From Verrucomicrobiales bacterium (GTDB taxonomy: Bacteria; Verrucomicrobiota; Verrucomicrobiia; Limisphaerales; UBA1100), in the NCBI GenBank assembly GCA_038145765.1, contig JAYQQG010000004.1:1-62459 (forward strand): DNA of 62,459 nt. Reading direction: 5' to 3'. Below are positions 1 to 62,459 of the stretch, piece after piece (position 1 is the stretch's first letter; every line of letters begins with the position of its first letter). The position numbers were made by a program, and so were the translations under genes. The notes under the pieces were generated by a model, which made no database searches, was not told the DNA's origin, and was given only the letters and a program-made list of their open reading frames with translations.

Positions 1-1
1 C

Positions 2-970
2 CTTAGTCTCGTGCGCTCGGCGATGTGTATAAGCGACAGGGGTAAACCATCCGTCGGCAGTTGGGTGGCGTATGGGTTGGGCTCGGAAAATCAAAACATG
101 CCGGCTTTCATCGTGTTGCCCGATCCGCGCGGCGGCCTCAAGGGCGGCCCACCGGCTTGGGGCAGCGGTTTCCTCCCGGCGACTTTTCAGGGCACCACGT
201 TTCGCCCCGGGACCAAGCCCATCCTCAATCTCCACCCGCCCGCCGAGCGTTCGCCGGAGCGGCAGTCTGCGCTGGCGAAGTTCATTCAACAAACCAACCG
301 CGACCACGCCGCCCAGCGCGATCAGGACGACACCCTTGAAGCCCGGATCCGCGCCTATGAGCTGGCCTTTCGCATGCAGACGGCGGCGCCGGAGATTGTC
401 GATCTCTCCCGCGAAACTGCCGCCACGCGCAAGCTCTACGCGCTGGATCAAAAAGACTGCGCGGAATTCGGCACGCGCTGTCTGCTGGCCCGCCGCATGC
501 TCGAGCGCGACGTGCGATTTGTGCAGCTTTACTCCGGTGACACCCTCGGCTGGGACGCCCACAAGGGCGTGTTGCAAAACCACACTACCTGGTGCCGCCG
601 CACCGACGCTCCCATTGCCGGTCTGTTTGACGACCTCAAGGCGCGCGGTTTGTGGGATGACACCCTCATCATTTGGGGCGGCGAATTTGGCCGCATGCCC
701 ATGAGCGAGCAAGGCACCGGCCGCGACCACAATCCGTGGGGCTACAGCGTCGTGCTGGCCGGCGGTGCAGTGCGCGGTGGCCTCGCCTACGGCGCCACCG
801 ACCCCATCGGCCTGCGCGCCGAGCAAAACAAGATTCACGTCCACGACCTCCACGCCACCCTCCTCCACATCCTCGGCATCGACCACGAACGACTGACCGT
901 GAAACATCACGGCAAAGACGAGCGGTTGACGGATGTGAGCGGGAAGGTGGTGAAGGAAATCTTGAGTTAA
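2..970 (+). CDS. DUF1501 domain protein (sulfatase-like), 5' end truncated by the window edge
   Basis: The frame is open from nt 2, with no stop before the listed start at 11. The translation (VAYGLGSENQNMPAFIVLPD ... GGEFGRMP ... GRDHNPWG) aligns by eye with roughly residues 170-478 of the complete DUF1501 paralog at 58051..59487. Stop is TAA at 968-970. Confidence 0.85.
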   Translation, partial: LSLVRSAMCISDRGKPSVGSWVAYGLGSENQNMPAFIVLPDPRGGLKGGPPAWGSGFLPATFQGTTFRPGTKPILNLHPPAERSPERQSALAKFIQQTNRDHAAQRDQDDTLEARIRAYELAFRMQTAAPEIVDLSRETAATRKLYALDQKDCAEFGTRCLLARRMLERDVRFVQLYSGDTLGWDAHKGVLQNHTTWCRRTDAPIAGLFDDLKARGLWDDTLIIWGGEFGRMPMSEQGTGRDHNPWGYSVVLAGGAVRGGLAYGATDPIGLRAEQNKIHVHDLHATLLHILGIDHERLTVKHHGKDERLTDVSGKVVKEILS

Positions 971-980
971 TGACCTGTTT

Positions 981-1107
981 TCAATGACCAAGAACCAAGG
1001 ACCAAATCCCAGGGAACATCCAATATCCAAACTCCAATGGAGTTGGCGTTCGCGTCATTGGACATTGGTCATTTTTTGGTCATTGGTTATTGGTCATTGG
1101 TCATTTG
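981..1107. repeat. Palindromic intergenic repeat element with TTGGTCATT core (copy A)
   Basis: The left arm 981-1006 (tcaatgaccaagaaccaaggaccaaa) is complementary at 23 of 26 positions to the right arm 1075-1100 (tttggtcattggttattggtcattgg), with a 68-nt spacer. There are four direct copies of TTGGTCATT between 1064 and 1105. A 22-nt block at 995-1016 matches 56659-56680 at 20 of 22 positions. Confidence 0.6.
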
Positions 1108-2828
1108 GCGCAGAGCGCCACTGGTCTTGGCAACCCCTTAAACGCCCTGCTGTGCCGGACGATTCGCGCCACACCCACCCCATCGACGCCTTCATTACCG
1201 CGCAGCTCCGGCCGCACAAACTCGCTCTGGCGCCCGAAGCCGATCGACGCACTTTGATTCGCCGCCTCACCTTCAACCTCACCGGTCTGCCGCCGGCTCC
1301 TGCTGAAGTGGAGGCATTTCTCAAGGACACCGATCCACGCGCCTACGAAAAACTCGTCGACCGTCTGCTCACTTCGCCGGCGTACGGCGAGCACTGGGCC
1401 CAACACTGGCTCGATCTCGCGCGCTTTGCGGAGACCGACGGCTTCGAGCATGACAAGATCCGCCCCAACGCCTGGCGTTATCGCGACTGGGTCATCAACG
1501 CCCTCAATGCGAACCTCCCGTACAACCAGTTTGTGCAACAGCAAATCGCCGGCGACCTGCTGCATCCCAAGGATCCGCAGGCTGGCATCGCCACCGGCTT
1601 TCTGCTTGCCGGCCAGGACATGCCAGACATCAACCTGATCGCCGAGCGCCGCCACATGATTCTCAATGAAATGACCGGCACCGTCGGCAGCGCCCTGCTC
1701 GGCATCACGATCGGGTGTGCCCAGTGTCACGATCATAAGTTTGATCCCGTCAGCCAACGCGAGTTTTACCAGATGCGCGCCTTCTTCGAGAGCGACCTCC
1801 AGCTCAAGGAGATCAAGTCCGGCGACGTGACCATCCGCGCCCTGCGCCAAGGCAAACCCGCCACCACCCACGTGATGGTCCGCGGCGATTTCCGCCGGCC
1901 CGGAGAAGCCGTCAAAGCCGCCTTCCCCAAAACCATTAACACCGCCAAGAGCCAAACCACCCAGGGCACCCGCACCGAACTCGCCGCCTGGCTGACCCAT
2001 CCTCAAAACTCCACCGCCATGCGCCTTGCGGCCAATCGCCTGTGGCAGCAGCACTTTGGCCGGCCACTTGCCACGCCTGAGGATTTCGGCACCCAAGGCC
2101 AGCCGCCCACGCAACCCGCCCTGCTCGATTGGCTCGCCACGGAATTGCCCCGCCAAAAATGGAGTCTCAAGGCCATGCACCGGCTCATCCTCACCAGCGC
2201 CACGTGGAAACAAGCCAGCCTGAATGCCGGCAACGATCCCCACTGGAAACAACGCCTACAAGCCGATCCCGAGAACCGCCTGTGGAGCCGCCAAGACCGC
2301 CGCCGCCTCACCGGCGAAATGCTGCGCGACACATTGCTGCTCACCGGCGGCCAACTCAACCGCCAACGTGGCGGTCCCGGCGTGCGGCCGCCGTTACCCA
2401 AGGAAATCACCAGCACGCTTCTGCGCAACCAATGGAACGTCAGCCCCGACACCGCCGATCATCGCCGCCGCAGCGTGTACCTTTTTGCCCGGCGCAATCT
2501 GCGCTTTCCGTTCTTTGACTTGTTCGACCGGCCGGCCGGCGCCGAGAGCTGTTCTCATCGCATGACCTCCACCACCGCACCGCAATCGCTCGCGCTGTTA
2601 AATTCCGAATTCGTCCGCCAATCCGCCCAACACCTCGCCGCTCGCGTGGCCAAGGAAACGCCTATGCCCAACGAACAAATCCGCCGCCTCTACCGGCACC
2701 TCTTCCAACGCGCCCCCGGTGAGCATGAATTTGCCGCCGCCCGCGCGCTGGCCGGCCCCGAGGGACAGCAACTCACCGACCTCGCTCTGGGCCTCTTGAA
2801 TGCCAACGAACTGCTCTATGTGGACTAG
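984..2828 (+). CDS. DUF1549/DUF1553 (PSCyt2/PSD1) domain protein, without an N-terminal cytochrome c domain
   Basis: 614-aa ORF. Motifs seen are HPIDAFITAQL and RRLTFNLTGLPP (DUF1549), CAQCHDHKFDP (DUF1553) and the family-typical C-terminus NANELLYVD. The start is uncertain because ATG 984 and the first ~40 codons lie inside repeat copy A. In-frame TTG codons at about 1063 and 1084 are alternatives. Confidence 0.8.
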   Translation: MTKNQGPNPREHPISKLQWSWRSRHWTLVIFWSLVIGHWSFGAERHWSWQPLKRPAVPDDSRHTHPIDAFITAQLRPHKLALAPEADRRTLIRRLTFNLTGLPPAPAEVEAFLKDTDPRAYEKLVDRLLTSPAYGEHWAQHWLDLARFAETDGFEHDKIRPNAWRYRDWVINALNANLPYNQFVQQQIAGDLLHPKDPQAGIATGFLLAGQDMPDINLIAERRHMILNEMTGTVGSALLGITIGCAQCHDHKFDPVSQREFYQMRAFFESDLQLKEIKSGDVTIRALRQGKPATTHVMVRGDFRRPGEAVKAAFPKTINTAKSQTTQGTRTELAAWLTHPQNSTAMRLAANRLWQQHFGRPLATPEDFGTQGQPPTQPALLDWLATELPRQKWSLKAMHRLILTSATWKQASLNAGNDPHWKQRLQADPENRLWSRQDRRRLTGEMLRDTLLLTGGQLNRQRGGPGVRPPLPKEITSTLLRNQWNVSPDTADHRRRSVYLFARRNLRFPFFDLFDRPAGAESCSHRMTSTTAPQSLALLNSEFVRQSAQHLAARVAKETPMPNEQIRRLYRHLFQRAPGEHEFAAARALAGPEGQQLTDLALGLLNANELLYVD

Positions 2829-2840
2829 CCCCAACGTCAC

Positions 2841-4049
2841 GTGAGCCGGCCTGCCAACCCAACCTCCGAACACTTTGATGCCATCATCGTGGGTGCTGGC
2901 GGCGCCGGGCTAATGTGCGCACGCACCGCCGGTCTACGCGGCCGATCCGTGCTGGTGCTCGAACATAACACGCGTATCGGCAAAAAGATTCTCATCTCTG
3001 GCGGGGGGCGTTGCAATTTCACCAACCTCAATGCCAGTCCGGAAAATTATCTCTCGAACAACCCGCACTTCTGCCGCTCCTCCCTCTCGCGGTATCCAGC
3101 CAGTGAATTCATCGCGTTGGTGCAACAGCACGGCATTGAGTTTTACGAGAAAACGCTCGGCCAATTATTCTGCCGCACCTCATCGCGTGAGATTGTAGAT
3201 CTCCTGCGCCATGAATGCCGCGCGGCCGGCGTGCACTTGAAAACCGAATGCACCATCGACCGCGTCGGCCAGAATGCAGCCAACAACCGGTTCCAGCTGC
3301 AAACCTGCCAAGGCCCTGTGGAATGCGATTCGCTGGTGATTGCCACCGGTGCTCTGTCCTTTCCCAAACTGGGCGCGACGGATTTCGGTTATCGCGTTGC
3401 GGAACAATTCGATGTGCCCATCATTAAGCCCCGCCCCGGCCTCGTGCCGCTCATTCCTCAATTGGCCGATGGCCGCGACTGGCCGTTTGCCGAATTGACC
3501 GGCATCTCCCTCTCCTGCACGGCCAGCGCCGGCGGCACAACCTTTCGCGAGCAACTGCTCTTCACCCATCACGGCCTGAGCGGCCCGGCGATCCTGCAGG
3601 TTTCCAACTACTGCCCCGCTGGCGACGTGTTCACCCTAAATCTCCTGCCCGATCATGATCCCGGCACCCTGCTGGAAGAAACCCGCACTCAACGCCTCGA
3701 CCCCGCCCGCTGGCTGGAATCATTTTTTCCAAAACGCATGGCTGCCAGTTTTGCCAAAACGTTTGCGCCGGACATGCCGCTCAGCCAAATGAAACAAAGC
3801 GAGCGCGAACAACTGGTGACCCTCCTGACTGCCTGGCCGTTGACGGCTGCGGAGACCGGCGGTTACGCGAAGGCGGAAGTCACTGTCGGCGGCGTGGATA
3901 CCGCGGCACTGTCCTCCAAGACGATGGAATGCCGAGCCGTGCCCGGGCTTTATTTCATCGGTGAAGTGGTCGATGTCACAGGCTGGCTGGGCGGCTATAA
4001 TTTTCAATGGGCCTGGGCCAGCGGCCACGCGGCCGGCGAGGTTATTTAG
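2841..4049 (+). CDS. NAD(P)/FAD-dependent oxidoreductase, HI0933/YhiN/BaiN-like flavoprotein
   Basis: 402 aa with a GTG start. It has the Rossmann motif DAIIVGAGGAGLMCA followed by the family hallmark ISGGGRCNFTN, and a C-terminal GEVVDVTGWLGGYNFQWAW. Confidence 0.85.
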   Translation: MSRPANPTSEHFDAIIVGAGGAGLMCARTAGLRGRSVLVLEHNTRIGKKILISGGGRCNFTNLNASPENYLSNNPHFCRSSLSRYPASEFIALVQQHGIEFYEKTLGQLFCRTSSREIVDLLRHECRAAGVHLKTECTIDRVGQNAANNRFQLQTCQGPVECDSLVIATGALSFPKLGATDFGYRVAEQFDVPIIKPRPGLVPLIPQLADGRDWPFAELTGISLSCTASAGGTTFREQLLFTHHGLSGPAILQVSNYCPAGDVFTLNLLPDHDPGTLLEETRTQRLDPARWLESFFPKRMAASFAKTFAPDMPLSQMKQSEREQLVTLLTAWPLTAAETGGYAKAEVTVGGVDTAALSSKTMECRAVPGLYFIGEVVDVTGWLGGYNFQWAWASGHAAGEVI

Positions 4050-5454
4050 CCCGATAATCTTCGCCGCGATCACTCGCCTCCACCGAAGCCCGCCACGCCT
4101 TCAGCTCGCGCGTCATGCGCGCTACCTCCTCGGGATGTTGGTCACTCACATCATTCTTTTCGCCGGGATCCGCCACCAAATCGAACAGCTTGAGGGCTGG
4201 CAACTGATTCAACTGCTTCCCCTTGCCCCGGCCCCATAACTTGAATTGATCCCCAACCCACGCCACTTGATCGCCTGACTGGAATCCGATTGGCCGGTCC
4301 CGTTTTTTCATTTGTCCACGGAACAAAGGCAGCAAACTGAGGCCATCCAACGGCCGGTCATCTGCCGGCTTGGCGCCGATTATTTCCAATAGGGTCGGCA
4401 GATAATCACTCGTCACCGCCGGCACGGTTGTGTTCCCCGGCCGTATTTTCGCGGGCCACTCCATCAACCCCGGCACCCGAATACCGCCCTCCAGCAAATC
4501 CCGTTTGCGACCGCTCAAATGCCCCGCACTGCCCGGCGCGCTGCCCGCTTTGCCTTCCGGGCCGTTATCACTGCAAAAAGTCACCAGCGTGTTGCGCGCC
4601 ACGTCCATTGCACGCAGTTCCGTGCGCAGTCGTCCGACCTGCTCGTCCATCGCCGTGATGCAGCCCCGATAATGCTGCGTGTATTTTTCCTCACCGGCAT
4701 ACATCCGCGCATACGCCGGACCGGCCACCACCGGCAGGTGCGGTGTGTGAAACCAAACGATGGCAAAAAACGGCTGCTCCTCGGCCGCGGCCCGGCGCAT
4801 GAAAGAAATCGCCCGATCCATGATCACCCGTGAATTGGCGCCGGATAGATTGTCGACCACGCGTTTGCCTTTTTCATTCCAGTAGGCTGTGCCGTAAGGC
4901 TCGTGGTCTTCCGCCGGATCCCACCACGTTCGCCGCGCATTGACCTTCGGTTTCACCATCGGATCCCACGTCGGCACCTTGGATTCCGTTGAAAAACACA
5001 CATCAAACCCGTTGGATTGCGGCGGCGAAAAATGCTTTGCGCCCTGCGGCCCGCCGCGGTTGGCGTCCTTCACCGTTTTGGTCAACGTGCCGAGGTGCCA
5101 TTTTCCAAAATGGCCCGTGGTGTATCCGTGCCGCTTGAGCAATTCCGCCAGCGTCAATTCCTCCGGCTTCATATGGCCCGTATTGGCAAAGTAAATGCCG
5201 TAGCGAAATGGATGCCGCCCTGTAAGGCAACTGCCACGCGTGGGACTGCAAACCGGCGCCGCCGCATAAAACCGATCGAACCGCAAACTCCCCCGCGCCA
5301 TCGCATCAAGATGCGGCGTGCGAATATCCTTCCCGCCATTAAAACCGACATCGCCCCAGCCCAAGTCATCGCACATCACCAGCACAATGTTCGGCCGATC
5401 GGCGGCACATAAGCCAACCGCCCACAAACTCAACCAACCAAGGCAACGTACCAT
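4042..5454 (-). CDS. Sulfatase (Cys-type, formylglycine-dependent)
   Basis: 470 aa with a signal peptide. Motifs are CDDLGWGD and CSPTRGSCLTGR (the C-x-P-x-R formylglycine motif). Its start shares 1 nt (TAATG) with the stop of the upstream gene at 5454. Its 3' end overlaps the convergent flavoprotein gene by 8 nt. Confidence 0.9.
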   Translation of the reverse strand: MVRCLGWLSLWAVGLCAADRPNIVLVMCDDLGWGDVGFNGGKDIRTPHLDAMARGSLRFDRFYAAAPVCSPTRGSCLTGRHPFRYGIYFANTGHMKPEELTLAELLKRHGYTTGHFGKWHLGTLTKTVKDANRGGPQGAKHFSPPQSNGFDVCFSTESKVPTWDPMVKPKVNARRTWWDPAEDHEPYGTAYWNEKGKRVVDNLSGANSRVIMDRAISFMRRAAAEEQPFFAIVWFHTPHLPVVAGPAYARMYAGEEKYTQHYRGCITAMDEQVGRLRTELRAMDVARNTLVTFCSDNGPEGKAGSAPGSAGHLSGRKRDLLEGGIRVPGLMEWPAKIRPGNTTVPAVTSDYLPTLLEIIGAKPADDRPLDGLSLLPLFRGQMKKRDRPIGFQSGDQVAWVGDQFKLWGRGKGKQLNQLPALKLFDLVADPGEKNDVSDQHPEEVARMTRELKAWRASVEASDRGEDYRAK

Positions 5455-7286
5455 TACGGTTTCCAGACTAAATCACCCACATCAATGGGAGCCACTCGTT
5501 CTACGTGGCCATCGGCAAACCCGACGAGATAGTCGTCTCCGTGCGAAGCCATCTGGTCCGCCGCACCTGAACCATTCCAACCGAGATCACTCTCGAAGAA
5601 TACCACTGTACGCGCCGGCGACTTCAGATCTTCCAAGGACACTCCATCCAAATTCTTGTTGTAGGCATAAGAACTTTTCTGTTCAAACACGTCCAAGGGA
5701 GAAACGAATACATCCCGATTATCGCCCACGTAGGGCAATAACGCATCGCTCCATTTGCCGGCCGGCGGCAACCTGTTTTGATCCGCATGATACGCGTGAA
5801 CCGCAATGCTCAACTGTCGCAATTGATTCATGCTTACCGCTTCACGGGCTTTGTTACGGGCCGCCTGAATGGCAGGCAACAAGAGCGCGGCCGCCACGCC
5901 CGCCGGCAATATGGCGGCAGCGATTAGGGCCGACTCCATCCCGTCACCCGTGGTATGGGTCTCCACCACCACCCCTTCCGGGGTCACCCGCAAAATACCC
6001 AGCTGGCTCGCGGCAGCCTCGCCCGCCGGACCGGCATACATTTTCTCGATTAACGCCATCGCCTGCGGCGGCACGTCGCCTTCTTTTGAAGCGGCCTTGA
6101 TCAATTTTTGCACGATGGCTCCATACTCTTCCTGCACGCGGCTACTGAGGAAGTGAATCTGGTTCCCGTTCAGGTTCACCCCCTTGGCTAGGCGCTTGAA
6201 TTCTTCGGTGGACTTGAGCCCCGGCACGTCGCCGGACTGGACCGCGAGCACATTTTTGGCCAATTGCTTGGAGGTGGTGAGCACCAAATACTCACCCGCT
6301 TGCATCAGTGTTGGCGAAAAATCCAACGGCACCGGCAAGGGGGCAGGCGGCTGCACGGTGTAAAGCGTGGTGTCTCCGATCGTTTCCTTTTGCACGGGCA
6401 CCCCGGCCGCAGGACTTTCGAGCAGTGACGCCAACCGCTTCATCAACTGATCGTCCTTGACCTTGAGGGTCAGGGCTGCCGCCGGTTCCGAGATTTCCAC
6501 CGTAGCGGATTCAGGTAAATCAGGAATGGGCAAAGTGATGCGTTTCTCGGCATCCAAGGTGACAAAGAACCCCACTTCGCCTCCGGTCGATTTGAGCAGC
6601 GTCTCGAAGTTGAACGCCTGATTGAGTTGGGCGATGCCTTGTGCCATTTGCCCCACGGCTTCGGCCGGGGCGGTTTTCTTCGCGAATTCCTGCGCCCAAT
6701 TGTATCCGGCCACCACGTCCACATCGGCATGAAACACCAACGCTGTTTGCGCCGGCAACAGATTCAGCACCGCCTGCTCATGGGCTGTGCCGCCCATCAG
6801 TTTCCACATCAGGCCATCGCCCTTTCCTTCGTAGTGGTGCAACACCAGCGCGTTGCGATACAGGTGCTTTTCCCTGGCAAAACTGCTGGCGCCCAGCCCG
6901 CTCACCTCGCGCAACCCGCTCTCACGATATGCGGTGCGGATCATATTGATGGCCATGCTCATTTGAGCCGCCTCATCCTCGGGCATCTCTTGCCCGGCCA
7001 CTTCGAGCAGGCTGATCAGGTTTTCGGTCCAATCATCGAACTTGGCCACCGCCTGTTCGGTACTGAGGTAGAGATAAAAACTGCCTCCCTGATCCAGATG
7101 CTGGTTTACCTGCCAAAAACTGTTCGCCACCGCCGCCTTGGCTGGTGATTGCGAAGCTGCCCCGGAAGGCACTGAAGGCGGCGCACTGGAAGTAGAAGTT
7201 TCCTCGGTGGCTGTCGTTTCTTTACCCCCGCAGGCGGCGCCGGCCCAAAGGAGGATCACGGCAAATATTGCAGTTTTCTTTTTCAT
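5454..7286 (-). CDS. Lipoprotein with an unassigned ~430-aa domain fused to an internal pseudopilin-like helix and a C-terminal H-X9-DG (DUF1559-type) domain
   Basis: 610 aa with lipobox signal MKKKTAIFAVILLWAGAACG. Residues ~452-500 (ALIAAAILPAGVAAALLLPAIQAARNKAREAVSMNQLRQLSIAVHAYH) resemble the mature N-terminus of DUF1559 pseudopilins. An exact H-X9-DG is present (SHGDDYLVGFADGHVE). It is a paralog of 7384..9768; both share GGSFY(L/F)YLST and the same overall order. Confidence 0.75.
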   Translation of the reverse strand: MKKKTAIFAVILLWAGAACGGKETTATEETSTSSAPPSVPSGAASQSPAKAAVANSFWQVNQHLDQGGSFYLYLSTEQAVAKFDDWTENLISLLEVAGQEMPEDEAAQMSMAINMIRTAYRESGLREVSGLGASSFAREKHLYRNALVLHHYEGKGDGLMWKLMGGTAHEQAVLNLLPAQTALVFHADVDVVAGYNWAQEFAKKTAPAEAVGQMAQGIAQLNQAFNFETLLKSTGGEVGFFVTLDAEKRITLPIPDLPESATVEISEPAAALTLKVKDDQLMKRLASLLESPAAGVPVQKETIGDTTLYTVQPPAPLPVPLDFSPTLMQAGEYLVLTTSKQLAKNVLAVQSGDVPGLKSTEEFKRLAKGVNLNGNQIHFLSSRVQEEYGAIVQKLIKAASKEGDVPPQAMALIEKMYAGPAGEAAASQLGILRVTPEGVVVETHTTGDGMESALIAAAILPAGVAAALLLPAIQAARNKAREAVSMNQLRQLSIAVHAYHADQNRLPPAGKWSDALLPYVGDNRDVFVSPLDVFEQKSSYAYNKNLDGVSLEDLKSPARTVVFFESDLGWNGSGAADQMASHGDDYLVGFADGHVERVAPIDVGDLVWKP

Positions 7287-7340
7287 ATGAACTAATCGGT
7301 GAACAATATGATTCTGCGCTTCGATCCTTATGGGAACAAT

Positions 7341-7367
7341 AAAAAAAGCCCGGGCGAACCCGGGCGT
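7341..7367 (-). terminator. Rho-independent terminator downstream of 7384..9768
   Basis: The minus-strand RNA reads GCCCGGG-UUCG-CCCGGGC followed by UUUUUUU (plus strand aaaaaaagcccgggcgaacccgggc). It lies 17 nt after the stop codon. Confidence 0.75.
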
Positions 7368-7383
7368 CTGAAACTCAATATTG

Positions 7384-9768
7384 TTATGGGTTCCATTTCA
7401 CATGACCCCCTTCACCTGGCCCGATCACTTCCACGTGGCCATCCACAAACACCGTGGTGATCTTGAAAAACTCCTCGGGCATGAAGGATTCCTTGCCACC
7501 CACCCCGTTCCATTCAAGGCCCCCATCATACATCAACACGGTGTTGCGTTTGTCGTCGATATCCTCAAGTTTTACCCCGCTCAGGTTGGGGTTGTAGAGC
7601 CAGACACAGATTTTTTCGTTCGGTGCCTCCGGATCAATGAACATCGGGTTCACAAATGCGTCTGCGTTGCCCACGATTTTCATCGCGTCATCCGTCCACG
7701 TCTCGGCATTCGGCAACTGCCCATTCACATTGGCGTGATGGATCAATGCCGTGCCCACCATCCGGGCCTTGTTCAACATCTGCTGTTGTGTGGCCGCCTC
7801 GCTGGCCTCTTCTTGGACCGCTGCCATGAACGGCAGGGCGAACGCCGCGCCGACGGCTACCGGCACTACGGTTACTCCGACTAACGCAACCGTGTCGTAG
7901 CCCATGCCGGTGGTATGGGATTGCACCACAAATCCATCCGGTTGCACCTGCGTCACCGCCATGGCGGACGAAACACTCAGGGTCATGGCCTTGATCAATA
8001 GATTCTCCACCGGGGGCGGCAGATCATTGCCCGGGCCGCTGGAGAGCATTTGCTTAATCGCCTGCCCGTACACCTCGCCGACCCGTTCGCTCATATAGCT
8101 GAATTGATTCCCATTGAGATCCATCCCTTGCGCCAGCTTTTGAAATTCCGGCGTCCCCTGCAGGCCGGAATCCTGGCCGCTGGATACCGCCACCACTTTC
8201 TGTGCCAAGGCCGGTGAAGAGGTGATGACCAAATAATCTCCCACCCGGCACATCGCGGGTTGTAACGGAACAGGAACGGGCAATGGCAAAGGCATTGGAG
8301 CCTGTTTGATCGTCACATTGCCGGCCGGCACCGCAGCCAGAGGCGCCTGCAACACCGCGCCCACCGCGCCTTCGATCATTTTTTCAATGGAATCATCAGC
8401 CACTTTGAGCACGAGAATCAAGCCCGGCTCAGGTATGTTCACCATCCCAGGAGCGCCATCCACCGCTCCGTTCGGCATCGGCATCGGCACAGGCACCCCG
8501 CCATTGGGCAATGGCGGCAACACGCCGCCGGGCGTGCCAGGCACTTGAGGCACCGGAACCGGGGGCTGCGGCAAGCCGGGCACGGGCACAGCTTCCGGCA
8601 AGCGGATCCCCCCCGGCGGCGCTGGCACTGTGTCTTCCTTTCCGTCCGGTTCAAATTCAAATACCTCCGGCACAGCCGGGCCACCCACTGCGGAGCCGCC
8701 CAGTGGAACTGGAATGGTCTTTTGCGGGTCCAACGTCAGATACACGCCAATCTCACCGCCGTAACCGCCCAACACTGCCTGTAACATGGGGTTCTGCAAT
8801 TCGCTGGTGAGTTGGGCGGCGACTTCGGGAGGCGCATGTTGAGTGACCAATTGATGCACCCACTTCAACGCTTCGTTAACATCCAAATCACCATGAGCCG
8901 CATACGCCGTCTCAGCCGGCATCAACTTCAATGCGCCGATCTCGTGAGGTGCGGTGCCAAATGTTTTCCAAAGCAACCCGTCGCCCTGGGCTGCATCCCG
9001 GTGCAGCACTGCTACATTTCGTTTTAGGCCATCACCCAGATCCTTGGTGCTGGCACCGAGGCCATCAACACTATCCAGCCCCAACCCAGTGTATACGGCT
9101 TTGCCCGCATTGAGAGCCGTTTCCGCCTCAGCCGCATTCCCACCCAAACCGCCGCCCAATTGATTGAGCAACTTACCGCCTTCGGTGAAAGCCGTTTGCA
9201 CCCAGCGTTGCGCCTGATCGGTGCTGAGGTAAAAATAAAAACTGCCGCCCGAATCCAGTTTTTGGGTCACCGCAGCGAACGAAGTCGTCCCCTCGCCTCC
9301 GGCAGGCAAGGGTACCGGCACCGGAGGATTCACTGTGCCGCCCGTTCCTCCGGTGTTTTCGCCGCCGCCCGTACCGCCCCCGGCCCCCGTCATTATTGGA
9401 GGATTGGCTGGCTCCGGTGTTTCTTCGCCGCCCCCAAACACCCCCGCGAAAAAGGCTGCCGCAGCACCCCCGCCAAACAAAAACACAAAGGCTGCCACCC
9501 CGCTGATTAGTTTTTTCTTAACACCACTCGGCGCAGAAACCGGCGTTGGATCTGAAGCCGCCGCTTTTCCCTGTTCAGGAAGCGGCGACTCGCCGGAGGC
9601 TTCACGGGACACGGCTTGGACCATTTCCCCAGCGCTAATCCAGTCCGGCAACTCTCCGTGCCAGGCCAAGTCATCGGCCAACAACGTGCCGTTGTTCAGA
9701 CCCTCCTGCAACTGCTCCGGGGTGAGCGGTCCAAACTGTTCTTCTCCGCGGCGAATATAGATGTCCAT
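7384..9768 (-). CDS. GYF_2 (DUF4339) domain, TM anchor, unassigned domain with Pro-rich inserts, and a degenerate C-terminal pseudopilin-like module
   Basis: 794 aa. The N-terminus MDIYIRRGEEQFGPLTPEQLQEGLNNGTLLADDLAWHGELPDWISAGE is GYF_2-like. A TM segment lies at ~88-112. GGSFYFYLSTDQ and downstream blocks parallel 5454..7286. PVPVP-type inserts lie at ~355-445 and ~490-505. A second hydrophobic helix at ~627-651 is followed by ...TTVFVDGHVEV (DG kept, His lost). Confidence 0.75.
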   Translation of the reverse strand: MDIYIRRGEEQFGPLTPEQLQEGLNNGTLLADDLAWHGELPDWISAGEMVQAVSREASGESPLPEQGKAAASDPTPVSAPSGVKKKLISGVAAFVFLFGGGAAAAFFAGVFGGGEETPEPANPPIMTGAGGGTGGGENTGGTGGTVNPPVPVPLPAGGEGTTSFAAVTQKLDSGGSFYFYLSTDQAQRWVQTAFTEGGKLLNQLGGGLGGNAAEAETALNAGKAVYTGLGLDSVDGLGASTKDLGDGLKRNVAVLHRDAAQGDGLLWKTFGTAPHEIGALKLMPAETAYAAHGDLDVNEALKWVHQLVTQHAPPEVAAQLTSELQNPMLQAVLGGYGGEIGVYLTLDPQKTIPVPLGGSAVGGPAVPEVFEFEPDGKEDTVPAPPGGIRLPEAVPVPGLPQPPVPVPQVPGTPGGVLPPLPNGGVPVPMPMPNGAVDGAPGMVNIPEPGLILVLKVADDSIEKMIEGAVGAVLQAPLAAVPAGNVTIKQAPMPLPLPVPVPLQPAMCRVGDYLVITSSPALAQKVVAVSSGQDSGLQGTPEFQKLAQGMDLNGNQFSYMSERVGEVYGQAIKQMLSSGPGNDLPPPVENLLIKAMTLSVSSAMAVTQVQPDGFVVQSHTTGMGYDTVALVGVTVVPVAVGAAFALPFMAAVQEEASEAATQQQMLNKARMVGTALIHHANVNGQLPNAETWTDDAMKIVGNADAFVNPMFIDPEAPNEKICVWLYNPNLSGVKLEDIDDKRNTVLMYDGGLEWNGVGGKESFMPEEFFKITTVFVDGHVEVIGPGEGGHVKWNP

Positions 9769-9820
9769 GGGCGAAGGGAAACATACACCTCATGGCCGCA
9801 CAGGGCTAGTGTGAAAACGG

Positions 9821-11473
9821 CTACTTATCCTCCGCCTTTTCGGGCGGTTTTTCCGTCATCGGTTTGGGCGGGAGAACGGTGAGCCAGAGGCGGGAGGTTT
9901 TGGGAATGATGTATTCGGGAAAGCCCTGGGGCACGCCGTTGTTCACGCCGGAACTGGTGAGGGCGACGGTGGCGCGGGCGGGATCGCCGGATTCGGGTTT
10001 GACGGTGATCTGGAGCAGACCGTTGTGGGTGGGGGCATCCTGGGCGGCGATGAGCTTGAGGGTGGCGGTGCCTTGTTTTTCCAGAATGACCGGCTCGGCT
10101 TTCACGCCCTGGGGCAATTCGGCGCTGACGGTGAGTTTGCCTTTGTAGCCGTCGAGGTAATTGACGGTGACTTTCACTTCGTTGGTGGCGCCGGCGTTGA
10201 GGGCGAATTGCGGGGCTACCACGGTGGCATTGTAGGCGGGCTCGGGCTGGAAGATGCGCAGTCGATAAAAGTGTTCCGGACCACCCTTGTTGAGCAGACT
10301 GCGAACACGCACACAAAAGCGGCCGTCGGTGGGGGCGGTCCAGTTGAGCAGCGGATCACGTACCTTGTTGGCGTCATCATTGGTGACCAGTGCTTTGCCG
10401 GTGCTATCTTCAATGGCGAGTTCGGCATCGAGCAGGAAACCGAGTTGAAAGGAATCGACATCAATCCGATAGCGCTTCCCTTTCTGCGCCTCAAAGGCAA
10501 AACGATCGATGTCGCCGGGTTGATCAATGCGGGCGGAGATGTTGCCGGGGCCGAATGAGTTGGCGGTGGCATTGTCATCATTGGGCTCGCGCTCGACGTG
10601 TTCGGGCTGGCCGGTCACGGGCAGGCGCAGCGGGCCGTTGATGGCCTCGGTGGCCAGCACGAGTTCGGTGTCGTTTTCCTTCGCGTTCGCCTTGGCGGAG
10701 TCGTTGACCAGATTCCAACCGCGCAATGCGACGAGCGATTCGCCACCATTCACGGCGGCCGGCCAACCGTGCCGCACGTAGGGGCCGTTGGTGAGGGTCA
10801 CACGATAGGTGAGCCCCGTGCCGCCGCCGAAGCTGGAGGTGCTGTTGGCCGGAAACTTGAAACACGCCATCTGCAACACGTACCGGCCGTCTTTCGGGCA
10901 TTTCCAAACCAGCCGCGGATCGAGCGAGTGCGCGTCGTGATTGAACGCCAGTTTCACGCCGCGCGCATCGCGCAGGAGCATCAGCGCATCCATCGACACG
11001 CCGGCCGTGTAGGCGTCCATCGCCGCCACGAGGGTTTGGCCGGCTTTCATATCAAAGGCAAACGAATCGACATCACCGCCTTTGCCGAATTGCCCGTGTA
11101 ACACCGCCGGCAGGGTCACCTCCTGCGGCTTGAGCATATCGTCGTTCGGCTCGGCCTCGGTGATGTCCCTGCCTTTGCCCACAAAAAACACACGCGGCGG
11201 TGCCGTGCCGTTGACGTCGAAAAACCGCACGAGACACGGCCCGGGCATGGCGTCCTTTGCCACGCTGACCTTAAAGGTGCCTTTCTTTTCCGTGGCGGCA
11301 AACTGCACCCCGGGATTTTCGCACCACACCTTGAGCGGCCACTCGTGTTTGCCGCCGATTGTGGCGTTGAGATCGGTGCCCCGCTGGGCGCCCATCGGGA
11401 AATGCCAGTCCACCTGCGGCGGGGCCGCGAGGGCGGCAAAGGAAATAATCAGGCACGCAAGCAGCGCGCGCAT
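9821..11473 (-). CDS. Secreted protein with pre-peptidase C-terminal (PPC)-type domains
   Basis: 550 aa with a signal peptide (MRALLACLIISFAALAAP). Two EPNDD-initiated modules are present (ITEAEPNDDMLKPQ...GDVDSFAF and VEREPNDDNATANSF...GDIDRFAF), as is typical of PPC domains. Its start shares 1 nt (TAATG) with the stop of the upstream DUF1501 gene. Confidence 0.7.
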   Translation of the reverse strand: MRALLACLIISFAALAAPPQVDWHFPMGAQRGTDLNATIGGKHEWPLKVWCENPGVQFAATEKKGTFKVSVAKDAMPGPCLVRFFDVNGTAPPRVFFVGKGRDITEAEPNDDMLKPQEVTLPAVLHGQFGKGGDVDSFAFDMKAGQTLVAAMDAYTAGVSMDALMLLRDARGVKLAFNHDAHSLDPRLVWKCPKDGRYVLQMACFKFPANSTSSFGGGTGLTYRVTLTNGPYVRHGWPAAVNGGESLVALRGWNLVNDSAKANAKENDTELVLATEAINGPLRLPVTGQPEHVEREPNDDNATANSFGPGNISARIDQPGDIDRFAFEAQKGKRYRIDVDSFQLGFLLDAELAIEDSTGKALVTNDDANKVRDPLLNWTAPTDGRFCVRVRSLLNKGGPEHFYRLRIFQPEPAYNATVVAPQFALNAGATNEVKVTVNYLDGYKGKLTVSAELPQGVKAEPVILEKQGTATLKLIAAQDAPTHNGLLQITVKPESGDPARATVALTSSGVNNGVPQGFPEYIIPKTSRLWLTVLPPKPMTEKPPEKAEDK

Positions 11474-12792
11474 TAGGCGAAGAGTTCCTTGATCCGCGAG
11501 CCGCCATCGACGAGCTGCACCGGCCGGCCGGACTCCGTGTGCAGCACCTGATATGGATCAATGCCCAGCTTGAGGTACAGGCTGGCGGCGAAATCTTCCG
11601 GGCTGTAGACGTTTTCCGCGGCGTAATAACCCTTGTCATCCGTGGCCCCCACCACCTGGCCACGCGGACAACCGCCGCCGGCAAAGAGCACGCTCATCGC
11701 GCCCGGCCAATGATCGCGCCCACCGCGGGCGTTCACCTTGGGCGTGCGACCGAATTCGCCGAGACAGATCACCATCGTGTCATCCATCATGCCGCGTTGA
11801 TCAAGGTCACTGATCAACGCCGCCAAGCCGGTGTCCCAGCGTGTGTTGAAGTCGCCCTTGAGGGTCTTGAAAATATTCGTGTGATGATCCCAGCCGCCGT
11901 AATAAACGGTGACAAAAGACACGCCCACCTCCACCAACCGCCGCGCCAACAACAGGCGTTGGCCCAGGCTGTTGCGGCCGTAAGCCTCGCGCACCTTCTC
12001 GTCTTCCTTGGCGATATCGAAAGCCGCCTGCGCTTCCTTGCTGGTGACGAGGTCCACGCCCTGCGCGTTGAACTGATCGAAATCCACCGCCGGATCCTGC
12101 GCGGCCTTGTCGGTGATGCGCAGCAGATTGTCGAGCCCGGCGCGCAGCCCGCGGCGGTCGTCCGAGCGCCCTTCGCTGATGCCCTTGGGCAACACCACGT
12201 CGCGCACCTTGAAGCTGCTGCTCTGCGGATCGGCCTTGATCACAAACGGCGCGTGCTGTGCCCCCAGAAAATTCGGCCCGCCCGAGCGGCTCATGCGCCC
12301 GAGGCTCATGTACGGCGGCAACCCCTTTTGCACCCCTCGCTCATAGCTCACCATCGACCCGAACGACGGGTGAAACGTCACAAAGGCGCCGCAGTTCACC
12401 GGCACCGGTGTCGGCCGGCCGGTCATCAGGTAATGATTCCCGCCACCGTGGTTGGGGTCCTTGTGGCAGATCGACCGCACGATGGTCATCTTGTCCATCA
12501 CCTTGGCGAGGTTCGGCACCTTGTCGCAGAATTGCACGCCCGGCACGCTGGTCTTCATCGCGCCAAACTCGCCGCGAATCTCCTTGGGCGAATCGGGCTT
12601 GGGATCAAAACTCTCGTAATGCGACGGCCCGCCATCGAGCCACACCAAAATGCAGTTGAGTTTTTTCTTCGCCCCACCCTGCGCCTGCGCGCGGAGCATA
12701 TCCGAAAAGCCCAGCCCGGCCAAGCCACCGAGGCCCACCTGCAGGAAATCCCGCCGGCCCAGCCCGGAGCAATTGAACTTCATCCCGTTCAT
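11473..12792 (-). CDS. DUF1501 domain protein (Tat-exported, sulfatase-like)
   Basis: 439 aa. Motifs are a Tat-like GRRDFLQVGLGG, DGGPSHYESFDPKP, GEFGRTP and GRDHWPG. Confidence 0.9.
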   Translation of the reverse strand: MNGMKFNCSGLGRRDFLQVGLGGLAGLGFSDMLRAQAQGGAKKKLNCILVWLDGGPSHYESFDPKPDSPKEIRGEFGAMKTSVPGVQFCDKVPNLAKVMDKMTIVRSICHKDPNHGGGNHYLMTGRPTPVPVNCGAFVTFHPSFGSMVSYERGVQKGLPPYMSLGRMSRSGGPNFLGAQHAPFVIKADPQSSSFKVRDVVLPKGISEGRSDDRRGLRAGLDNLLRITDKAAQDPAVDFDQFNAQGVDLVTSKEAQAAFDIAKEDEKVREAYGRNSLGQRLLLARRLVEVGVSFVTVYYGGWDHHTNIFKTLKGDFNTRWDTGLAALISDLDQRGMMDDTMVICLGEFGRTPKVNARGGRDHWPGAMSVLFAGGGCPRGQVVGATDDKGYYAAENVYSPEDFAASLYLKLGIDPYQVLHTESGRPVQLVDGGSRIKELFA

Positions 12793-12993
12793 TGAAAATA
12801 GCCTAGCGCAAACCGCTCCCTAGCGAAAGCGCTGAAATTGGGACGTATCTGGAGGATTCCCATTCAAAGGCATTATCCATTGGGTGTAACTATCTGCCGA
12901 TTATCGCGTCTTTTGACTCAACTTTCAGGCCCCGATCGCATAGATTTCTGACGCCTTGTCCGGGCGACAAGCCTCAGGGGGCACGAAGGGGCA
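12793..12993. promoter_or_regulatory. Divergent intergenic region between the DUF1501 operon (-) and the RND efflux operon (+)
   Basis: This is 201 bp of non-coding DNA between divergent start codons, so promoters for both operons must lie here. I could not assign convincing -35/-10 boxes. A short direct repeat CCTAGCG occurs at 12802 and 12819. Confidence 0.3.
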
Positions 12994-14403
12994 ATGAATT
13001 TCATCAACACATCGATCGGCGTATTACTGCTGGCCGCCTTGGCGGGTTGGACCGGCTGCGCGGGAAACCCGACCAGCGCACCGGATGCCTTCGCGGGCTT
13101 GGCCTGGCCACAACAGTTTTCCAACGGCCAAACCAACGCCCCTGCCGGGGCCGGTTGGCTGGCAGATTTTGACGACCGCACACTGGAGGCGCTGGTCCGG
13201 GAGGCACTGGAAAATAATCCGGACCTCCGCGTCACCGCTGCCAAACTGGATGCCGCCCATGCCGCCCTGCGGATTGCCGGCGCTGATCTGGCCCCCACCC
13301 TCACGCTCAAAGCGGCCGCTTCTCGCGTGAAACGTAACAACACCAGCGGCTTCTCCATCACCTCCTCGCGCATCGAGCGCTACACACCCTCGATGGATCT
13401 GGCCTGGGAACTGGATGTCTGGGGTCGGTTGCGGGATGAACAATTCGCCGCCCGCATGGATGCCGAACAGGCCGCGGCCAATCTACGGGCAGCCCGACTC
13501 AGCCTCGCCGCCAACACCGCCAAGGGCTGGTTCGATGTGGCTGAGACCGAACTACAAACCCAACTCGCCATCCAGACCCACCAGAGCTACACCAACAATC
13601 TCGCGGTCCTGGAGGAAGGCTTGCAACGCGGCCTCACCAAGGCGCTCGATGTACGCCTCATGCGGACCAGCGTGCGCAATGCCGAGGGCACCCTGCACCA
13701 ACGGCTGCGCGAGCGTGATGCCGCCCGCCGCGCTCTGGAGATACTGCTGGGCCGCTATCCCAAGAGCGAAATCGCCCTGGCCGCTGGGCTCCCCACCCTC
13801 ACCAACAACGTACCCGCCGGACTGCCCGCCCAGTTGATCGAGCGCCGGCCGGATGTCCTCGCCACCCAGCGCGCCTACCTCGCCGCACACCGGCGCGTAG
13901 ACGGCGCGAACAAAGATCGGCTCCCGAAGATCTCCCTCTCAGCCAGCGCCGGCACATCCTCCGGCGAGCTTCAGGATGTGCTCGATGTAAACAATAACAT
14001 TTGGAACCTCGCCGCCAACCTGACCCGCCCGATTTTCGATGCCGGCCGGCTCAGGTCACAGGTGGAACGCACCCGTGCTCTGCGTGAGCAGGCACGATAC
14101 ACCTACGTGCAAACCACCCTGCAGGCTTTTGCGGAGGTCGAAACCACCCTCAACGCCGAAAACTTTCTCACCCGACAGGAAACCGCTCTGGGCGCCGCGG
14201 TCAATGAAGCCATCGAGGCCGAGAAACTCGCCCAGGACGATTACCTGGCCGGCTTGGCCGACATTGTCACCGTGCTCGAATCTCAACGACGCGTGTTTGA
14301 CGCAAAGCGTTCCCTACTCCAGTTGCAAAATCAGCGGCTGCAAAACCGCATCGACCTATACCTTGCCCTTGGCGGTGAATTCGCCGCGCCTCAACCCGAA
14401 TGA
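12994..14403 (+). CDS. RND efflux outer-membrane factor lipoprotein (NodT/OprM family)
   Basis: 469 aa with lipobox LAALAGWTGC. It shows the two-repeat TolC-like pattern of OMF proteins (NPDLRVTAAKLDAAHAAL ... RPDVLATQRAYLAA...). Its stop overlaps the next start (ATGA). Confidence 0.9.
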   Translation: MNFINTSIGVLLLAALAGWTGCAGNPTSAPDAFAGLAWPQQFSNGQTNAPAGAGWLADFDDRTLEALVREALENNPDLRVTAAKLDAAHAALRIAGADLAPTLTLKAAASRVKRNNTSGFSITSSRIERYTPSMDLAWELDVWGRLRDEQFAARMDAEQAAANLRAARLSLAANTAKGWFDVAETELQTQLAIQTHQSYTNNLAVLEEGLQRGLTKALDVRLMRTSVRNAEGTLHQRLRERDAARRALEILLGRYPKSEIALAAGLPTLTNNVPAGLPAQLIERRPDVLATQRAYLAAHRRVDGANKDRLPKISLSASAGTSSGELQDVLDVNNNIWNLAANLTRPIFDAGRLRSQVERTRALREQARYTYVQTTLQAFAEVETTLNAENFLTRQETALGAAVNEAIEAEKLAQDDYLAGLADIVTVLESQRRVFDAKRSLLQLQNQRLQNRIDLYLALGGEFAAPQPE

Positions 14404-16214
14404 GCGACTCTAAATCAACAACCGAAACCCAACCGAAATCCAATGTGCCGCGCGTGCTGGCCGGCGTGGCACTTAGCATTGTTGTTCTCGCTGGAAGCGT
14501 CGGTTTGGCCTCGTATTTTCTAAACAATCAGCCCGAAGCCGAACGCCGAGAACCGCCCCGCAAAGTGACCGTGGTGAACACCGTGGTCGTGCAGCCCGAA
14601 GATTTTGTGATCCATCTTCCCAGCCAGGGTCGTGTTCAGGCACGAGCAACCACCGGGATTAGTCCCGAGGTCGCCGGTCGCGTCATTTCCATCGAACCCA
14701 ATTTCAAGGAAGGTGGCTTTTTCAGTCCCGGCCAAAAACTGCTGACTCTGGACAATAGTGATTACGAAAACACCGTCACCAAAACGCTGGCCCAAATCGA
14801 ACAACTCAAGGCCAAACTCAAGCTGGAAGAAATTGATCGAGCCAACCTGACCAACGCCGTATCGGTGGCCAGTGCCCAGCTGATGCAGGCCCAGATCGCC
14901 CTAAACAAGGAAATGATCGAAGCCACCTCGTTTCAAAACGCCTTCAAGGTGGCTGAAGCCAACCTCCAGCAGGCGCAGGTTGGCCTGAAGCTCCAAATAC
15001 TTGAGCGGTCCAGCTATTCCAACGCCGTCACCGTGGCCGAGGCCAATCTCAAGCAGGCTGAGGCGAACCTTCAGCTCACCCTCGCCGAACAAAGTGCCGC
15101 AATCGCCAACCTTCGCCGCCTGAACAAATTCGAAGGGGCCTCGGCCCTCGCCAAAAAAGAACCGCAAGTGACCGAAGCCCAGGCCGCCACCGAAGCGCAG
15201 CGGGCCTCCCTCACAAAGGCTCAAAAAGATCTAACTGAGAAACCCGCCCAACTTGAGGCCGAGCTGCAGGCCAAGATCGTGGTGGCTCAGGAACAACTGA
15301 ATGAAGCTAAAGCCAACCTCAATCTCCCCGAACAACGCGCCGCCGATCTGCGGGCTAAAATCAAAGTGGCCGAGGCCGAACTGATCGCTGCCCAAGCCGC
15401 TCTGGAAAAACCCGAGCAACTCCAAGCCGAACTCGGCGCCCAAATCAAAATCGCCGAAGCTGAGGCGGCACAAGCCCGCCGAAATGCCACCCGTACCACC
15501 GTTTATGCGCCCGATTACCATGGTCGTATTACCGAAAAACGAGTCGACATCGGTCAGGTGGTCAACATCGGCACTGTGCTCGCCACGGCCATTGCCACCG
15601 ATTTCGCTGAAGTGCGGCTGCCGCTCTCCAACCAACGCCTGGCGTACCTGAACATCCCTGAACCCCTCGTCAGCACCAACAACACTGAAGCGTTGCAAAA
15701 TCAACCGGCCACACCCCGCCCGCCGGTGACCTTGACCGCCGAGATTGGCGAACGCCGCTATCAATGGCAGGGCGTCATTGACCGCGCCGAGGGCCGGTAC
15801 GACGCCGCCAGCCAGCAGCTGTTCCTCATTGCTCAAGTACAGGAACCTTACCGGACACAACCGGCCCTGCGTTCGGGCTTGTTTGTGCGCGCGGACATCA
15901 CCGGCAATACGCTGGCCCAGGTGTATGTGCTAAAGCGGCACTACGTACGCCGCGGCAACGAGGTTGCTTTGCTTGTGCAAGACGGAGATCAGAAAACACT
16001 CAAGCGTCAACCGATCACCGTGCTCTGGCGCGATGAAAATGTAATCGTCACCGCCGATCTTCAACCCGGTGATAAAGTGATCACCACGCCTGTGGAATAC
16101 GCCACCAACGGACAAAGCCTGCGCGAAGCCGGCGATCCCCTGCCCGGCCCGCCCACCGGCAAAGGCAAGGGATCAAAAGGCAAACCCAAGAAAGCCAAAC
16201 CCGCCGCTGAATGA
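14400..16214 (+). CDS. Efflux RND periplasmic adaptor (MFP/HlyD family) with an unusually long coiled-coil hairpin
   Basis: 604 aa with an N-terminal TM anchor. It has a barrel-sandwich entry (GRVQARATTGISPEVAGRVISI) and exit (TVYAPDYHGRITEKRVDIGQVV), and a C-terminal beta-barrel region. About 240 residues of heptad-like sequence lie between the two lipoyl halves. The tail is Lys-rich (GKGKGSKGKPKKAKP). There is an ATGA overlap with the pump gene. Confidence 0.85.
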   Translation: MSDSKSTTETQPKSNVPRVLAGVALSIVVLAGSVGLASYFLNNQPEAERREPPRKVTVVNTVVVQPEDFVIHLPSQGRVQARATTGISPEVAGRVISIEPNFKEGGFFSPGQKLLTLDNSDYENTVTKTLAQIEQLKAKLKLEEIDRANLTNAVSVASAQLMQAQIALNKEMIEATSFQNAFKVAEANLQQAQVGLKLQILERSSYSNAVTVAEANLKQAEANLQLTLAEQSAAIANLRRLNKFEGASALAKKEPQVTEAQAATEAQRASLTKAQKDLTEKPAQLEAELQAKIVVAQEQLNEAKANLNLPEQRAADLRAKIKVAEAELIAAQAALEKPEQLQAELGAQIKIAEAEAAQARRNATRTTVYAPDYHGRITEKRVDIGQVVNIGTVLATAIATDFAEVRLPLSNQRLAYLNIPEPLVSTNNTEALQNQPATPRPPVTLTAEIGERRYQWQGVIDRAEGRYDAASQQLFLIAQVQEPYRTQPALRSGLFVRADITGNTLAQVYVLKRHYVRRGNEVALLVQDGDQKTLKRQPITVLWRDENVIVTADLQPGDKVITTPVEYATNGQSLREAGDPLPGPPTGKGKGSKGKPKKAKPAAE

Positions 16215-19200
16215 ACGCGATGATCGCCTGGTTCGCCCGCAACAGCGTGGCTGCCAACCTCCTGATGGTGTTTATCATCCTCATGGGGGTCCACGGCATC
16301 GTCAACCGCCTGCCGGTTGAGGTCTTTCCAGATTTCGCGCCGGACGAGGTACAAATCCGCGTCACATACCGCGGCGCCACCCCCGAGCAGATGGAGGAAT
16401 CCATCGTCATCCCGCTCGAGAACGCCGTCGCCGACCTGCCCGGCGTGGAGGAAATCCAAAGCTCCGCCAGTGAAGGCCGTTGTACCATTGAGGTCGAGAT
16501 CGAGAGCGGCCATGACCCGCGCGATGTGCTGGATGACGTCAAGAGCCGCGTCGAGGCCGTCAGCGTCTTACCCGAGGGCATCGAACCGCCGGAAGTGAAG
16601 GTTGATGAAAGCCTCCACGAGGTGGTTACCCTCATTCTACACGGGGACATGAGCGAGTACGACCTGTACAAGCTTGGGGAACGCGTGCGGGACGAAGCGG
16701 GCAGGCTGGATGGCATTTCCCGCGTGCGCCTGCGCGGCCTGCGCAGCTACGAGATCAGCATTGAGATCAGCGAGCAAATCCTGCGCGAACACCAACTCAC
16801 CCTGAAAGACGTGGCCGATGCGGTGAGCAATTCCGCAGTCGACATTCCCGGCGGCGCCATCCGCGCCCGGAACGGCGAATTGCTCCTCCGCACCGAGGGC
16901 CGCGCTTTTGATAAAGCGGCCTTCGATAAAATCATCGTTCAAGCCCGTGAAGACGGCTCGCACCTGACCCTTGGGGAAATCGCCACCGTCCGCGATGGCT
17001 TCGAGGAAAACCGCGTGGTTATGCGTTTTAATGGCAAACGCTGCGCCGTGGTGCATGTGGCCCGAACCGGCTCACAAAACGCCCTCAAGATCGAGCGCAC
17101 CGTTCAGCAATATCTCACCGAGCTCACACCACAGCTGCCCGAGGGCGTGAGTATCGACATCTGGAACAACCGCGCCGATATCATCAAGAAACGCCTCGTC
17201 ACTCTGAACGATTCCGCGTTCATGGGGATCGGCTGTATCATCGTATTGCTCGGCCTGTTCCTGCGCCCGGCTATCGCATTCTGGGTCTGCCTCGGTGTGC
17301 CCATCGCCTTCATGGGATCCTTTGCCATGATGCCGTATCTCGGGGTCACCATAAACCTATTCACTCTGTACGGTTTTATCATCGTTCTGGGCATCCTGGT
17401 GGATGACGCGATCGTCACGGGTGAACGCATCCACGCCTATCAACAAGGCGGGGGCACCGGCTTGGATGGAGCCATCAAGGGCGCGCAGGAAGTTGCCACG
17501 CCGGTGATCTTTGGGGTGCTCACCACCATCATCGCCTTCGTGCCATTGCTGCTGGTGGAAGGACGTCGGGGCCAGATTTTTGCGCAAATACCGTTGGTGG
17601 TCATTCCCTGTCTGCTCTTTTCACTGGTGGAATCCAAACTCATCCTGCCGGCGCACCTCAGCCATTTATCCACAGGCAAACCACCCCGCGAACGCCTAAG
17701 TGTGTTGGCGCGAATCCAGCGGTGGTTTGCCGATGGTCTGGAATGGGGGATCGACCACCTGTACCGGCCGCTTTTGGCCAGCGCTTCCACGCATCGTTAT
17801 GTGACACTGAGCCTCTTCATCGGCGCGGCCATCATCATTTGCTCGTACAGTTATAGTGGCCGATTGAAGATGATTTATTTCCCGCCGATCGATGCCGATT
17901 ATGCCACCACCCGACTGGTGATGCCCGAGGGCACCCCCTACGAGGTCACCGAGGATAAACTGCAAAAGATGATCGATGAGGCGCACAACCTGAAGGTTGC
18001 CTACACCGGGACTTACCATAACCCCGAAACCGGTGAAGCCGAATCCCGCAGCCTTGTGCAGCACATCATCACCACCGTGGGTGGCCAAAATATCGCCGGC
18101 GTTCGCGGCAGTGCCTCCAGCGGCGTGGCCAATCTCGGTGAAGTACAAATCCAGCTGATGCCGCCGGAAGACCGCGTGCATTTTGAGGACACCAAATTCC
18201 ACGAGATCAAGACCCGGGCACTAACCGCTGAATGGCGCCGGAACATCGGGGTCATCGAGGGCGCTCAGGAGGTCACCACACGCGCCGTGATCGGCCGCAC
18301 GCGCGACCCCATCGCCATTAAGCTCGCCATGCCCGCACTGAACACCAGCGCGGAAACCACCGACGCTCTGGCCCTGGTTTCCGGCACCATCCAAAACGAG
18401 TTGGAAACTTATCAGGGCCTGTTCGATATCCATGATAGTTTTCAGCGTACCAAGGAAGAAGTGCGCCCGGTGTTGAAACCCGACGCCCTCCAGCGCGGCC
18501 TCACCCGCGCCATGATCGGCCAGCAGGTCCAGGGCGGCTTCTTCGGCCACGAAGCTCAACGGATTCAACGCGGCCAAAACCAGGTGCGTGTGATGGTGCG
18601 GTATCCGCTGGCCGAACGCGAAACCCTCGCCAGCTTGGAGAACATGCACATCCGCACCCCCGAAGGCACCTCCATGCCCCTCACTGCCGTGGCTGATCTG
18701 GAGATGGCCGAAAGTTTCCCCTCCATCCGCCGCACAGATCTGGCCCGCACACTCTATGTGGTCGCCGATGCGGACAAATACGATCCCACTTTGGATCTTG
18801 AGAAAATCCGGGACGACATGGCTCCCAAGGTTGCCCAACTCGTCAGTGGGCACCCCGGCATGAGTCATGAATTTGTCGGGGAAGGCCGCGAACGGCGCGA
18901 ATCATTTGCCGCCCTGAAACTGGGCGGCGTCATTATCATCCTCGGCATCTACGCCATGCTGGCCATTCCCTTCAAAAGCTACAGTCAACCGCTCATCGTC
19001 ATGGGCATCATTCCCTTCAGCATCATGGGCGCGTTGCTGGGGCACATGATCATGGATGTGCCCTTCAGCATCATGAGTGCCTTTGGCTTGCTGGCGATGG
19101 CCGGCGTGGTGGTCAACGACAGTCTTGTGATGGTACATTACATTAACCTGAAGCGCGCCGAAGGCCTGCCATTAACGGAAGCGGTGCGAAATGCCGGCGG

Positions 19201-19450
19201 GGCACGCTTCCGGCCGATCCTGTTGACCAGCCTGACCACCTTTGTCGGCATCCTGCCCACCATGTTTGAGAAAAGCACGCAGGCTCAATTCGTCATCCCC
19301 ATGGGCATCAGCCTCGCCTGGGGCGTGCTCTTTGCCACCTTCATTACCCTGATCCTGGTCCCCATCAGCTACCTGATTCTTGAGGACATCAAAAGTGGCC
19401 TCCGCCGCTACTGGAATTGGCAACTCGATCGAGCGGCCGAGGTCGCCTAG
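16211..19450 (+). CDS. RND efflux permease (AcrB/HAE-type inner-membrane transporter)
   Basis: 1079 aa with the family start MIAWFARNSVAANLLMV. TM4/TM10-type motifs are present (GILVDDAIVTGE and AGVVVNDSLVMVHY). It has the duplicated 6-TM plus large-loop organisation. Confidence 0.92.
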   Translation: MNAMIAWFARNSVAANLLMVFIILMGVHGIVNRLPVEVFPDFAPDEVQIRVTYRGATPEQMEESIVIPLENAVADLPGVEEIQSSASEGRCTIEVEIESGHDPRDVLDDVKSRVEAVSVLPEGIEPPEVKVDESLHEVVTLILHGDMSEYDLYKLGERVRDEAGRLDGISRVRLRGLRSYEISIEISEQILREHQLTLKDVADAVSNSAVDIPGGAIRARNGELLLRTEGRAFDKAAFDKIIVQAREDGSHLTLGEIATVRDGFEENRVVMRFNGKRCAVVHVARTGSQNALKIERTVQQYLTELTPQLPEGVSIDIWNNRADIIKKRLVTLNDSAFMGIGCIIVLLGLFLRPAIAFWVCLGVPIAFMGSFAMMPYLGVTINLFTLYGFIIVLGILVDDAIVTGERIHAYQQGGGTGLDGAIKGAQEVATPVIFGVLTTIIAFVPLLLVEGRRGQIFAQIPLVVIPCLLFSLVESKLILPAHLSHLSTGKPPRERLSVLARIQRWFADGLEWGIDHLYRPLLASASTHRYVTLSLFIGAAIIICSYSYSGRLKMIYFPPIDADYATTRLVMPEGTPYEVTEDKLQKMIDEAHNLKVAYTGTYHNPETGEAESRSLVQHIITTVGGQNIAGVRGSASSGVANLGEVQIQLMPPEDRVHFEDTKFHEIKTRALTAEWRRNIGVIEGAQEVTTRAVIGRTRDPIAIKLAMPALNTSAETTDALALVSGTIQNELETYQGLFDIHDSFQRTKEEVRPVLKPDALQRGLTRAMIGQQVQGGFFGHEAQRIQRGQNQVRVMVRYPLAERETLASLENMHIRTPEGTSMPLTAVADLEMAESFPSIRRTDLARTLYVVADADKYDPTLDLEKIRDDMAPKVAQLVSGHPGMSHEFVGEGRERRESFAALKLGGVIIILGIYAMLAIPFKSYSQPLIVMGIIPFSIMGALLGHMIMDVPFSIMSAFGLLAMAGVVVNDSLVMVHYINLKRAEGLPLTEAVRNAGGARFRPILLTSLTTFVGILPTMFEKSTQAQFVIPMGISLAWGVLFATFITLILVPISYLILEDIKSGLRRYWNWQLDRAAEVA

Positions 19451-19504
19451 CCCAAAACCCGATTTTCGTTGGACATTACCCCCCGTCCAACGGATATTCA
19501 GTTC

Positions 19505-20206
19505 ATGAAGCATACCCTTATTCTAACGACAGCCCTCATCGCGTTCACTTCCTTCGCCGAAAAAAAACTTCACTCCGCCATCACCCCCGGCCCCCGCGGC
19601 GGTGGCTGGATCAATCGTCATGAATCCTTTAATAAACGAGTGGCCCAAGGCAATTGTGACCTTATCTTTATTGGCGACTCCATCACCCAGGGCTGGGAAG
19701 GTCGCGGCAAGGGCGTCTGGGCCAAATACTACACTAAGCGCAACGCCGTAAACCTCGGCATTGGCGGCGACCGAACCGAACACGTGATTTGGCGGCTGGA
19801 TAACGGCAACCTGAAGAACATCAAGCCCAAGGCCGCTGTCATTATGATCGGCACAAACAATTCCGGCAGCAACACCTCAAGAGAAATCGCCGACGGCGTT
19901 GAGGTCATCGTCCAGCAACTGCGCAAGAAACTGCCCGAGACCAAGGTGCTTGTACTTGGGGTGTTTCCCCGCGGCGCCAACAACGCCGACAAACGTCGAC
20001 AGGTCAACGAGGGCGCCAATGCCCTGTTCAAAAAACTGGCTGACGGTAAGGCCGTGCATTACCTCGATATCGGGCCAGCGTTTCTCGAGAAAGACGGCAC
20101 GCTCACTCGCGAAATCATGCCCGACCTCCTGCACCTCAGCGAAAAAGGATACACCATTTGGGCCGAATCCATCGAAGCCAAGCTGAAGGAACTGATGGGA
20201 GAGTAA
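19505..20206 (+). CDS. SGNH/GDSL-type hydrolase (PAF-acetylhydrolase-IB-like esterase)
   Basis: Signal peptide MKHTLILTTALIAF. Block I is FIGDSITQGW, block III is IGTNN and block V is DLLHLSEKGY. I prefer ATG 19505 over the TTG at 19469 listed in the ORF track. Confidence 0.8.
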   Translation: MKHTLILTTALIAFTSFAEKKLHSAITPGPRGGGWINRHESFNKRVAQGNCDLIFIGDSITQGWEGRGKGVWAKYYTKRNAVNLGIGGDRTEHVIWRLDNGNLKNIKPKAAVIMIGTNNSGSNTSREIADGVEVIVQQLRKKLPETKVLVLGVFPRGANNADKRRQVNEGANALFKKLADGKAVHYLDIGPAFLEKDGTLTREIMPDLLHLSEKGYTIWAESIEAKLKELMGE

Positions 20207-20261
20207 CAAAGCCTCGCCCATTGCCCTTCCCCATGAAACCGATACAATTCAATTACGCCAT

Positions 20262-21254
20262 ATGAAACCGGTTATTGCACTGCTGACATGCGCGTTCACC
20301 CTGACTGCCGCACCCAAAGGACAACTCACCTATATCACACCCGAAGCCGCCGCCAAGGATCCGGACTTTGCTATCCAAGGCGAATACACCGGTGAAGGCA
20401 CTGACGGTGAAGGCAAACGCTGGCAACTTGGCCTGCAAATTGTCGCCCTCGGCGAAGGCACGTTTCAGGCCACCGCATTCGGCGGCGGGTTACCCGGGGC
20501 CGGCTGGAACGACGAGACCAAGTGGACCTACATCGGGAAACGCAAACCTGATGCCAAGGGCAAGGCCAGTTTCACCAACGATCAATCGCCCATCTCCCTG
20601 CACTACATCAACGGCAAGGTGATTGCTGCCAAGGGCGACCGCAAGGTGGGCAGTTTCGACAAAGTTACCCGCAAATCCGACACGCTCGGAGCCAAGGCCC
20701 CCAAAGGCGCCAAAATCCTGTTTGCCGGCAAGGATAACGGCACGCTCGATGGCCTCAAGATCACCGATGATGGCCTCATGCAGGAAGGGGCCACCACCAA
20801 GGACAAGTTTCAGAGCTTCAAGCTCCATGTGGAATTCCGGCTGCCCTTCAAGCCCACCGCCCGTGGCCAGGCCCGCGGCAACAGCGGCCTGTATCTGCAG
20901 CGCCGATACGAGTTGCAGGTGCTTGATTCGTTTGGCATCGAGTTAAACCCGGGTAAAAACGATTGCGGCTGTCTGTATCGGCAAAAGTTCCCGGATGTAA
21001 ACGCCTGTTTCCCGCCGCTGACTTGGCAAACTTATGATGTGGAATTCACCGCGGCCAAGTTTGATGCAGAGGGCAAAAAGACCACACCCGCCCGCATTAC
21101 GGCACGGCTCAACGGCATCCTGATCCATGACGATTATGCGCTGAAAAACAAGACCGGCGCCGGCCACCCTGAAGGCGCCGAGCCCGGCCCGATCTGGTTC
21201 CAAAACCATAGCAACCCCGTGCGTTATCGCAACGTGTGGATCGTTGAACAATAA
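20262..21254 (+). CDS. DUF1080 domain protein (3-keto-disaccharide hydrolase family fold)
   Basis: 330 aa with a signal peptide. The C-terminal ~190 aa carry family-typical blocks: KLHVEFRL, GNSGLYLQRRYELQVLDS, CGCLY, ARLNGILIHD and the ending FQNHSNPVRYRNVWI. Confidence 0.85.
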   Translation: MKPVIALLTCAFTLTAAPKGQLTYITPEAAAKDPDFAIQGEYTGEGTDGEGKRWQLGLQIVALGEGTFQATAFGGGLPGAGWNDETKWTYIGKRKPDAKGKASFTNDQSPISLHYINGKVIAAKGDRKVGSFDKVTRKSDTLGAKAPKGAKILFAGKDNGTLDGLKITDDGLMQEGATTKDKFQSFKLHVEFRLPFKPTARGQARGNSGLYLQRRYELQVLDSFGIELNPGKNDCGCLYRQKFPDVNACFPPLTWQTYDVEFTAAKFDAEGKKTTPARITARLNGILIHDDYALKNKTGAGHPEGAEPGPIWFQNHSNPVRYRNVWIVEQ

Positions 21255-21255
21255 A

Positions 21256-22272
21256 ATGCGCCCACTCGCCCTCGCGCTTTTTACATTTGCCATTTCGATC
21301 TCAGCCGCACCGCTGAAGCTCACGCTCAGCACTGTGCCTGGGCTGCAGTTCGACAAACCGCGCTTCACCGCCGAGCCCGGCCAGGCGATTGAACTCACGT
21401 TCAAAAACCCGGACGACATGGCGCACAATCTCGTCTTCACCCGGCCCGGCCAGCGCATGGCCGTTGTCCAGGCGACTCTTGCGCTGCCGCCAGATTCCAA
21501 CCGTCCCATCGAGCACCAGGCCGTGCTGGCCCAGACCCGGACTCTGAAACCGAATGAATCCATCGTCCTGAAATTCACGACACCCAAAGCCAGGGGGATT
21601 TACCCCTACGTTTGCACTCTTCCTGGCCACGGCCTGTTAATGTACGGCGCCCTGTATATCGGTGAACCGATGCCGGACCTGGCCAAAGACACCCATGTAC
21701 CCCCCTTGGCTCGTGCCAAGAGCGCCAATGCCAGCCTGCACGCCTGGCCGCATCGTCGTCCGTTGATGTACCGCATCTTCATGCCCGATGCTTCCCCGGC
21801 AGCCATCGCCGTTGCCCTGCCCCACGGAGTTTCCTACTGCTGGGATGCCGGCCAATGCCGCCTGCGTTACGCGTGGATCGGCGGATTTGTCGATCCCATG
21901 CCGGTCTGGCGCGGAAACGGCAATGGGCTGGCCAAGATCATCGGAGACCCATTTTGGGTGGCACCCAAAGTGTTCCCTCTAAAAGTGGGGCGTGCCTTGC
22001 AAAAAATTGAGTTCAAAGGCTATCGGAAGATCAAGGGCCATCCTGAATTTCATTATACCATCAACGGGCTCGACGTGTATGAGCATATCACCGCCCTGCC
22101 CAATGGTATGGGCCTCACCCGACACTTCCGCATTCCGAAAATTACCGCGCCGCTCTCCGTGACACCCGGCCATGGCGAAATCGATGCGGCACTGACCAAC
22201 GGCGTGGCCGTATTGCCGCCGGCCAAAGCCAAGGCCTTTACCATCACCCATCATCATCGGCACCAGAAATGA
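21256..22272 (+). CDS. Azurin-like cupredoxin domain protein with an unassigned C-terminal ~200-aa domain and a His-rich tail
   Basis: Signal peptide MRPLALALFTFAISISAAP. Putative type-1 copper ligands are DDMAHNLVF and YPYVCTLPGHGLLMYG (C-x4-H-x3-M, as in azurin). The tail is THHHRHQK. I prefer ATG 21256, 1 nt after the upstream stop, over TTG 21244. There is an ATGA overlap with the next gene. Confidence 0.8.
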   Translation: MRPLALALFTFAISISAAPLKLTLSTVPGLQFDKPRFTAEPGQAIELTFKNPDDMAHNLVFTRPGQRMAVVQATLALPPDSNRPIEHQAVLAQTRTLKPNESIVLKFTTPKARGIYPYVCTLPGHGLLMYGALYIGEPMPDLAKDTHVPPLARAKSANASLHAWPHRRPLMYRIFMPDASPAAIAVALPHGVSYCWDAGQCRLRYAWIGGFVDPMPVWRGNGNGLAKIIGDPFWVAPKVFPLKVGRALQKIEFKGYRKIKGHPEFHYTINGLDVYEHITALPNGMGLTRHFRIPKITAPLSVTPGHGEIDAALTNGVAVLPPAKAKAFTITHHHRHQK

Positions 22273-24224
22273 AACGTGCCCTGTTGAGCTTTGCCCTGTT
22301 GCTGGCCGGCACCGCCCTGTCGGCGCCCTCGATCCACGACTACTACAAGGTAGAGACCATTGCCGTGCCCAAGGGGTTGGATGCCCAGATCGGCGGTTTA
22401 ACCTTTTTGCCTGATGGCCGATTGGCCGCGTGCTTCCATCGCGGCGAGGTATATCTGTACCAACCGAAGACCAAGGAATGGACGCTGTTTGCTGACGGCC
22501 TGCACGAACCTCTTGGGATCATGGCCGAGGACAATCAAACGTTGGTCGTCATGCAACGACCGGAACTGACCCGCCTTAAGGACACTGATCAAGATGGCGA
22601 AGCGGATCATTACCAAACGCTCAGCGATCAGTTCGGGATGACCGGCAATTACCACGAGTTTGCCTTTGGCCCGACCCGGGACCAAAAAGGTAATTATTAT
22701 GTTGGCCTCAATCTGGCATCCAGCGGTGCCAGTATCCGGCCGGAGATCCGCGGCGAATTCCGCCATTACGGCATCACACGCGAACAGTTCTACCTCAACC
22801 ACCGGGCCGGCGCGGGCCGCATGTATTCCGCCGCACCATTCCGCGGTTGGATCCTGAAGATTGCGCCGGATGGAAAAACCACCCCGTTTGCGCCCGGCTT
22901 CCGCTCGCCTAACGGTGTCAACTTTGACAATGCCGGGCGCCTATGGGTGACCGACAATCAGGGCGATTGGCTCGGCACCAGTAAACTGTTTCACGTAAAG
23001 GAAGGTAACTTCTATGGCCATCCAGCCAGTCTCGTGTGGACGAGGCAATGGGAAGTGGGCCGCAATCCGCTCAAGGTGTCACCCACTGAGTACGATACTC
23101 AACGCACCCGTGCCGCCGTACTGTTCCCACAAGGCAGCATGGCCAATAGCCCAACCCAAATGCTCTCCGACACCACAGGCGGCAAATTCGGTCCTTTCGC
23201 CGGCCAACTGCTCGTGGGCGAGATGAACCGCTCGCGAATCCTGCGGGTGTTGGTGGATGAAGTCTCCGGCCAAACCCAGGGGGCCTGCCTGCCGTTCATT
23301 GACAACGGCGGTCTCCATCGCGGGATGCATCGTTTTGCCTTTGCTCCTGACGGCAGTCTTTGGGTTGGAGCCACGCACCTTTCGTGGGCCGGGGGCACCG
23401 GTCTACAACGGGTGACATGGACTGGAAAAACCCCGATGGAAATTTCAGGCATGAAACTGACCGAACGCGGTTTTGACCTGACCTTTACCCATCCACTCAG
23501 CCAGGTGGAAGCAGCCCAGTTCGAGTTTCAACGCTACTTTTACAAATACCACCAGAGCTATGGTTCTCCGCAACTGGGTAAGGAACCCATTGCCGTCACC
23601 GCGCTGGAGACCGGTAAGAACGAACGGACGGTTTCTCTGGCGTTGGACAAGCTCAACCCCGGCTATGTGTATCAGCTCAATCTCAAAAACGTGACCGCCA
23701 AAGATCAAACGCCCCTGCTGAACACCTTCATTTGTTACACCCTCAACACCCTGACGAATGGTGACGACAAAGCGCCCCACCTCACGACCTCCGGCTCGAG
23801 CATCCAGCCGATCAAGGCCCAGTCGGTGGAACTAACCAAGTCACCACAAATTCTGGATGCCGTGATCGCCGGCCGGAAAGGCCCCGCTTTTGAGCGGCAC
23901 AATAGCGGATACACCGGCAAAGGTTACGCGGATTTTAATGCGGGTTCCGGAGAATATCTCGAGTGGTTGGTGACCACCAAAGAAGCCGGCAAATGCCATC
24001 TCACCTTCCGATACGCAGTGGCCGGCGGCAATCGTCCGCTGCACTTGAAACTCAATGGTAAACTCATCCAGAAACCCCTGCCCTTCAACGACACCGGCAG
24101 TTGGACCACGTGGAAAGATTTGTCTGTTGAGGCGGCCCTGCGAAAAGGCGAAAACCTAATCCGCCTCGAATCTTATGGTGCCAGCGGTCCCAACGTAGAT
24201 CGCCTGACCCTCGAGCGCCGTTAA
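22269..24224 (+). CDS. Beta-propeller protein of the PVC 'putative membrane-bound dehydrogenase' type with a C-terminal CBM6/CBM35-like carbohydrate-binding module
   Basis: 651 aa with a signal peptide. Blades include GLTFLPDGRLAA, GLHEPLGI, DTDQDGEADHY, HEFAFGP, FRSPNGVNFDNAGRLWVTDNQGDW and GNFYGHP. The C-terminus (GYADFNAGSGEYLEWLV...LTFRYA...GSWTTWKDLSV...GENLIRLES...GPNVDRLTLE) looks CBM6/35-like. No CxxCH is present. Confidence 0.78.
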   Translation: MKRALLSFALLLAGTALSAPSIHDYYKVETIAVPKGLDAQIGGLTFLPDGRLAACFHRGEVYLYQPKTKEWTLFADGLHEPLGIMAEDNQTLVVMQRPELTRLKDTDQDGEADHYQTLSDQFGMTGNYHEFAFGPTRDQKGNYYVGLNLASSGASIRPEIRGEFRHYGITREQFYLNHRAGAGRMYSAAPFRGWILKIAPDGKTTPFAPGFRSPNGVNFDNAGRLWVTDNQGDWLGTSKLFHVKEGNFYGHPASLVWTRQWEVGRNPLKVSPTEYDTQRTRAAVLFPQGSMANSPTQMLSDTTGGKFGPFAGQLLVGEMNRSRILRVLVDEVSGQTQGACLPFIDNGGLHRGMHRFAFAPDGSLWVGATHLSWAGGTGLQRVTWTGKTPMEISGMKLTERGFDLTFTHPLSQVEAAQFEFQRYFYKYHQSYGSPQLGKEPIAVTALETGKNERTVSLALDKLNPGYVYQLNLKNVTAKDQTPLLNTFICYTLNTLTNGDDKAPHLTTSGSSIQPIKAQSVELTKSPQILDAVIAGRKGPAFERHNSGYTGKGYADFNAGSGEYLEWLVTTKEAGKCHLTFRYAVAGGNRPLHLKLNGKLIQKPLPFNDTGSWTTWKDLSVEAALRKGENLIRLESYGASGPNVDRLTLERR

Positions 24225-24226
24225 CC

Positions 24227-25156
24227 ATGCGCCAGACAGTCTCCACCTTTTACCGTTTTGTGGAACTGCCGGACTGCGAATCCTTTCGCGACCGCCTGGA
24301 AAGGCAATGCGCTGCGCACGATGTCCGCGGCATGATCATCCTGGCCACCGAAGGCCTGAACGCCACCATCGCCGGGCCCAAGGCGGGTGTTGATGCCGTG
24401 CTGGCCTTCATCCGGTCAGACAAACGCTTTGCCGGCATGCCCCATCGTGAATGCGAAACCGACCGCGACACCTTTCATCGTTTGCGTTTGGTGATCCGGC
24501 CGGAGATTGTGACGCTCGGGGATCCCAACGTAAATCCCCATGAAGCCGTCGGGGAATACGTGCAGCCCGAAGATTGGAATGACCTGATCCGGGATCCGGA
24601 AGTATTACTCATCGATACGCGCAACGATTACGAAGTGGAACTCGGCAGCTTCAAAGGCGCCCAAAACCCTGAAACCGCTGCATTCAGTGAATGGGACGAA
24701 TACGTGCAAACACAGTTATCGGGGGCCAAACACAAAAAAGTGGCCATGTACTGCACCGGTGGTATTCGCTGCGAAAAAGCCTCCGCACATCTGCTGAAAA
24801 ACGGTTTTGAAAAAGTATATCACCTGCAGGGAGGCATCCTAAATTATCTCCAACAAACGAACCCCGACCACAGTCTCTGGGAGGGCGAATGTTTTGTGTT
24901 CGATCACCGCGTGTCCGTCACGCACGGTTTGGAGGAAGGCGACAGCCGCATCTGCTTTGGCTGCCGTTGGCCTCTCAAGCTCGAAGACATGGCATCACCT
25001 GATTACGAGGAAGGTGTCTGCTGCCCGCGCTGTGCCGCCGATCTCAGCGACACCCTACGCGCCAGCCGCCGCGAGCGACAACGCCAACAAGCCCTTGCCC
25101 GTCAACGCGGCGATAAACACATCGGTCAACAGTTCAATTCCACGAAGGAACACTAG
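24227..25156 (+). CDS. trhO: Rhodanese-domain tRNA uridine(34) hydroxylase (UPF0176/YceA family)
   Basis: 309 aa. The N-terminal YRFVELPD...ATEGLNATIAG is followed by a rhodanese domain with active-site loop MYCTGGIRCEKAS and GGILNYL, then a Cys-rich tail (CFGC...CCPRC). Confidence 0.85.
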   Translation: MRQTVSTFYRFVELPDCESFRDRLERQCAAHDVRGMIILATEGLNATIAGPKAGVDAVLAFIRSDKRFAGMPHRECETDRDTFHRLRLVIRPEIVTLGDPNVNPHEAVGEYVQPEDWNDLIRDPEVLLIDTRNDYEVELGSFKGAQNPETAAFSEWDEYVQTQLSGAKHKKVAMYCTGGIRCEKASAHLLKNGFEKVYHLQGGILNYLQQTNPDHSLWEGECFVFDHRVSVTHGLEEGDSRICFGCRWPLKLEDMASPDYEEGVCCPRCAADLSDTLRASRRERQRQQALARQRGDKHIGQQFNSTKEH

Positions 25157-28100
25157 TCTGGCCTCGGTTGCCCAGGTGACTCACTGGCCGACGGCGAGAA
25201 TGTTTTTCGGTATATCTTTCCGTTTCCGCCACAGGCAAGATCTGACACCAATGTAACGGATGTTCCCGTGATTTGCGTCACTTGAAATACTTCGCCATCG
25301 ATCAACATTCGGCGCCCTTCCCGGAATTGTTTCAACACCACTGCGTTTTGATATGGCGTTTGGTGGATCAGATCCGCCTCAAAACTTCGAACTAACTGGT
25401 GTGGTGCATCGGATTGGAACCGAACACGGTTCGTGTTATAGGCATCCTCACCGGCGTTCCGCGTGATTAAATCCAAGTCATAAGTCATCCCATTGATCCG
25501 CCCGGAAGGGTTCTGGCGGGCTTGCGCAAGCTGCGCCTGCCCTGGTCTGGATGCCGCCTGAAAGATCGCCTTGATTTCCCAATCAGGCTGATAGGCCAGC
25601 CACCTCGCATTCACGCCTGTAAATTGATGCATTGTCAGGACTGCTTGAGGGTTGGGCACAGCGCCCACCCGCCGCGTCAAGCTCTGCTGTGAAGGCATCG
25701 GCACCTGCGGCAGAAAGGTGGCCAATGGAGCCTGAATTTGGGTGATATACGGTTTGACTAGATGCGCGGAATCATCCGCAGCCAACTCGTGCCGGATCGT
25801 GCCGCCGCTTAATACCGTACGACCACTGATTGTTGCATAATTCGTGCGAATGGCTGTGATCTTCAGAGCAGATATACCCAACGGTTCCTGAATGGAATCC
25901 GCCTGCCAACGGGGTTCCGGAACATTGGAAAGATGAATCTCCTTCCAAACACGGGGATTAAATACCAGATGATTCGCATCCGCCAACGCCCATTGAGGTG
26001 GGGTGACCTGTAACAGCGCCTGCAACGGTTCAGGCACAGGCTCATCGACCACGTTATTCGTGCGACGGGTGTAATCCAAATCCAGAGTAACCTCCAATGA
26101 TTCCTCACGCACAAGCGTGCGGACGTTTGACGTCGTCAATGCCAGTTGAGGATTGGCCAACGTTTGCGCATATTCTTGGGGGAGTCCTGCAGGAAAAAAC
26201 ACGGATGCGTTACGGGGCCGAATGGGAGGTTGTGTGTTCGGGGTAATGTGCACATTACGCACACGACAGGCCGAATGCTCCGCAAACCGGGAAACAGCGT
26301 CAGCCACACTCGCACTCAAACCGTGAAACTTGACACGATAAGGGTACGCAATCCCCACTGAATTCGTGGCAAAATCCTGATCATGGAAAATCAGTTCCGG
26401 CTTCAATCCGTTAGTCACGTAGAGGAAGTCATCCGGACACACCTTGCTGCGCTGCAACGATTCGATCGATTGAATCCCACTCCCTCGCAAGACGCGCATC
26501 ATGTGGACGACATCATCTAATTGTGCCTGCAAATGGCTCAATCGATTGGTTGGAACCGAGGCTGATTCCAGAACCGACGCGAATGAAAAGCTAAACCCAT
26601 TTCCTCCGATCTTGGGATAATCTTCAGGAATCCGCACCTGTTGATTGGTTGTTTGGCGGTTCAACTCCACGATGGCCGGAAAGAGGCGGTTAAAAAACCC
26701 AATCCCATCCTGTTGCCCTGGATAAGGCGCCGCCAAGAACTGCCCCATGGGTTTCTGAAAATCACCCAACTCCAATTGAGCAGAGTTCGCTAACAGTGGG
26801 TAAGCCAGTTTCAATTCCATTTCAAAATCAAACCAGGGCTCCTTCAGATCAGGGGTTGGCACCGTGCCGACCAACTTACTGCTTTCCTCATCCGCAACAA
26901 TCAACGGACTCTCGTGAAATTGCTTCAATACAAGCCGGGCGTATTCACGGTTTACCGAAGGTCGCATTCGAGGCTGAATGTTTCGAGCCCGCAACTGCAG
27001 GCGCACCGTATCCAATACTCCGGTCTCGGCCGGCACGGATTGCATTGAGCGCACCCAAAGCGCCGACTGCACATTGGTCACACTCTGTGGTGGAGTCGGG
27101 TATTGCTTTAACATCCCGCTCAGATCATTGGTAAACGGAACCATTTCATCCGGATCCACCAGCACAAAAACCTCAGGTTCCAGACGCGCACAGACCCGTT
27201 GCATCTCCTGAAGCAATTCAACCCAAACCCCACGGCTTTCGACCAGCCGCGTGGCGTTAGTGAGCCACAACCCTTCAAATTCATCCGGAGTTGGCCTGAC
27301 CGGCGGAACCACCGGTTTCGCCGGTCGATCGGGCTCCACAGACTCTTCTCCGCCAAACCCCGCCACCAGCGGGCTCATCCCAGCAAAGATCGGCTTGATC
27401 CCGGCTAATCCTGCTCCCAACCAAATTAATAACGCCAACCCCGCCGCTATCCCGATCCCCATCCAGCCGCTCTTGGGTTGCTCAATTTCTGTTTGAGCCG
27501 ATTCATTTCGCGGAGGCCAAATCTCCTGATCGGATTCTGGTTCCACTTCCCAACCAGATAGAGCCGCGCCAGCTTGGGTGGCATGAGGCGCGCCTGGATC
27601 AGCTTCCCCACCGGATTCAGCGGATTCAATCCAAAGCCGTATGATCTCCATCGACTGCGGACGTTGACCTGGATCCTTTTGCAGACAGGCCATCACAATG
27701 GCCTCAATGTAATCCGGAATATCATTCTGCAGCCCCAATTCCTGCAGTCGTCGCGAAATCGGCACAGGATCGGAATGGCGAATTTGATAGGACAATTCGC
27801 CTTGAAAAAAAGGCGGCTTGCTCGTCAGCAAATCATAAAAGGTCGCCCCCACCGAGTAGATGTCATCCGTCACACTCGGCGGATTGCCATCCATTTGTTG
27901 TGGGCTCATATATTGCGGCGTTCCGGACCCCATCAGGCTCGGAGCTGTTACGCTCAATGCCGAATTTGCCAGCGATGCAGAGATCCCAAAATCCGTCAGC
28001 TTCAGTTTCCCTTCATGATCGATCAGAAAATTTGAGGGTTTAATATCCCGATGCGCAAGGCGCTGGCTATGAGCGTAATTCAGCGCATCACACAACTGCA

Positions 28101-28776
28101 GCATATAGTCGCGCACACGGCTCCAAGGGAGGATAGATTCGGACGTGCTTCGCTTCAATTCATGCAAATCCGTCCCCTCCACATACTCCATGCTAATGAA
28201 CGGCGGCTCGCCTTCCGATTTCCAAAATTCCCCCATGCGAACGATGTGCGGGTGCTGCAAACATTGCGTCTTCTCTACCTCCCGCCTGAGATCGTTCAAT
28301 CCCTCAGCATCAGTTCCCGCGCGTTCATCCGTAAACACCTTGAGCGCGACGTCCACCTGTTGCTCTGTATCATAAGCCAGCCAAACGGCCCCCATCCCCC
28401 CTTTGCCCAATTCCAGACGCAGCACAAAGCGCCCCGCCCCCATCCGTGAACCTTCCACCAAACCACTGAAGCCCAATCGTTCGATGAGCACATGATAATT
28501 ACTCACCCACAGTCTCTGATGCGCCTGCACCACCGCACGACCCTGAATCGGCACGCCGTCGAGCGTCGTCCCCGATGTGCTATCTAAGTCTTCAATTTCA
28601 ATGCTTTCAGAACTCAACGTCAGGCGAGCATGCTGGCGCGAAACGCCATCGCCATCTATTTGAATGGCACAATGAACCCCACGACCGATGAGATGCGCGC
28701 CCTCGGTTAAGTGAAATTCCCCCACAGCCACGCCCTGCGCATCGAACACAGAAACCTTGGTGCTGGCCAGAGACAT
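25153..28776 (-). CDS. FHA domain, Ser/Thr protein kinase, TM segment and a large unassigned extracytoplasmic domain
   Basis: 1207 aa. The FHA domain reads LIGRGVHCAIQIDGDGVSRQHARL...DLDSTSGTTLDG. Kinase motifs are GKGGMGAVW, VALKV, HRDIKPSNFL, DFGIS and GTPQYMSPQQ. A TM segment lies at ~437-460 (WMGIGIAAGLALLIWLGAGLAGI). About 730 aa follow with no motif I recognise. Confidence 0.9.
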   Translation of the reverse strand: MSLASTKVSVFDAQGVAVGEFHLTEGAHLIGRGVHCAIQIDGDGVSRQHARLTLSSESIEIEDLDSTSGTTLDGVPIQGRAVVQAHQRLWVSNYHVLIERLGFSGLVEGSRMGAGRFVLRLELGKGGMGAVWLAYDTEQQVDVALKVFTDERAGTDAEGLNDLRREVEKTQCLQHPHIVRMGEFWKSEGEPPFISMEYVEGTDLHELKRSTSESILPWSRVRDYMLQLCDALNYAHSQRLAHRDIKPSNFLIDHEGKLKLTDFGISASLANSALSVTAPSLMGSGTPQYMSPQQMDGNPPSVTDDIYSVGATFYDLLTSKPPFFQGELSYQIRHSDPVPISRRLQELGLQNDIPDYIEAIVMACLQKDPGQRPQSMEIIRLWIESAESGGEADPGAPHATQAGAALSGWEVEPESDQEIWPPRNESAQTEIEQPKSGWMGIGIAAGLALLIWLGAGLAGIKPIFAGMSPLVAGFGGEESVEPDRPAKPVVPPVRPTPDEFEGLWLTNATRLVESRGVWVELLQEMQRVCARLEPEVFVLVDPDEMVPFTNDLSGMLKQYPTPPQSVTNVQSALWVRSMQSVPAETGVLDTVRLQLRARNIQPRMRPSVNREYARLVLKQFHESPLIVADEESSKLVGTVPTPDLKEPWFDFEMELKLAYPLLANSAQLELGDFQKPMGQFLAAPYPGQQDGIGFFNRLFPAIVELNRQTTNQQVRIPEDYPKIGGNGFSFSFASVLESASVPTNRLSHLQAQLDDVVHMMRVLRGSGIQSIESLQRSKVCPDDFLYVTNGLKPELIFHDQDFATNSVGIAYPYRVKFHGLSASVADAVSRFAEHSACRVRNVHITPNTQPPIRPRNASVFFPAGLPQEYAQTLANPQLALTTSNVRTLVREESLEVTLDLDYTRRTNNVVDEPVPEPLQALLQVTPPQWALADANHLVFNPRVWKEIHLSNVPEPRWQADSIQEPLGISALKITAIRTNYATISGRTVLSGGTIRHELAADDSAHLVKPYITQIQAPLATFLPQVPMPSQQSLTRRVGAVPNPQAVLTMHQFTGVNARWLAYQPDWEIKAIFQAASRPGQAQLAQARQNPSGRINGMTYDLDLITRNAGEDAYNTNRVRFQSDAPHQLVRSFEADLIHQTPYQNAVVLKQFREGRRMLIDGEVFQVTQITGTSVTLVSDLACGGNGKIYRKTFSPSASESPGQPRPD

Positions 28777-28850
28777 GAACGTGTTTTGTGCCGCACCTCC
28801 AGCCCAGAAGCAATCTAATTAGTTTAGTGAGGCAACCCGTGCACTGTGCC

Positions 28851-29276
28851 TCAGGAAACCGTCTCCGCCCCTGCGATTCGTGGGGTTTTGTAGGCGGTTT
28901 TGATCAGCTTTTTCAGTGTGGGCAAATGCGCGTCTTTCAAGCGCTTGAGATAAAGACAGGATTTGCCCGTCTTGTACGGCCCGAGTTTCTCCAGCAATTC
29001 TGTTTGTTCATCCAGAATGCAGTGCAGATAGAGCGAGAGATTTTGTTTCCGTGGCGAAAAACCAACGGGAAACCAGTCGCCCTCGGAGGTCTTCCCACGA
29101 TACCGAAAAGTTCCAAACCCCACCATGGCCTTGCCCCACATCACAGGAGACTCTCCCGTGATTTTTTGCATCAAGACGATCAAGGTTTCACAATCCTCAC
29201 GCTGCTGCTCATCCTTGATGCCAGCGATAAACTGACTGACATCCGCTGAGTTTTTTTGAGTCTTCAGTTCAGCCAT
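28851..29276 (-). CDS. DUF1801 (YdhG-like) domain protein
   Basis: 141 aa. The pattern VSQFIAGIKDEQQREDCETLIVLMQKITGESPVMWG...VGFG...GFSPRKQNLSLYL...KSCLYLKRL is typical of DUF1801. It starts 1 nt after the upstream stop. Confidence 0.8.
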   Translation of the reverse strand: MAELKTQKNSADVSQFIAGIKDEQQREDCETLIVLMQKITGESPVMWGKAMVGFGTFRYRGKTSEGDWFPVGFSPRKQNLSLYLHCILDEQTELLEKLGPYKTGKSCLYLKRLKDAHLPTLKKLIKTAYKTPRIAGAETVS

Positions 29277-29277
29277 A

Positions 29278-31557
29278 TTACTTCAGTACGTTGATCGTGC
29301 AGTTGATCTCCGAACGCACGCTGGCGCCCTTGGCGCCTTTCAGGTTGTAGCGGATGCGGAGAGTCATGCACTTCTGTAGATCGGGCATCGTCAGCGTGAT
29401 CGTTTTACCATCGGCACTGAGGGTGGCCTGGGTGACTTCCAGTTGATCCCGGCCCTGCTGGTTGGGATTGCTCACCTTGTAATCGCGGGAACCGTACCCG
29501 CGCGTGCGGCGGTAGTTGCACATCTCGGCGGCATAACTGCCAGGGTTGGTGGCAGCGGATTTGTCGAGCGGTTCGCTGAAGGTGAGTTGCACGCCTTTCT
29601 TGCTGGCGGAATATTTCACCGGCACATGCAGGGGCTTGCCGGTGTGGCGGAACCGGTAAAAGCCGCCGTGGCGCGATTTGTTGCCCGCCCAGCCGAAGAG
29701 GCCGCAGGCATAAAGTTGGCCGTCGATCGGATGAAAGCGGCCGCGCATGACGCCGGTGGGGGTTTCGCCGAGGGGGATGCGGCTCACACCGCCTTGCGGC
29801 ACGCCGTCGACTTTCTCAAAAGGCACCGTGAACAGGCGGCCGGTGCCGTAGCTGAGGTTGATGAGCGTGCCCTTGAGCGGACCCCATTTATCGCTGGTGA
29901 CCCACAGCTGCTCGGCCGGTGAACGGTCCACGCTGTTGTGAATCCACACCACGGGCGGATCGTAATCCTCCGGATCACGGCCGGGCACGTACGAGCCCAT
30001 GTAGCCGTAGAAGCCATCCTGCTTGATGAGGTTGATGCGGTTCTTTGGAGTCCAGTGGCCTTCCTGGTCGCTGGCGAAAAAGGTTCCGTCGCCATTCACC
30101 GTCACGCCATTGGGCGCGCGGAAGCCGTTGGCAATGCGCCAGCTCTTGGAGCCGTCTTTGCTCACCTTGATGATCGAGCCGTGATGCGGCACCAGCCCGT
30201 CTTTCGCGTGGCGCGCGGCCTTGGCGAAATAGAAATTGCCCTCGGCATCCGTTTGCAAGTCCATTGCAAACTCATGGAAATGCTCGGTTACCTGATGGTC
30301 GTTGTTGAAATTCTCGTAGAAATCAATCTCACCATCGTCGTTGGCATCGTGCAGTCGCGTGATTTGATCGCGGCAGCAGACATAGATAGTTAAGTTGACA
30401 ATCTTAAACCCAACCGTCTGAAAAATGCCGGTTGCAATCCGGCGCCAGGTGAGCTTGCCCTTGGGCAGGTCCAGGCCCTCAACGATCCACACATCACCCT
30501 GCCAGGTGCACACGGCGGCGCGGCGGTTATCCTTGAAGAAATCAAACCCGCCCAGACGCATCCAGGATTTCCACGGATTTTCGTCCGGCAACTGAAAGGT
30601 ATCCGTGGCGTACGGCCCCAGATCGAGCCCGGCCTGAATTTGCGTCTCCACCGTCTGCGTCCACTGCGCCTTGCCGCCCTGCGTGAGCTTCATGAGATTG
30701 GGCGCTTCGTCCTCGGACTGCACGGTCGCCGCGGCCTTGGCAAAATCCTTCACGGCATTGGCCGGCCCGCTCCAGATGAGAACGCGCAACCGATGCGCCT
30801 TGGTGGCGGCCGGAATCCGCAGGCGCAGATTTTTACCGTCCGCCAAATCCCACAGGCCGGTTTCGCCCAGCACGGCGGCGGCGATCACCGTATCGTTCGG
30901 CTTGGCGCCCGCCACCTGCACGATGTTGCGGCTTCCGTTGAGCGGCTGGGCGTCATTGCCCTGCGCCACTTGCATCACAATCTCGCTGGTGCCCGGGGCG
31001 ATGTGGAGATTGCGGATGAACACCTTGTCGCCATGCAGCGACGGCATCTCGAACACGCCGCGGGCGCCGACCGTGTAGGACAGCACCACCTTGTTGCCGT
31101 GCACATACAGCCCCTTGTAATGCGCCCAATCGCGCGGCAACGGCCCATAAGGTTTCTTGTCGAGTCCGCGCACGCGCACGGTGTCCTCCCACTTGCCCTG
31201 CGGACTGCGCCAGCCGGGGTTCACCGGATTGGCAAACGCCTGCGTGCCGCGAATGGAGGCATGCGCGTTGTGGCGGCCGTCAAAGGAGATGCCCCGCCAG
31301 TCGATGAAATTGTCCGTCCAACCGGCTGCGCAGTTGAGCAGATCGGTGTCGTACAACATGAATGCCTTGCCCTTGGACACCCCCCCCTGACCTCCATCGG
31401 CGACATCCAGCCGGATGGCGATACCCTTGTTGACAATCCCAGCGCCCGGCACCTCAAGGGAATGCGTGAGGTACGGGCCGTAATTCATCTCATCCCATTT
31501 GCCGGCAAACAATGGCGCGGCCATGAGAACGGAAAGAAGGAGCGCAATGCGTTTCAT
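29278..31557 (-). CDS. Beta-propeller protein of the PVC 'putative membrane-bound dehydrogenase' type, lacking a heme-binding domain
   Basis: 759 aa with a signal peptide. Blades include DANDDGEIDFYE, HEFAMDLQTDAEGNFYF, GFRAPNGVTVNGDGTFFASDQEGHW and DGFYGY, which parallel 22269..24224. No CxxCH motif is seen. The N-terminal ~330 aa are unassigned (possibly DUF6797-like). Confidence 0.75.
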   Translation of the reverse strand: MKRIALLLSVLMAAPLFAGKWDEMNYGPYLTHSLEVPGAGIVNKGIAIRLDVADGGQGGVSKGKAFMLYDTDLLNCAAGWTDNFIDWRGISFDGRHNAHASIRGTQAFANPVNPGWRSPQGKWEDTVRVRGLDKKPYGPLPRDWAHYKGLYVHGNKVVLSYTVGARGVFEMPSLHGDKVFIRNLHIAPGTSEIVMQVAQGNDAQPLNGSRNIVQVAGAKPNDTVIAAAVLGETGLWDLADGKNLRLRIPAATKAHRLRVLIWSGPANAVKDFAKAAATVQSEDEAPNLMKLTQGGKAQWTQTVETQIQAGLDLGPYATDTFQLPDENPWKSWMRLGGFDFFKDNRRAAVCTWQGDVWIVEGLDLPKGKLTWRRIATGIFQTVGFKIVNLTIYVCCRDQITRLHDANDDGEIDFYENFNNDHQVTEHFHEFAMDLQTDAEGNFYFAKAARHAKDGLVPHHGSIIKVSKDGSKSWRIANGFRAPNGVTVNGDGTFFASDQEGHWTPKNRINLIKQDGFYGYMGSYVPGRDPEDYDPPVVWIHNSVDRSPAEQLWVTSDKWGPLKGTLINLSYGTGRLFTVPFEKVDGVPQGGVSRIPLGETPTGVMRGRFHPIDGQLYACGLFGWAGNKSRHGGFYRFRHTGKPLHVPVKYSASKKGVQLTFSEPLDKSAATNPGSYAAEMCNYRRTRGYGSRDYKVSNPNQQGRDQLEVTQATLSADGKTITLTMPDLQKCMTLRIRYNLKGAKGASVRSEINCTINVLK

Positions 31558-31604
31558 AAATGATCGGCCGCGATTGTACGGCGTGCGCTCGTGGGGGCAA
31601 GCGA

Positions 31605-34600
31605 TCAGTGATTGAATAAAAACTCCGCCGTATTCAGCACGGCCCAGAGCAGGTCCTGCACGGCACCGGCGCGGTCGTCTTTTTTCTTCTCGAAATAGGC
31701 GGTGATTTCCTTGGCCTCAATGGCCGTGGGCCGCCGGTTGAGGGCCACCACAAAAATTTCCTCGGCAATCTGCGCCGGCGTCCGGTCGCTGGCGGCGAGC
31801 TTGGCCGCCCGACCGCTGGAATGGGTGATCTTCTCATGCAGCTTTTCGGAGTGCATCATGTGCAGCACCTGCACCACGGTGCCCTTGGTGTTGCGTTCAC
31901 AGGGCGGATCACTGCTGGAATTCGGCCGGCCAAAGGCGTCCATGAACTCCGAGCCGATCTTAAAGTTCCACGTCTCCAGCGCACGCGCACCATTCCACGT
32001 GGCGGAGAACGTCGTCGGCACCCCGGTCACATCGCTCACTGCATCGAGCAACACCTCCGCACTCAGGCGCCGCCGGTAGCTGCGCGAAAAATTGCGTGTG
32101 TCCGCCGCGTTGGTCGCGTTCGGCTCAGAGCTGAGCTGGTACAGGCGGCTTTCGAGGATCGTGCGGATGAGCGCCATTTGGTCGTATTTAATTTTAACAA
32201 AATGCGCCGCGACCGCATCGAGCAAGGCGGCATTCACCGGCGGATTGGAGGCGCGCATGTCATCCACCGGCTCCACCAGGCCGCGCCCGAAGTATGCGCC
32301 CCACACGCGATTGACCATGGCGCGCGCAAAGAACGGATTCTCCGGCTGGGCCATCCAATCGACCAACCGTTCGCGCGCATCCTCGCCCGCCGCCAGTTCA
32401 GCCGGCTTACTATCCGGCGCGCGAGGCGGCAGGGTTTCGCCCGTTACCGGATGACTCACCGAACCGCTGGCCCCGTGATAGAACCATTCTGTGCCACCGG
32501 AAATGGGCGGCGACACGCCCGACCCCTTGCGTTTCACCTGCGCAAAGTAAGCAGCCAGCGAATAGAAATCGCGCTGGGTCCATTTCTCGTTGGGATGATT
32601 ATGACACCGCGCGCACTCGAGTCGGGTGCCGAGAAAAACCTGACTGAATATCTTGGCCATCTCGTCCGGCGTTCGTTTGTCACGATACACCACCGTCGGC
32701 CCAAACCGGTGCGTGCTGCCGCTGGCGGTGATCATCTCGCGCGCAAAGGCATCCATCGGCAGGTTTTTCCGGAATGCCTCGCGCAACCATTGGTCCAGCA
32801 CGTAGACGCTCTTGAGTCCGGCGCGATCGGGATTAGGCCGCACGAGGTCCGCCCATTGATTGGCCCAGTGATCGGCATAGGCCGGATCGGTCAGAAGCCG
32901 GTTGATCAGCTTCGCTCGCTTGTCCTTGGCCGGGTCATCGAGATAGGCACGGGCCTCTTCAATCGTCGGCAGTCGCCCAATGGTATCCAGCGAGGCGCGC
33001 CGGAGGAATTCCTCGTCCGTGCACAATTCGCTCGGCAAAAAGCCCAGTCGCTGAAACTGCGCGTAGGCCAGTTCATCAATGAAGTTATGCGCCGGCAAGG
33101 CCGCGTACCGCGCCGCGGCGATCTTCTTCTCCGCCGGCACTGTCACCCGCGAGATGGCCACCTGCCCCATGTACCGCGCCACCACCGTGCCTTCGCCATT
33201 GAGCTGCCCGACCGTGATTTGGCCGTCACCGGTCACCGTCGCCATGCCGTTGTCGTTGGAGACAAATTCCGCGAGCGCCGTCACATTGCGTTGTTGCCCG
33301 TCTGAATAATGCGCGGTGACCTTCAGCGTTTGCCCGGCGCCCTTACGATACACACCGTCGGCCGGCTCCACACTCACCCGCTCCAGCGTGGCTTCGCCCT
33401 CGTATTGATACGCCATGCCTTCGCGGATCCATTGCAGCAACACCTTGGCTGAGTCGGATCCCGGCGCAATCCGCTGTCCGCCCTCATGCGGCATCGCGAG
33501 CGTGGCTTTGCGATAAATCAAACTCTCCTCGGGAAACGCCGGAAACACGCGCCGACCAAAGGCGTCCTCGGTGATTTCCTGCCAATCCTTGCGTGTGTCG
33601 TAGGCGAACACCGACAGGCTGAACCCGCGCTGCCCCTCCGCCTTGGCATGGCACGAACCTGCGCTGCAGCCGGCCTTGCTGAGAATCGGCAGCACATCCT
33701 TGATAAAACTCACCTCGCCTTCCGGCGCGGGTGTTTCCATTTCCGGCTTGAGCGTTGCCGTGAGCCGGTTGTTGTCCCAGATGAACACCTCGCCCGCGTG
33801 ATTGCCCGCCACCACCTTCTTGGCATCGGCCGTGGAGGCCACCGCGTGCAGGCGGCCGTTGCCGCCGGTGAGCTTGCGTTCCTTGGCCGTGCTCGAACGC
33901 TGCGCGCCGTCGTGCGTTTGAATGTCCGTGAAAATCCGCGCCAGCCCGTCCTCGCAGCTGGTGACAATCGCCTTATCATCGGGCGTCCAGTGCAGCCCCG
34001 TTACGCCGCCCTTGTGTACGCGCACCTCGGTCATCTTCAGCTTGGTCTTGAGATCCCAAACCAGAAGCTCGTGATCGGCGCTCACTGTCGCGAGTTGATC
34101 GCCATCCCCCTTGAACGCCACGCCGTATACGGCACCCTGGTGCCCCTCCAGTTTGGCGCGCACTTTGCGGTCTGCCAGGGTCCAAACAGTCGCCACTTCA
34201 TCCGCGCCGGCGGTGGCCAACTGTTTGCCGTCCTTGCTGAGCGCCAGACCGTAGATGGCATCCGCATGCGCCTCCCAATCGGCCAGCGGTTTGCGCTCCG
34301 GCACGGACCATTGCCGCACCAGCCCGCGCACAGCCGGTTGACTGTCGGCGGTGAAGAGGGATTTATTGTCCGGCGCAAACACCAGCGCGGTGACGCGCCC
34401 CTCAAAGGCGCTAATCTCGCCAGCCGGTTTCAATTCGGCATTCCACAACCGCACCGAACGATAATCGGAACTGGCCAGCCATTTGCCGTCCGCGCTCCAC
34501 GCCAATGCCTGCACGGCATCGCGATGCCCCTCCAGCGTGGCGAGCACCGCGTTTTTATTTTCGAGATCATGCACCACCACGTGATTGGCCCGGCCGATGG

Positions 34601-35036
34601 CCAGGCGTTTGCCATCCGCCGACATCGCCAATGCCAGCGCCGGCGCGTAATTGGCCGGCAGCTTGGCCAACTGCTCCGGTTTGGGGCTGGGCCGGTCCTT
34701 AAGCGCTTCGGCATCCCACGGTGCGCCGTCATTCACCCACGCCTCCAGCGCGGCAATGGCCCGGGGCGAAAGCTGATCCTTGGGCGGCATGTGCGGGTCC
34801 GCGCCGGGCTGCAGCGATTGCACCAACCGGCTGGCCGCCGCCTTGCCCGGCTGCAGCACTTTGCCATTATCACCGCCGGCCAACAGCGCCTCGCGCGTGG
34901 TGAGGTCGAGCCCGCCCTTTTCCTTGTCCGGATTGTGACAGGAGAAACAGTTTGCCTTGAGCAACACCATCGCCTCCGGAGTGCCCGCCCAAAGCGGCAT
35001 TGCCAGCAGCATGAAGATGGAAGTCGCAGTTCTCAT
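31605..35036 (-). CDS. Multidomain PSCyt1 cytochrome c, WD40 repeats, Big_2-like domain, DUF1549 and DUF1553 protein
   Basis: 1143 aa. It has CFSCHNPDKEKGGLDL (CxxCH) and about 7 WD40-like units (LEGHRDAVQALAWSADGKWLAS, GHQGAVYGVAFKGDGDQLAT and others). It also has GSCHAKAEGQRGFSLS, an Ig-like block (VTAHYSDGQQRNVT...), NFIDELAYAQFQ, CARCHNHPNEKW and the terminal NTAEFLFNH. Confidence 0.9.
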   Translation of the reverse strand: MRTATSIFMLLAMPLWAGTPEAMVLLKANCFSCHNPDKEKGGLDLTTREALLAGGDNGKVLQPGKAAASRLVQSLQPGADPHMPPKDQLSPRAIAALEAWVNDGAPWDAEALKDRPSPKPEQLAKLPANYAPALALAMSADGKRLAIGRANHVVVHDLENKNAVLATLEGHRDAVQALAWSADGKWLASSDYRSVRLWNAELKPAGEISAFEGRVTALVFAPDNKSLFTADSQPAVRGLVRQWSVPERKPLADWEAHADAIYGLALSKDGKQLATAGADEVATVWTLADRKVRAKLEGHQGAVYGVAFKGDGDQLATVSADHELLVWDLKTKLKMTEVRVHKGGVTGLHWTPDDKAIVTSCEDGLARIFTDIQTHDGAQRSSTAKERKLTGGNGRLHAVASTADAKKVVAGNHAGEVFIWDNNRLTATLKPEMETPAPEGEVSFIKDVLPILSKAGCSAGSCHAKAEGQRGFSLSVFAYDTRKDWQEITEDAFGRRVFPAFPEESLIYRKATLAMPHEGGQRIAPGSDSAKVLLQWIREGMAYQYEGEATLERVSVEPADGVYRKGAGQTLKVTAHYSDGQQRNVTALAEFVSNDNGMATVTGDGQITVGQLNGEGTVVARYMGQVAISRVTVPAEKKIAAARYAALPAHNFIDELAYAQFQRLGFLPSELCTDEEFLRRASLDTIGRLPTIEEARAYLDDPAKDKRAKLINRLLTDPAYADHWANQWADLVRPNPDRAGLKSVYVLDQWLREAFRKNLPMDAFAREMITASGSTHRFGPTVVYRDKRTPDEMAKIFSQVFLGTRLECARCHNHPNEKWTQRDFYSLAAYFAQVKRKGSGVSPPISGGTEWFYHGASGSVSHPVTGETLPPRAPDSKPAELAAGEDARERLVDWMAQPENPFFARAMVNRVWGAYFGRGLVEPVDDMRASNPPVNAALLDAVAAHFVKIKYDQMALIRTILESRLYQLSSEPNATNAADTRNFSRSYRRRLSAEVLLDAVSDVTGVPTTFSATWNGARALETWNFKIGSEFMDAFGRPNSSSDPPCERNTKGTVVQVLHMMHSEKLHEKITHSSGRAAKLAASDRTPAQIAEEIFVVALNRRPTAIEAKEITAYFEKKKDDRAGAVQDLLWAVLNTAEFLFNH

Positions 35037-35078
35037 TTACCTACCACAGAGACATCGGGGACCCGGAGATTCTTCATT

Positions 35079-36833
35079 TTATTTCACCCGCCGCAACATC
35101 AGCAGGCGGAATTCCAGCGCCGTATTGCCCGGGATTTTAAGGGCCTGCAACGTCAGGTCGCCTTTGCCTTTTTTCAAATCCAACACGCCCATCTTCACGG
35201 CCTTGAAATCTTTCACGTACGACTCCATGCGCTTCACGCGGTCGTTTTCCTGACCACGCGCCGGCACCTCATGGGGCTGGGCGATCCGATACCGCAAACG
35301 CTGGCCGTTGTGGCTGAGCTCCAATAGCGCCCCTTCGTCGCCTTTGGGCACGGCGTAATGCAGCGTCACTTCGTATTGACCGCTGGCGCCCACCTCGGCC
35401 GGCCACGTGATTTTGTCATCCAGTGAGGTCCAGTTGAAAAAATACGAGCAGTTGGGAAACTTGTTGGAACGCTTGATGCCGCCGTGGGCAATGCCGTCGC
35501 GTGCGGGGATTTGGGTCCATTCATAATCCGGATGCGCGATCACAAACGGCCGGTTGTCTTCGCCCAATTCCGACAACACCGTTTTCTTCCAGTGCTCCAC
35601 CTCACCCAGCAACCGCGCCGCGATCCAGGGTTTCTCCTTGCTGATGTCCTTCCGCTGACCGGGATCCGCCACCATGTCAAAGAGCTGTCCGGTGTGGCCG
35701 AGGCGATAGCGCTGTGTGCGCGCGCTAACCTTGCCGCGCCAACAATTCATGATCGTGCGATCTGCCCATTGCACTTTCTGCCCAATCAACAACGGCTTGA
35801 GACTGCGGCCATCGAGTTTCTTTTTGCTCACCACCGGCACGCCGGCGCAATCGGCCAGAGTCGGCAGCAGATCCATCACCGAAGCGATCGGCTTGATGAA
35901 CGTCCCCTTCGAAATTGCCGCCGGCCAGCGCACCAGCAACGGTGACCGCACGCCGCCTTCGTCGGTTGACCCTTTACGGCCTTTCATGCCGCCGTTCCAG
36001 CGCACGCCGTTCGGGCCGTTGTCGTGGAAGAACACCACGATGGTATCCTTGGTTACGCCGAGTTGATCGAGCTTCTTAAGCAGACGCCCCACGTTCCAGT
36101 CGATGTTCTCGCACATGGCCAGTGCGCAGCGTAGGTGCGGCAGATTTTCGCTGCGCGGATCCCGGTTGCGTAGCTTGATTTCCTTGTCCTTAAACTTGTT
36201 CCACCACCGATCCGGCACCTGCATCGGCGAGTGCGGTGTGTTGTACGGGAGATAGGCGAAGAACGGTTTGCCGGCCTCGTGACTGCGCTCCATGAAGGCC
36301 ATCGCCTTGTCGGTGAAATCATCGATGCAAAAGCCCTTGCCCTGCACAATTTTCCCGTTGTGCTCCAGTGGGGGGCTGAAATAATCGCCCCAGTGGCCCG
36401 AGCAAAACCCGTAATACTCCTCAAACCCCCGCCCGTTGGGATGGTACGGATACTGCATGCCGTTATGCCACTTGCCAAACGCGCCCGTGGCATAACCGGC
36501 GGCCTTGAAGGTATCGGCAATCGTCCGTTCATCCAGATCCATCCGCTCCCCGCCGGCCGAGGTGCTGTACACGCCCGAGCGCACATGATAGCGCCCGGTC
36601 AAAAACTCCGCCCGCGTCGGCGAACACACCGCACAAACAAAGAACCGATCAAACCGCGCCCCATCCCGCGCCAGAGAATCAATGTGCGGCGTGGCCAGAT
36701 CGGTATTGCCATTCAGACTGAGATCCCCCCAACCCTGATCGTCGGTGAGGATGACCACGATATTGGGCTGTTTAGCCTGAACTCCAAGCTGAAGGAGCAG
36801 AACAAAAAGAAAAACGATTTTCTGCACGCCCAA
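35079..36833 (-). CDS. Sulfatase (Cys-type) with a C-terminal beta-sandwich-like extension
   Basis: 584 aa with a signal peptide. Motifs are [13 protein letters not shown] and [12 protein letters not shown]. About 140 extra C-terminal residues are present ([14 protein letters not shown]...[10 protein letters not shown]). Confidence 0.9.
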
Positions 36834-36868
36834 TTCTCGCGCAGCGCTGGAATTGCGGAAAGAAATTT

Positions 36869-37546
36869 CTATTGATGATCCCAGAGCGCGCGGGCATGCC
36901 CGGCCTCATATTGGAATCCAATAACGCCCACCGGCAATGCCTCAACATGCCCGTCGGCAAACACAGCACTTGCCCGCCCTAGATGACGATTCACCATGCG
37001 CATGGGAGTTGAATTCCAGCTGACACTGGTCGGCACTTCAAAAACGGAAGCGCCATTAAAGCCTTTAGCGGAACGTTGTTCCACCCATCGGTTGGGGTCC
37101 CGATGTTCGGGATTCGCCACCAGACCTGTATCTCCGAAAGCCACCGTCAACGCTGGATTCTTGACGTGACTTAAATTGCTCAAAGTCCCAATGGCTTGAT
37201 TGAAGCCAACCCCAAGATGGCCTTGCCGACAATCCGGGCACTGCCATCCATGCTCCTGCCCAGCATGCAAACGCAGTTTGTGTTCCCACCTACTTTGCCG
37301 GGCCCCGGCAACCTTTTGCAGCACTTCCGAAGATTGTTGATCGGCAACATATCCGGCAAACGCTTCCCCCAACTGCCGATGCTGGTCCACACACTGACTG
37401 GCACTGGCTTTCAACCGTGCCCTGTTCAGAGCGGGAATAATGATGCCGGCCAAAACCCCGATCACCACGAGAATCACCAGAAGTTCGACCAACGTAAATG
37501 CTTTTTGGTTAGACCAATAGCGTTGCGTCAGTCGGTTGGGTGACAT
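36869..37546 (-). CDS. Prepilin-type N-terminal cleavage/methylation domain protein, H-X9-DG (DUF1559) family
   Basis: 225 aa. The prepilin-type N-terminus reads [27 protein letters not shown]. An exact H-X9-DG is present ([17 protein letters not shown]). Confidence 0.85.
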
Positions 37547-37596
37547 GCTTAGATGCTAGGTAATGAAAATGGTGAGTCAATCGAAAACAGTAGATT

Positions 37597-40245
37597 TTAC
37601 CTCTGATTTTCAATGGATACATCATGAAATCGATTGATACGTGGATTTTCAACGCTCTTTATCTCACCAACGACCGGACGAATAATGATTTCATTCACTG
37701 TTTCTGCCTTTCCCAAGCCGAAGTGAAGTGTGAACGGGTGCTGACTGTTATAGGAATCCCCCGTCACCACCGGCAACACCTGATGCTTATTCCCAGACCG
37801 CACTTCCACTCGCGCCCCTAGGCTGACTGTCACGGGTGGCAAATGGATTCCAACCCAGTTATTCGAAGTCTCAAGTTGGTTAGACAATAAGTGCACACGG
37901 TTGACATAGGCCCGCCGCTTCTCATCTCGGGCCCGTTCCACAACCAGCAAGTCAACCCGACCATCCAAATCCAAATCAGCTGACACCACACTACGGCTGT
38001 CAAACTCATGCCCCAACCCCAACAAATACGAAATATTGGGAAACGTGCGATCCGGTGAATTCATCAACAGTACATTATGCTCGTATCCGTTCCACGACAC
38101 CTCACTGCCCACCCCGGCCTGGCACTCATTGAACACCATTTGCATCAGTATTTCAGGACGCTTTTTATCATAATAAATATCATGCCGCCAATATTGCGTG
38201 CAGTAATCCCGTGCGGATTTGGCACTAAGAAACCCGTTGGCAACATACAGGTCGCGGTCTCCATCGTTATCAAAATCCCAAGGCGTACAGCCCCAAGCCC
38301 AACCCGTTCGCGCCAGCCGATCATTATATTCAGGCTGACGATACTGCACTGCCCCCTGTCCCAGCAACAGCCGGTTGCCGTAGCCCATTTTCATTCGTGC
38401 CTGTTGGATGTTTTCATGGCCAGGCCGCCCCAACCCCAGACTTTCAAGCCGGCGCGCCGTGGTTGAGCCCATGCCGACCATGTAGATATCAAGCCGTTGA
38501 TCCTGATCGAAATCCGCCAATGCATGACTCATGCCGAATGAGTAGTGATTGGAACCCAGCGCTTCGGTCATGTCTTCAAACTGTCCTTGCCCGTTGTTTC
38601 GGTATAAATCCAGCCCGGCAAAGTCGCTAACGACGAGCAGGTCCAAGTCACGGTCGTTATCCAAATCCACCATGGAAGCACTGTAGGTCCGGCGATGCCG
38701 TTTTGCCTCCAAACCGGCCGCTACGGTGCCATCCACAAACCGGCCGTCTCCTTCATTGATCAACAAATATGAGGGGTGCCCATCATTGGCATCATAATAC
38801 GGGGTCGGCAATTTTCCCGACATATAGGTGGCGGCATATTGCCCGATGAAGGCATCCAAATCGCCGTCTCCATCAATATCGCCACAAGTAATGCATTGCG
38901 GGTCCCGGATGGAAACCGAGGGAATTGAGGCCAAGCTGACAATCGGTTCGTTTTTTAAAACGCCGGTCTGGCTTCCTGGATAAACTCTAGGTTTACCCGC
39001 CGGGCCAATGGTCAGAAAATCTGAATAGCCGTCCCCATTAAAATCAGCCAGAACCCCAGCCTGAAATGAGTAACGATTGCCGGGCACCAAGGGCTCGGGC
39101 TTAAATTTGAAGCCCCCCTCGTTCCGATACACCAAGTTGGCCCCAGCCAAAATTATTTCAGAGCGACCGTCACGGTCAAAATCATGCACTAATAATGGCG
39201 CCGCGAGGACATCCTTTGCGCCACTCGGATTCACAGGTTGATGCCCCGGCAAATCTTGCTCCGGCTCGAAGATCCGCTGGAGTTCAAATGGGACGGCCTG
39301 TTCGCGCGTCAGAATCTTCAACTGATCCACTTCAATGGATACAGGCCGGGAATCGTTTGAAGCAGGTTTTTGATCCCATATGACTTTAAGCGCCGCCCGA
39401 ATAACCAACCGTCCCTTTCTGTTCCTTGGTTCAAGATGCAACACAATCCGGTATACGGACACCGCGTGCCCGTTGTCATCCGCCTTAAACGATTCCTGAT
39501 GCCATTCGCTTTCCCTGAGAATATACGCTAATTTCCACTGGCCTAATTGGGATTGCCACATGCCCGAATCAAGCCTCTGCCCTCCCGGTTCAAACTGTCT
39601 CTCGGTAATCCCCCAGTCATGCTGAATAAGCTTGGGATCTTTTTTGGGCAAAACAACCGAACCCACACTAAAATCTTCTAACACGCCCCAATCATGTTTT
39701 GTATTGCGCAGCTCATCCCATAACTGGACGAAAACTTCTTCATATTGTTGAGCCAATTCTTCCTGGCTCCAAATGGTCTCATCCATCTTCTTCCTTTGAG
39801 CCACGATGTGTTTCACTTGTTGCGCGGCCTTGTCCGAGGGGCCTTCCCGTTGGCTAACTTGACGCCCCTGTTTGTAAACTGTATCCCGCCGAATCAATCC
39901 ATCCTCCGACCATTCCTTCATCAAGCCGTGCGGCTGGCCATGATCCCAGCTACCTTCCATCATCAACTGACCGTCGGCATACCATTCCCTGCCCACTCCA
40001 TGACGAACCCCAGATTTAAAGCTCACCTCGGCACGAGGGGTTTTTGATTCATAATCCTCTTTGAGCACGCCCGTGAACAGCGCCCCCGTTTCGCGCCAAA
40101 CTAACCGTTGCTGCGAGTCCAATTTCAAATCCACTGGGCGAGCCGTAACCGGTGTTGCTGTTTTTGCGGAAGGCGTTTTCGGCGATTGACTACAAGACGC
40201 AACCAACCCCACTAAAACCAATACGCATGTGACTGGACTCCTCAT
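37597..40245 (-). CDS. Lipoprotein with MORN-variant repeats, conserved unassigned module, FG-GAP/VCBS propeller and UnbV/ASPIC domain (CRTAC1-like); array member 4 of 4
   Basis: 882 aa with lipobox LVGLVASC. MORN-variant units read GVRHGVGREWYADGQLMMEGSWDHGQPHGLMKEW. ESEWHQE is present. Calcium-type loops are FDRDGRSEI, GDIDGDGDLDAF, VDLDNDRDLDLLVVSDF, ADFDQDQRLDIYMVGMG and WDFDNDGDRDLYVANG. The UnbV-like C-terminus reads GARVEV...VVTGDSYNSQHP...HFGLG. Its start overlaps the upstream stop (ATGA). Confidence 0.85.
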   Translation of the reverse strand: MRSPVTCVLVLVGLVASCSQSPKTPSAKTATPVTARPVDLKLDSQQRLVWRETGALFTGVLKEDYESKTPRAEVSFKSGVRHGVGREWYADGQLMMEGSWDHGQPHGLMKEWSEDGLIRRDTVYKQGRQVSQREGPSDKAAQQVKHIVAQRKKMDETIWSQEELAQQYEEVFVQLWDELRNTKHDWGVLEDFSVGSVVLPKKDPKLIQHDWGITERQFEPGGQRLDSGMWQSQLGQWKLAYILRESEWHQESFKADDNGHAVSVYRIVLHLEPRNRKGRLVIRAALKVIWDQKPASNDSRPVSIEVDQLKILTREQAVPFELQRIFEPEQDLPGHQPVNPSGAKDVLAAPLLVHDFDRDGRSEIILAGANLVYRNEGGFKFKPEPLVPGNRYSFQAGVLADFNGDGYSDFLTIGPAGKPRVYPGSQTGVLKNEPIVSLASIPSVSIRDPQCITCGDIDGDGDLDAFIGQYAATYMSGKLPTPYYDANDGHPSYLLINEGDGRFVDGTVAAGLEAKRHRRTYSASMVDLDNDRDLDLLVVSDFAGLDLYRNNGQGQFEDMTEALGSNHYSFGMSHALADFDQDQRLDIYMVGMGSTTARRLESLGLGRPGHENIQQARMKMGYGNRLLLGQGAVQYRQPEYNDRLARTGWAWGCTPWDFDNDGDRDLYVANGFLSAKSARDYCTQYWRHDIYYDKKRPEILMQMVFNECQAGVGSEVSWNGYEHNVLLMNSPDRTFPNISYLLGLGHEFDSRSVVSADLDLDGRVDLLVVERARDEKRRAYVNRVHLLSNQLETSNNWVGIHLPPVTVSLGARVEVRSGNKHQVLPVVTGDSYNSQHPFTLHFGLGKAETVNEIIIRPVVGEIKSVENPRINRFHDVSIENQR

Positions 40246-42887
40246 GGTTTTACCTTGAAATACGCATTGATCTTGGGTTGTTTGATGCGAGTCAATTTAC
40301 CGTTGGGCCAACGCACCTCTACCCAGTCCACTTCAGTGGCTTGCCCCAATCCAAAATGACGTACTACCGGGTGCTGCGCCTTATAGGAATCTCCCGTAAC
40401 AACCGGCAGCATTTGCCGACGCCCTCCTGACTGCACCCAAACTTCTGCCCCTTGCGGCATATAGTTTGGGTTATCCAAGGGCAGCTGAACCCCCAGCCAA
40501 TGGTTGCCGGTTTGCATTTGGTTTTTTACCACGTGAACATAATTTACGAACCCGTGGGTTTTGTAGGTGTTCCGCAACTTATCCCGCTCCACAACCAGCA
40601 AATCCGCCCGGCCATCCACATCGAGATCCGCCGACACCACGCTCCGGCTATCGAATTCAAATGATAGTCCCGCCAAAAATGAAATGTTGGCATACCTCCC
40701 TGTTCCTTGATTCACGAATAATGCATTATGTTCGTATCCGTTCCATGAAATGGTCTGCCCCAGACCCGCCATGCAATGCCGATACACCCCGGTCATCACA
40801 AAACTGTCGCGCGATGACCCATCACGCAGATCATGCCGCCAAAATGTGGTGCAATAATCCTGTGCTGATTTGGCACTGAGATTGCCATTCGCGATATAGA
40901 GGTCCCGATCCCCGTCATTGTCAAAATCCCAAGGCGTACATCCCCAGGACCAGCCCGTGCGCGCCACCACATCATTGTAGTCGGGTTGCTGAAACCGGCC
41001 TGATCCTTGGCCTAACAATAATCGGTTCCCATATCCCATTTGAGGCGCAATGTCCAAATGTTCAAACCCGCGCTTTCCTTGCCCCAACCGCGTGAGCCGG
41101 CGCGCAGTCGTGGATCCCATACCAGTCATATAAACATCCAACTGCCCGTCTCCATTAAAATCGGCCAAGGCATGGCTCATGCCAAAACTGTACCTTGCAT
41201 CTCCCAGTGCTTGGGTGACGTCGTTGAATTTTCCAGATCCATCGTTTAAAAACAAATCTATACCTGCAAAATCGCTCACCACCACCAAATCCAAATCACG
41301 ATCCGCATCCAAATCCACCAGCGAAGCACTAAACGTGCGGCGCCGGTTCCGCTGCCCTAAACCGGCAGCTTGCGTTCCATCTGAAAACCCTCCCTGACCA
41401 TCATTGATCAACAAGAACGCCGGGGCCCCATCATTGGCATCATGATAGGGCGTCGGCATTTGGCCGGCCCCGTACGGGGGCTTGTACTGAGCCAGATACA
41501 CATCCAAATCCCCATCGCCATCCACGTCACCGGTCGTGATGCATTGAGCGAAATTCATCGGCGGCAGTTCAACCGTCCGCGGTGGGAATTCAAAATGTCC
41601 ATCGCCGGTTCCCCGAAACAATGCGGGCACCGCCCCATTGGCCACAGCAAACAGGTCCAACTGTCCGTCCCGATCGAAATCTGCGAGCACGGCTGCCACC
41701 AGTTCACGGCGTAATTTCGGCAGGAGCGGCCGCGCTTTAAACTTCATGTTACCTTGGTTCAGGTACAACCGATTGGCGCCCGCCATGATGATATCCGGCA
41801 AGCCATCCCCGGTCACATCCTCCACCAACAGCGGGGCCGCTAATACATTTGCCGCGGCGCCGTTTTGAGCAAGTCGCCGCAACCGTTCCACGCGTTCCGG
41901 ATCGTCTTTCAGCACATCCAATACTTGTGGTTCAGCAAACATCTGCGGGCCGTCACGGCGGAATAGATCCAACGCCAAGACCTTTAACTGTTCAGCTATG
42001 GGGCGTCCTGAAACACTCTTCTGGTTGGACCAAGTGATCTCCAGCCGAAAACGTAAAATCATTCGTTCACTGCCCCGCGTTGCATGCGCCACCACTTTGA
42101 ATTCGGACCGTGCCGGCTGCTCCCCCTGAGCCGGCTCAAACACTTCCTGATGCCATTCCGTTTCCACCAGTTGATATCCCTGCTGTTTCCATTCTTCAAC
42201 CTGCTGCTGCCACTGTTCACGTGTTTTGGTGGTCACGATCGGCTCAAATTTGGATTGGGTTACCGAATGCTGATGCTCTAGTGTTTGACGCTTCTGGACC
42301 CAGCCCACACTCGTGAACATAAAATCATGGAGGGGTTGCCAGTCATGGCGCGCTCCTCGCAAATCGTCCCACAGTTGAACCACGGTTAATTCATATTCCT
42401 GCGCCTTCACTTCGTCACTCCACGTCTCAAGATCCATCGCCTCACGGGAACGGGTGGCGGCCTGAATCTGCGCCTTTAACTTTTTAGTGGCATTCCCTTT
42501 CTCCCGGATTAACCGGCCCTCATGATACTCCGCCACGAATTCCTCCAATCCATCCCTTGAGCGCTCACGCTGGATGCCATGACGGACACCTTGGCGCCAA
42601 CTCCCTTCCCTTTTTAACTCGCCATTTAAGTACCACTCGCGTTCGACCCCATGCAACAACCCGTCTTGATAATGGCGCTCCCGGGAGGCCTCCCCGTTTG
42701 GCCAGGATTCGGCCACGACTCCGCTGAAGCGTTCGCCTGTCGATTTAAGGTAAAGACCGTTCGCCTTGGTCTCCACTTGATCCGGCGTCACCCGTGGCAG
42801 CGCCGATGGAACGGCTTGTTCGGAGGTGCGACGGCAAGCGGTTAATCCAGCCAACAGGATGATCAAAAAACAGGCTATCGGTTTCAT
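40242..42887 (-). CDS. Lipoprotein with MORN-variant repeats, conserved unassigned module, FG-GAP/VCBS propeller and UnbV/ASPIC domain (CRTAC1-like); array member 3 of 4
   Basis: 881 aa with lipobox LAGLTAC. It has the same motif order as the other members (ETEWHQE, GDVDGDGDLDVY, VDLDADRDLDLVVVSDF, ADFNGDGQLDVYMTGMG, WDFDNDGDRDLYIANG, VVTGDSYKAQHP...HFGLG). Its start shares 1 nt (TAATG) with the upstream stop. Confidence 0.85.
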   Translation of the reverse strand: MKPIACFLIILLAGLTACRRTSEQAVPSALPRVTPDQVETKANGLYLKSTGERFSGVVAESWPNGEASRERHYQDGLLHGVEREWYLNGELKREGSWRQGVRHGIQRERSRDGLEEFVAEYHEGRLIREKGNATKKLKAQIQAATRSREAMDLETWSDEVKAQEYELTVVQLWDDLRGARHDWQPLHDFMFTSVGWVQKRQTLEHQHSVTQSKFEPIVTTKTREQWQQQVEEWKQQGYQLVETEWHQEVFEPAQGEQPARSEFKVVAHATRGSERMILRFRLEITWSNQKSVSGRPIAEQLKVLALDLFRRDGPQMFAEPQVLDVLKDDPERVERLRRLAQNGAAANVLAAPLLVEDVTGDGLPDIIMAGANRLYLNQGNMKFKARPLLPKLRRELVAAVLADFDRDGQLDLFAVANGAVPALFRGTGDGHFEFPPRTVELPPMNFAQCITTGDVDGDGDLDVYLAQYKPPYGAGQMPTPYHDANDGAPAFLLINDGQGGFSDGTQAAGLGQRNRRRTFSASLVDLDADRDLDLVVVSDFAGIDLFLNDGSGKFNDVTQALGDARYSFGMSHALADFNGDGQLDVYMTGMGSTTARRLTRLGQGKRGFEHLDIAPQMGYGNRLLLGQGSGRFQQPDYNDVVARTGWSWGCTPWDFDNDGDRDLYIANGNLSAKSAQDYCTTFWRHDLRDGSSRDSFVMTGVYRHCMAGLGQTISWNGYEHNALFVNQGTGRYANISFLAGLSFEFDSRSVVSADLDVDGRADLLVVERDKLRNTYKTHGFVNYVHVVKNQMQTGNHWLGVQLPLDNPNYMPQGAEVWVQSGGRRQMLPVVTGDSYKAQHPVVRHFGLGQATEVDWVEVRWPNGKLTRIKQPKINAYFKVKP

Positions 42888-45502
42888 TATTTTGGCTGAA
42901 CCCTGTGCACTTGATTGATTGCCGGCAAAGCCCAGCGCAAAGGCTTCTTGCCGGGCTGTTCGATGAGCACTTCCTTCACCTGTTCAGCAGCGCCCAAGCC
43001 AAAGTGCAAGCGCGCCGGATGTTGCGCATTATAGGAATCACCGGTCACCACGGGCAACACTTGCGCCCTTTCAGCTGTACGCACGGTTACTGTGGTACCA
43101 ATTGGATTATCGGCCGGGTTAAACTGGACCGCCAGCCAGTTTCCAGCTTGAGAAAGTTGGTTGCGCACCAAGTGCAGATAATGCTCAGCCCGGCCTGTCC
43201 CATGGCGATTGGTCAACTGATCCATCTGCACCACTATCAAATCCGTACGGCCATCCCCATCCAAATCGGAGGCCACCACCGAGCGGCTATCAAATTCGAA
43301 ACCGACCCCCATTAAATATCCCACGTTGAGATAGAGACCTTCTCCTTCATTAAGCAACAAGGCATTGTGTTCGTAGCCGTTCCAGGACACCTCTTTCCCA
43401 AGGCCTTTCATGCAGCGATTGTACACTTCCTGCATTAACAGAGTCTCCGTCGAGATCCCATCGCGAATATCGTGACGCCAAAATGTGGTGCAATAATCCT
43501 GTGCCGAGCGGGCACTGAGCATTCCATTGGCCACATATAAGTCGCGGTCGCCATCATTATCAAAATCCCACGGAGAACAGCCCCATGACCATCCGGTACG
43601 CGCGAGGCGATCATTGTAGGAAGCCTGCGCAAACCGGCCCTGTCCATTCCCCAAAAACAAGCGGTTCCCATAACCCATATCCGGCGCCGCATCCAAATGC
43701 TCGAATCCTTTCTCCCCAAGCCCCAGCCCCGCCAAACGGCGGGCCGTGGTGGAGCCCATTCCCACCATGTAAATATCCAGCGCACCGTCCCCATCAAAAT
43801 CCGCCACGGCATGGCTCATGCCAAAACTATGGCGTGTTTTTCCCAAGTGATCGGTCACCTCTTTAAATCTTCCCTGCCCCTGATTCTCATAAAGATCAAT
43901 GCCGGCAAAGTCACTGATGACCATCAAATCCAAGTCGCCATCCCGGTCCCAATCCACGCAGGATGCACTATAAGTCCGGCGGTTACGCTTGGCCCCCAAG
44001 CCGGCTTGCAAGGTGCCGTCCACAAATCGGCCTGTTCCATCGTTCAACAATAATGCCGCGGGAAATCCATCATTGGCATCATAATACGGGGTGGGCATTT
44101 GGCCGCCACCGTACGGAGTCTTATATTGAGCGACAAACACGTCTAGATCCCCGTCTCCATCCACATCACCAGTTGCCGCGCATTGGGGAAAGGTAAACCG
44201 TGCGGATCGGCTGATCATTGCATTCGATCTTTGAAACCCCTTTCCATCGGCTTGTCCGGGAAACACCACAGGCCAACCATCCGGCGCAATCGCAAACCAA
44301 TCCAAAATTCCATCTCCATTAAATTCCCCCAATGCCCCGGTCCGAAACCGGATTGGTTTCCCCTCAATAAGGGGCTGTTTCTCAAACTGGAATTCTCCGC
44401 GGTTGCGATACATAATCCCACTGCCCCCGAGAATGATTTCCGGCAGTTGATCCCCATCCAGATCTTCCACAATTAGCGGTGCTGGAAATATGCTCGCTCC
44501 TTCCTGCCGTTTCAGGGCCTCAATATTTGGATCATCTAAGGTCAAATCTTTAACGGCTTTCACCGCAAATACCGGCTCACCTGCCCGCTCCCAAGCCCGC
44601 AAAGATTCCACCACCAACTTAGTCGGGCGTTTTTGATCATCCCACCGGACATGCAATGAAGCCTGAATAATGAACCGGCGCGGTTCGGGGTTGGGCTGTC
44701 GCAGGTGCAGGCGTACTTTGAAAATGGACTGAGGCGAGCTTGCATCTGGCACAAACTTTTCCTGATGCCATTCCGATTCCTCTAACAACCACCCGGCCTG
44801 TTCCCATTCAGCAATTTGTGCCAGCCAAGTTTCCCGCGTCCAAACCCGTGGTTCCGATTTCGGTTCGAGTTCGTCGATGCCCCAACTCCGCTGAATTATT
44901 CTCCCCCATTCCGGTGCAGATAAGGATTGAAACGAAAACGTTTTTATAACTTCCCATGGATTCTCTGCCTCGCGCAACGCATCCCAGAGCTGAACGAATA
45001 TTTTCTCGTGGTCTTGAGCCGCCATTTCACCTGCCCAAACCGTTTGATCCATCCTTTCCCGTTCCGCCATTGCCGAAGCCACCTTGCCTTGCAACGCTTG
45101 AGTCGGGTGTGTCTCGCGACGAACGACCTGCCCCTTTTGGTTGTACTGAGTATCTGTGCGCAATAGCCCATCACTGGACCACTCGTGAACGATGCCGGAA
45201 GGAATCCCCTGAACCCATGCACCCTCGAGCGCCTTGGAGCCGTCCGCATGCCATTCCACACTGGCCCCATGGCGTTTGCCGTCCTGAAAATGAATCTCCG
45301 CTTTGGGTTTTCCATTTGGAGTATAATCCCGAAGCAGTCCGGTAAACAATTCACCGGTCACCTTGTCTCGAACAACGCCGTCATGAGCCAGCAATTGGGT
45401 CGATGACCGAACGGTAAGCTGAACCGTCGGCGGGGATTCGCGCGCCTCCCGGCCGCATCCCATCCAAACCATTAAGCAAAGCACAACCCCCAGCGGCTTC
45501 AT
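42887..45502 (-). CDS. Lipoprotein with MORN-variant repeats, conserved unassigned module, FG-GAP/VCBS propeller and UnbV/ASPIC domain (CRTAC1-like); array member 2 of 4
   Basis: 871 aa with lipobox LMVWMGC. Motifs are ESEWHQE, GDVDGDGDLDVF, VDWDRDGDLDLMVISDF, ADFDGDGALDIYMVGMG, WDFDNDGDRDLYVANG and VVTGDSYNAQHP...HFGLG. There is an ATGA overlap with the upstream stop. Confidence 0.85.
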   Translation of the reverse strand: MKPLGVVLCLMVWMGCGREARESPPTVQLTVRSSTQLLAHDGVVRDKVTGELFTGLLRDYTPNGKPKAEIHFQDGKRHGASVEWHADGSKALEGAWVQGIPSGIVHEWSSDGLLRTDTQYNQKGQVVRRETHPTQALQGKVASAMAERERMDQTVWAGEMAAQDHEKIFVQLWDALREAENPWEVIKTFSFQSLSAPEWGRIIQRSWGIDELEPKSEPRVWTRETWLAQIAEWEQAGWLLEESEWHQEKFVPDASSPQSIFKVRLHLRQPNPEPRRFIIQASLHVRWDDQKRPTKLVVESLRAWERAGEPVFAVKAVKDLTLDDPNIEALKRQEGASIFPAPLIVEDLDGDQLPEIILGGSGIMYRNRGEFQFEKQPLIEGKPIRFRTGALGEFNGDGILDWFAIAPDGWPVVFPGQADGKGFQRSNAMISRSARFTFPQCAATGDVDGDGDLDVFVAQYKTPYGGGQMPTPYYDANDGFPAALLLNDGTGRFVDGTLQAGLGAKRNRRTYSASCVDWDRDGDLDLMVISDFAGIDLYENQGQGRFKEVTDHLGKTRHSFGMSHAVADFDGDGALDIYMVGMGSTTARRLAGLGLGEKGFEHLDAAPDMGYGNRLFLGNGQGRFAQASYNDRLARTGWSWGCSPWDFDNDGDRDLYVANGMLSARSAQDYCTTFWRHDIRDGISTETLLMQEVYNRCMKGLGKEVSWNGYEHNALLLNEGEGLYLNVGYLMGVGFEFDSRSVVASDLDGDGRTDLIVVQMDQLTNRHGTGRAEHYLHLVRNQLSQAGNWLAVQFNPADNPIGTTVTVRTAERAQVLPVVTGDSYNAQHPARLHFGLGAAEQVKEVLIEQPGKKPLRWALPAINQVHRVQPK

Positions 45503-48159
45503 TCACTACCCTCCAAGGTGTGGTATTGGTTGCGATCGGGTTTCGGCCACTCGGTTGATTTTCCGTCAGGCCAAATGATCTCCATTCTGGCGACCTCAGC
45601 GTTTCCCAGCCCAAAATGCACACTGGTGCCGTGCTGTGCCTTCCAAGAATCCCCGGTGACCACCGGCAGTTCCTGTGTCAGTCCATTTGTTTGATGCACC
45701 CGAACGCGTGCCCCCCAAATCGGCCGGCCGGGTTCCGGCTTTAAATGTAACCCGATCCAGGCGTTTTCTTTGGGGGATAAATTGCGGACCAACCGGATTT
45801 GCCCATCCCGCTGTCGGTCATTGCCCTGTTCTTTTTCCACCACCAACAGATCCACTCTTCCGTCCAAATCCAAGTCAGCCGAAACCACTGAGCGACAGTC
45901 GGATTCGATCGAGAGCCCCAGTAGATGCGAGATGCTTTGGTAATTCCCGTTCCCTTGATTCAGATACAATACGTTATGCTCGAACCCATTCCATGACTCG
46001 GTCACCCCCAAGTCTGACTGACATTCCTTGAATACTCCCGCCATCACCACACTTTTAACGTCGATCTTCGGTGTGTAAATATCGTGTCGCCAAAATTTAG
46101 TGCAGTAATCTTTTGCGGATTTACCGCTGATGTGTCCATTGGCAATGTACAGGTCGCGGTCTCCATCGTTATCAAAATCCCAGGGGGTACAGCCCCAAGC
46201 CCAACCTGTCCGGGCCAATTGATGATTATACGGGGCCTGTTTAAACCCGCCTTGGCCGTCGCCTAATAGCAATCGGTTGCCGTAACCCATTTTCATCCGG
46301 GCCGCCTGCACCGATTCAAACCCTTTACGGCCCAGCCCTAAATGTTCCAGACGCCGCGCCGTTGTGGAGCCCATCCCCACCATATAGAGGTCCATATTTC
46401 CGTCTGCATTAAAATCGGCGAAAGCATGGCTCATCCCAAAGGAGTAATGGGCGGTTCCCAATGTCTCGGTAATATCGTTAAACCGCCCCTTGCCATCGTT
46501 GAGGTACAGATCGAGTCCGGAGAAATCACTTACCACCACCAAGTCCAAATCATGGTCTCCATCCAAATCCACCAAGGACGCACTATACGTCCGCCGCAAT
46601 CGTTTCGCCGCCAAACCAGCGGCAACCGTGCCATCGGTAAACTGGCCTTTCCCGTCATTGATTAACAAATATGCCGGCAGCCCATCCAGCGCGTCGTAAT
46701 AAGGTGTGGGGGCCCGCCCAGCGGTATAAGGATTTAAATATTGCGGGACAAAGGCATCGAGATCGCCGTCCCCATCCACATCCCCTACCGCCACAGCCGA
46801 TGGGTCACTCAGTTGAGTCCGCGCAATCTTTTCCAGGCTAATCAACGGCGGCTCGGCAAACCGGCCATCGGGTTTCCCCGGGAATACCATGGGCTTTTCA
46901 GCCGGCCCGAATGTCAACAAATCCGGCCGGCCATCCCCGGTAAAATCCACGACCGCCGCCGCATCGGGAAACTGGCCACGCCCGCCACTCAACAATGGCT
47001 CGGGCTCAAACCGAAACGCCCCGCGGTTCCAATAGATCAGGTTGGAACCGGTCGGGATAATCTCTGGCAGATGATCCCCGTTCAGGTCTCGCACCAGTAA
47101 AGGAGCCGGATCGACCCCTCCCGGAATGCGTGCCCGCGTAAACTGCGGATTATCCCTTCGCACCTTGAGCAACCCGGCTGTTTCAAAGGGAAGAACTCCG
47201 GCCCGGCGCCATTCGCTCAGTTTCTCAACCACGAGTTTCCGGGGCAGCCAGACCCCGGCCTCATTTTTGGTATCTCCCCAATAAACCCGCAGGGCCCCCC
47301 GTAAAATCAACCGCTCCCCTCCTGATTTCGTGTGCGCATGCAGGGTGAATTTAAACAGAGAACGAGCCCCTTCCGGGGACGGATCAAACTCTTCCTGATG
47401 CCATTCAGATTCATCCAATACATACTGTTCGGCCCATATCCCCAGACCCTGCTCCCACTGTTTATGGTTCACTTGCTCGGCCGGTGCGCTCCATTCTCGC
47501 AACCGTATACCCCAGTCGTGCATTACCGGTGCCCCCGGTTGGCCCCAGGAGATGGCTTCAAACGGGAATTCCTTCCAGACCTCCCAACCGTGTTGCGTCG
47601 CCCGCAATCGATCCCAAAGATGAACAAACGTGCGCTCGAAGTCCTGTGCCTGCACCTCATCCTTCCAGTCCTTTTGATCCAGCTGTTCGCGTTGCTTCAA
47701 CTCCGCATCAATCTGCACCTGCGCCTTTTCCGAAGCGCCCGTTTCATCAGAGATCAGTTTACCCTCCCGATATACCATCGTGCGCTTTAACAAGCCATCC
47801 GGCGACCATTCGGTCACGGTGCCGACCGGTTGGCCCTGCTTCCATTCCCCCTGCAATCCCAATTGGCCCGTTTCATGCCACGCCTTACTCGGACCTTCAC
47901 GCAGCCCTTCCACAAACGAATATTCCAGACGTGGTGTTCCATTTGGCCATTTCTCATACTGAACCCCGGTAAATGGCATGCCGGTGGAACGTAGCAGCAT
48001 CCGCCCGTCCGGCTGCTGGGCCAGTTTCAGCAGACTAACTCGCCCCTCATCTTGACTCGCCGTTTCGACCGAAGACCGGTCACACCCCAGCATGAGTCCC
48101 ATGCAAAGAATTAGGGTAAATATCGGAATTGATAATGAAGCAATTTTTCTCTCGCTCAT
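45499..48159 (-). CDS. Lipoprotein with MORN-variant repeats, conserved unassigned module, FG-GAP/VCBS propeller and UnbV/ASPIC domain (CRTAC1-like); array member 1 of 4
   Basis: The ORF 45499..48384 is trimmed to Met76 (ATG at 48159), giving 886 aa. That Met opens a lipobox signal (MSERKIASLSIPIFTLILCMGLMLGC), matches the paralog lengths and removes the overlap with the + strand gene at 48218. Motifs are ESEWHQE, GDVDGDGDLDAF, VDLDGDHDLDLVVVSDF, ADFNADGNMDLYMVGMG, WDFDNDGDRDLYIANG and VVTGDSWKAQH...HFGLG. Confidence 0.85.
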   Translation of the reverse strand: MSERKIASLSIPIFTLILCMGLMLGCDRSSVETASQDEGRVSLLKLAQQPDGRMLLRSTGMPFTGVQYEKWPNGTPRLEYSFVEGLREGPSKAWHETGQLGLQGEWKQGQPVGTVTEWSPDGLLKRTMVYREGKLISDETGASEKAQVQIDAELKQREQLDQKDWKDEVQAQDFERTFVHLWDRLRATQHGWEVWKEFPFEAISWGQPGAPVMHDWGIRLREWSAPAEQVNHKQWEQGLGIWAEQYVLDESEWHQEEFDPSPEGARSLFKFTLHAHTKSGGERLILRGALRVYWGDTKNEAGVWLPRKLVVEKLSEWRRAGVLPFETAGLLKVRRDNPQFTRARIPGGVDPAPLLVRDLNGDHLPEIIPTGSNLIYWNRGAFRFEPEPLLSGGRGQFPDAAAVVDFTGDGRPDLLTFGPAEKPMVFPGKPDGRFAEPPLISLEKIARTQLSDPSAVAVGDVDGDGDLDAFVPQYLNPYTAGRAPTPYYDALDGLPAYLLINDGKGQFTDGTVAAGLAAKRLRRTYSASLVDLDGDHDLDLVVVSDFSGLDLYLNDGKGRFNDITETLGTAHYSFGMSHAFADFNADGNMDLYMVGMGSTTARRLEHLGLGRKGFESVQAARMKMGYGNRLLLGDGQGGFKQAPYNHQLARTGWAWGCTPWDFDNDGDRDLYIANGHISGKSAKDYCTKFWRHDIYTPKIDVKSVVMAGVFKECQSDLGVTESWNGFEHNVLYLNQGNGNYQSISHLLGLSIESDCRSVVSADLDLDGRVDLLVVEKEQGNDRQRDGQIRLVRNLSPKENAWIGLHLKPEPGRPIWGARVRVHQTNGLTQELPVVTGDSWKAQHGTSVHFGLGNAEVARMEIIWPDGKSTEWPKPDRNQYHTLEGSE

Positions 48160-48217
48160 TTTTTGAATTTGATTACAATGCATCCCTATTTGCCAATCAA
48201 GCAAACAGTATCCGAAT

Positions 48218-48421
48218 ATGAAAAAAACCATTGTTACCATCACAGCAACTCTCGCTCTGGCTACCCTGACCATCGGCTGCGGCGGCGAAGCGGAACCCAC
48301 CGAACCCACTGCCGCAGATAACGCGGAGAACAGCCAAGCCAACGAAAACACCGAGGGCGGTGATCCTTCCAGCGAGGAATCCAATCAAGGCGGCAGCACT
48401 CCGGGCAAGCCCCAGAACTAA
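48218..48421 (+). CDS. Small acidic, low-complexity lipoprotein (67 aa)
   Basis: Lipobox signal MKKTIVTITATLALATLTIGC is followed by an E/N/S/G/P-rich tail. A strong rho-independent terminator lies 29 nt downstream. The gene is divergent from the array, 58 bp from its start. No clear Shine-Dalgarno sequence is present. Confidence 0.55.
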   Translation: MKKTIVTITATLALATLTIGCGGEAEPTEPTAADNAENSQANENTEGGDPSSEESNQGGSTPGKPQN

Positions 48422-48449
48422 GCCGTTACTGAACCCAACGATTTGCACA

Positions 48450-48474
48450 GCCCCCGTTAACGGGGGCTTTTTTG
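48450..48474 (+). terminator. Rho-independent terminator of the small lipoprotein gene
   Basis: Stem-loop GCCCCCG-TTAA-CGGGGGC (48450-48467) followed by TTTTTT. Confidence 0.75.
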
Positions 48475-48500
48475 TTGGCTTGTTGAAAATCATGGCCATC

Positions 48501-48530
48501 AAAAAAGGCGCCACTCTCGTGGCGCCTTTT
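48501..48530 (-). terminator. Rho-independent (potentially bidirectional) terminator downstream of 48545..49576
   Basis: Stem-loop GGCGCCAC-TCTC-GTGGCGCC (48507-48526), flanked by AAAAAA on the left (a U-run on the minus strand) and TTTT on the right. Confidence 0.7.
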
Positions 48531-48544
48531 GAATACCGGATGGT

Positions 48545-49576
48545 CTAGTTCCAACGGTTCCCCGCCTGTGAAGGACGGATAAACACGAGGTTTGGACCCC
48601 CATAATTTTGTTTTTGGTGGTGCCCGCCTGACTTGTAGGACTCAGCGTGCTTCACCGCAATGGCTTTGTACTCCGCATCGCCAGATGTCTGAGATGTGGA
48701 GCCATCGGACATCACGATGTTGCCCTGACCTTCAGTCAGGCCACTCATGGCATAGTCCTTGGATTCAGACGCCCCGTAGAAGTGGGGGTTCAGCAAGGTT
48801 TGGGCATCAAAGTTGGAGTTATCCGCCTTGTCGCCGTAGGCATCAAAGGCAGCCTTATCCACCGCCATCACTGCCTCACCGCGCCAATCGTTACCGTACA
48901 TCTCCGTGCCGCCGTATTTCCAGCCGCCGCCCCAGCCATCACCATGGCCGAACTTGCGAAGGAACTCCGTCGTGCCCACCCCAGCGGTGGTCGCCATATT
49001 GCGCGTGGTCGCGATGATCGTCTCGGGCAACAACGCATCGGCGCCCTGAGCTAAGGCGTAGCTTTGACGGTTCGGATCAATCCAGGAACCATGCGAACCA
49101 CTGCCCGTGCCGTTCAATTGTTCCCAGCCGTAAAGCTTATGGCCGTGTTCGGCATTGTTCATCTGCTTCATGTGGTTTGAGTAAGCCTTGGGATCCGAAG
49201 GCGAAACGGCCGCTTCGGCCTTGCCTAATTGATCCACATACTCAAAACCCCGCATCCAACCGGCGACCTGATAGGGGTTTTGCCAGTCACGCCAGCCCTT
49301 GGCTTTCATAAGATTATTATCGCGGTTGGCCAGTGCCGGATCATCCAGATGGAAAAATCCATCCGCGCTGGTTGCGTAACCCTGATATGCTTTGCCGATT
49401 TGGCCCAGCTTGTTGGCGCATTTCATGCGATTGGCTTTGGCTTTCGCCTTGGCCAAGGTCGGTAACAACATGCTGGCCAGAATACCAATAATGGCGATCA
49501 CAACCAACAGTTCAATCAAAGTGAAAGCCGCCTTGCGGTCAGCCATCAGCTTACGAACCTTTTGAGTTAATTTCAT
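48545..49576 (-). CDS. Prepilin-type N-terminal cleavage/methylation domain protein (DUF1559-like, degenerate H-X9-DG)
   Basis: 343 aa. The N-terminus reads [50 protein letters not shown]. The C-terminal GNIVMSDGS keeps the DG but not the His. The RBS is AGGAGA, 7 nt upstream of the ATG. Confidence 0.8.
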
Positions 49577-49609
49577 TGTTTTCTCCTGTTTTATGGTTTT
49601 TCGATTTAC

Positions 49610-49648
49610 CTGCGTGATTTTCTGCTATCATGCGTCAATTTCACGCAG
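49610..49648 (-). promoter_or_regulatory. Inverted repeat in the 5' leader or promoter region of the pseudopilin gene
   Basis: CTGCGTGA (49610-49617) and TCACGCAG (49641-49648) form a perfect 8-bp inverted repeat with a 23-nt spacer, 34 nt upstream of the start codon. Function is unknown. Confidence 0.3.
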
Positions 49649-49781
49649 CTGTTTCGAGTTGTTGCTGATTTTTCAGGCGTTTCTTCAACTCCGTCCAAAC
49701 CAATAGCCGTGATACCGCAATAATTATGCCAGCATGAATGATTGTTGAGAACTTCCAACGGATTACTAGGAAAACCTCAGG

Positions 49782-50540
49782 TCAGGAAGCCCCGCCCATC
49801 GTCTTGGGCAGCAGCCACTCGGTCACTTTACTGACCATGGCCGGTAATGATTCCGGATCGGTTTCCGGATCGAAAACGTGATCGCAGTTTTCGATTTCGA
49901 ATAATTCCTTGGGTTCTTGAGCCAAGGCAAAGATCTCGCGGGATTCCTCAATCGGCACTACGTCATCCACCGTGCCGTGCACCAGCAGCCATGGGATTTT
50001 GATCTGGGCACCCAGCTCAAGCACACTGCCAATCTCGTTCATGTCATCCACAAACGTCTGCGTAAGCGGGTATTCTTCTTTGCCCCACATGCAGCCGCTG
50101 CCGGGAGTTTCCTCGCCAAATTCCACCTCGGAAAACTTGGCCGTGTGCACCATGCCCGCAAGGGAAACCAGCAACTCAATCCGGTCATCGGCCGCAGCCC
50201 GTTTCACACCCACCGCACCGCCCATACTGTGGCCCAGATACGCAATGCGGCGGCCTTGCGCCTTAAGGGAATCGATCACCACACCCAGATCCTCCACTTC
50301 CTTGCTCACACAGGAATCTTGAAAGCACCCTTCCGAGCCGCCGTTCCCAGAGAAGGAAAATCGTAAGGCGGGAATGCCCGCCATGGCCAAGCCTTTGGCC
50401 AAGGCGACCACAAACGGGCGGTCCATATTAGCCGTGACTCCGTGCCCAATCACGGCCGTAAACGGGCAATCGCCTTGGGCGGCATGAAAGGCGTACTCCA
50501 GTTTCTCTCCCTGCGCGTTACGAATCTCCGCGTCCATCAC
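49782..50540 (-). CDS. Alpha/beta hydrolase
   Basis: 252 aa. It has the nucleophile elbow GHSMGG, a late acidic residue in HGTVDDVVP and a catalytic-His context NCDHVF. Confidence 0.8.
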   Translation of the reverse strand: MMDAEIRNAQGEKLEYAFHAAQGDCPFTAVIGHGVTANMDRPFVVALAKGLAMAGIPALRFSFSGNGGSEGCFQDSCVSKEVEDLGVVIDSLKAQGRRIAYLGHSMGGAVGVKRAAADDRIELLVSLAGMVHTAKFSEVEFGEETPGSGCMWGKEEYPLTQTFVDDMNEIGSVLELGAQIKIPWLLVHGTVDDVVPIEESREIFALAQEPKELFEIENCDHVFDPETDPESLPAMVSKVTEWLLPKTMGGAS

Positions 50541-50568
50541 GCGCGGGTTATGGACTAAATCCTCCGAT

Positions 50569-51219
50569 TTAGCGAGTCATTTCACTCCTGCCCCATCGCC
50601 AAACCGACCATTCCATCAGGCCGCCACGCAAGCCGCCTCCTTGCTCCCGAATCGCGCCCTGTTCGATGAAGATGCCTTTCCAATCCGGCAACGCCCCTGC
50701 CTCCAGCCGGGTCATCACGCGAAAAAAGGCATACATGACCGACAGCAACAGCCGGTGACTCCAGCGCCGCCAGCCCGTTTGGGTATCGGAAAACTCGGCC
50801 ACCGCCCATAATCCTGATGGCCGCAACGTCCGCCGCGATCGATCCAGCCAGCCGGACAAGGTGGATGCGGTAAAACAATCCAAAAAGAAACACGTCACCA
50901 CCGCATCATACCTATCAGCCGGATACTCCCAAGCCAAGGCATCCACATGGTAAAAAGTCGCCGATGTTCCCCCGGGCAATCGCTCCTTGGCTCGAGCAAT
51001 CATCGCAGCACTTCCTTCAAGACAATCCACCTCGATAGTCGGGTACCGCCGCACCAGTTCCGCCACAAATCGCCCGTCACCTTCGCCGATGGTCAGCACC
51101 CGCTGACATCCCTCCAGAGCCGGCAACAAGGCAAACCGGCACCGTTCCAAGTCTTTTTGAAACGCCACATACTCTAGCCACCGATACAGCCGCGCCATCT
51201 TATCAAACGTGCTGCCCAT
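50569..51219 (-). CDS. Class I SAM-dependent methyltransferase
   Basis: The listed 407-aa ORF is trimmed to Met192 (ATG at 51219). The SAM motif VLTIGEGDGRF is followed by DAVVTCFFLDCF. An alternative GTG start at 51321 would form a GTGA overlap with the upstream stop and add a Gly/Pro-rich 34-aa extension. Confidence 0.72.
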   Translation of the reverse strand: MGSTFDKMARLYRWLEYVAFQKDLERCRFALLPALEGCQRVLTIGEGDGRFVAELVRRYPTIEVDCLEGSAAMIARAKERLPGGTSATFYHVDALAWEYPADRYDAVVTCFFLDCFTASTLSGWLDRSRRTLRPSGLWAVAEFSDTQTGWRRWSHRLLLSVMYAFFRVMTRLEAGALPDWKGIFIEQGAIREQGGGLRGGLMEWSVWRWGRSEMTR

Positions 51220-51317
51220 GCCACCCCGTGCCGCCGGTGCCCCGCCGGCAGGCCCAAAGCCATCCCCCTGCCGGCAAGGCGCCGGCAGCACTGGAAACCC
51301 ACTGGGTTGCCCTTGGT

Positions 51318-52262
51318 TCACCACAAAATAAAAACCGGCACCCACAAAACCGCATCTGCCCACACCCGGCGCAGTTCCGGATCCATCTCCGGCGCGCGCC
51401 GCGCTAGCTCCAGCAAAGCCAACGCGCTGCCCGCCAACGCCACCGCCAAGGGCAGCAAAGCAACCTCCAGCACCGGCGCTGCCCCCGCCAAGAGCAGCGG
51501 TGCCATTGCCAGCCTCGGCAAAGCCGTTTCCATGCCCGGCCACTGCCGCGCCATCGAGTGCTGTCCCATCGCCCGATCCCGCGCCCGGTCCCATCCTGCA
51601 ATAAGCAGGCAGTTCAAGCTGCATATACAGGCCCAAGCAATCCCCAACAGGGCTAACGGCATGGAAAAAGGGGCTTTCATCAGGACAAAAAATAAGGTCC
51701 ACGCTGCAAAGCCAACCCCGGCCATGAATTCTTTTACTCGCCCGGCCAACGCCAGCATCTTTTTGTGATGTTGCAGGAAAAAATATCCGCACACCCCTGC
51801 AGCCAACGCGCCTCCTGCCAGCAGTTCAGAACGCGGCAATTGCCCGGCCAGAATCACTACCCCCAATAAACCAAGCCCCCATGCCACGCTCAATGGGTTC
51901 GTGTGCATCCGGGCAAACTCGTGCCGGGCCGAATCCACTGGCCCCTTCAAACGCCGCGCGTCCAGCAACCGATCCCCGCAATAAGCCAACCACGCACACA
52001 ACGCAAGTATCCCTCGCTCTATTCCACTTAAGGTTGCCCCCGCACTCCAGGCAAACGCCTCTTGCGCAACCAAAGCCACTAGGACCGCATCCAAACTGAG
52101 GACATGCAACCACAGCCACCACGGACGGCCCGCATCTTCAACCACGGATATTGTCGCCGACCAGCTCTCTTTCACCGGCCGCAAGCCTGCCACAGTCTCA
52201 CCCAAACCTAAAGCCGCCAAAAAAATGAACGGTGCCCCCGGAAGGGCACCGCCATTTAGCAC
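51318..52262 (-). CDS. Polytopic membrane protein, possibly a divergent UbiA-superfamily prenyltransferase
   Basis: 314 aa with about 8 hydrophobic segments. Two Asp-rich loops (AYCGDRLLDARR and GWDRARDRA) are spaced as in the UbiA fold. The assignment is tentative and the start is not verified. Confidence 0.55.
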   Translation of the reverse strand: MLNGGALPGAPFIFLAALGLGETVAGLRPVKESWSATISVVEDAGRPWWLWLHVLSLDAVLVALVAQEAFAWSAGATLSGIERGILALCAWLAYCGDRLLDARRLKGPVDSARHEFARMHTNPLSVAWGLGLLGVVILAGQLPRSELLAGGALAAGVCGYFFLQHHKKMLALAGRVKEFMAGVGFAAWTLFFVLMKAPFSMPLALLGIAWACICSLNCLLIAGWDRARDRAMGQHSMARQWPGMETALPRLAMAPLLLAGAAPVLEVALLPLAVALAGSALALLELARRAPEMDPELRRVWADAVLWVPVFILW

Positions 52263-52480
52263 AACCCATTAACACGGGGAACCACCACCGTGTAATGTCG
52301 GGATTCTCCTAGGATTCCCTACCTCTTATTCGCCAAGGCCATATGAATTCTTTCACAAAAAATGATTTTTTCTAATCGGCATACCCCAAAAACTCTAGGC
52401 CCACACATTAACCACGCTATTTCTAGAATGTTGAACGAGAATTTCACCGAGAATCGGCGGACATATTCTCTCAAGCTGCC

Positions 52481-53224
52481 CTACGGCAACTCGCGGATGC
52501 GCAGCCCCTTGAATTCGATCGGAGCACCTTCGCTCTCGAGGCACAGATACCCCGTCGCCGGCTTGCATTCAGTGCCGCCGCTGACTTCCACGCCGTTCAC
52601 CCACAGGCGCACTTCACCGTTGATGGCGCGGATGTAGTAGTGATTCCACTCGCCGGCCGGTTTGGTGAGCCGTTGTGTGGGAAAACTTCGGCTGCTATTG
52701 GGTTTGCCTACCACGTACTCGGTGCCGTCCTTTTTCTTGTAAGTAATCTGCGGCGTGAACGCCTTCATGCGGGCGTTACCGGTGGGGAACACATCGCCAT
52801 GGCTGGTGAACCAGTCGCTCGGCTTGCCCCGCCCTCTTTCCCAATTGGTCTCGTAGCCGAGATCCAGAACCTGCACCTCGATACCTGCGGGCAGGCGGCC
52901 TTTGCCGGCTTCCAAATTCTTAATGCTGTCCGGCGTGGCCCATAGGAATACCCCGCTGTTGCCGGCGTGTTTGAGGTGCCGCCATTGCACGACCAGCTCG
53001 AGATTGGTCACCATCTTCTTGGTCCGGATCACACCCACGGGATTGCCGGTGCATTTGATGAGCCCATCCTTGCCCCAGCTCCACGTGTCCTCCTTGCAAT
53101 TGACGTTGATAAAATCCTTCTCCGTCATCGCCCGCCAACCGGGGCCAGTGCCGTTGATAAAGGCCTTCGGCTCAGCGCCGAGAAGAAAAACGGAAGTCGC
53201 GAGGAGAAATAAGGCGTGTTTCAT
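52481..53224 (-). CDS. DUF1080 domain protein (3-keto-disaccharide hydrolase family fold)
   Basis: I prefer ATG 53224, which opens signal peptide MKHALFLLATSVFLLGA. Family blocks are DGLIKCTG, NLELVVQWRH, GNSGVFLW, GDVF, IRAINGEVRLWVNG and the ending IEFKGLRIRELP. Confidence 0.85.
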   Translation of the reverse strand: MKHALFLLATSVFLLGAEPKAFINGTGPGWRAMTEKDFINVNCKEDTWSWGKDGLIKCTGNPVGVIRTKKMVTNLELVVQWRHLKHAGNSGVFLWATPDSIKNLEAGKGRLPAGIEVQVLDLGYETNWERGRGKPSDWFTSHGDVFPTGNARMKAFTPQITYKKKDGTEYVVGKPNSSRSFPTQRLTKPAGEWNHYYIRAINGEVRLWVNGVEVSGGTECKPATGYLCLESEGAPIEFKGLRIRELP

Positions 53225-53304
53225 TGGGCAAATTCTCAAGGCACAATTTTCAATTATCAAACAAATTCCTTGTAAATTGATCTTTGAAAAATGAAAATTC
53301 CTCC

Positions 53305-54714
53305 ATGGATCGGCGCACCTTTCTCATGGCCTCGACGGCCGCCGCGGGCGGGTTGAAGTTCGCGCCGGACACACTGCTGGGCGCACCGACCAATCCCCTG
53401 GGTGGCCGCAAAAAACCCGCCAAATCCGTCATCCTGTTTTTCCTCTGTGGCGGCTCGTCTCACATCGACATGTGGGACATGAAACCCGAAGCCCCCATGG
53501 CGTACCGCGGTCCCTTCAATCCCATCAAGACCACCGCACCCGGCGTGGAGATTTGCGAGCACCTGCCGCTCACCGCCAAGCAGGGCAAGCATCTGGCCAT
53601 CGTGCGGTCGGTCGGCGATGGCGGACAGGCCACCGGCGACCATCATGCCGGATATTATTACAACCTCACCGGCAACGTGCCGGACCTCACTTTCCGCACG
53701 CAAGGCAACAACCGTCGTCCTTACGCCACCGACGCCCCCTACATGGGCACGGTGATCGGCCAGCGCCGGCCGAAGCATCCAAAGCTGCCGCAGGTCATCA
53801 CCCTGCCCACCAAACCCAGCCGCGCACCCTACACGCGCCCCGGCCAATTCGCCGGACGCCTCGGCTTGGAGCATGATCCCTTTTACATTTACGGTCGGCA
53901 CGAGGCGCCGCTGAAATTCACCGCGCCCTCACTCACGCTTACCGAAGGTCTCGACCGCAAACGCCTCGCCGACCGCAAGGTGTTCCTCGAGGCCGTCAAC
54001 AACGCCCGGGCCGCTGCCGAGAATGATCCGGCCATCTCCAATTATACGCGGCAACAACAAAAAGCCTTTGAGCTGCTCAACAGCACCGCCACCGCGGGCG
54101 CGTTTGACATCGCCAACGAGCCGAAGAAAGTGCGCGAACGTTACGGCGAACATCTCAACGGCATGAGTATGCTGATGGCCCGCCGATTGGTTGAGGCTGG
54201 CGTGCCGTTTGTCACGGTGTTCTGGAAGGTCGACGGCATCAACAGCCCGCTCGCCAAGAAATGTCGCAGCGCCGGCGGCTGGGATACGCACGGCAACAAT
54301 TTCGAATGCCTCAAGGAAGATCTCCTGCCGCGATTCGATCGCTGCTACAGCGCGCTGCTGGAGGATCTCGACCAACGCGGCCTGCTGGATTCCACCCTCG
54401 TCGTGCTCACCAGTGAGATGGGCCGCAAACCGAAGATTGGCGATCCCCGTTCCGGCGGTGTGAAAGGCGCCGGTCGCGATCACTGGACCGCCTGCCAAAG
54501 CATCGTGCTCGCCGGCGGCGGTATCCAAGGCGGCCAAACCTTTGGCAAGACCGATGAGTTTGCCGAGTACCCCACCGAGAAAGTCATGGGGCCGGAAAAC
54601 ATCGCCCACACCGTCTACCACGCCATGGGCATCGACGACCTCACTGCCACCGACGTTACCGGCCGCCCCTTCAACATCCTCGAAAAAGGCCGCCCCCTGA
54701 CGGAGCTGTTTTGA
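53305..54714 (+). CDS. DUF1501 domain protein (Tat-exported, sulfatase-like)
   Basis: The first in-frame ATG is at 53305 (MDRRTFLMASTAAAGG, Tat-like). Motifs are CGGSSHIDMWDMKPEAP, SEMGRKP and GRDHW. Confidence 0.9.
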   Translation: MDRRTFLMASTAAAGGLKFAPDTLLGAPTNPLGGRKKPAKSVILFFLCGGSSHIDMWDMKPEAPMAYRGPFNPIKTTAPGVEICEHLPLTAKQGKHLAIVRSVGDGGQATGDHHAGYYYNLTGNVPDLTFRTQGNNRRPYATDAPYMGTVIGQRRPKHPKLPQVITLPTKPSRAPYTRPGQFAGRLGLEHDPFYIYGRHEAPLKFTAPSLTLTEGLDRKRLADRKVFLEAVNNARAAAENDPAISNYTRQQQKAFELLNSTATAGAFDIANEPKKVRERYGEHLNGMSMLMARRLVEAGVPFVTVFWKVDGINSPLAKKCRSAGGWDTHGNNFECLKEDLLPRFDRCYSALLEDLDQRGLLDSTLVVLTSEMGRKPKIGDPRSGGVKGAGRDHWTACQSIVLAGGGIQGGQTFGKTDEFAEYPTEKVMGPENIAHTVYHAMGIDDLTATDVTGRPFNILEKGRPLTELF

Positions 54715-54747
54715 CCGGGTAAGGCGAGTTCCTTCCATTTAATCGAG

Positions 54748-55209
54748 ATGTCCATCGAAGCCAAACTCACTGAACTCAGTATTACCCTGCCCGAAGCTCC
54801 GGCCGCCGTGGCTGCTTATCAGCCATGGATCCGCACAGGCAACCTGATCTACACCTCCGGTCAGCTCCCTTTTCGTAACGGCGAAATCGCATATGCCGGC
54901 AAACTAGGCGCCGATCTATCTGAAGAAGATGGCTACCAGGCCGCACGCCAGGCTGCCCTGAATGCGCTCGCGCAAATCAAAGCGGCCACGGGCGATCTCG
55001 ACAAGGTGAAGACCATTGTCCGGATTGAAGGCTACGTCCATTGCGCCGAAGGCTTTCGCGGCCATCCGCAGGTGCTCAATGGGGCTTCCGACCTCATGGC
55101 CGAAATCTTCGGCGACCGCGGCCAACACACCCGGCTCGCCCTCGGCATCAACGAAATGCCCCTCAACGCTGCCGTGCAGTTGGCGATGACGGTGGAAGTG
55201 GCCGATTAG
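54748..55209 (+). CDS. RidA/YjgF/TdcF family protein
   Basis: 153 aa. The pattern GNLIYTSGQLP...DGYQAARQAALNALAQIK...IVRIEGYV...HTRLALGINEMPLNAAVQLAMTVEV is typical of the family. Confidence 0.85.
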   Translation: MSIEAKLTELSITLPEAPAAVAAYQPWIRTGNLIYTSGQLPFRNGEIAYAGKLGADLSEEDGYQAARQAALNALAQIKAATGDLDKVKTIVRIEGYVHCAEGFRGHPQVLNGASDLMAEIFGDRGQHTRLALGINEMPLNAAVQLAMTVEVAD

Positions 55210-55221
55210 CCCAAGTATTCC

Positions 55222-56595
55222 CTAAAGAATTTCCCGGATCGCTTGGCCGTGATCGACCAGCGGCACCGGCCGCCCTGCAAAATCATTAAAGCTCAATTGC
55301 GGATCGATGCCGAGCACCGTGTAAATCGTCGCCAACACATCATCGGGCTTCAACGCACGCGATACCGGATACTCCGCTTTCGAGTTGGTGGCACCAATAA
55401 CTTGGCCCGTCTTCAGTCCGCCTCCAGCCAACACAACGCTCATCGCCTGCCCCCAGTGGTCGCGGCCGGGAATGGGGATGCCGGGTTGGCCACTATTGAG
55501 TTTCGGGGTGCGGCCAAATTCGCCCATCACCACCACCAGCACGTCATCTAGCATGCCGCGTTGTTTCAAATCTTCCAGCAACCCGGCCACTGCCTGATCC
55601 AAATAAGGCAAACGATCCTCCAGCGCGGTTTTGATTTTGGAATGGTTATCCCAGTGAGGCATATCAACCGTCACAAAACTCACTCCCTGTTCCACCAACC
55701 GCCGCGCCATCAGGGTATAGTGTCCCCAAGGCCCGCGACCGTACAAATCACGCAGTTTGGTGTTTTCACGATCGATATCGAACGCCTCACGCGCTCGACC
55801 GCTCAATACCATATCCACGGCTTCCTGCTGATAACGATCCAACGCCTCGATGGAACCGGTCTGGTCGATTTTACGATTAATTTGGTCGAGGTTTTCCAGG
55901 AGGCTCACCCGGCTCTGCACGCGGCCGCTTTGTTCCTCGAGATTATCCAGCACGGGCGCTTTCTGTATCTTGGCTGTCGAGCGGGCGGCCAAGTATTTCT
56001 GTTTCATGTTCAACTGAAACGGATTAAACGCCGAACCTAAATACGCCGCGCCTTGATAGCCGGGATACAGATAAACACTCTCGGCGGCCGGTAATCCCAC
56101 ATAGGCCGGCATGCCTTGGGTATTGGGGCCTTTCGCACGACTCACACAGGACCCCACGGAGGGAAATTTCTGGGCCTTATCCTTGGAGGTGCTTCCATAT
56201 CGGCCGGTCAACATCCAGTGCGCGGCGGCAAAATGGTCGCCATTGTCATGATGCACCGAGCGCAGCACGCACATTTTATCCGCATGCTTGGCCTGCAGCG
56301 GCAGCATTTCGGAAAAGCGAATCCCAGGCACATTCGTCGGCATGTCCAGCCACGGCCCGCGGTATTCCCTGGGCGCGGCAGGTTTGGGATCGTAAGTCTC
56401 CATGTGGCTCGGCCCGCCATCGAGCCAAATCAAAATCACCGACTTGCCATTGCGCTTGGCCGTGCCCTCCGCACGCAGCCGCATCAAGTCCGCACTCGAA
56501 AGCCCGAGTGCCCCGAGAAAGCCCGCCTTCAACGCCGTGCGACGGGAAAAGCCTGCGCAGTTGGGGGAAAATTGGCCGTGTTGTAGCTCAAGCAT
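55222..56595 (-). CDS. DUF1501 domain protein (Tat-exported, sulfatase-like)
   Basis: The listed ORF is trimmed to Met34 (ATG at 56595), which has the RBS AAGGAG 7 nt upstream. Motifs are a Tat-like SRRTALKAGFLGALG, DGGPSHMETYDPKP, GEFGRTP and GRDHW. Confidence 0.9.
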   Translation of the reverse strand: MLELQHGQFSPNCAGFSRRTALKAGFLGALGLSSADLMRLRAEGTAKRNGKSVILIWLDGGPSHMETYDPKPAAPREYRGPWLDMPTNVPGIRFSEMLPLQAKHADKMCVLRSVHHDNGDHFAAAHWMLTGRYGSTSKDKAQKFPSVGSCVSRAKGPNTQGMPAYVGLPAAESVYLYPGYQGAAYLGSAFNPFQLNMKQKYLAARSTAKIQKAPVLDNLEEQSGRVQSRVSLLENLDQINRKIDQTGSIEALDRYQQEAVDMVLSGRAREAFDIDRENTKLRDLYGRGPWGHYTLMARRLVEQGVSFVTVDMPHWDNHSKIKTALEDRLPYLDQAVAGLLEDLKQRGMLDDVLVVVMGEFGRTPKLNSGQPGIPIPGRDHWGQAMSVVLAGGGLKTGQVIGATNSKAEYPVSRALKPDDVLATIYTVLGIDPQLSFNDFAGRPVPLVDHGQAIREIL

Positions 56596-56658
56596 AACTA
56601 CTCCTTTGACGGTACAAGAAATTGGGCATTCGAGAAAGAGAAATGAAATACCCTGAGG

Positions 56659-56744
56659 CCAAGGTCCAAATCCCAAGGAATGACCAATACCCAAGAGCCC
56701 AAATGGGACTTGGTAATTCCATGGTCATTGAAAATTGGTCATTG
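56659..56744. repeat. Palindromic repeat element with TTGGTCATT core (copy B)
   Basis: The block 56659-56680 (ccaaggtccaaatcccaaggaa) matches 995-1016 at 20 of 22 positions. AATGACCAAT (56679-56688) and ATTGGTCATT (56735-56744) form a perfect 10-bp inverted repeat, and a further GGTCATTG lies at 56723. The element contains the stop codon (56739-56741) of the PQQ-like gene. Confidence 0.5.
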
Positions 56745-58049
56745 AGACTTCTTTTTGCCCACGGCAAAAAGCGTTCTCGTTCCCCTCAAATAAAGGACCC
56801 CATCTGAAATCGCCGGCGTCGCCATCAGTGTTTCGCCGACTTGATGGAACTTCGGCGGCTTGAATCGCTCGCCCGCTTCCAGCACAAACATAATGCCATC
56901 TTCACCGGCACAATAGATTTTGCCATCTGCCGCCACCGGTGAGGCGCTAAAGCCGTGCCCGCGGTGGCGGATGCGCTCGTAATAGTGCTCCTTGCCGGTC
57001 TTCAGGTCGAAGCAGCCGATTAGCCCGCTGTTGTTCAACGCATAAACTTTGCCGCGGTAGATGAGTGGCGTGGGCATGTACGGGCCGCGACGGTTTTGCC
57101 AGGCGACATGTTCACTGCCAGTGATGTCTCCTCGTCCGCCCGCGCGCAGACAAAAAATCGGCCGCTCAGGATGGCGACCGCTGGACACTAGAATGCGATC
57201 CCCATCGAACACCGGTGTGGGCGCCGAGATTTTCGCACTACCACCAAGCCGCCAAAGTTCCTTGCCGGTTGCCGGATCATAGCCACGGATGAATTTGGAC
57301 CCGTTGGCAACCAGTTCGGGGACCTGGCCCGGCCACACATTCGGCGTGCCCCACGATGGCAGCTCATCACGCGCCGTGCGCCAAAGCTCCTTGCCGGTTT
57401 TCACATCAAACGCCGCGATGAACGAACCCTTCTGCGCGTCGCACTGCACGATCACCTTGCCGCGCCAAATGATCGGCGAACTGGCCGAGCCCCATTCGTA
57501 CTCCGGCAGGTCATAGGCGCCCACGTCGAGACGGCCGAGGTTTTTCTTCCATAAGAGTTTCCCGGCAACCGTGTATGCAGCCAAACCTTCCGAACCAAAA
57601 AATGCCACGACATGTTTTCCGTCTGTCACCGGTGTGGAGTTTGCGTACGTCGCCTTGATATGACGCTTGTCGGTCGGCTTCTTTTTTACCGCCACCTGCG
57701 ACCACAACGTCTTGCCGGTGTTTTTGTCCAAACAAATAACCCGCCACTCATGCACGGAACGATCCGCCGCCGCAGTCCCAGCCCCGTACAAGCCGGGCTT
57801 AAAAGTGGGATCCGCAATACTGCTCACGGCCGAGGTGAGAAATAATCGATCACCCGAAATGATGGGTGAAGAATGCGCCAGCCCGGGAATTGCCACTTGA
57901 AACAACACACCCTTTCCCGTGGCGGCGTTCCATTCGGCGGGCAATGTTTGGCCATCAGCTACACCTGAAGCTTGTGGCCCGCGAAAGGATGGCCAGTCAG
58001 TGGCGTACAAACTGATTGCCAGCACCAATCCTGCCAGCCAGCGCAGCAT
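56739..58049 (-). CDS. PQQ-like (BamB-type) beta-propeller repeat protein
   Basis: 436 aa with a signal peptide. WPSFRGP is followed by recurring D-x-x-TGK-x-x-W blade motifs (LDKNTGKTLW, FDVKTGKELW, YDPATGKELW, FDLKTGKEHY). It starts 1 nt after the upstream stop. Confidence 0.8.
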   Translation of the reverse strand: MLRWLAGLVLAISLYATDWPSFRGPQASGVADGQTLPAEWNAATGKGVLFQVAIPGLAHSSPIISGDRLFLTSAVSSIADPTFKPGLYGAGTAAADRSVHEWRVICLDKNTGKTLWSQVAVKKKPTDKRHIKATYANSTPVTDGKHVVAFFGSEGLAAYTVAGKLLWKKNLGRLDVGAYDLPEYEWGSASSPIIWRGKVIVQCDAQKGSFIAAFDVKTGKELWRTARDELPSWGTPNVWPGQVPELVANGSKFIRGYDPATGKELWRLGGSAKISAPTPVFDGDRILVSSGRHPERPIFCLRAGGRGDITGSEHVAWQNRRGPYMPTPLIYRGKVYALNNSGLIGCFDLKTGKEHYYERIRHRGHGFSASPVAADGKIYCAGEDGIMFVLEAGERFKPPKFHQVGETLMATPAISDGVLYLRGTRTLFAVGKKKSQ

Positions 58050-58050
58050 G

Positions 58051-59487
58051 CTATAGAATCTCCTTCACCACCCGCGTGGGATAGGTGTGGGTCAGCCGTT
58101 CCTCGAGACCGTTGCGGTCGACGGTGAGTTTCTCGTGGTCCATGCCGAGCTGGTGCAGGATGGTGGCGTGCCAGTCCTGAATGCTGACGCGGTCCTTCAC
58201 GGCGCCGTAGCCAATGTCATCGGTTTCGCCATGGACAACGCCCCCTTTCACGCCACCACCAGCCATCCAGTTGGTGAAACCGCTGGGGCCGTGATCGCGC
58301 CCGGCCTTGGCGTAGTCGCCTTGCGCCATGGGTAGGCGGCCGAATTCACCACCCCACAGGACGAGCACATCATCGAGCAGACCGCGCTGGCGCAGATCGC
58401 GCAGGAGCGCAGCGCAGGGTTTGTCGCTCTGACGACAGGCGGCGGGCAGTGAAGTTTTAATGTTGCTGTGGTTGTCCCACATTTGGCCGCGCGGATAAAT
58501 CTGCACGAAGCGCACACCGCGCTCCACGAGGCGGCGGGCCATGAGGCAGCGTTTACCGAAATTATCCGTTTCTTTTTCGCCGATGCCGTACAAGGCGCGG
58601 GTGACCTCGGTCTCACTGGAGACATCAAGTGCCTCGCTGGCCTGCACCTGCATGCGGGCGGCCATTTGGTAATTGGCAATGCGCGAATCGAGCACGGGCT
58701 GGTTCGGCCGCTTGGCCTTGTGCATGCGATCGAGCGCGTTGATGAGGTTACGTTTGGCGGCGGTGATGCTGGCGGGCTCCTCATAATCCGGTTTGATGTG
58801 CAGCATCGGCGTGCCTTCACTCTTAATCTGCGTGCCCTGATACAGCGGCGGCAGATAACCGCTCATCCAGTTCTCGACGTTATTGACCGGCAACCGGTTT
58901 TGCGGATCGGCCAACACCACGTAAGCGGGCAGATTTTGGTTTTCACTACCGAGCCCGTACGTCACCCACGCGCCGAGCGTCGGGTGGCCGGGAAAAATTT
59001 CGCCGCTCTGCCACTTGTAACAGGCCGGCTCGTGGTTTTCGTGCACGTTGTACATCGAGCGGATGATCGCGATCTCGTCGATCACCTTGGCGGTATGCGG
59101 CAACAGCTCGCTCACCCACGCGCCGCTTTGGCCATGCCGGGCAAACTTCCAGTGACTGCGCATCACCTTGCCCTTCATGCTGCGACCGGCCGGGGCGACC
59201 TTGGTGAATTCCTCGGGTGCTTCCTGCCCGTGATACTTGTTCAGCGCCGGCTTGGGATCAAACAGATCCACCTGCGATGGCCCGCCCTGCATGCAAAACT
59301 GGATGACCGCCTTGGCCCGCGGCGCAAAGTGCGGCTGGCGCGGGCGCGTGTCCATCGGCAGTGCCGGCTTGTGGTGCGGCTCCTTGCCGTACAAATCGCG
59401 CGTCAGCAATGAGGCCAATGCCGCGCCGTACAGGCCGTTCTGCACGCTGTCAAAAAACTGCCGACGGGTTACAGGATTGGTTTTCAT
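58051..59487 (-). CDS. DUF1501 domain protein (Tat-exported, sulfatase-like)
   Basis: 478 aa. Motifs are a Tat-like TRRQFFDS, QGGPSQVDLFDPKP, GGEFGRLP and GRDHGPSG. Confidence 0.9.
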   Translation of the reverse strand: MKTNPVTRRQFFDSVQNGLYGAALASLLTRDLYGKEPHHKPALPMDTRPRQPHFAPRAKAVIQFCMQGGPSQVDLFDPKPALNKYHGQEAPEEFTKVAPAGRSMKGKVMRSHWKFARHGQSGAWVSELLPHTAKVIDEIAIIRSMYNVHENHEPACYKWQSGEIFPGHPTLGAWVTYGLGSENQNLPAYVVLADPQNRLPVNNVENWMSGYLPPLYQGTQIKSEGTPMLHIKPDYEEPASITAAKRNLINALDRMHKAKRPNQPVLDSRIANYQMAARMQVQASEALDVSSETEVTRALYGIGEKETDNFGKRCLMARRLVERGVRFVQIYPRGQMWDNHSNIKTSLPAACRQSDKPCAALLRDLRQRGLLDDVLVLWGGEFGRLPMAQGDYAKAGRDHGPSGFTNWMAGGGVKGGVVHGETDDIGYGAVKDRVSIQDWHATILHQLGMDHEKLTVDRNGLEERLTHTYPTRVVKEIL

Positions 59488-59514
59488 TTTTGGTTAACAG
59501 GGATAGGGACGATG

Positions 59515-59540
59515 TTCAGGATATAAAATTGAATCCTGAA
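59515..59540 (-). other. Intercistronic stem-loop between the DUF1553 and DUF1501 genes
   Basis: TTCAGGAT (59515-59522) and ATCCTGAA (59533-59540) form a perfect 8-bp inverted repeat with a 10-nt AT-rich loop, inside an 85-nt AT-rich spacer. No U-run follows on the coding (minus) strand. Confidence 0.35.
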
Positions 59541-59572
59541 TATCATGAGCATCCTTGTTCATTTCGATCATG

Positions 59573-61933
<2,361 letters not shown>

Positions 61934-61985
61934 CGCCCGAATATGTGCCTTTAGAGGCCAAAAATCGCAAGGGTATTCGATGGAG

Positions 61986-62459
61986 TTACTCGATCACGAT
62001 GACGTCCGAACGGTCGAGTTCAAAGGGCCCGGGATTAAAAGGCTTGCCGGAAAACTGTTTTTTAAAAGTGGAATAAATCGGTTTAAACCCGTGCAAATCC
62101 ATTTGACCATAAACAGCGATGAGCACCTCTTCGGCATGAGGGTGGCCGGCTTCATAGGCCCTCTTCAGATAACGCTCAGCTGATATCAAAGATTCTCTGG
62201 TGAGTTCGACAAACTGTTTACGACGATAGGACCCATACCAGTTTTTGCCCTGAGATAAGCCCAAAGATCGTGCATGCTCTGACATTTCTTGGGCATGCAA
62301 TAATTCCATACATCCGTGATTAAACATTGAAGGCACATGCTCGCTCGCACCACGTCCAAAAGAAGACCTCACCTCATGGCCCGCATTTTCATCCAGTTTC
62401 AACATCATAAATGCATAATTATAGGCTGCGATGGCATGGCCCTTGTGCATGTAATGAAC
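61986..62459 (-). CDS. Hypothetical protein, N-terminus probably beyond the window edge
   Basis: The 154-aa ORF remains open upstream of Met 62450 to the window end. It is AT-richer than its neighbours and has no confident family. There is a weak Sel1/TPR-like flavour (AIAAYNYAFMML, AERYLKRAYEAGHPHA). Confidence 0.45.
   Translation of the reverse strand, partial: VHYMHKGHAIAAYNYAFMMLKLDENAGHEVRSSFGRGASEHVPSMFNHGCMELLHAQEMSEHARSLGLSQGKNWYGSYRRKQFVELTRESLISAERYLKRAYEAGHPHAEEVLIAVYGQMDLHGFKPIYSTFKKQFSGKPFNPGPFELDRSDVIVIE

What the first reader, a model, noticed from the sequence alone, without database searches (positions are those of the whole stretch)
37597..48159. Tandem array of four translationally coupled ~880-aa MORN / FG-GAP(VCBS) / UnbV-ASPIC lipoprotein paralogs
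Seen in sequence:
- Four consecutive minus-strand genes encode proteins of 886, 871, 881 and 882 aa.
- Each opens with a lipobox signal (LMLGC, WMGC, LTAC, VASC).
- All four have the same domain order. It runs from about 3 MORN-variant (YwqK-like) units through a helical linker and a conserved ~190-aa unassigned module. Five or six Ca-type D-x-D-x-D-G FG-GAP/VCBS blades follow, then a UnbV/ASPIC-like C-terminus (VVTGDSY.AQHP..HFGLG).
- All three internal junctions are stop/start overlaps (ATGA at 45499-45502, TAATG at 42887, ATGA at 40242-40245).
- The copies are diverged. By eye the propeller region is roughly two-thirds identical and the N-terminal halves much less so. This suggests an old, maintained duplication rather than a recent amplification.

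Established knowledge: VCBS plus UnbV_ASPIC is the CRTAC1-family architecture. MORN repeats are membrane- or lipid-proximal modules.

Inference: obligate co-translation of four distinct lipid-anchored integrin-like propellers suggests a hetero-oligomeric envelope or cell-surface complex. The lipoprotein-MORN-unknown module N-terminal half is not part of the usual CRTAC1 description. The array is bracketed by pseudopilin genes (36869..37546 and 48545..49576). This is my best candidate for an undescribed system in the window.
Basis: partly seen in the sequence, partly recalled or inferred. Interest (0 to 1): 0.75.

Follow-up and report, generated by a model that had tools for sequence, protein, structure and literature searches.

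The report
Four-gene array of CRTAC1-like lipoproteins
Four old, tightly packed gene copies in a marine Verrucomicrobiales genome encode membrane-anchored, calcium-binding propeller proteins of the uncharacterised bacterial CRTAC1 family. They carry an extra, previously unassigned NTF2-like domain, which makes them a conserved but functionally unknown variant of a known protein kind, not a new system.

Summary
Four minus-strand genes (886, 871, 881 and 882 aa) with lipobox signals are joined by ATGA/TAATG/ATGA overlaps. The paralogs are equidistant, at 46.7-48.7% identity.

Each protein runs, in order:
- signal peptide and lipobox;
- a MORN-type repeat module;
- a propeller region with seven Ca-type motifs;
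- a UnbV_ASPIC C-terminus.

The best structural match is murine CRTAC1.

The NTF2-plus-propeller core defines a subfamily of about 550-690 clusters at 50% identity in PVC bacteria, Myxococcales and others. Most members are single-copy. Only the lipoprotein/MORN branch forms arrays of 3, 4 or 5 genes.

In a relative at about 62% identity the four genes have one-to-one orthologs in the same order, and the two copies with enough divergence to measure are under purifying selection. The duplication is therefore old and maintained.

Prepilin-like genes are enriched next to subfamily genes.

A hetero-oligomeric complex could not be tested, and overlapping junctions are common elsewhere in this window. 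I read this as a co-expressed set of envelope binding proteins. It is a new variant of a known kind, of moderate interest.

The parts
45499..48159 (-). Gene A, 886 aa. Lipoprotein signal (…LMLGC), MORN-type repeats, NTF2-like domain, seven-motif Ca-type FG-GAP/VCBS propeller region, UnbV_ASPIC C-terminus.
   Evidence: ORF and translation. Pfam FG-GAP_3 8.6e-45 and UnbV_ASPIC 4.9e-12. Ortholog L001_1 at 65% identity.
42887..45502 (-). Gene B, 871 aa. Same architecture, lipobox VWMGC.
   Evidence: Ortholog L001_2 at 61%. dN/dS 0.12 against L171.
40242..42887 (-). Gene C, 881 aa. Same architecture, lipobox LTAC. This is the protein that was modelled.
   Evidence: AlphaFold2 model with pLDDT 94.1 and pTM 0.89. 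Ortholog L001_3 at 64%.
37597..40245 (-). Gene D, 882 aa. Same architecture, lipobox VASC.
   Evidence: Orthologs L001_4 at 60% and the L011 protein at 60.6%.
42489..42782 (-). MORN-type beta-hairpin repeat module of C (residues 36-133). The equivalent segment is present in A, B and D.
   Evidence: The model shows strands over residues 38-133. MORN_2 matches 19 of 19 family N-termini at E<=1, best 1.2e-12. A profile hits the SET7/9 MORN domain at 6e-4. Each window protein on its own is below Pfam's cut-off.
41943..42488 (-). NTF2-like alpha+beta domain of C (residues 134-315: three helices and a curved six-stranded sheet).
   Evidence: Model of residues 134-345 with pLDDT 95.2. Foldseek hits are mostly NTF2-superfamily folds, as I recognise them: LDB1/LDB2 self-association domain, scytalone-dehydratase-like, dioxygenase beta subunits, LinA, ketosteroid isomerase (E 2.8e-4 to about 4e-2). 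No Pfam family matches.
40578..41852 (-). FG-GAP/VCBS beta-propeller region of C (residues 346-770) with seven D-x-D-x-D-G-like loops. It also carries subfamily-specific conserved inserts (PTPYYDANDG, GMGSTTARRL, YGNRL, DYCTxFWRHD, SWNGYEHN).
   Evidence: These inserts are not in the stretches that align with CRTAC1.
40245..40577 (-). UnbV_ASPIC-type C-terminal beta domain of C (residues 771-881).
   Evidence: Pfam UnbV_ASPIC 6.4e-15. Aligns to CRTAC1 residues 379-485.
45499..45502 (-). A/B junction: ATGA stop/start overlap.
42885..42889 (-). B/C junction: TAATG, 1-nt overlap.
40242..40245 (-). C/D junction: ATGA stop/start overlap.
36869..37546 (-). 225-aa prepilin-like protein (N_methyl motif; an H-x9-DG-like C-terminal motif read by eye). 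It lies 50 nt downstream of D and may be co-transcribed.
   Evidence: Pfam N_methyl. Only the N-terminal motif matches pilin models. No terminator-like site was found in the gap. The same D-then-225-aa-gene arrangement occurs in L011 (49% identity), L171 and L172.
48545..49576 (-). 343-aa prepilin-like protein upstream of the array. It is a separate transcription unit.
   Evidence: The hairpin plus T-run after its stop was read directly from the sequence. An ortholog occupies the same place in L001 and L171.
48218..48421 (+). Divergent 67-aa small lipoprotein ORF between the array and the upstream prepilin-like gene, followed by a terminator-like hairpin at 48449-48468.
   Evidence: A similar ORF sits at the same place in L001.

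Best explanation
Shown. The locus is an operon-like array of four anciently duplicated, individually conserved genes. Each encodes a lipid-anchored extracytoplasmic protein of the bacterial CRTAC1 / UnbV-ASPIC family. The array belongs to a distinct subfamily in which an NTF2-like domain precedes the Ca-type FG-GAP propeller region. In this marine Verrucomicrobiales branch, a lipoprotein signal and a MORN-type repeat module precede the NTF2-like domain.

Inferred. The four proteins are made together and sit on a membrane face of the cell envelope. They act as a set of Ca2+-stabilised, integrin/lectin-like binding modules. All four share one highly conserved site on the central propeller blades, so they probably have a common ligand class or chemistry. 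They differ in the NTF2-like domain, the first blades and the C-terminal domain, so they probably differ in specificity or partner. The MORN module would hold the propeller close to the membrane. The NTF2-like domain would act either as a small-ligand pocket or as a self-association module. Neighbouring prepilin-like proteins are probable functional partners.

The ligand is unknown. A glycan is the best guess, from the lectin and integrin relatives and the sulfatase-rich setting.
For: - Architecture and fold: Pfam domains; full-length model with pLDDT 94; CRTAC1 9etn is the top structural match at E 3.6e-23, TM 0.68 on the target; NTF2-like fold of residues 134-315; MORN at family level.
- Extracytoplasmic and membrane-tethered: all four proteins have lipoboxes. 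MORN-less homologs carry a signal peptide, lipobox or N-terminal hydrophobic anchor. One homolog is fused behind a VKOR membrane domain followed by a CxxC-containing segment.
- Old, maintained, non-redundant copies: one-to-one orthologs in the same order in L001 at 60-65%, against 44-50% for non-orthologous pairs. dN/dS is 0.12-0.16, and 0.03-0.08 in the propeller.
- Shared conserved core with divergent periphery: 67-76% identity in the central blades against 20-45% elsewhere.
- Binding-protein relatives: a profile search of the PDB finds Ca-dependent fungal PVL lectins and integrin alpha propellers next after CRTAC1.
- Co-expression is plausible: the junctions overlap, the same packing occurs in L001, L003 and L010, and metatranscriptome contigs touch all four genes.
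- Prepilin-like neighbours: 15 gene starts in 116 kb within 1.5 kb of subfamily genes, against 9 in 486 kb at 1.5-10 kb.
Against: - No ligand, activity or localisation has been measured for any bacterial member of this family. Literature searches found only mentions of it as an expanded paralog family.
- The strongly conserved subfamily-specific inserts could be a catalytic site and not a binding site.
- Sulfatases and prepilin-like genes are very abundant in PVC genomes, so the context argument is weak. The enrichment test used loci that are not phylogenetically independent.
- The metatranscriptome evidence is thin: low-depth contigs, no strand information and possible DNA carry-over.
- I had no model coordinates, so I could not check where the conserved residues lie in three dimensions.
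Confidence: 0.5

Rival explanations
1. Obligate hetero-oligomer. The four paralogs assemble, perhaps through their NTF2-like domains, into one defined lipoprotein complex in the envelope. Translational coupling would set equal stoichiometry.
For: - All four copies are retained in the same order across lineages that differ by about 38% in protein sequence, and D is retained with the same downstream synteny in L011.
- The junctions overlap.
- The best structural neighbours of the NTF2-like domain are the self-association domains of LDB1/LDB2. Dioxygenase beta subunits are also among the hits; that these are oligomeric is my own knowledge.
- In the wider family, two propellers are fused in one chain in Bacteroidota proteins of about 1100 aa.
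Against: - Array size is 3, 4 or 5 in different clades, and the window clade and the L003/L010 clade look like separate expansions.
- Most subfamily members are single-copy in their contigs.
- Overlaps of 1 or 4 nt are common elsewhere in this window (coordinates).
- Between close strains, B and C have exchanged alleles independently of A and D. Tightly co-adapted subunits would be expected to disfavour this.
Confidence: 0.2
2. Paralogous enzymes. The conserved propeller inserts, the polar residues of the NTF2-like pocket, or both form an active site acting on a small molecule or glycan. The four copies would cover related substrates.
For: - Subfamily-specific, near-invariant polar motifs (RRTYSAS, GMGSTTARRL, YGNRL, FWRHD, SWNGYEHN; E-x-E-W-H in the NTF2-like sheet) are conserved across 75 homologs and are not in the stretches that align with CRTAC1.
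- Purifying selection is extremely strong in the central blades, with omega 0.03-0.08.
- Many NTF2-like folds are enzymes; scytalone dehydratase-like, LinA and ketosteroid isomerase are among the hits.
- A propeller enzyme, aldos-2-ulose dehydratase, is among the fold hits.
- JGI annotates relatives as "enediyne biosynthesis protein E4". That the UnbV side of the family sits in enediyne clusters is my own knowledge.
Against: - No catalytic family was matched by sequence.
- No biosynthetic or polyketide genes lie nearby.
- Structural matches to enzymes are weak (E 1e-3 to 1e-2, TM about 0.4-0.6).
- The best-matching relatives are binding proteins.
Confidence: 0.2
3. Recent or neutral amplification. 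The array would be redundant copies drifting apart, or partly decayed, with no distinct roles.
For: Expansion of UnbV_ASPIC paralogs is a general habit of the family: it is listed among the paralog families analysed in Solibacter, and tandem arrays occur in Bacteroidota.
Against: - The paralogs are equidistant at about 47% identity with intact reading frames.
- One-to-one orthologs keep the same order in a distant relative.
- dN/dS is well below 1 where divergence is large enough to measure.
Confidence: 0.03

Closest known systems
CRTAC1 (cartilage acidic protein 1, PDB 9etn) and bacterial proteins that NCBI names "CRTAC1 family protein"
   Same: Ca-type FG-GAP/VCBS beta-propeller followed by a UnbV_ASPIC beta domain. 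It is the top structural match (E 3.6e-23). Homologs of the window proteins carry this NCBI name.
   Different: The window proteins add about 350 N-terminal residues (lipobox, MORN-type repeats, NTF2-like domain). They also carry conserved propeller inserts that are not in the stretches aligning with CRTAC1. Sequence identity is about 18%. From my own knowledge, vertebrate CRTAC1 has a C-terminal EGF-like domain; this was not examined here beyond the absence of any such Pfam hit.
UnbV / "enediyne biosynthesis protein E4" branch of the same Pfam architecture
   Same: FG-GAP_3 plus UnbV_ASPIC. JGI annotates several relatives with this name.
   Different: No enediyne polyketide synthase or other biosynthetic genes lie in the window. 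The name is an annotation transfer, not a tested function.
Bacteroidota VCBS/UnbV_ASPIC proteins of about 1100 aa
   Same: Same superfamily. They are also found as tandem arrays of 2-3 genes (L067, L069, L076, L152).
   Different: They have a propeller, then UnbV_ASPIC, then a second propeller in one chain. They match the window proteins only over the propeller and C-terminus (query residues from about 350 on), so no MORN or NTF2-like N-terminal module aligns. Identity is 24-29%.
Psathyrella velutina lectin (PVL) and integrin alpha-subunit propellers
   Same: FG-GAP propellers with D-x-D-x-D-G loops. They are the next-best PDB sequence relatives.
   Different: They share only the repeat-level propeller similarity and have no UnbV_ASPIC, NTF2-like or MORN parts. 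That the sugar- or ligand-binding residues are shared has not been shown.
NTF2-like superfamily (LDB1/LDB2 self-association domain, SnoaL/scytalone-dehydratase-like, ring-hydroxylating dioxygenase beta subunit, ketosteroid isomerase)
   Same: The fold of residues 134-315: N-terminal helices and a curved sheet forming a cone.
   Different: No sequence family matches. Identity to the hits is 8-16%. Whether the domain binds a ligand, catalyses a reaction or mediates oligomerisation is not known.
PVC-expanded prepilin-like N_methyl / SBP_bac_10 (DUF1559) proteins
   Same: The two flanking "pseudopilin" genes carry the N_methyl motif. The family is heavily expanded and of unknown function in Planctomycetes (PMC8567305, PMC10632474).
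   Different: The window's two proteins do not reach the SBP_bac_10 or GspG cut-offs. They are not components of a recognisable type II secretion or type IV pilus gene cluster in the window.

Membership tests
CRTAC1 / UnbV-ASPIC family | FG-GAP/VCBS beta-propeller with Ca-type D-x-D-x-D-G loops | tested here: met
   FG-GAP_3 at 1e-38 to 3e-45 in all four proteins. Seven motif sites per protein. The modelled propeller region has high confidence.
CRTAC1 / UnbV-ASPIC family | C-terminal UnbV_ASPIC domain directly after the propeller | tested here: met
   PF07593 scores 44.6-55.2 bits against a cut-off of 23.4 in all four proteins. It aligns to CRTAC1 residues 379-485.
CRTAC1 / UnbV-ASPIC family | Overall structural similarity to a solved member | tested here: met
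   Foldseek: 9etn_A at E 3.6e-23, TM 0.68 normalised on the target, 584 aligned columns.
Vertebrate CRTAC1 proper | C-terminal EGF-like domain (feature recalled from my own knowledge) | tested here: not met
   No EGF-type Pfam hit in any of the four proteins at E<=0.01. The window proteins end with the UnbV_ASPIC domain.
MORN repeat proteins (MORN_2 / YwqK-like) | Tandem beta-hairpin repeats of about 23 aa matching the MORN or MORN_2 profile | tested here: inconclusive
   The window proteins are below the cut-off or unmatched (C 18.9 bits, D 20.0 bits, against 29.6). All 19 homologous N-termini match MORN_2 at E<=1, best 1.2e-12. A family profile hits the SET7/9 MORN domain. The model shows hairpin repeats.
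NTF2-like superfamily | Alpha+beta cone: three N-terminal helices packed on a curved antiparallel sheet | tested here: met
   Model with pLDDT 95. Most of the top 50 Foldseek hits are folds I recognise as NTF2-like, nearly all at probability 0.97-1.0 and TM up to 0.65 on the target. This is fold-level only; no sequence family matches.
Bacterial lipoproteins | Signal peptide ending in a lipobox with an invariant Cys | tested here: met
   LMLG|C, VWMG|C, LTA|C and VAS|C after hydrophobic h-regions. Orthologs in L001, L003 and L010 also carry lipobox-like motifs. Lipidation itself cannot be tested here.
Type II secretion pseudopilins / type IV pilins (flanking genes) | Full-length match to a pilin or pseudopilin equivalog, and a location in a T2SS or T4P cluster | tested here: not met
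   Only the N-terminal methylation motif matches. GspG scores 32.5 and 34.9 bits against a cut-off of 88.85. No secretion or pilus assembly genes were found in the window ORFs that were scanned.
   No multimer prediction or experimental data were available. The indirect evidence is mixed.

The most novel reading that the evidence does not exclude
The four paralogs assemble through their NTF2-like domains into a defined hetero-oligomeric lipoprotein complex. This complex works together with the adjacent prepilin-like proteins as a PVC-type envelope apparatus for capturing or handing over substrates such as glycans. It would be a previously undescribed module made from CRTAC1-like propellers.
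Probability: 0.12. Interest if true: 0.7.

Novelty: new variant of a known kind. Interest (0 to 1): 0.4.

Why it matters
I found no functional study of any bacterial CRTAC1/UnbV-ASPIC protein in the literature searches, although the family is widespread and much expanded in PVC bacteria, Acidobacteria and Bacteroidota. This locus does three useful things.

- It defines a clean subfamily with an extra NTF2-like domain that has no Pfam model.
- It gives a natural experiment: four copies kept in fixed order, with a shared conserved propeller site and divergent peripheries.
- It shows a statistical link to the equally enigmatic prepilin-like proteins of PVC bacteria.

Any ligand or partner found for one of these proteins would give a first functional handle on both families, and possibly a hint for vertebrate CRTAC1. 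As it stands this is a comparative-genomics lead, not a mechanism.

Tried and rejected
- NCBIfam scan of the four proteins: only noise-level hits.
- Pfam scan of the NTF2-like module in 44 homologs: nothing consistent.
- Sequence search of the PDB with protein D alone: only a weak CRTAC1 hit. The family profile did better.
- Literature searches on UnbV/ASPIC, CRTAC1 structure and function, and DUF1559: no functional study of bacterial members. The VCBS-superfamily preprint does not mention the family.
- Looking up the window's own protein in the assembly index: not on record.
- RNA evidence: a single metatranscriptome with low-depth contigs. It is too thin to call an operon. Its one "joint" (38277 to 43533) has only 20 nt on its shorter side, and I judge it an assembly chimera between conserved paralogous stretches.
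- Search for paralog-specific conserved sites: too few ortholog sets to localise a specificity region.
- Positive selection on the NTF2-like sheet was considered and rejected. Omega there is 0.21-0.26, relaxed relative to the propeller but still purifying.
- Reading the overlapping junctions as special was considered and rejected. The same overlaps occur in the RND efflux operon and elsewhere in the window.


Full report
**1. The observation**

The region 37597-48159 holds four consecutive minus-strand ORFs:

| Gene | Coordinates | Length |
|---|---|---|
| A | 45499-48159 | 886 aa |
| B | 42887-45502 | 871 aa |
| C | 40242-42887 | 881 aa |
| D | 37597-40245 | 882 aa |

- For A, the mechanical ORF extends to a TTG at 48384. 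The ATG at 48159 yields a normal signal peptide ending in a lipobox, and this N-terminus is conserved in a close relative.
- The three internal junctions are ATGA, TAATG and ATGA overlaps exactly as described.
- All six paralog pairs are 46.7-48.7% identical. The central propeller is 67-76% identical and the N-terminal half about 30-45%.
- Pfam finds FG-GAP_3, FG-GAP and UnbV_ASPIC above the gathering cut-offs in all four proteins. MORN_2 appears only below cut-off, in C and D.

There are seven Ca-type motif sites per protein and not five or six. MORN holds at family level only.

**2. Anatomy**

An AlphaFold2 model of C, built with 75 homologs, is very confident (pLDDT 94.1, pTM 0.89). It shows, in order:

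- a signal peptide;
- beta-hairpin repeats over residues 38-133;
- three helices (135-188) and a six-stranded sheet with one further helix (193-312);
- a short helical linker;
- the propeller region (about 346-770);
- a C-terminal beta domain.

Against the PDB, the whole model is closest to murine CRTAC1 (9etn_A: E 3.6e-23, TM 0.68 on the target).

I modelled residues 134-345 separately (pLDDT 95.2). Most of the Foldseek hits are folds I recognise as NTF2-like: the LDB1/LDB2 self-association domain, scytalone-dehydratase-like proteins, dioxygenase beta subunits, LinA and ketosteroid isomerase. No Pfam model matches it in any of 44 homologs.

The N-terminal hairpin module matches MORN_2 in 19 of 19 homologs at E<=1 (best 1.2e-12). 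As a profile, it also matches the MORN domain of SET7/9.

**3. Family and distribution**

A search with C found two groups:

- About 26 clusters cover its full length (about 850-900 aa).
- About 55 clusters of about 770-830 aa cover only residues from about 135 onward. These have the NTF2-like domain, the propeller and UnbV_ASPIC, but no MORN module.

The shorter proteins start with a signal peptide, a lipobox or a hydrophobic anchor. NCBI names members "CRTAC1 family protein"; JGI names some "enediyne biosynthesis protein E4".

A profile of the NTF2-like module against 1.84 billion representatives finds 689 clusters at E<=1e-3 and 551 at E<=1e-10. In the full-length hits listed, the module sits at the N-terminal side of proteins of these two size classes.

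Named genomes holding the subfamily are all metagenome-assembled. They come from Verrucomicrobiales and other Verrucomicrobia, Pirellulales and other Planctomycetota, Myxococcales, a Deltaproteobacteria MAG and Chthoniobacter.

The window itself comes from a marine or estuarine organism. Its relative L011 is labelled uncultured Verrucomicrobiales.

Several highly conserved propeller inserts are subfamily-specific and are not in the stretches that align with CRTAC1: PTPYYDANDG, GMGSTTARRL, YGNRL, DYCTxFWRHD and SWNGYEHN.

**4. Is the tandem arrangement conserved?**

Yes, but only in the MORN/lipoprotein branch.

- L171 (95-99% identical) and L001 (60-65%) have the same four genes in the same order with the same flanks.
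- Each window gene pairs with the L001 gene at the same position, at 65, 61, 64 and 60% identity. Non-orthologous pairs are 44-50% identical.
- L011 keeps the D ortholog (60.6%) and the same downstream genes: the 225-aa prepilin-like gene, a sulfatase and a PSCyt-WD40 protein.
- A second clade has arrays of three (L002-L004) and five (L010). These show partial, order-preserving orthology to each other and look like a separate expansion from the window clade.
- By contrast, about 35-40 loci with the MORN-less form hold a single copy.
- In the wider superfamily, Bacteroidota proteins of about 1100 aa contain two propellers in one chain and also occur in tandem sets of two or three.

**5. Selection and population variation**

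Against L171:

| Gene | dN/dS | dS |
|---|---|---|
| A | 0.14 | 0.018 (few substitutions) |
| B | 0.12 | 0.145 |
| C | 0.16 | 0.165 |
| D | not informative | 0.003 (almost no substitutions) |

Within B and C the propeller is the most constrained (omega 0.03-0.08) and the NTF2-like sheet and linker the least (0.21-0.36).

Nucleotide divergence from L171 is about 0.2-1% across most of the locus. It rises to 3-15% between about 40.9 and 45.4 kb, peaking over the NTF2-like sheets of C and B. This fits a recombination-imported segment spanning B and most of C.

**6. Context**

The array starts its own unit. Upstream lie a divergent 67-aa lipoprotein ORF, which is conserved in L001, and terminator-like hairpins. 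Only beyond these comes a 343-aa prepilin-like gene.

Downstream, 50 nt after D and with no terminator-like site in the gap, lies a 225-aa prepilin-like gene. After it, all on the same strand, come a sulfatase, a PSCyt1-WD40-PSCyt2-PSD1 protein, a DUF6797 protein and an FHA-Ser/Thr kinase.

Both "pseudopilins" match pilin models only at the N-terminal methylation motif. They belong with the heavily expanded N_methyl/SBP_bac_10 proteins of PVC bacteria, whose function is unknown (PMC8567305, PMC10632474).

The association still seems real. Across 42 subfamily loci, prepilin-motif gene starts occur at these densities:

| Distance from the subfamily gene | Starts per 10 kb |
|---|---|
| within 1.5 kb | 1.29 |
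| 1.5-4 kb | 0.30 |
| 4-10 kb | 0.13 |

The caveat is that the loci are not phylogenetically independent.

Overlapping junctions are not special here. Overlaps of 1 or 4 nt also occur at about six other same-strand junctions in the window, including the RND efflux operon.

**7. Mechanism**

Shown:
- extracytoplasmic, membrane-tethered proteins of the CRTAC1 family;
- copies that are old and individually conserved;
- tight packing compatible with one transcript;
- a shared, strongly constrained central propeller with divergent peripheries.

Inferred: a co-expressed set of Ca2+-stabilised binding modules at the envelope. The nearest relatives after CRTAC1 are the Ca-dependent PVL lectins and the integrin alpha propellers. 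The MORN module would hold the propeller near the membrane. The NTF2-like domain would serve as a ligand pocket or a self-association module.

Rivals:
- An obligate hetero-oligomer. It is supported by the order-conserved retention of all four copies and by the oligomeric neighbours of the NTF2-like fold. It is weakened by the variable array size, the single-copy majority, and the independent allele exchange of B and C.
- Paralogous enzymes. This is supported by the near-invariant polar inserts and by the many enzymes with NTF2-like folds. No catalytic family was matched.
- Neutral amplification. This is contradicted.

**8. Verdict**

The family assignment is right, and the unassigned module is now assigned as NTF2-like. 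The tandem arrangement is conserved but lineage-restricted. The hetero-complex idea remains an untested possibility.

This is a new variant of a known, uncharacterised protein family and not a new system. Interest is moderate.

Noticed in passing
window 40900-45400 (most of gene C and nearly all of gene B), compared with L171: Divergence from the close relative L171 jumps from about 0.2-1% to 3-15% over this stretch only, peaking at 15% over the NTF2-like sheet of C (41865-42364) and 7.8% over that of B. dS is 0.145-0.165 for B and C, against 0.003-0.018 for A and D. This looks like a recombination-imported allele block inside the array.
   Followed up: partly
window 48218-48421 (+), with a terminator-like hairpin at 48449-48468: A 67-aa acidic small lipoprotein ORF (MKKTIV…TIGC…) lies divergent from gene A. 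A similar ORF sits at the same position in L001 (4413-4673). Its function is unknown.
   Followed up: partly
42 subfamily loci (window, L003-L029, L092-L136): Genes with a prepilin-type GFTLIEL-like motif are 4-10 times denser within 1.5 kb of NTF2/CRTAC1-like genes than at 1.5-10 kb (15 in 116 kb against 9 in 486 kb). They lie on either strand. The loci are not phylogenetically independent.
   Followed up: partly
protein P0020 (1240 aa): One homolog has an N-terminal VKOR membrane domain (precomputed Pfam PF07884), followed by a CxxC-containing segment that looks DsbA- or thioredoxin-like by eye, fused in front of the MORN, NTF2-like and propeller parts. More distant family members carry AhpC/redoxin domains with TPR repeats (P0084, P0086, P0088). 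This is a recurring thiol-redox association of unknown meaning.
   Followed up: no
protein P0121 (987 aa): One relative carries two NTF2-like modules in tandem before the propeller.
   Followed up: no
L010 20553-21053: A stand-alone 166-aa protein with a faint MORN_2 hit follows the five-gene array directly, and a prepilin-like SBP_bac_10 gene follows that.
   Followed up: no
window 36000-50000: The array and its immediate flanks have lower G+C (0.52-0.56) than the neighbouring 30-36 kb and 50-52 kb stretches (0.60-0.63). Another low-G+C stretch lies at 22-30 kb.
   Followed up: no
window 31605-35036 (-): A 1143-aa protein combines PSCyt1, a WD40 propeller, PSCyt2 and PSD1. A homologous 1147-aa ORF lies at the syntenic position downstream in L011.
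   Followed up: no
window 25153-28776 (-): A 1207-aa protein has an N-terminal FHA domain and a Ser/Thr kinase domain, then about 800 residues with no Pfam match.
   Followed up: no
window 12994-19450 (+): A three-gene RND efflux operon (OEP, HlyD-like, AcrB-type) has 4-nt overlaps at both junctions. It served as an internal control showing that such overlaps are ordinary in this genome.
   Followed up: yes
window 38277 / 43533, metatranscriptome run X25: One contig joins homologous positions of genes D and B (it skips 5255 nt, with only 20 nt on its shorter side). I judge it an assembly chimera across a nucleotide stretch conserved between paralogs, not a real deletion.
   Followed up: partly
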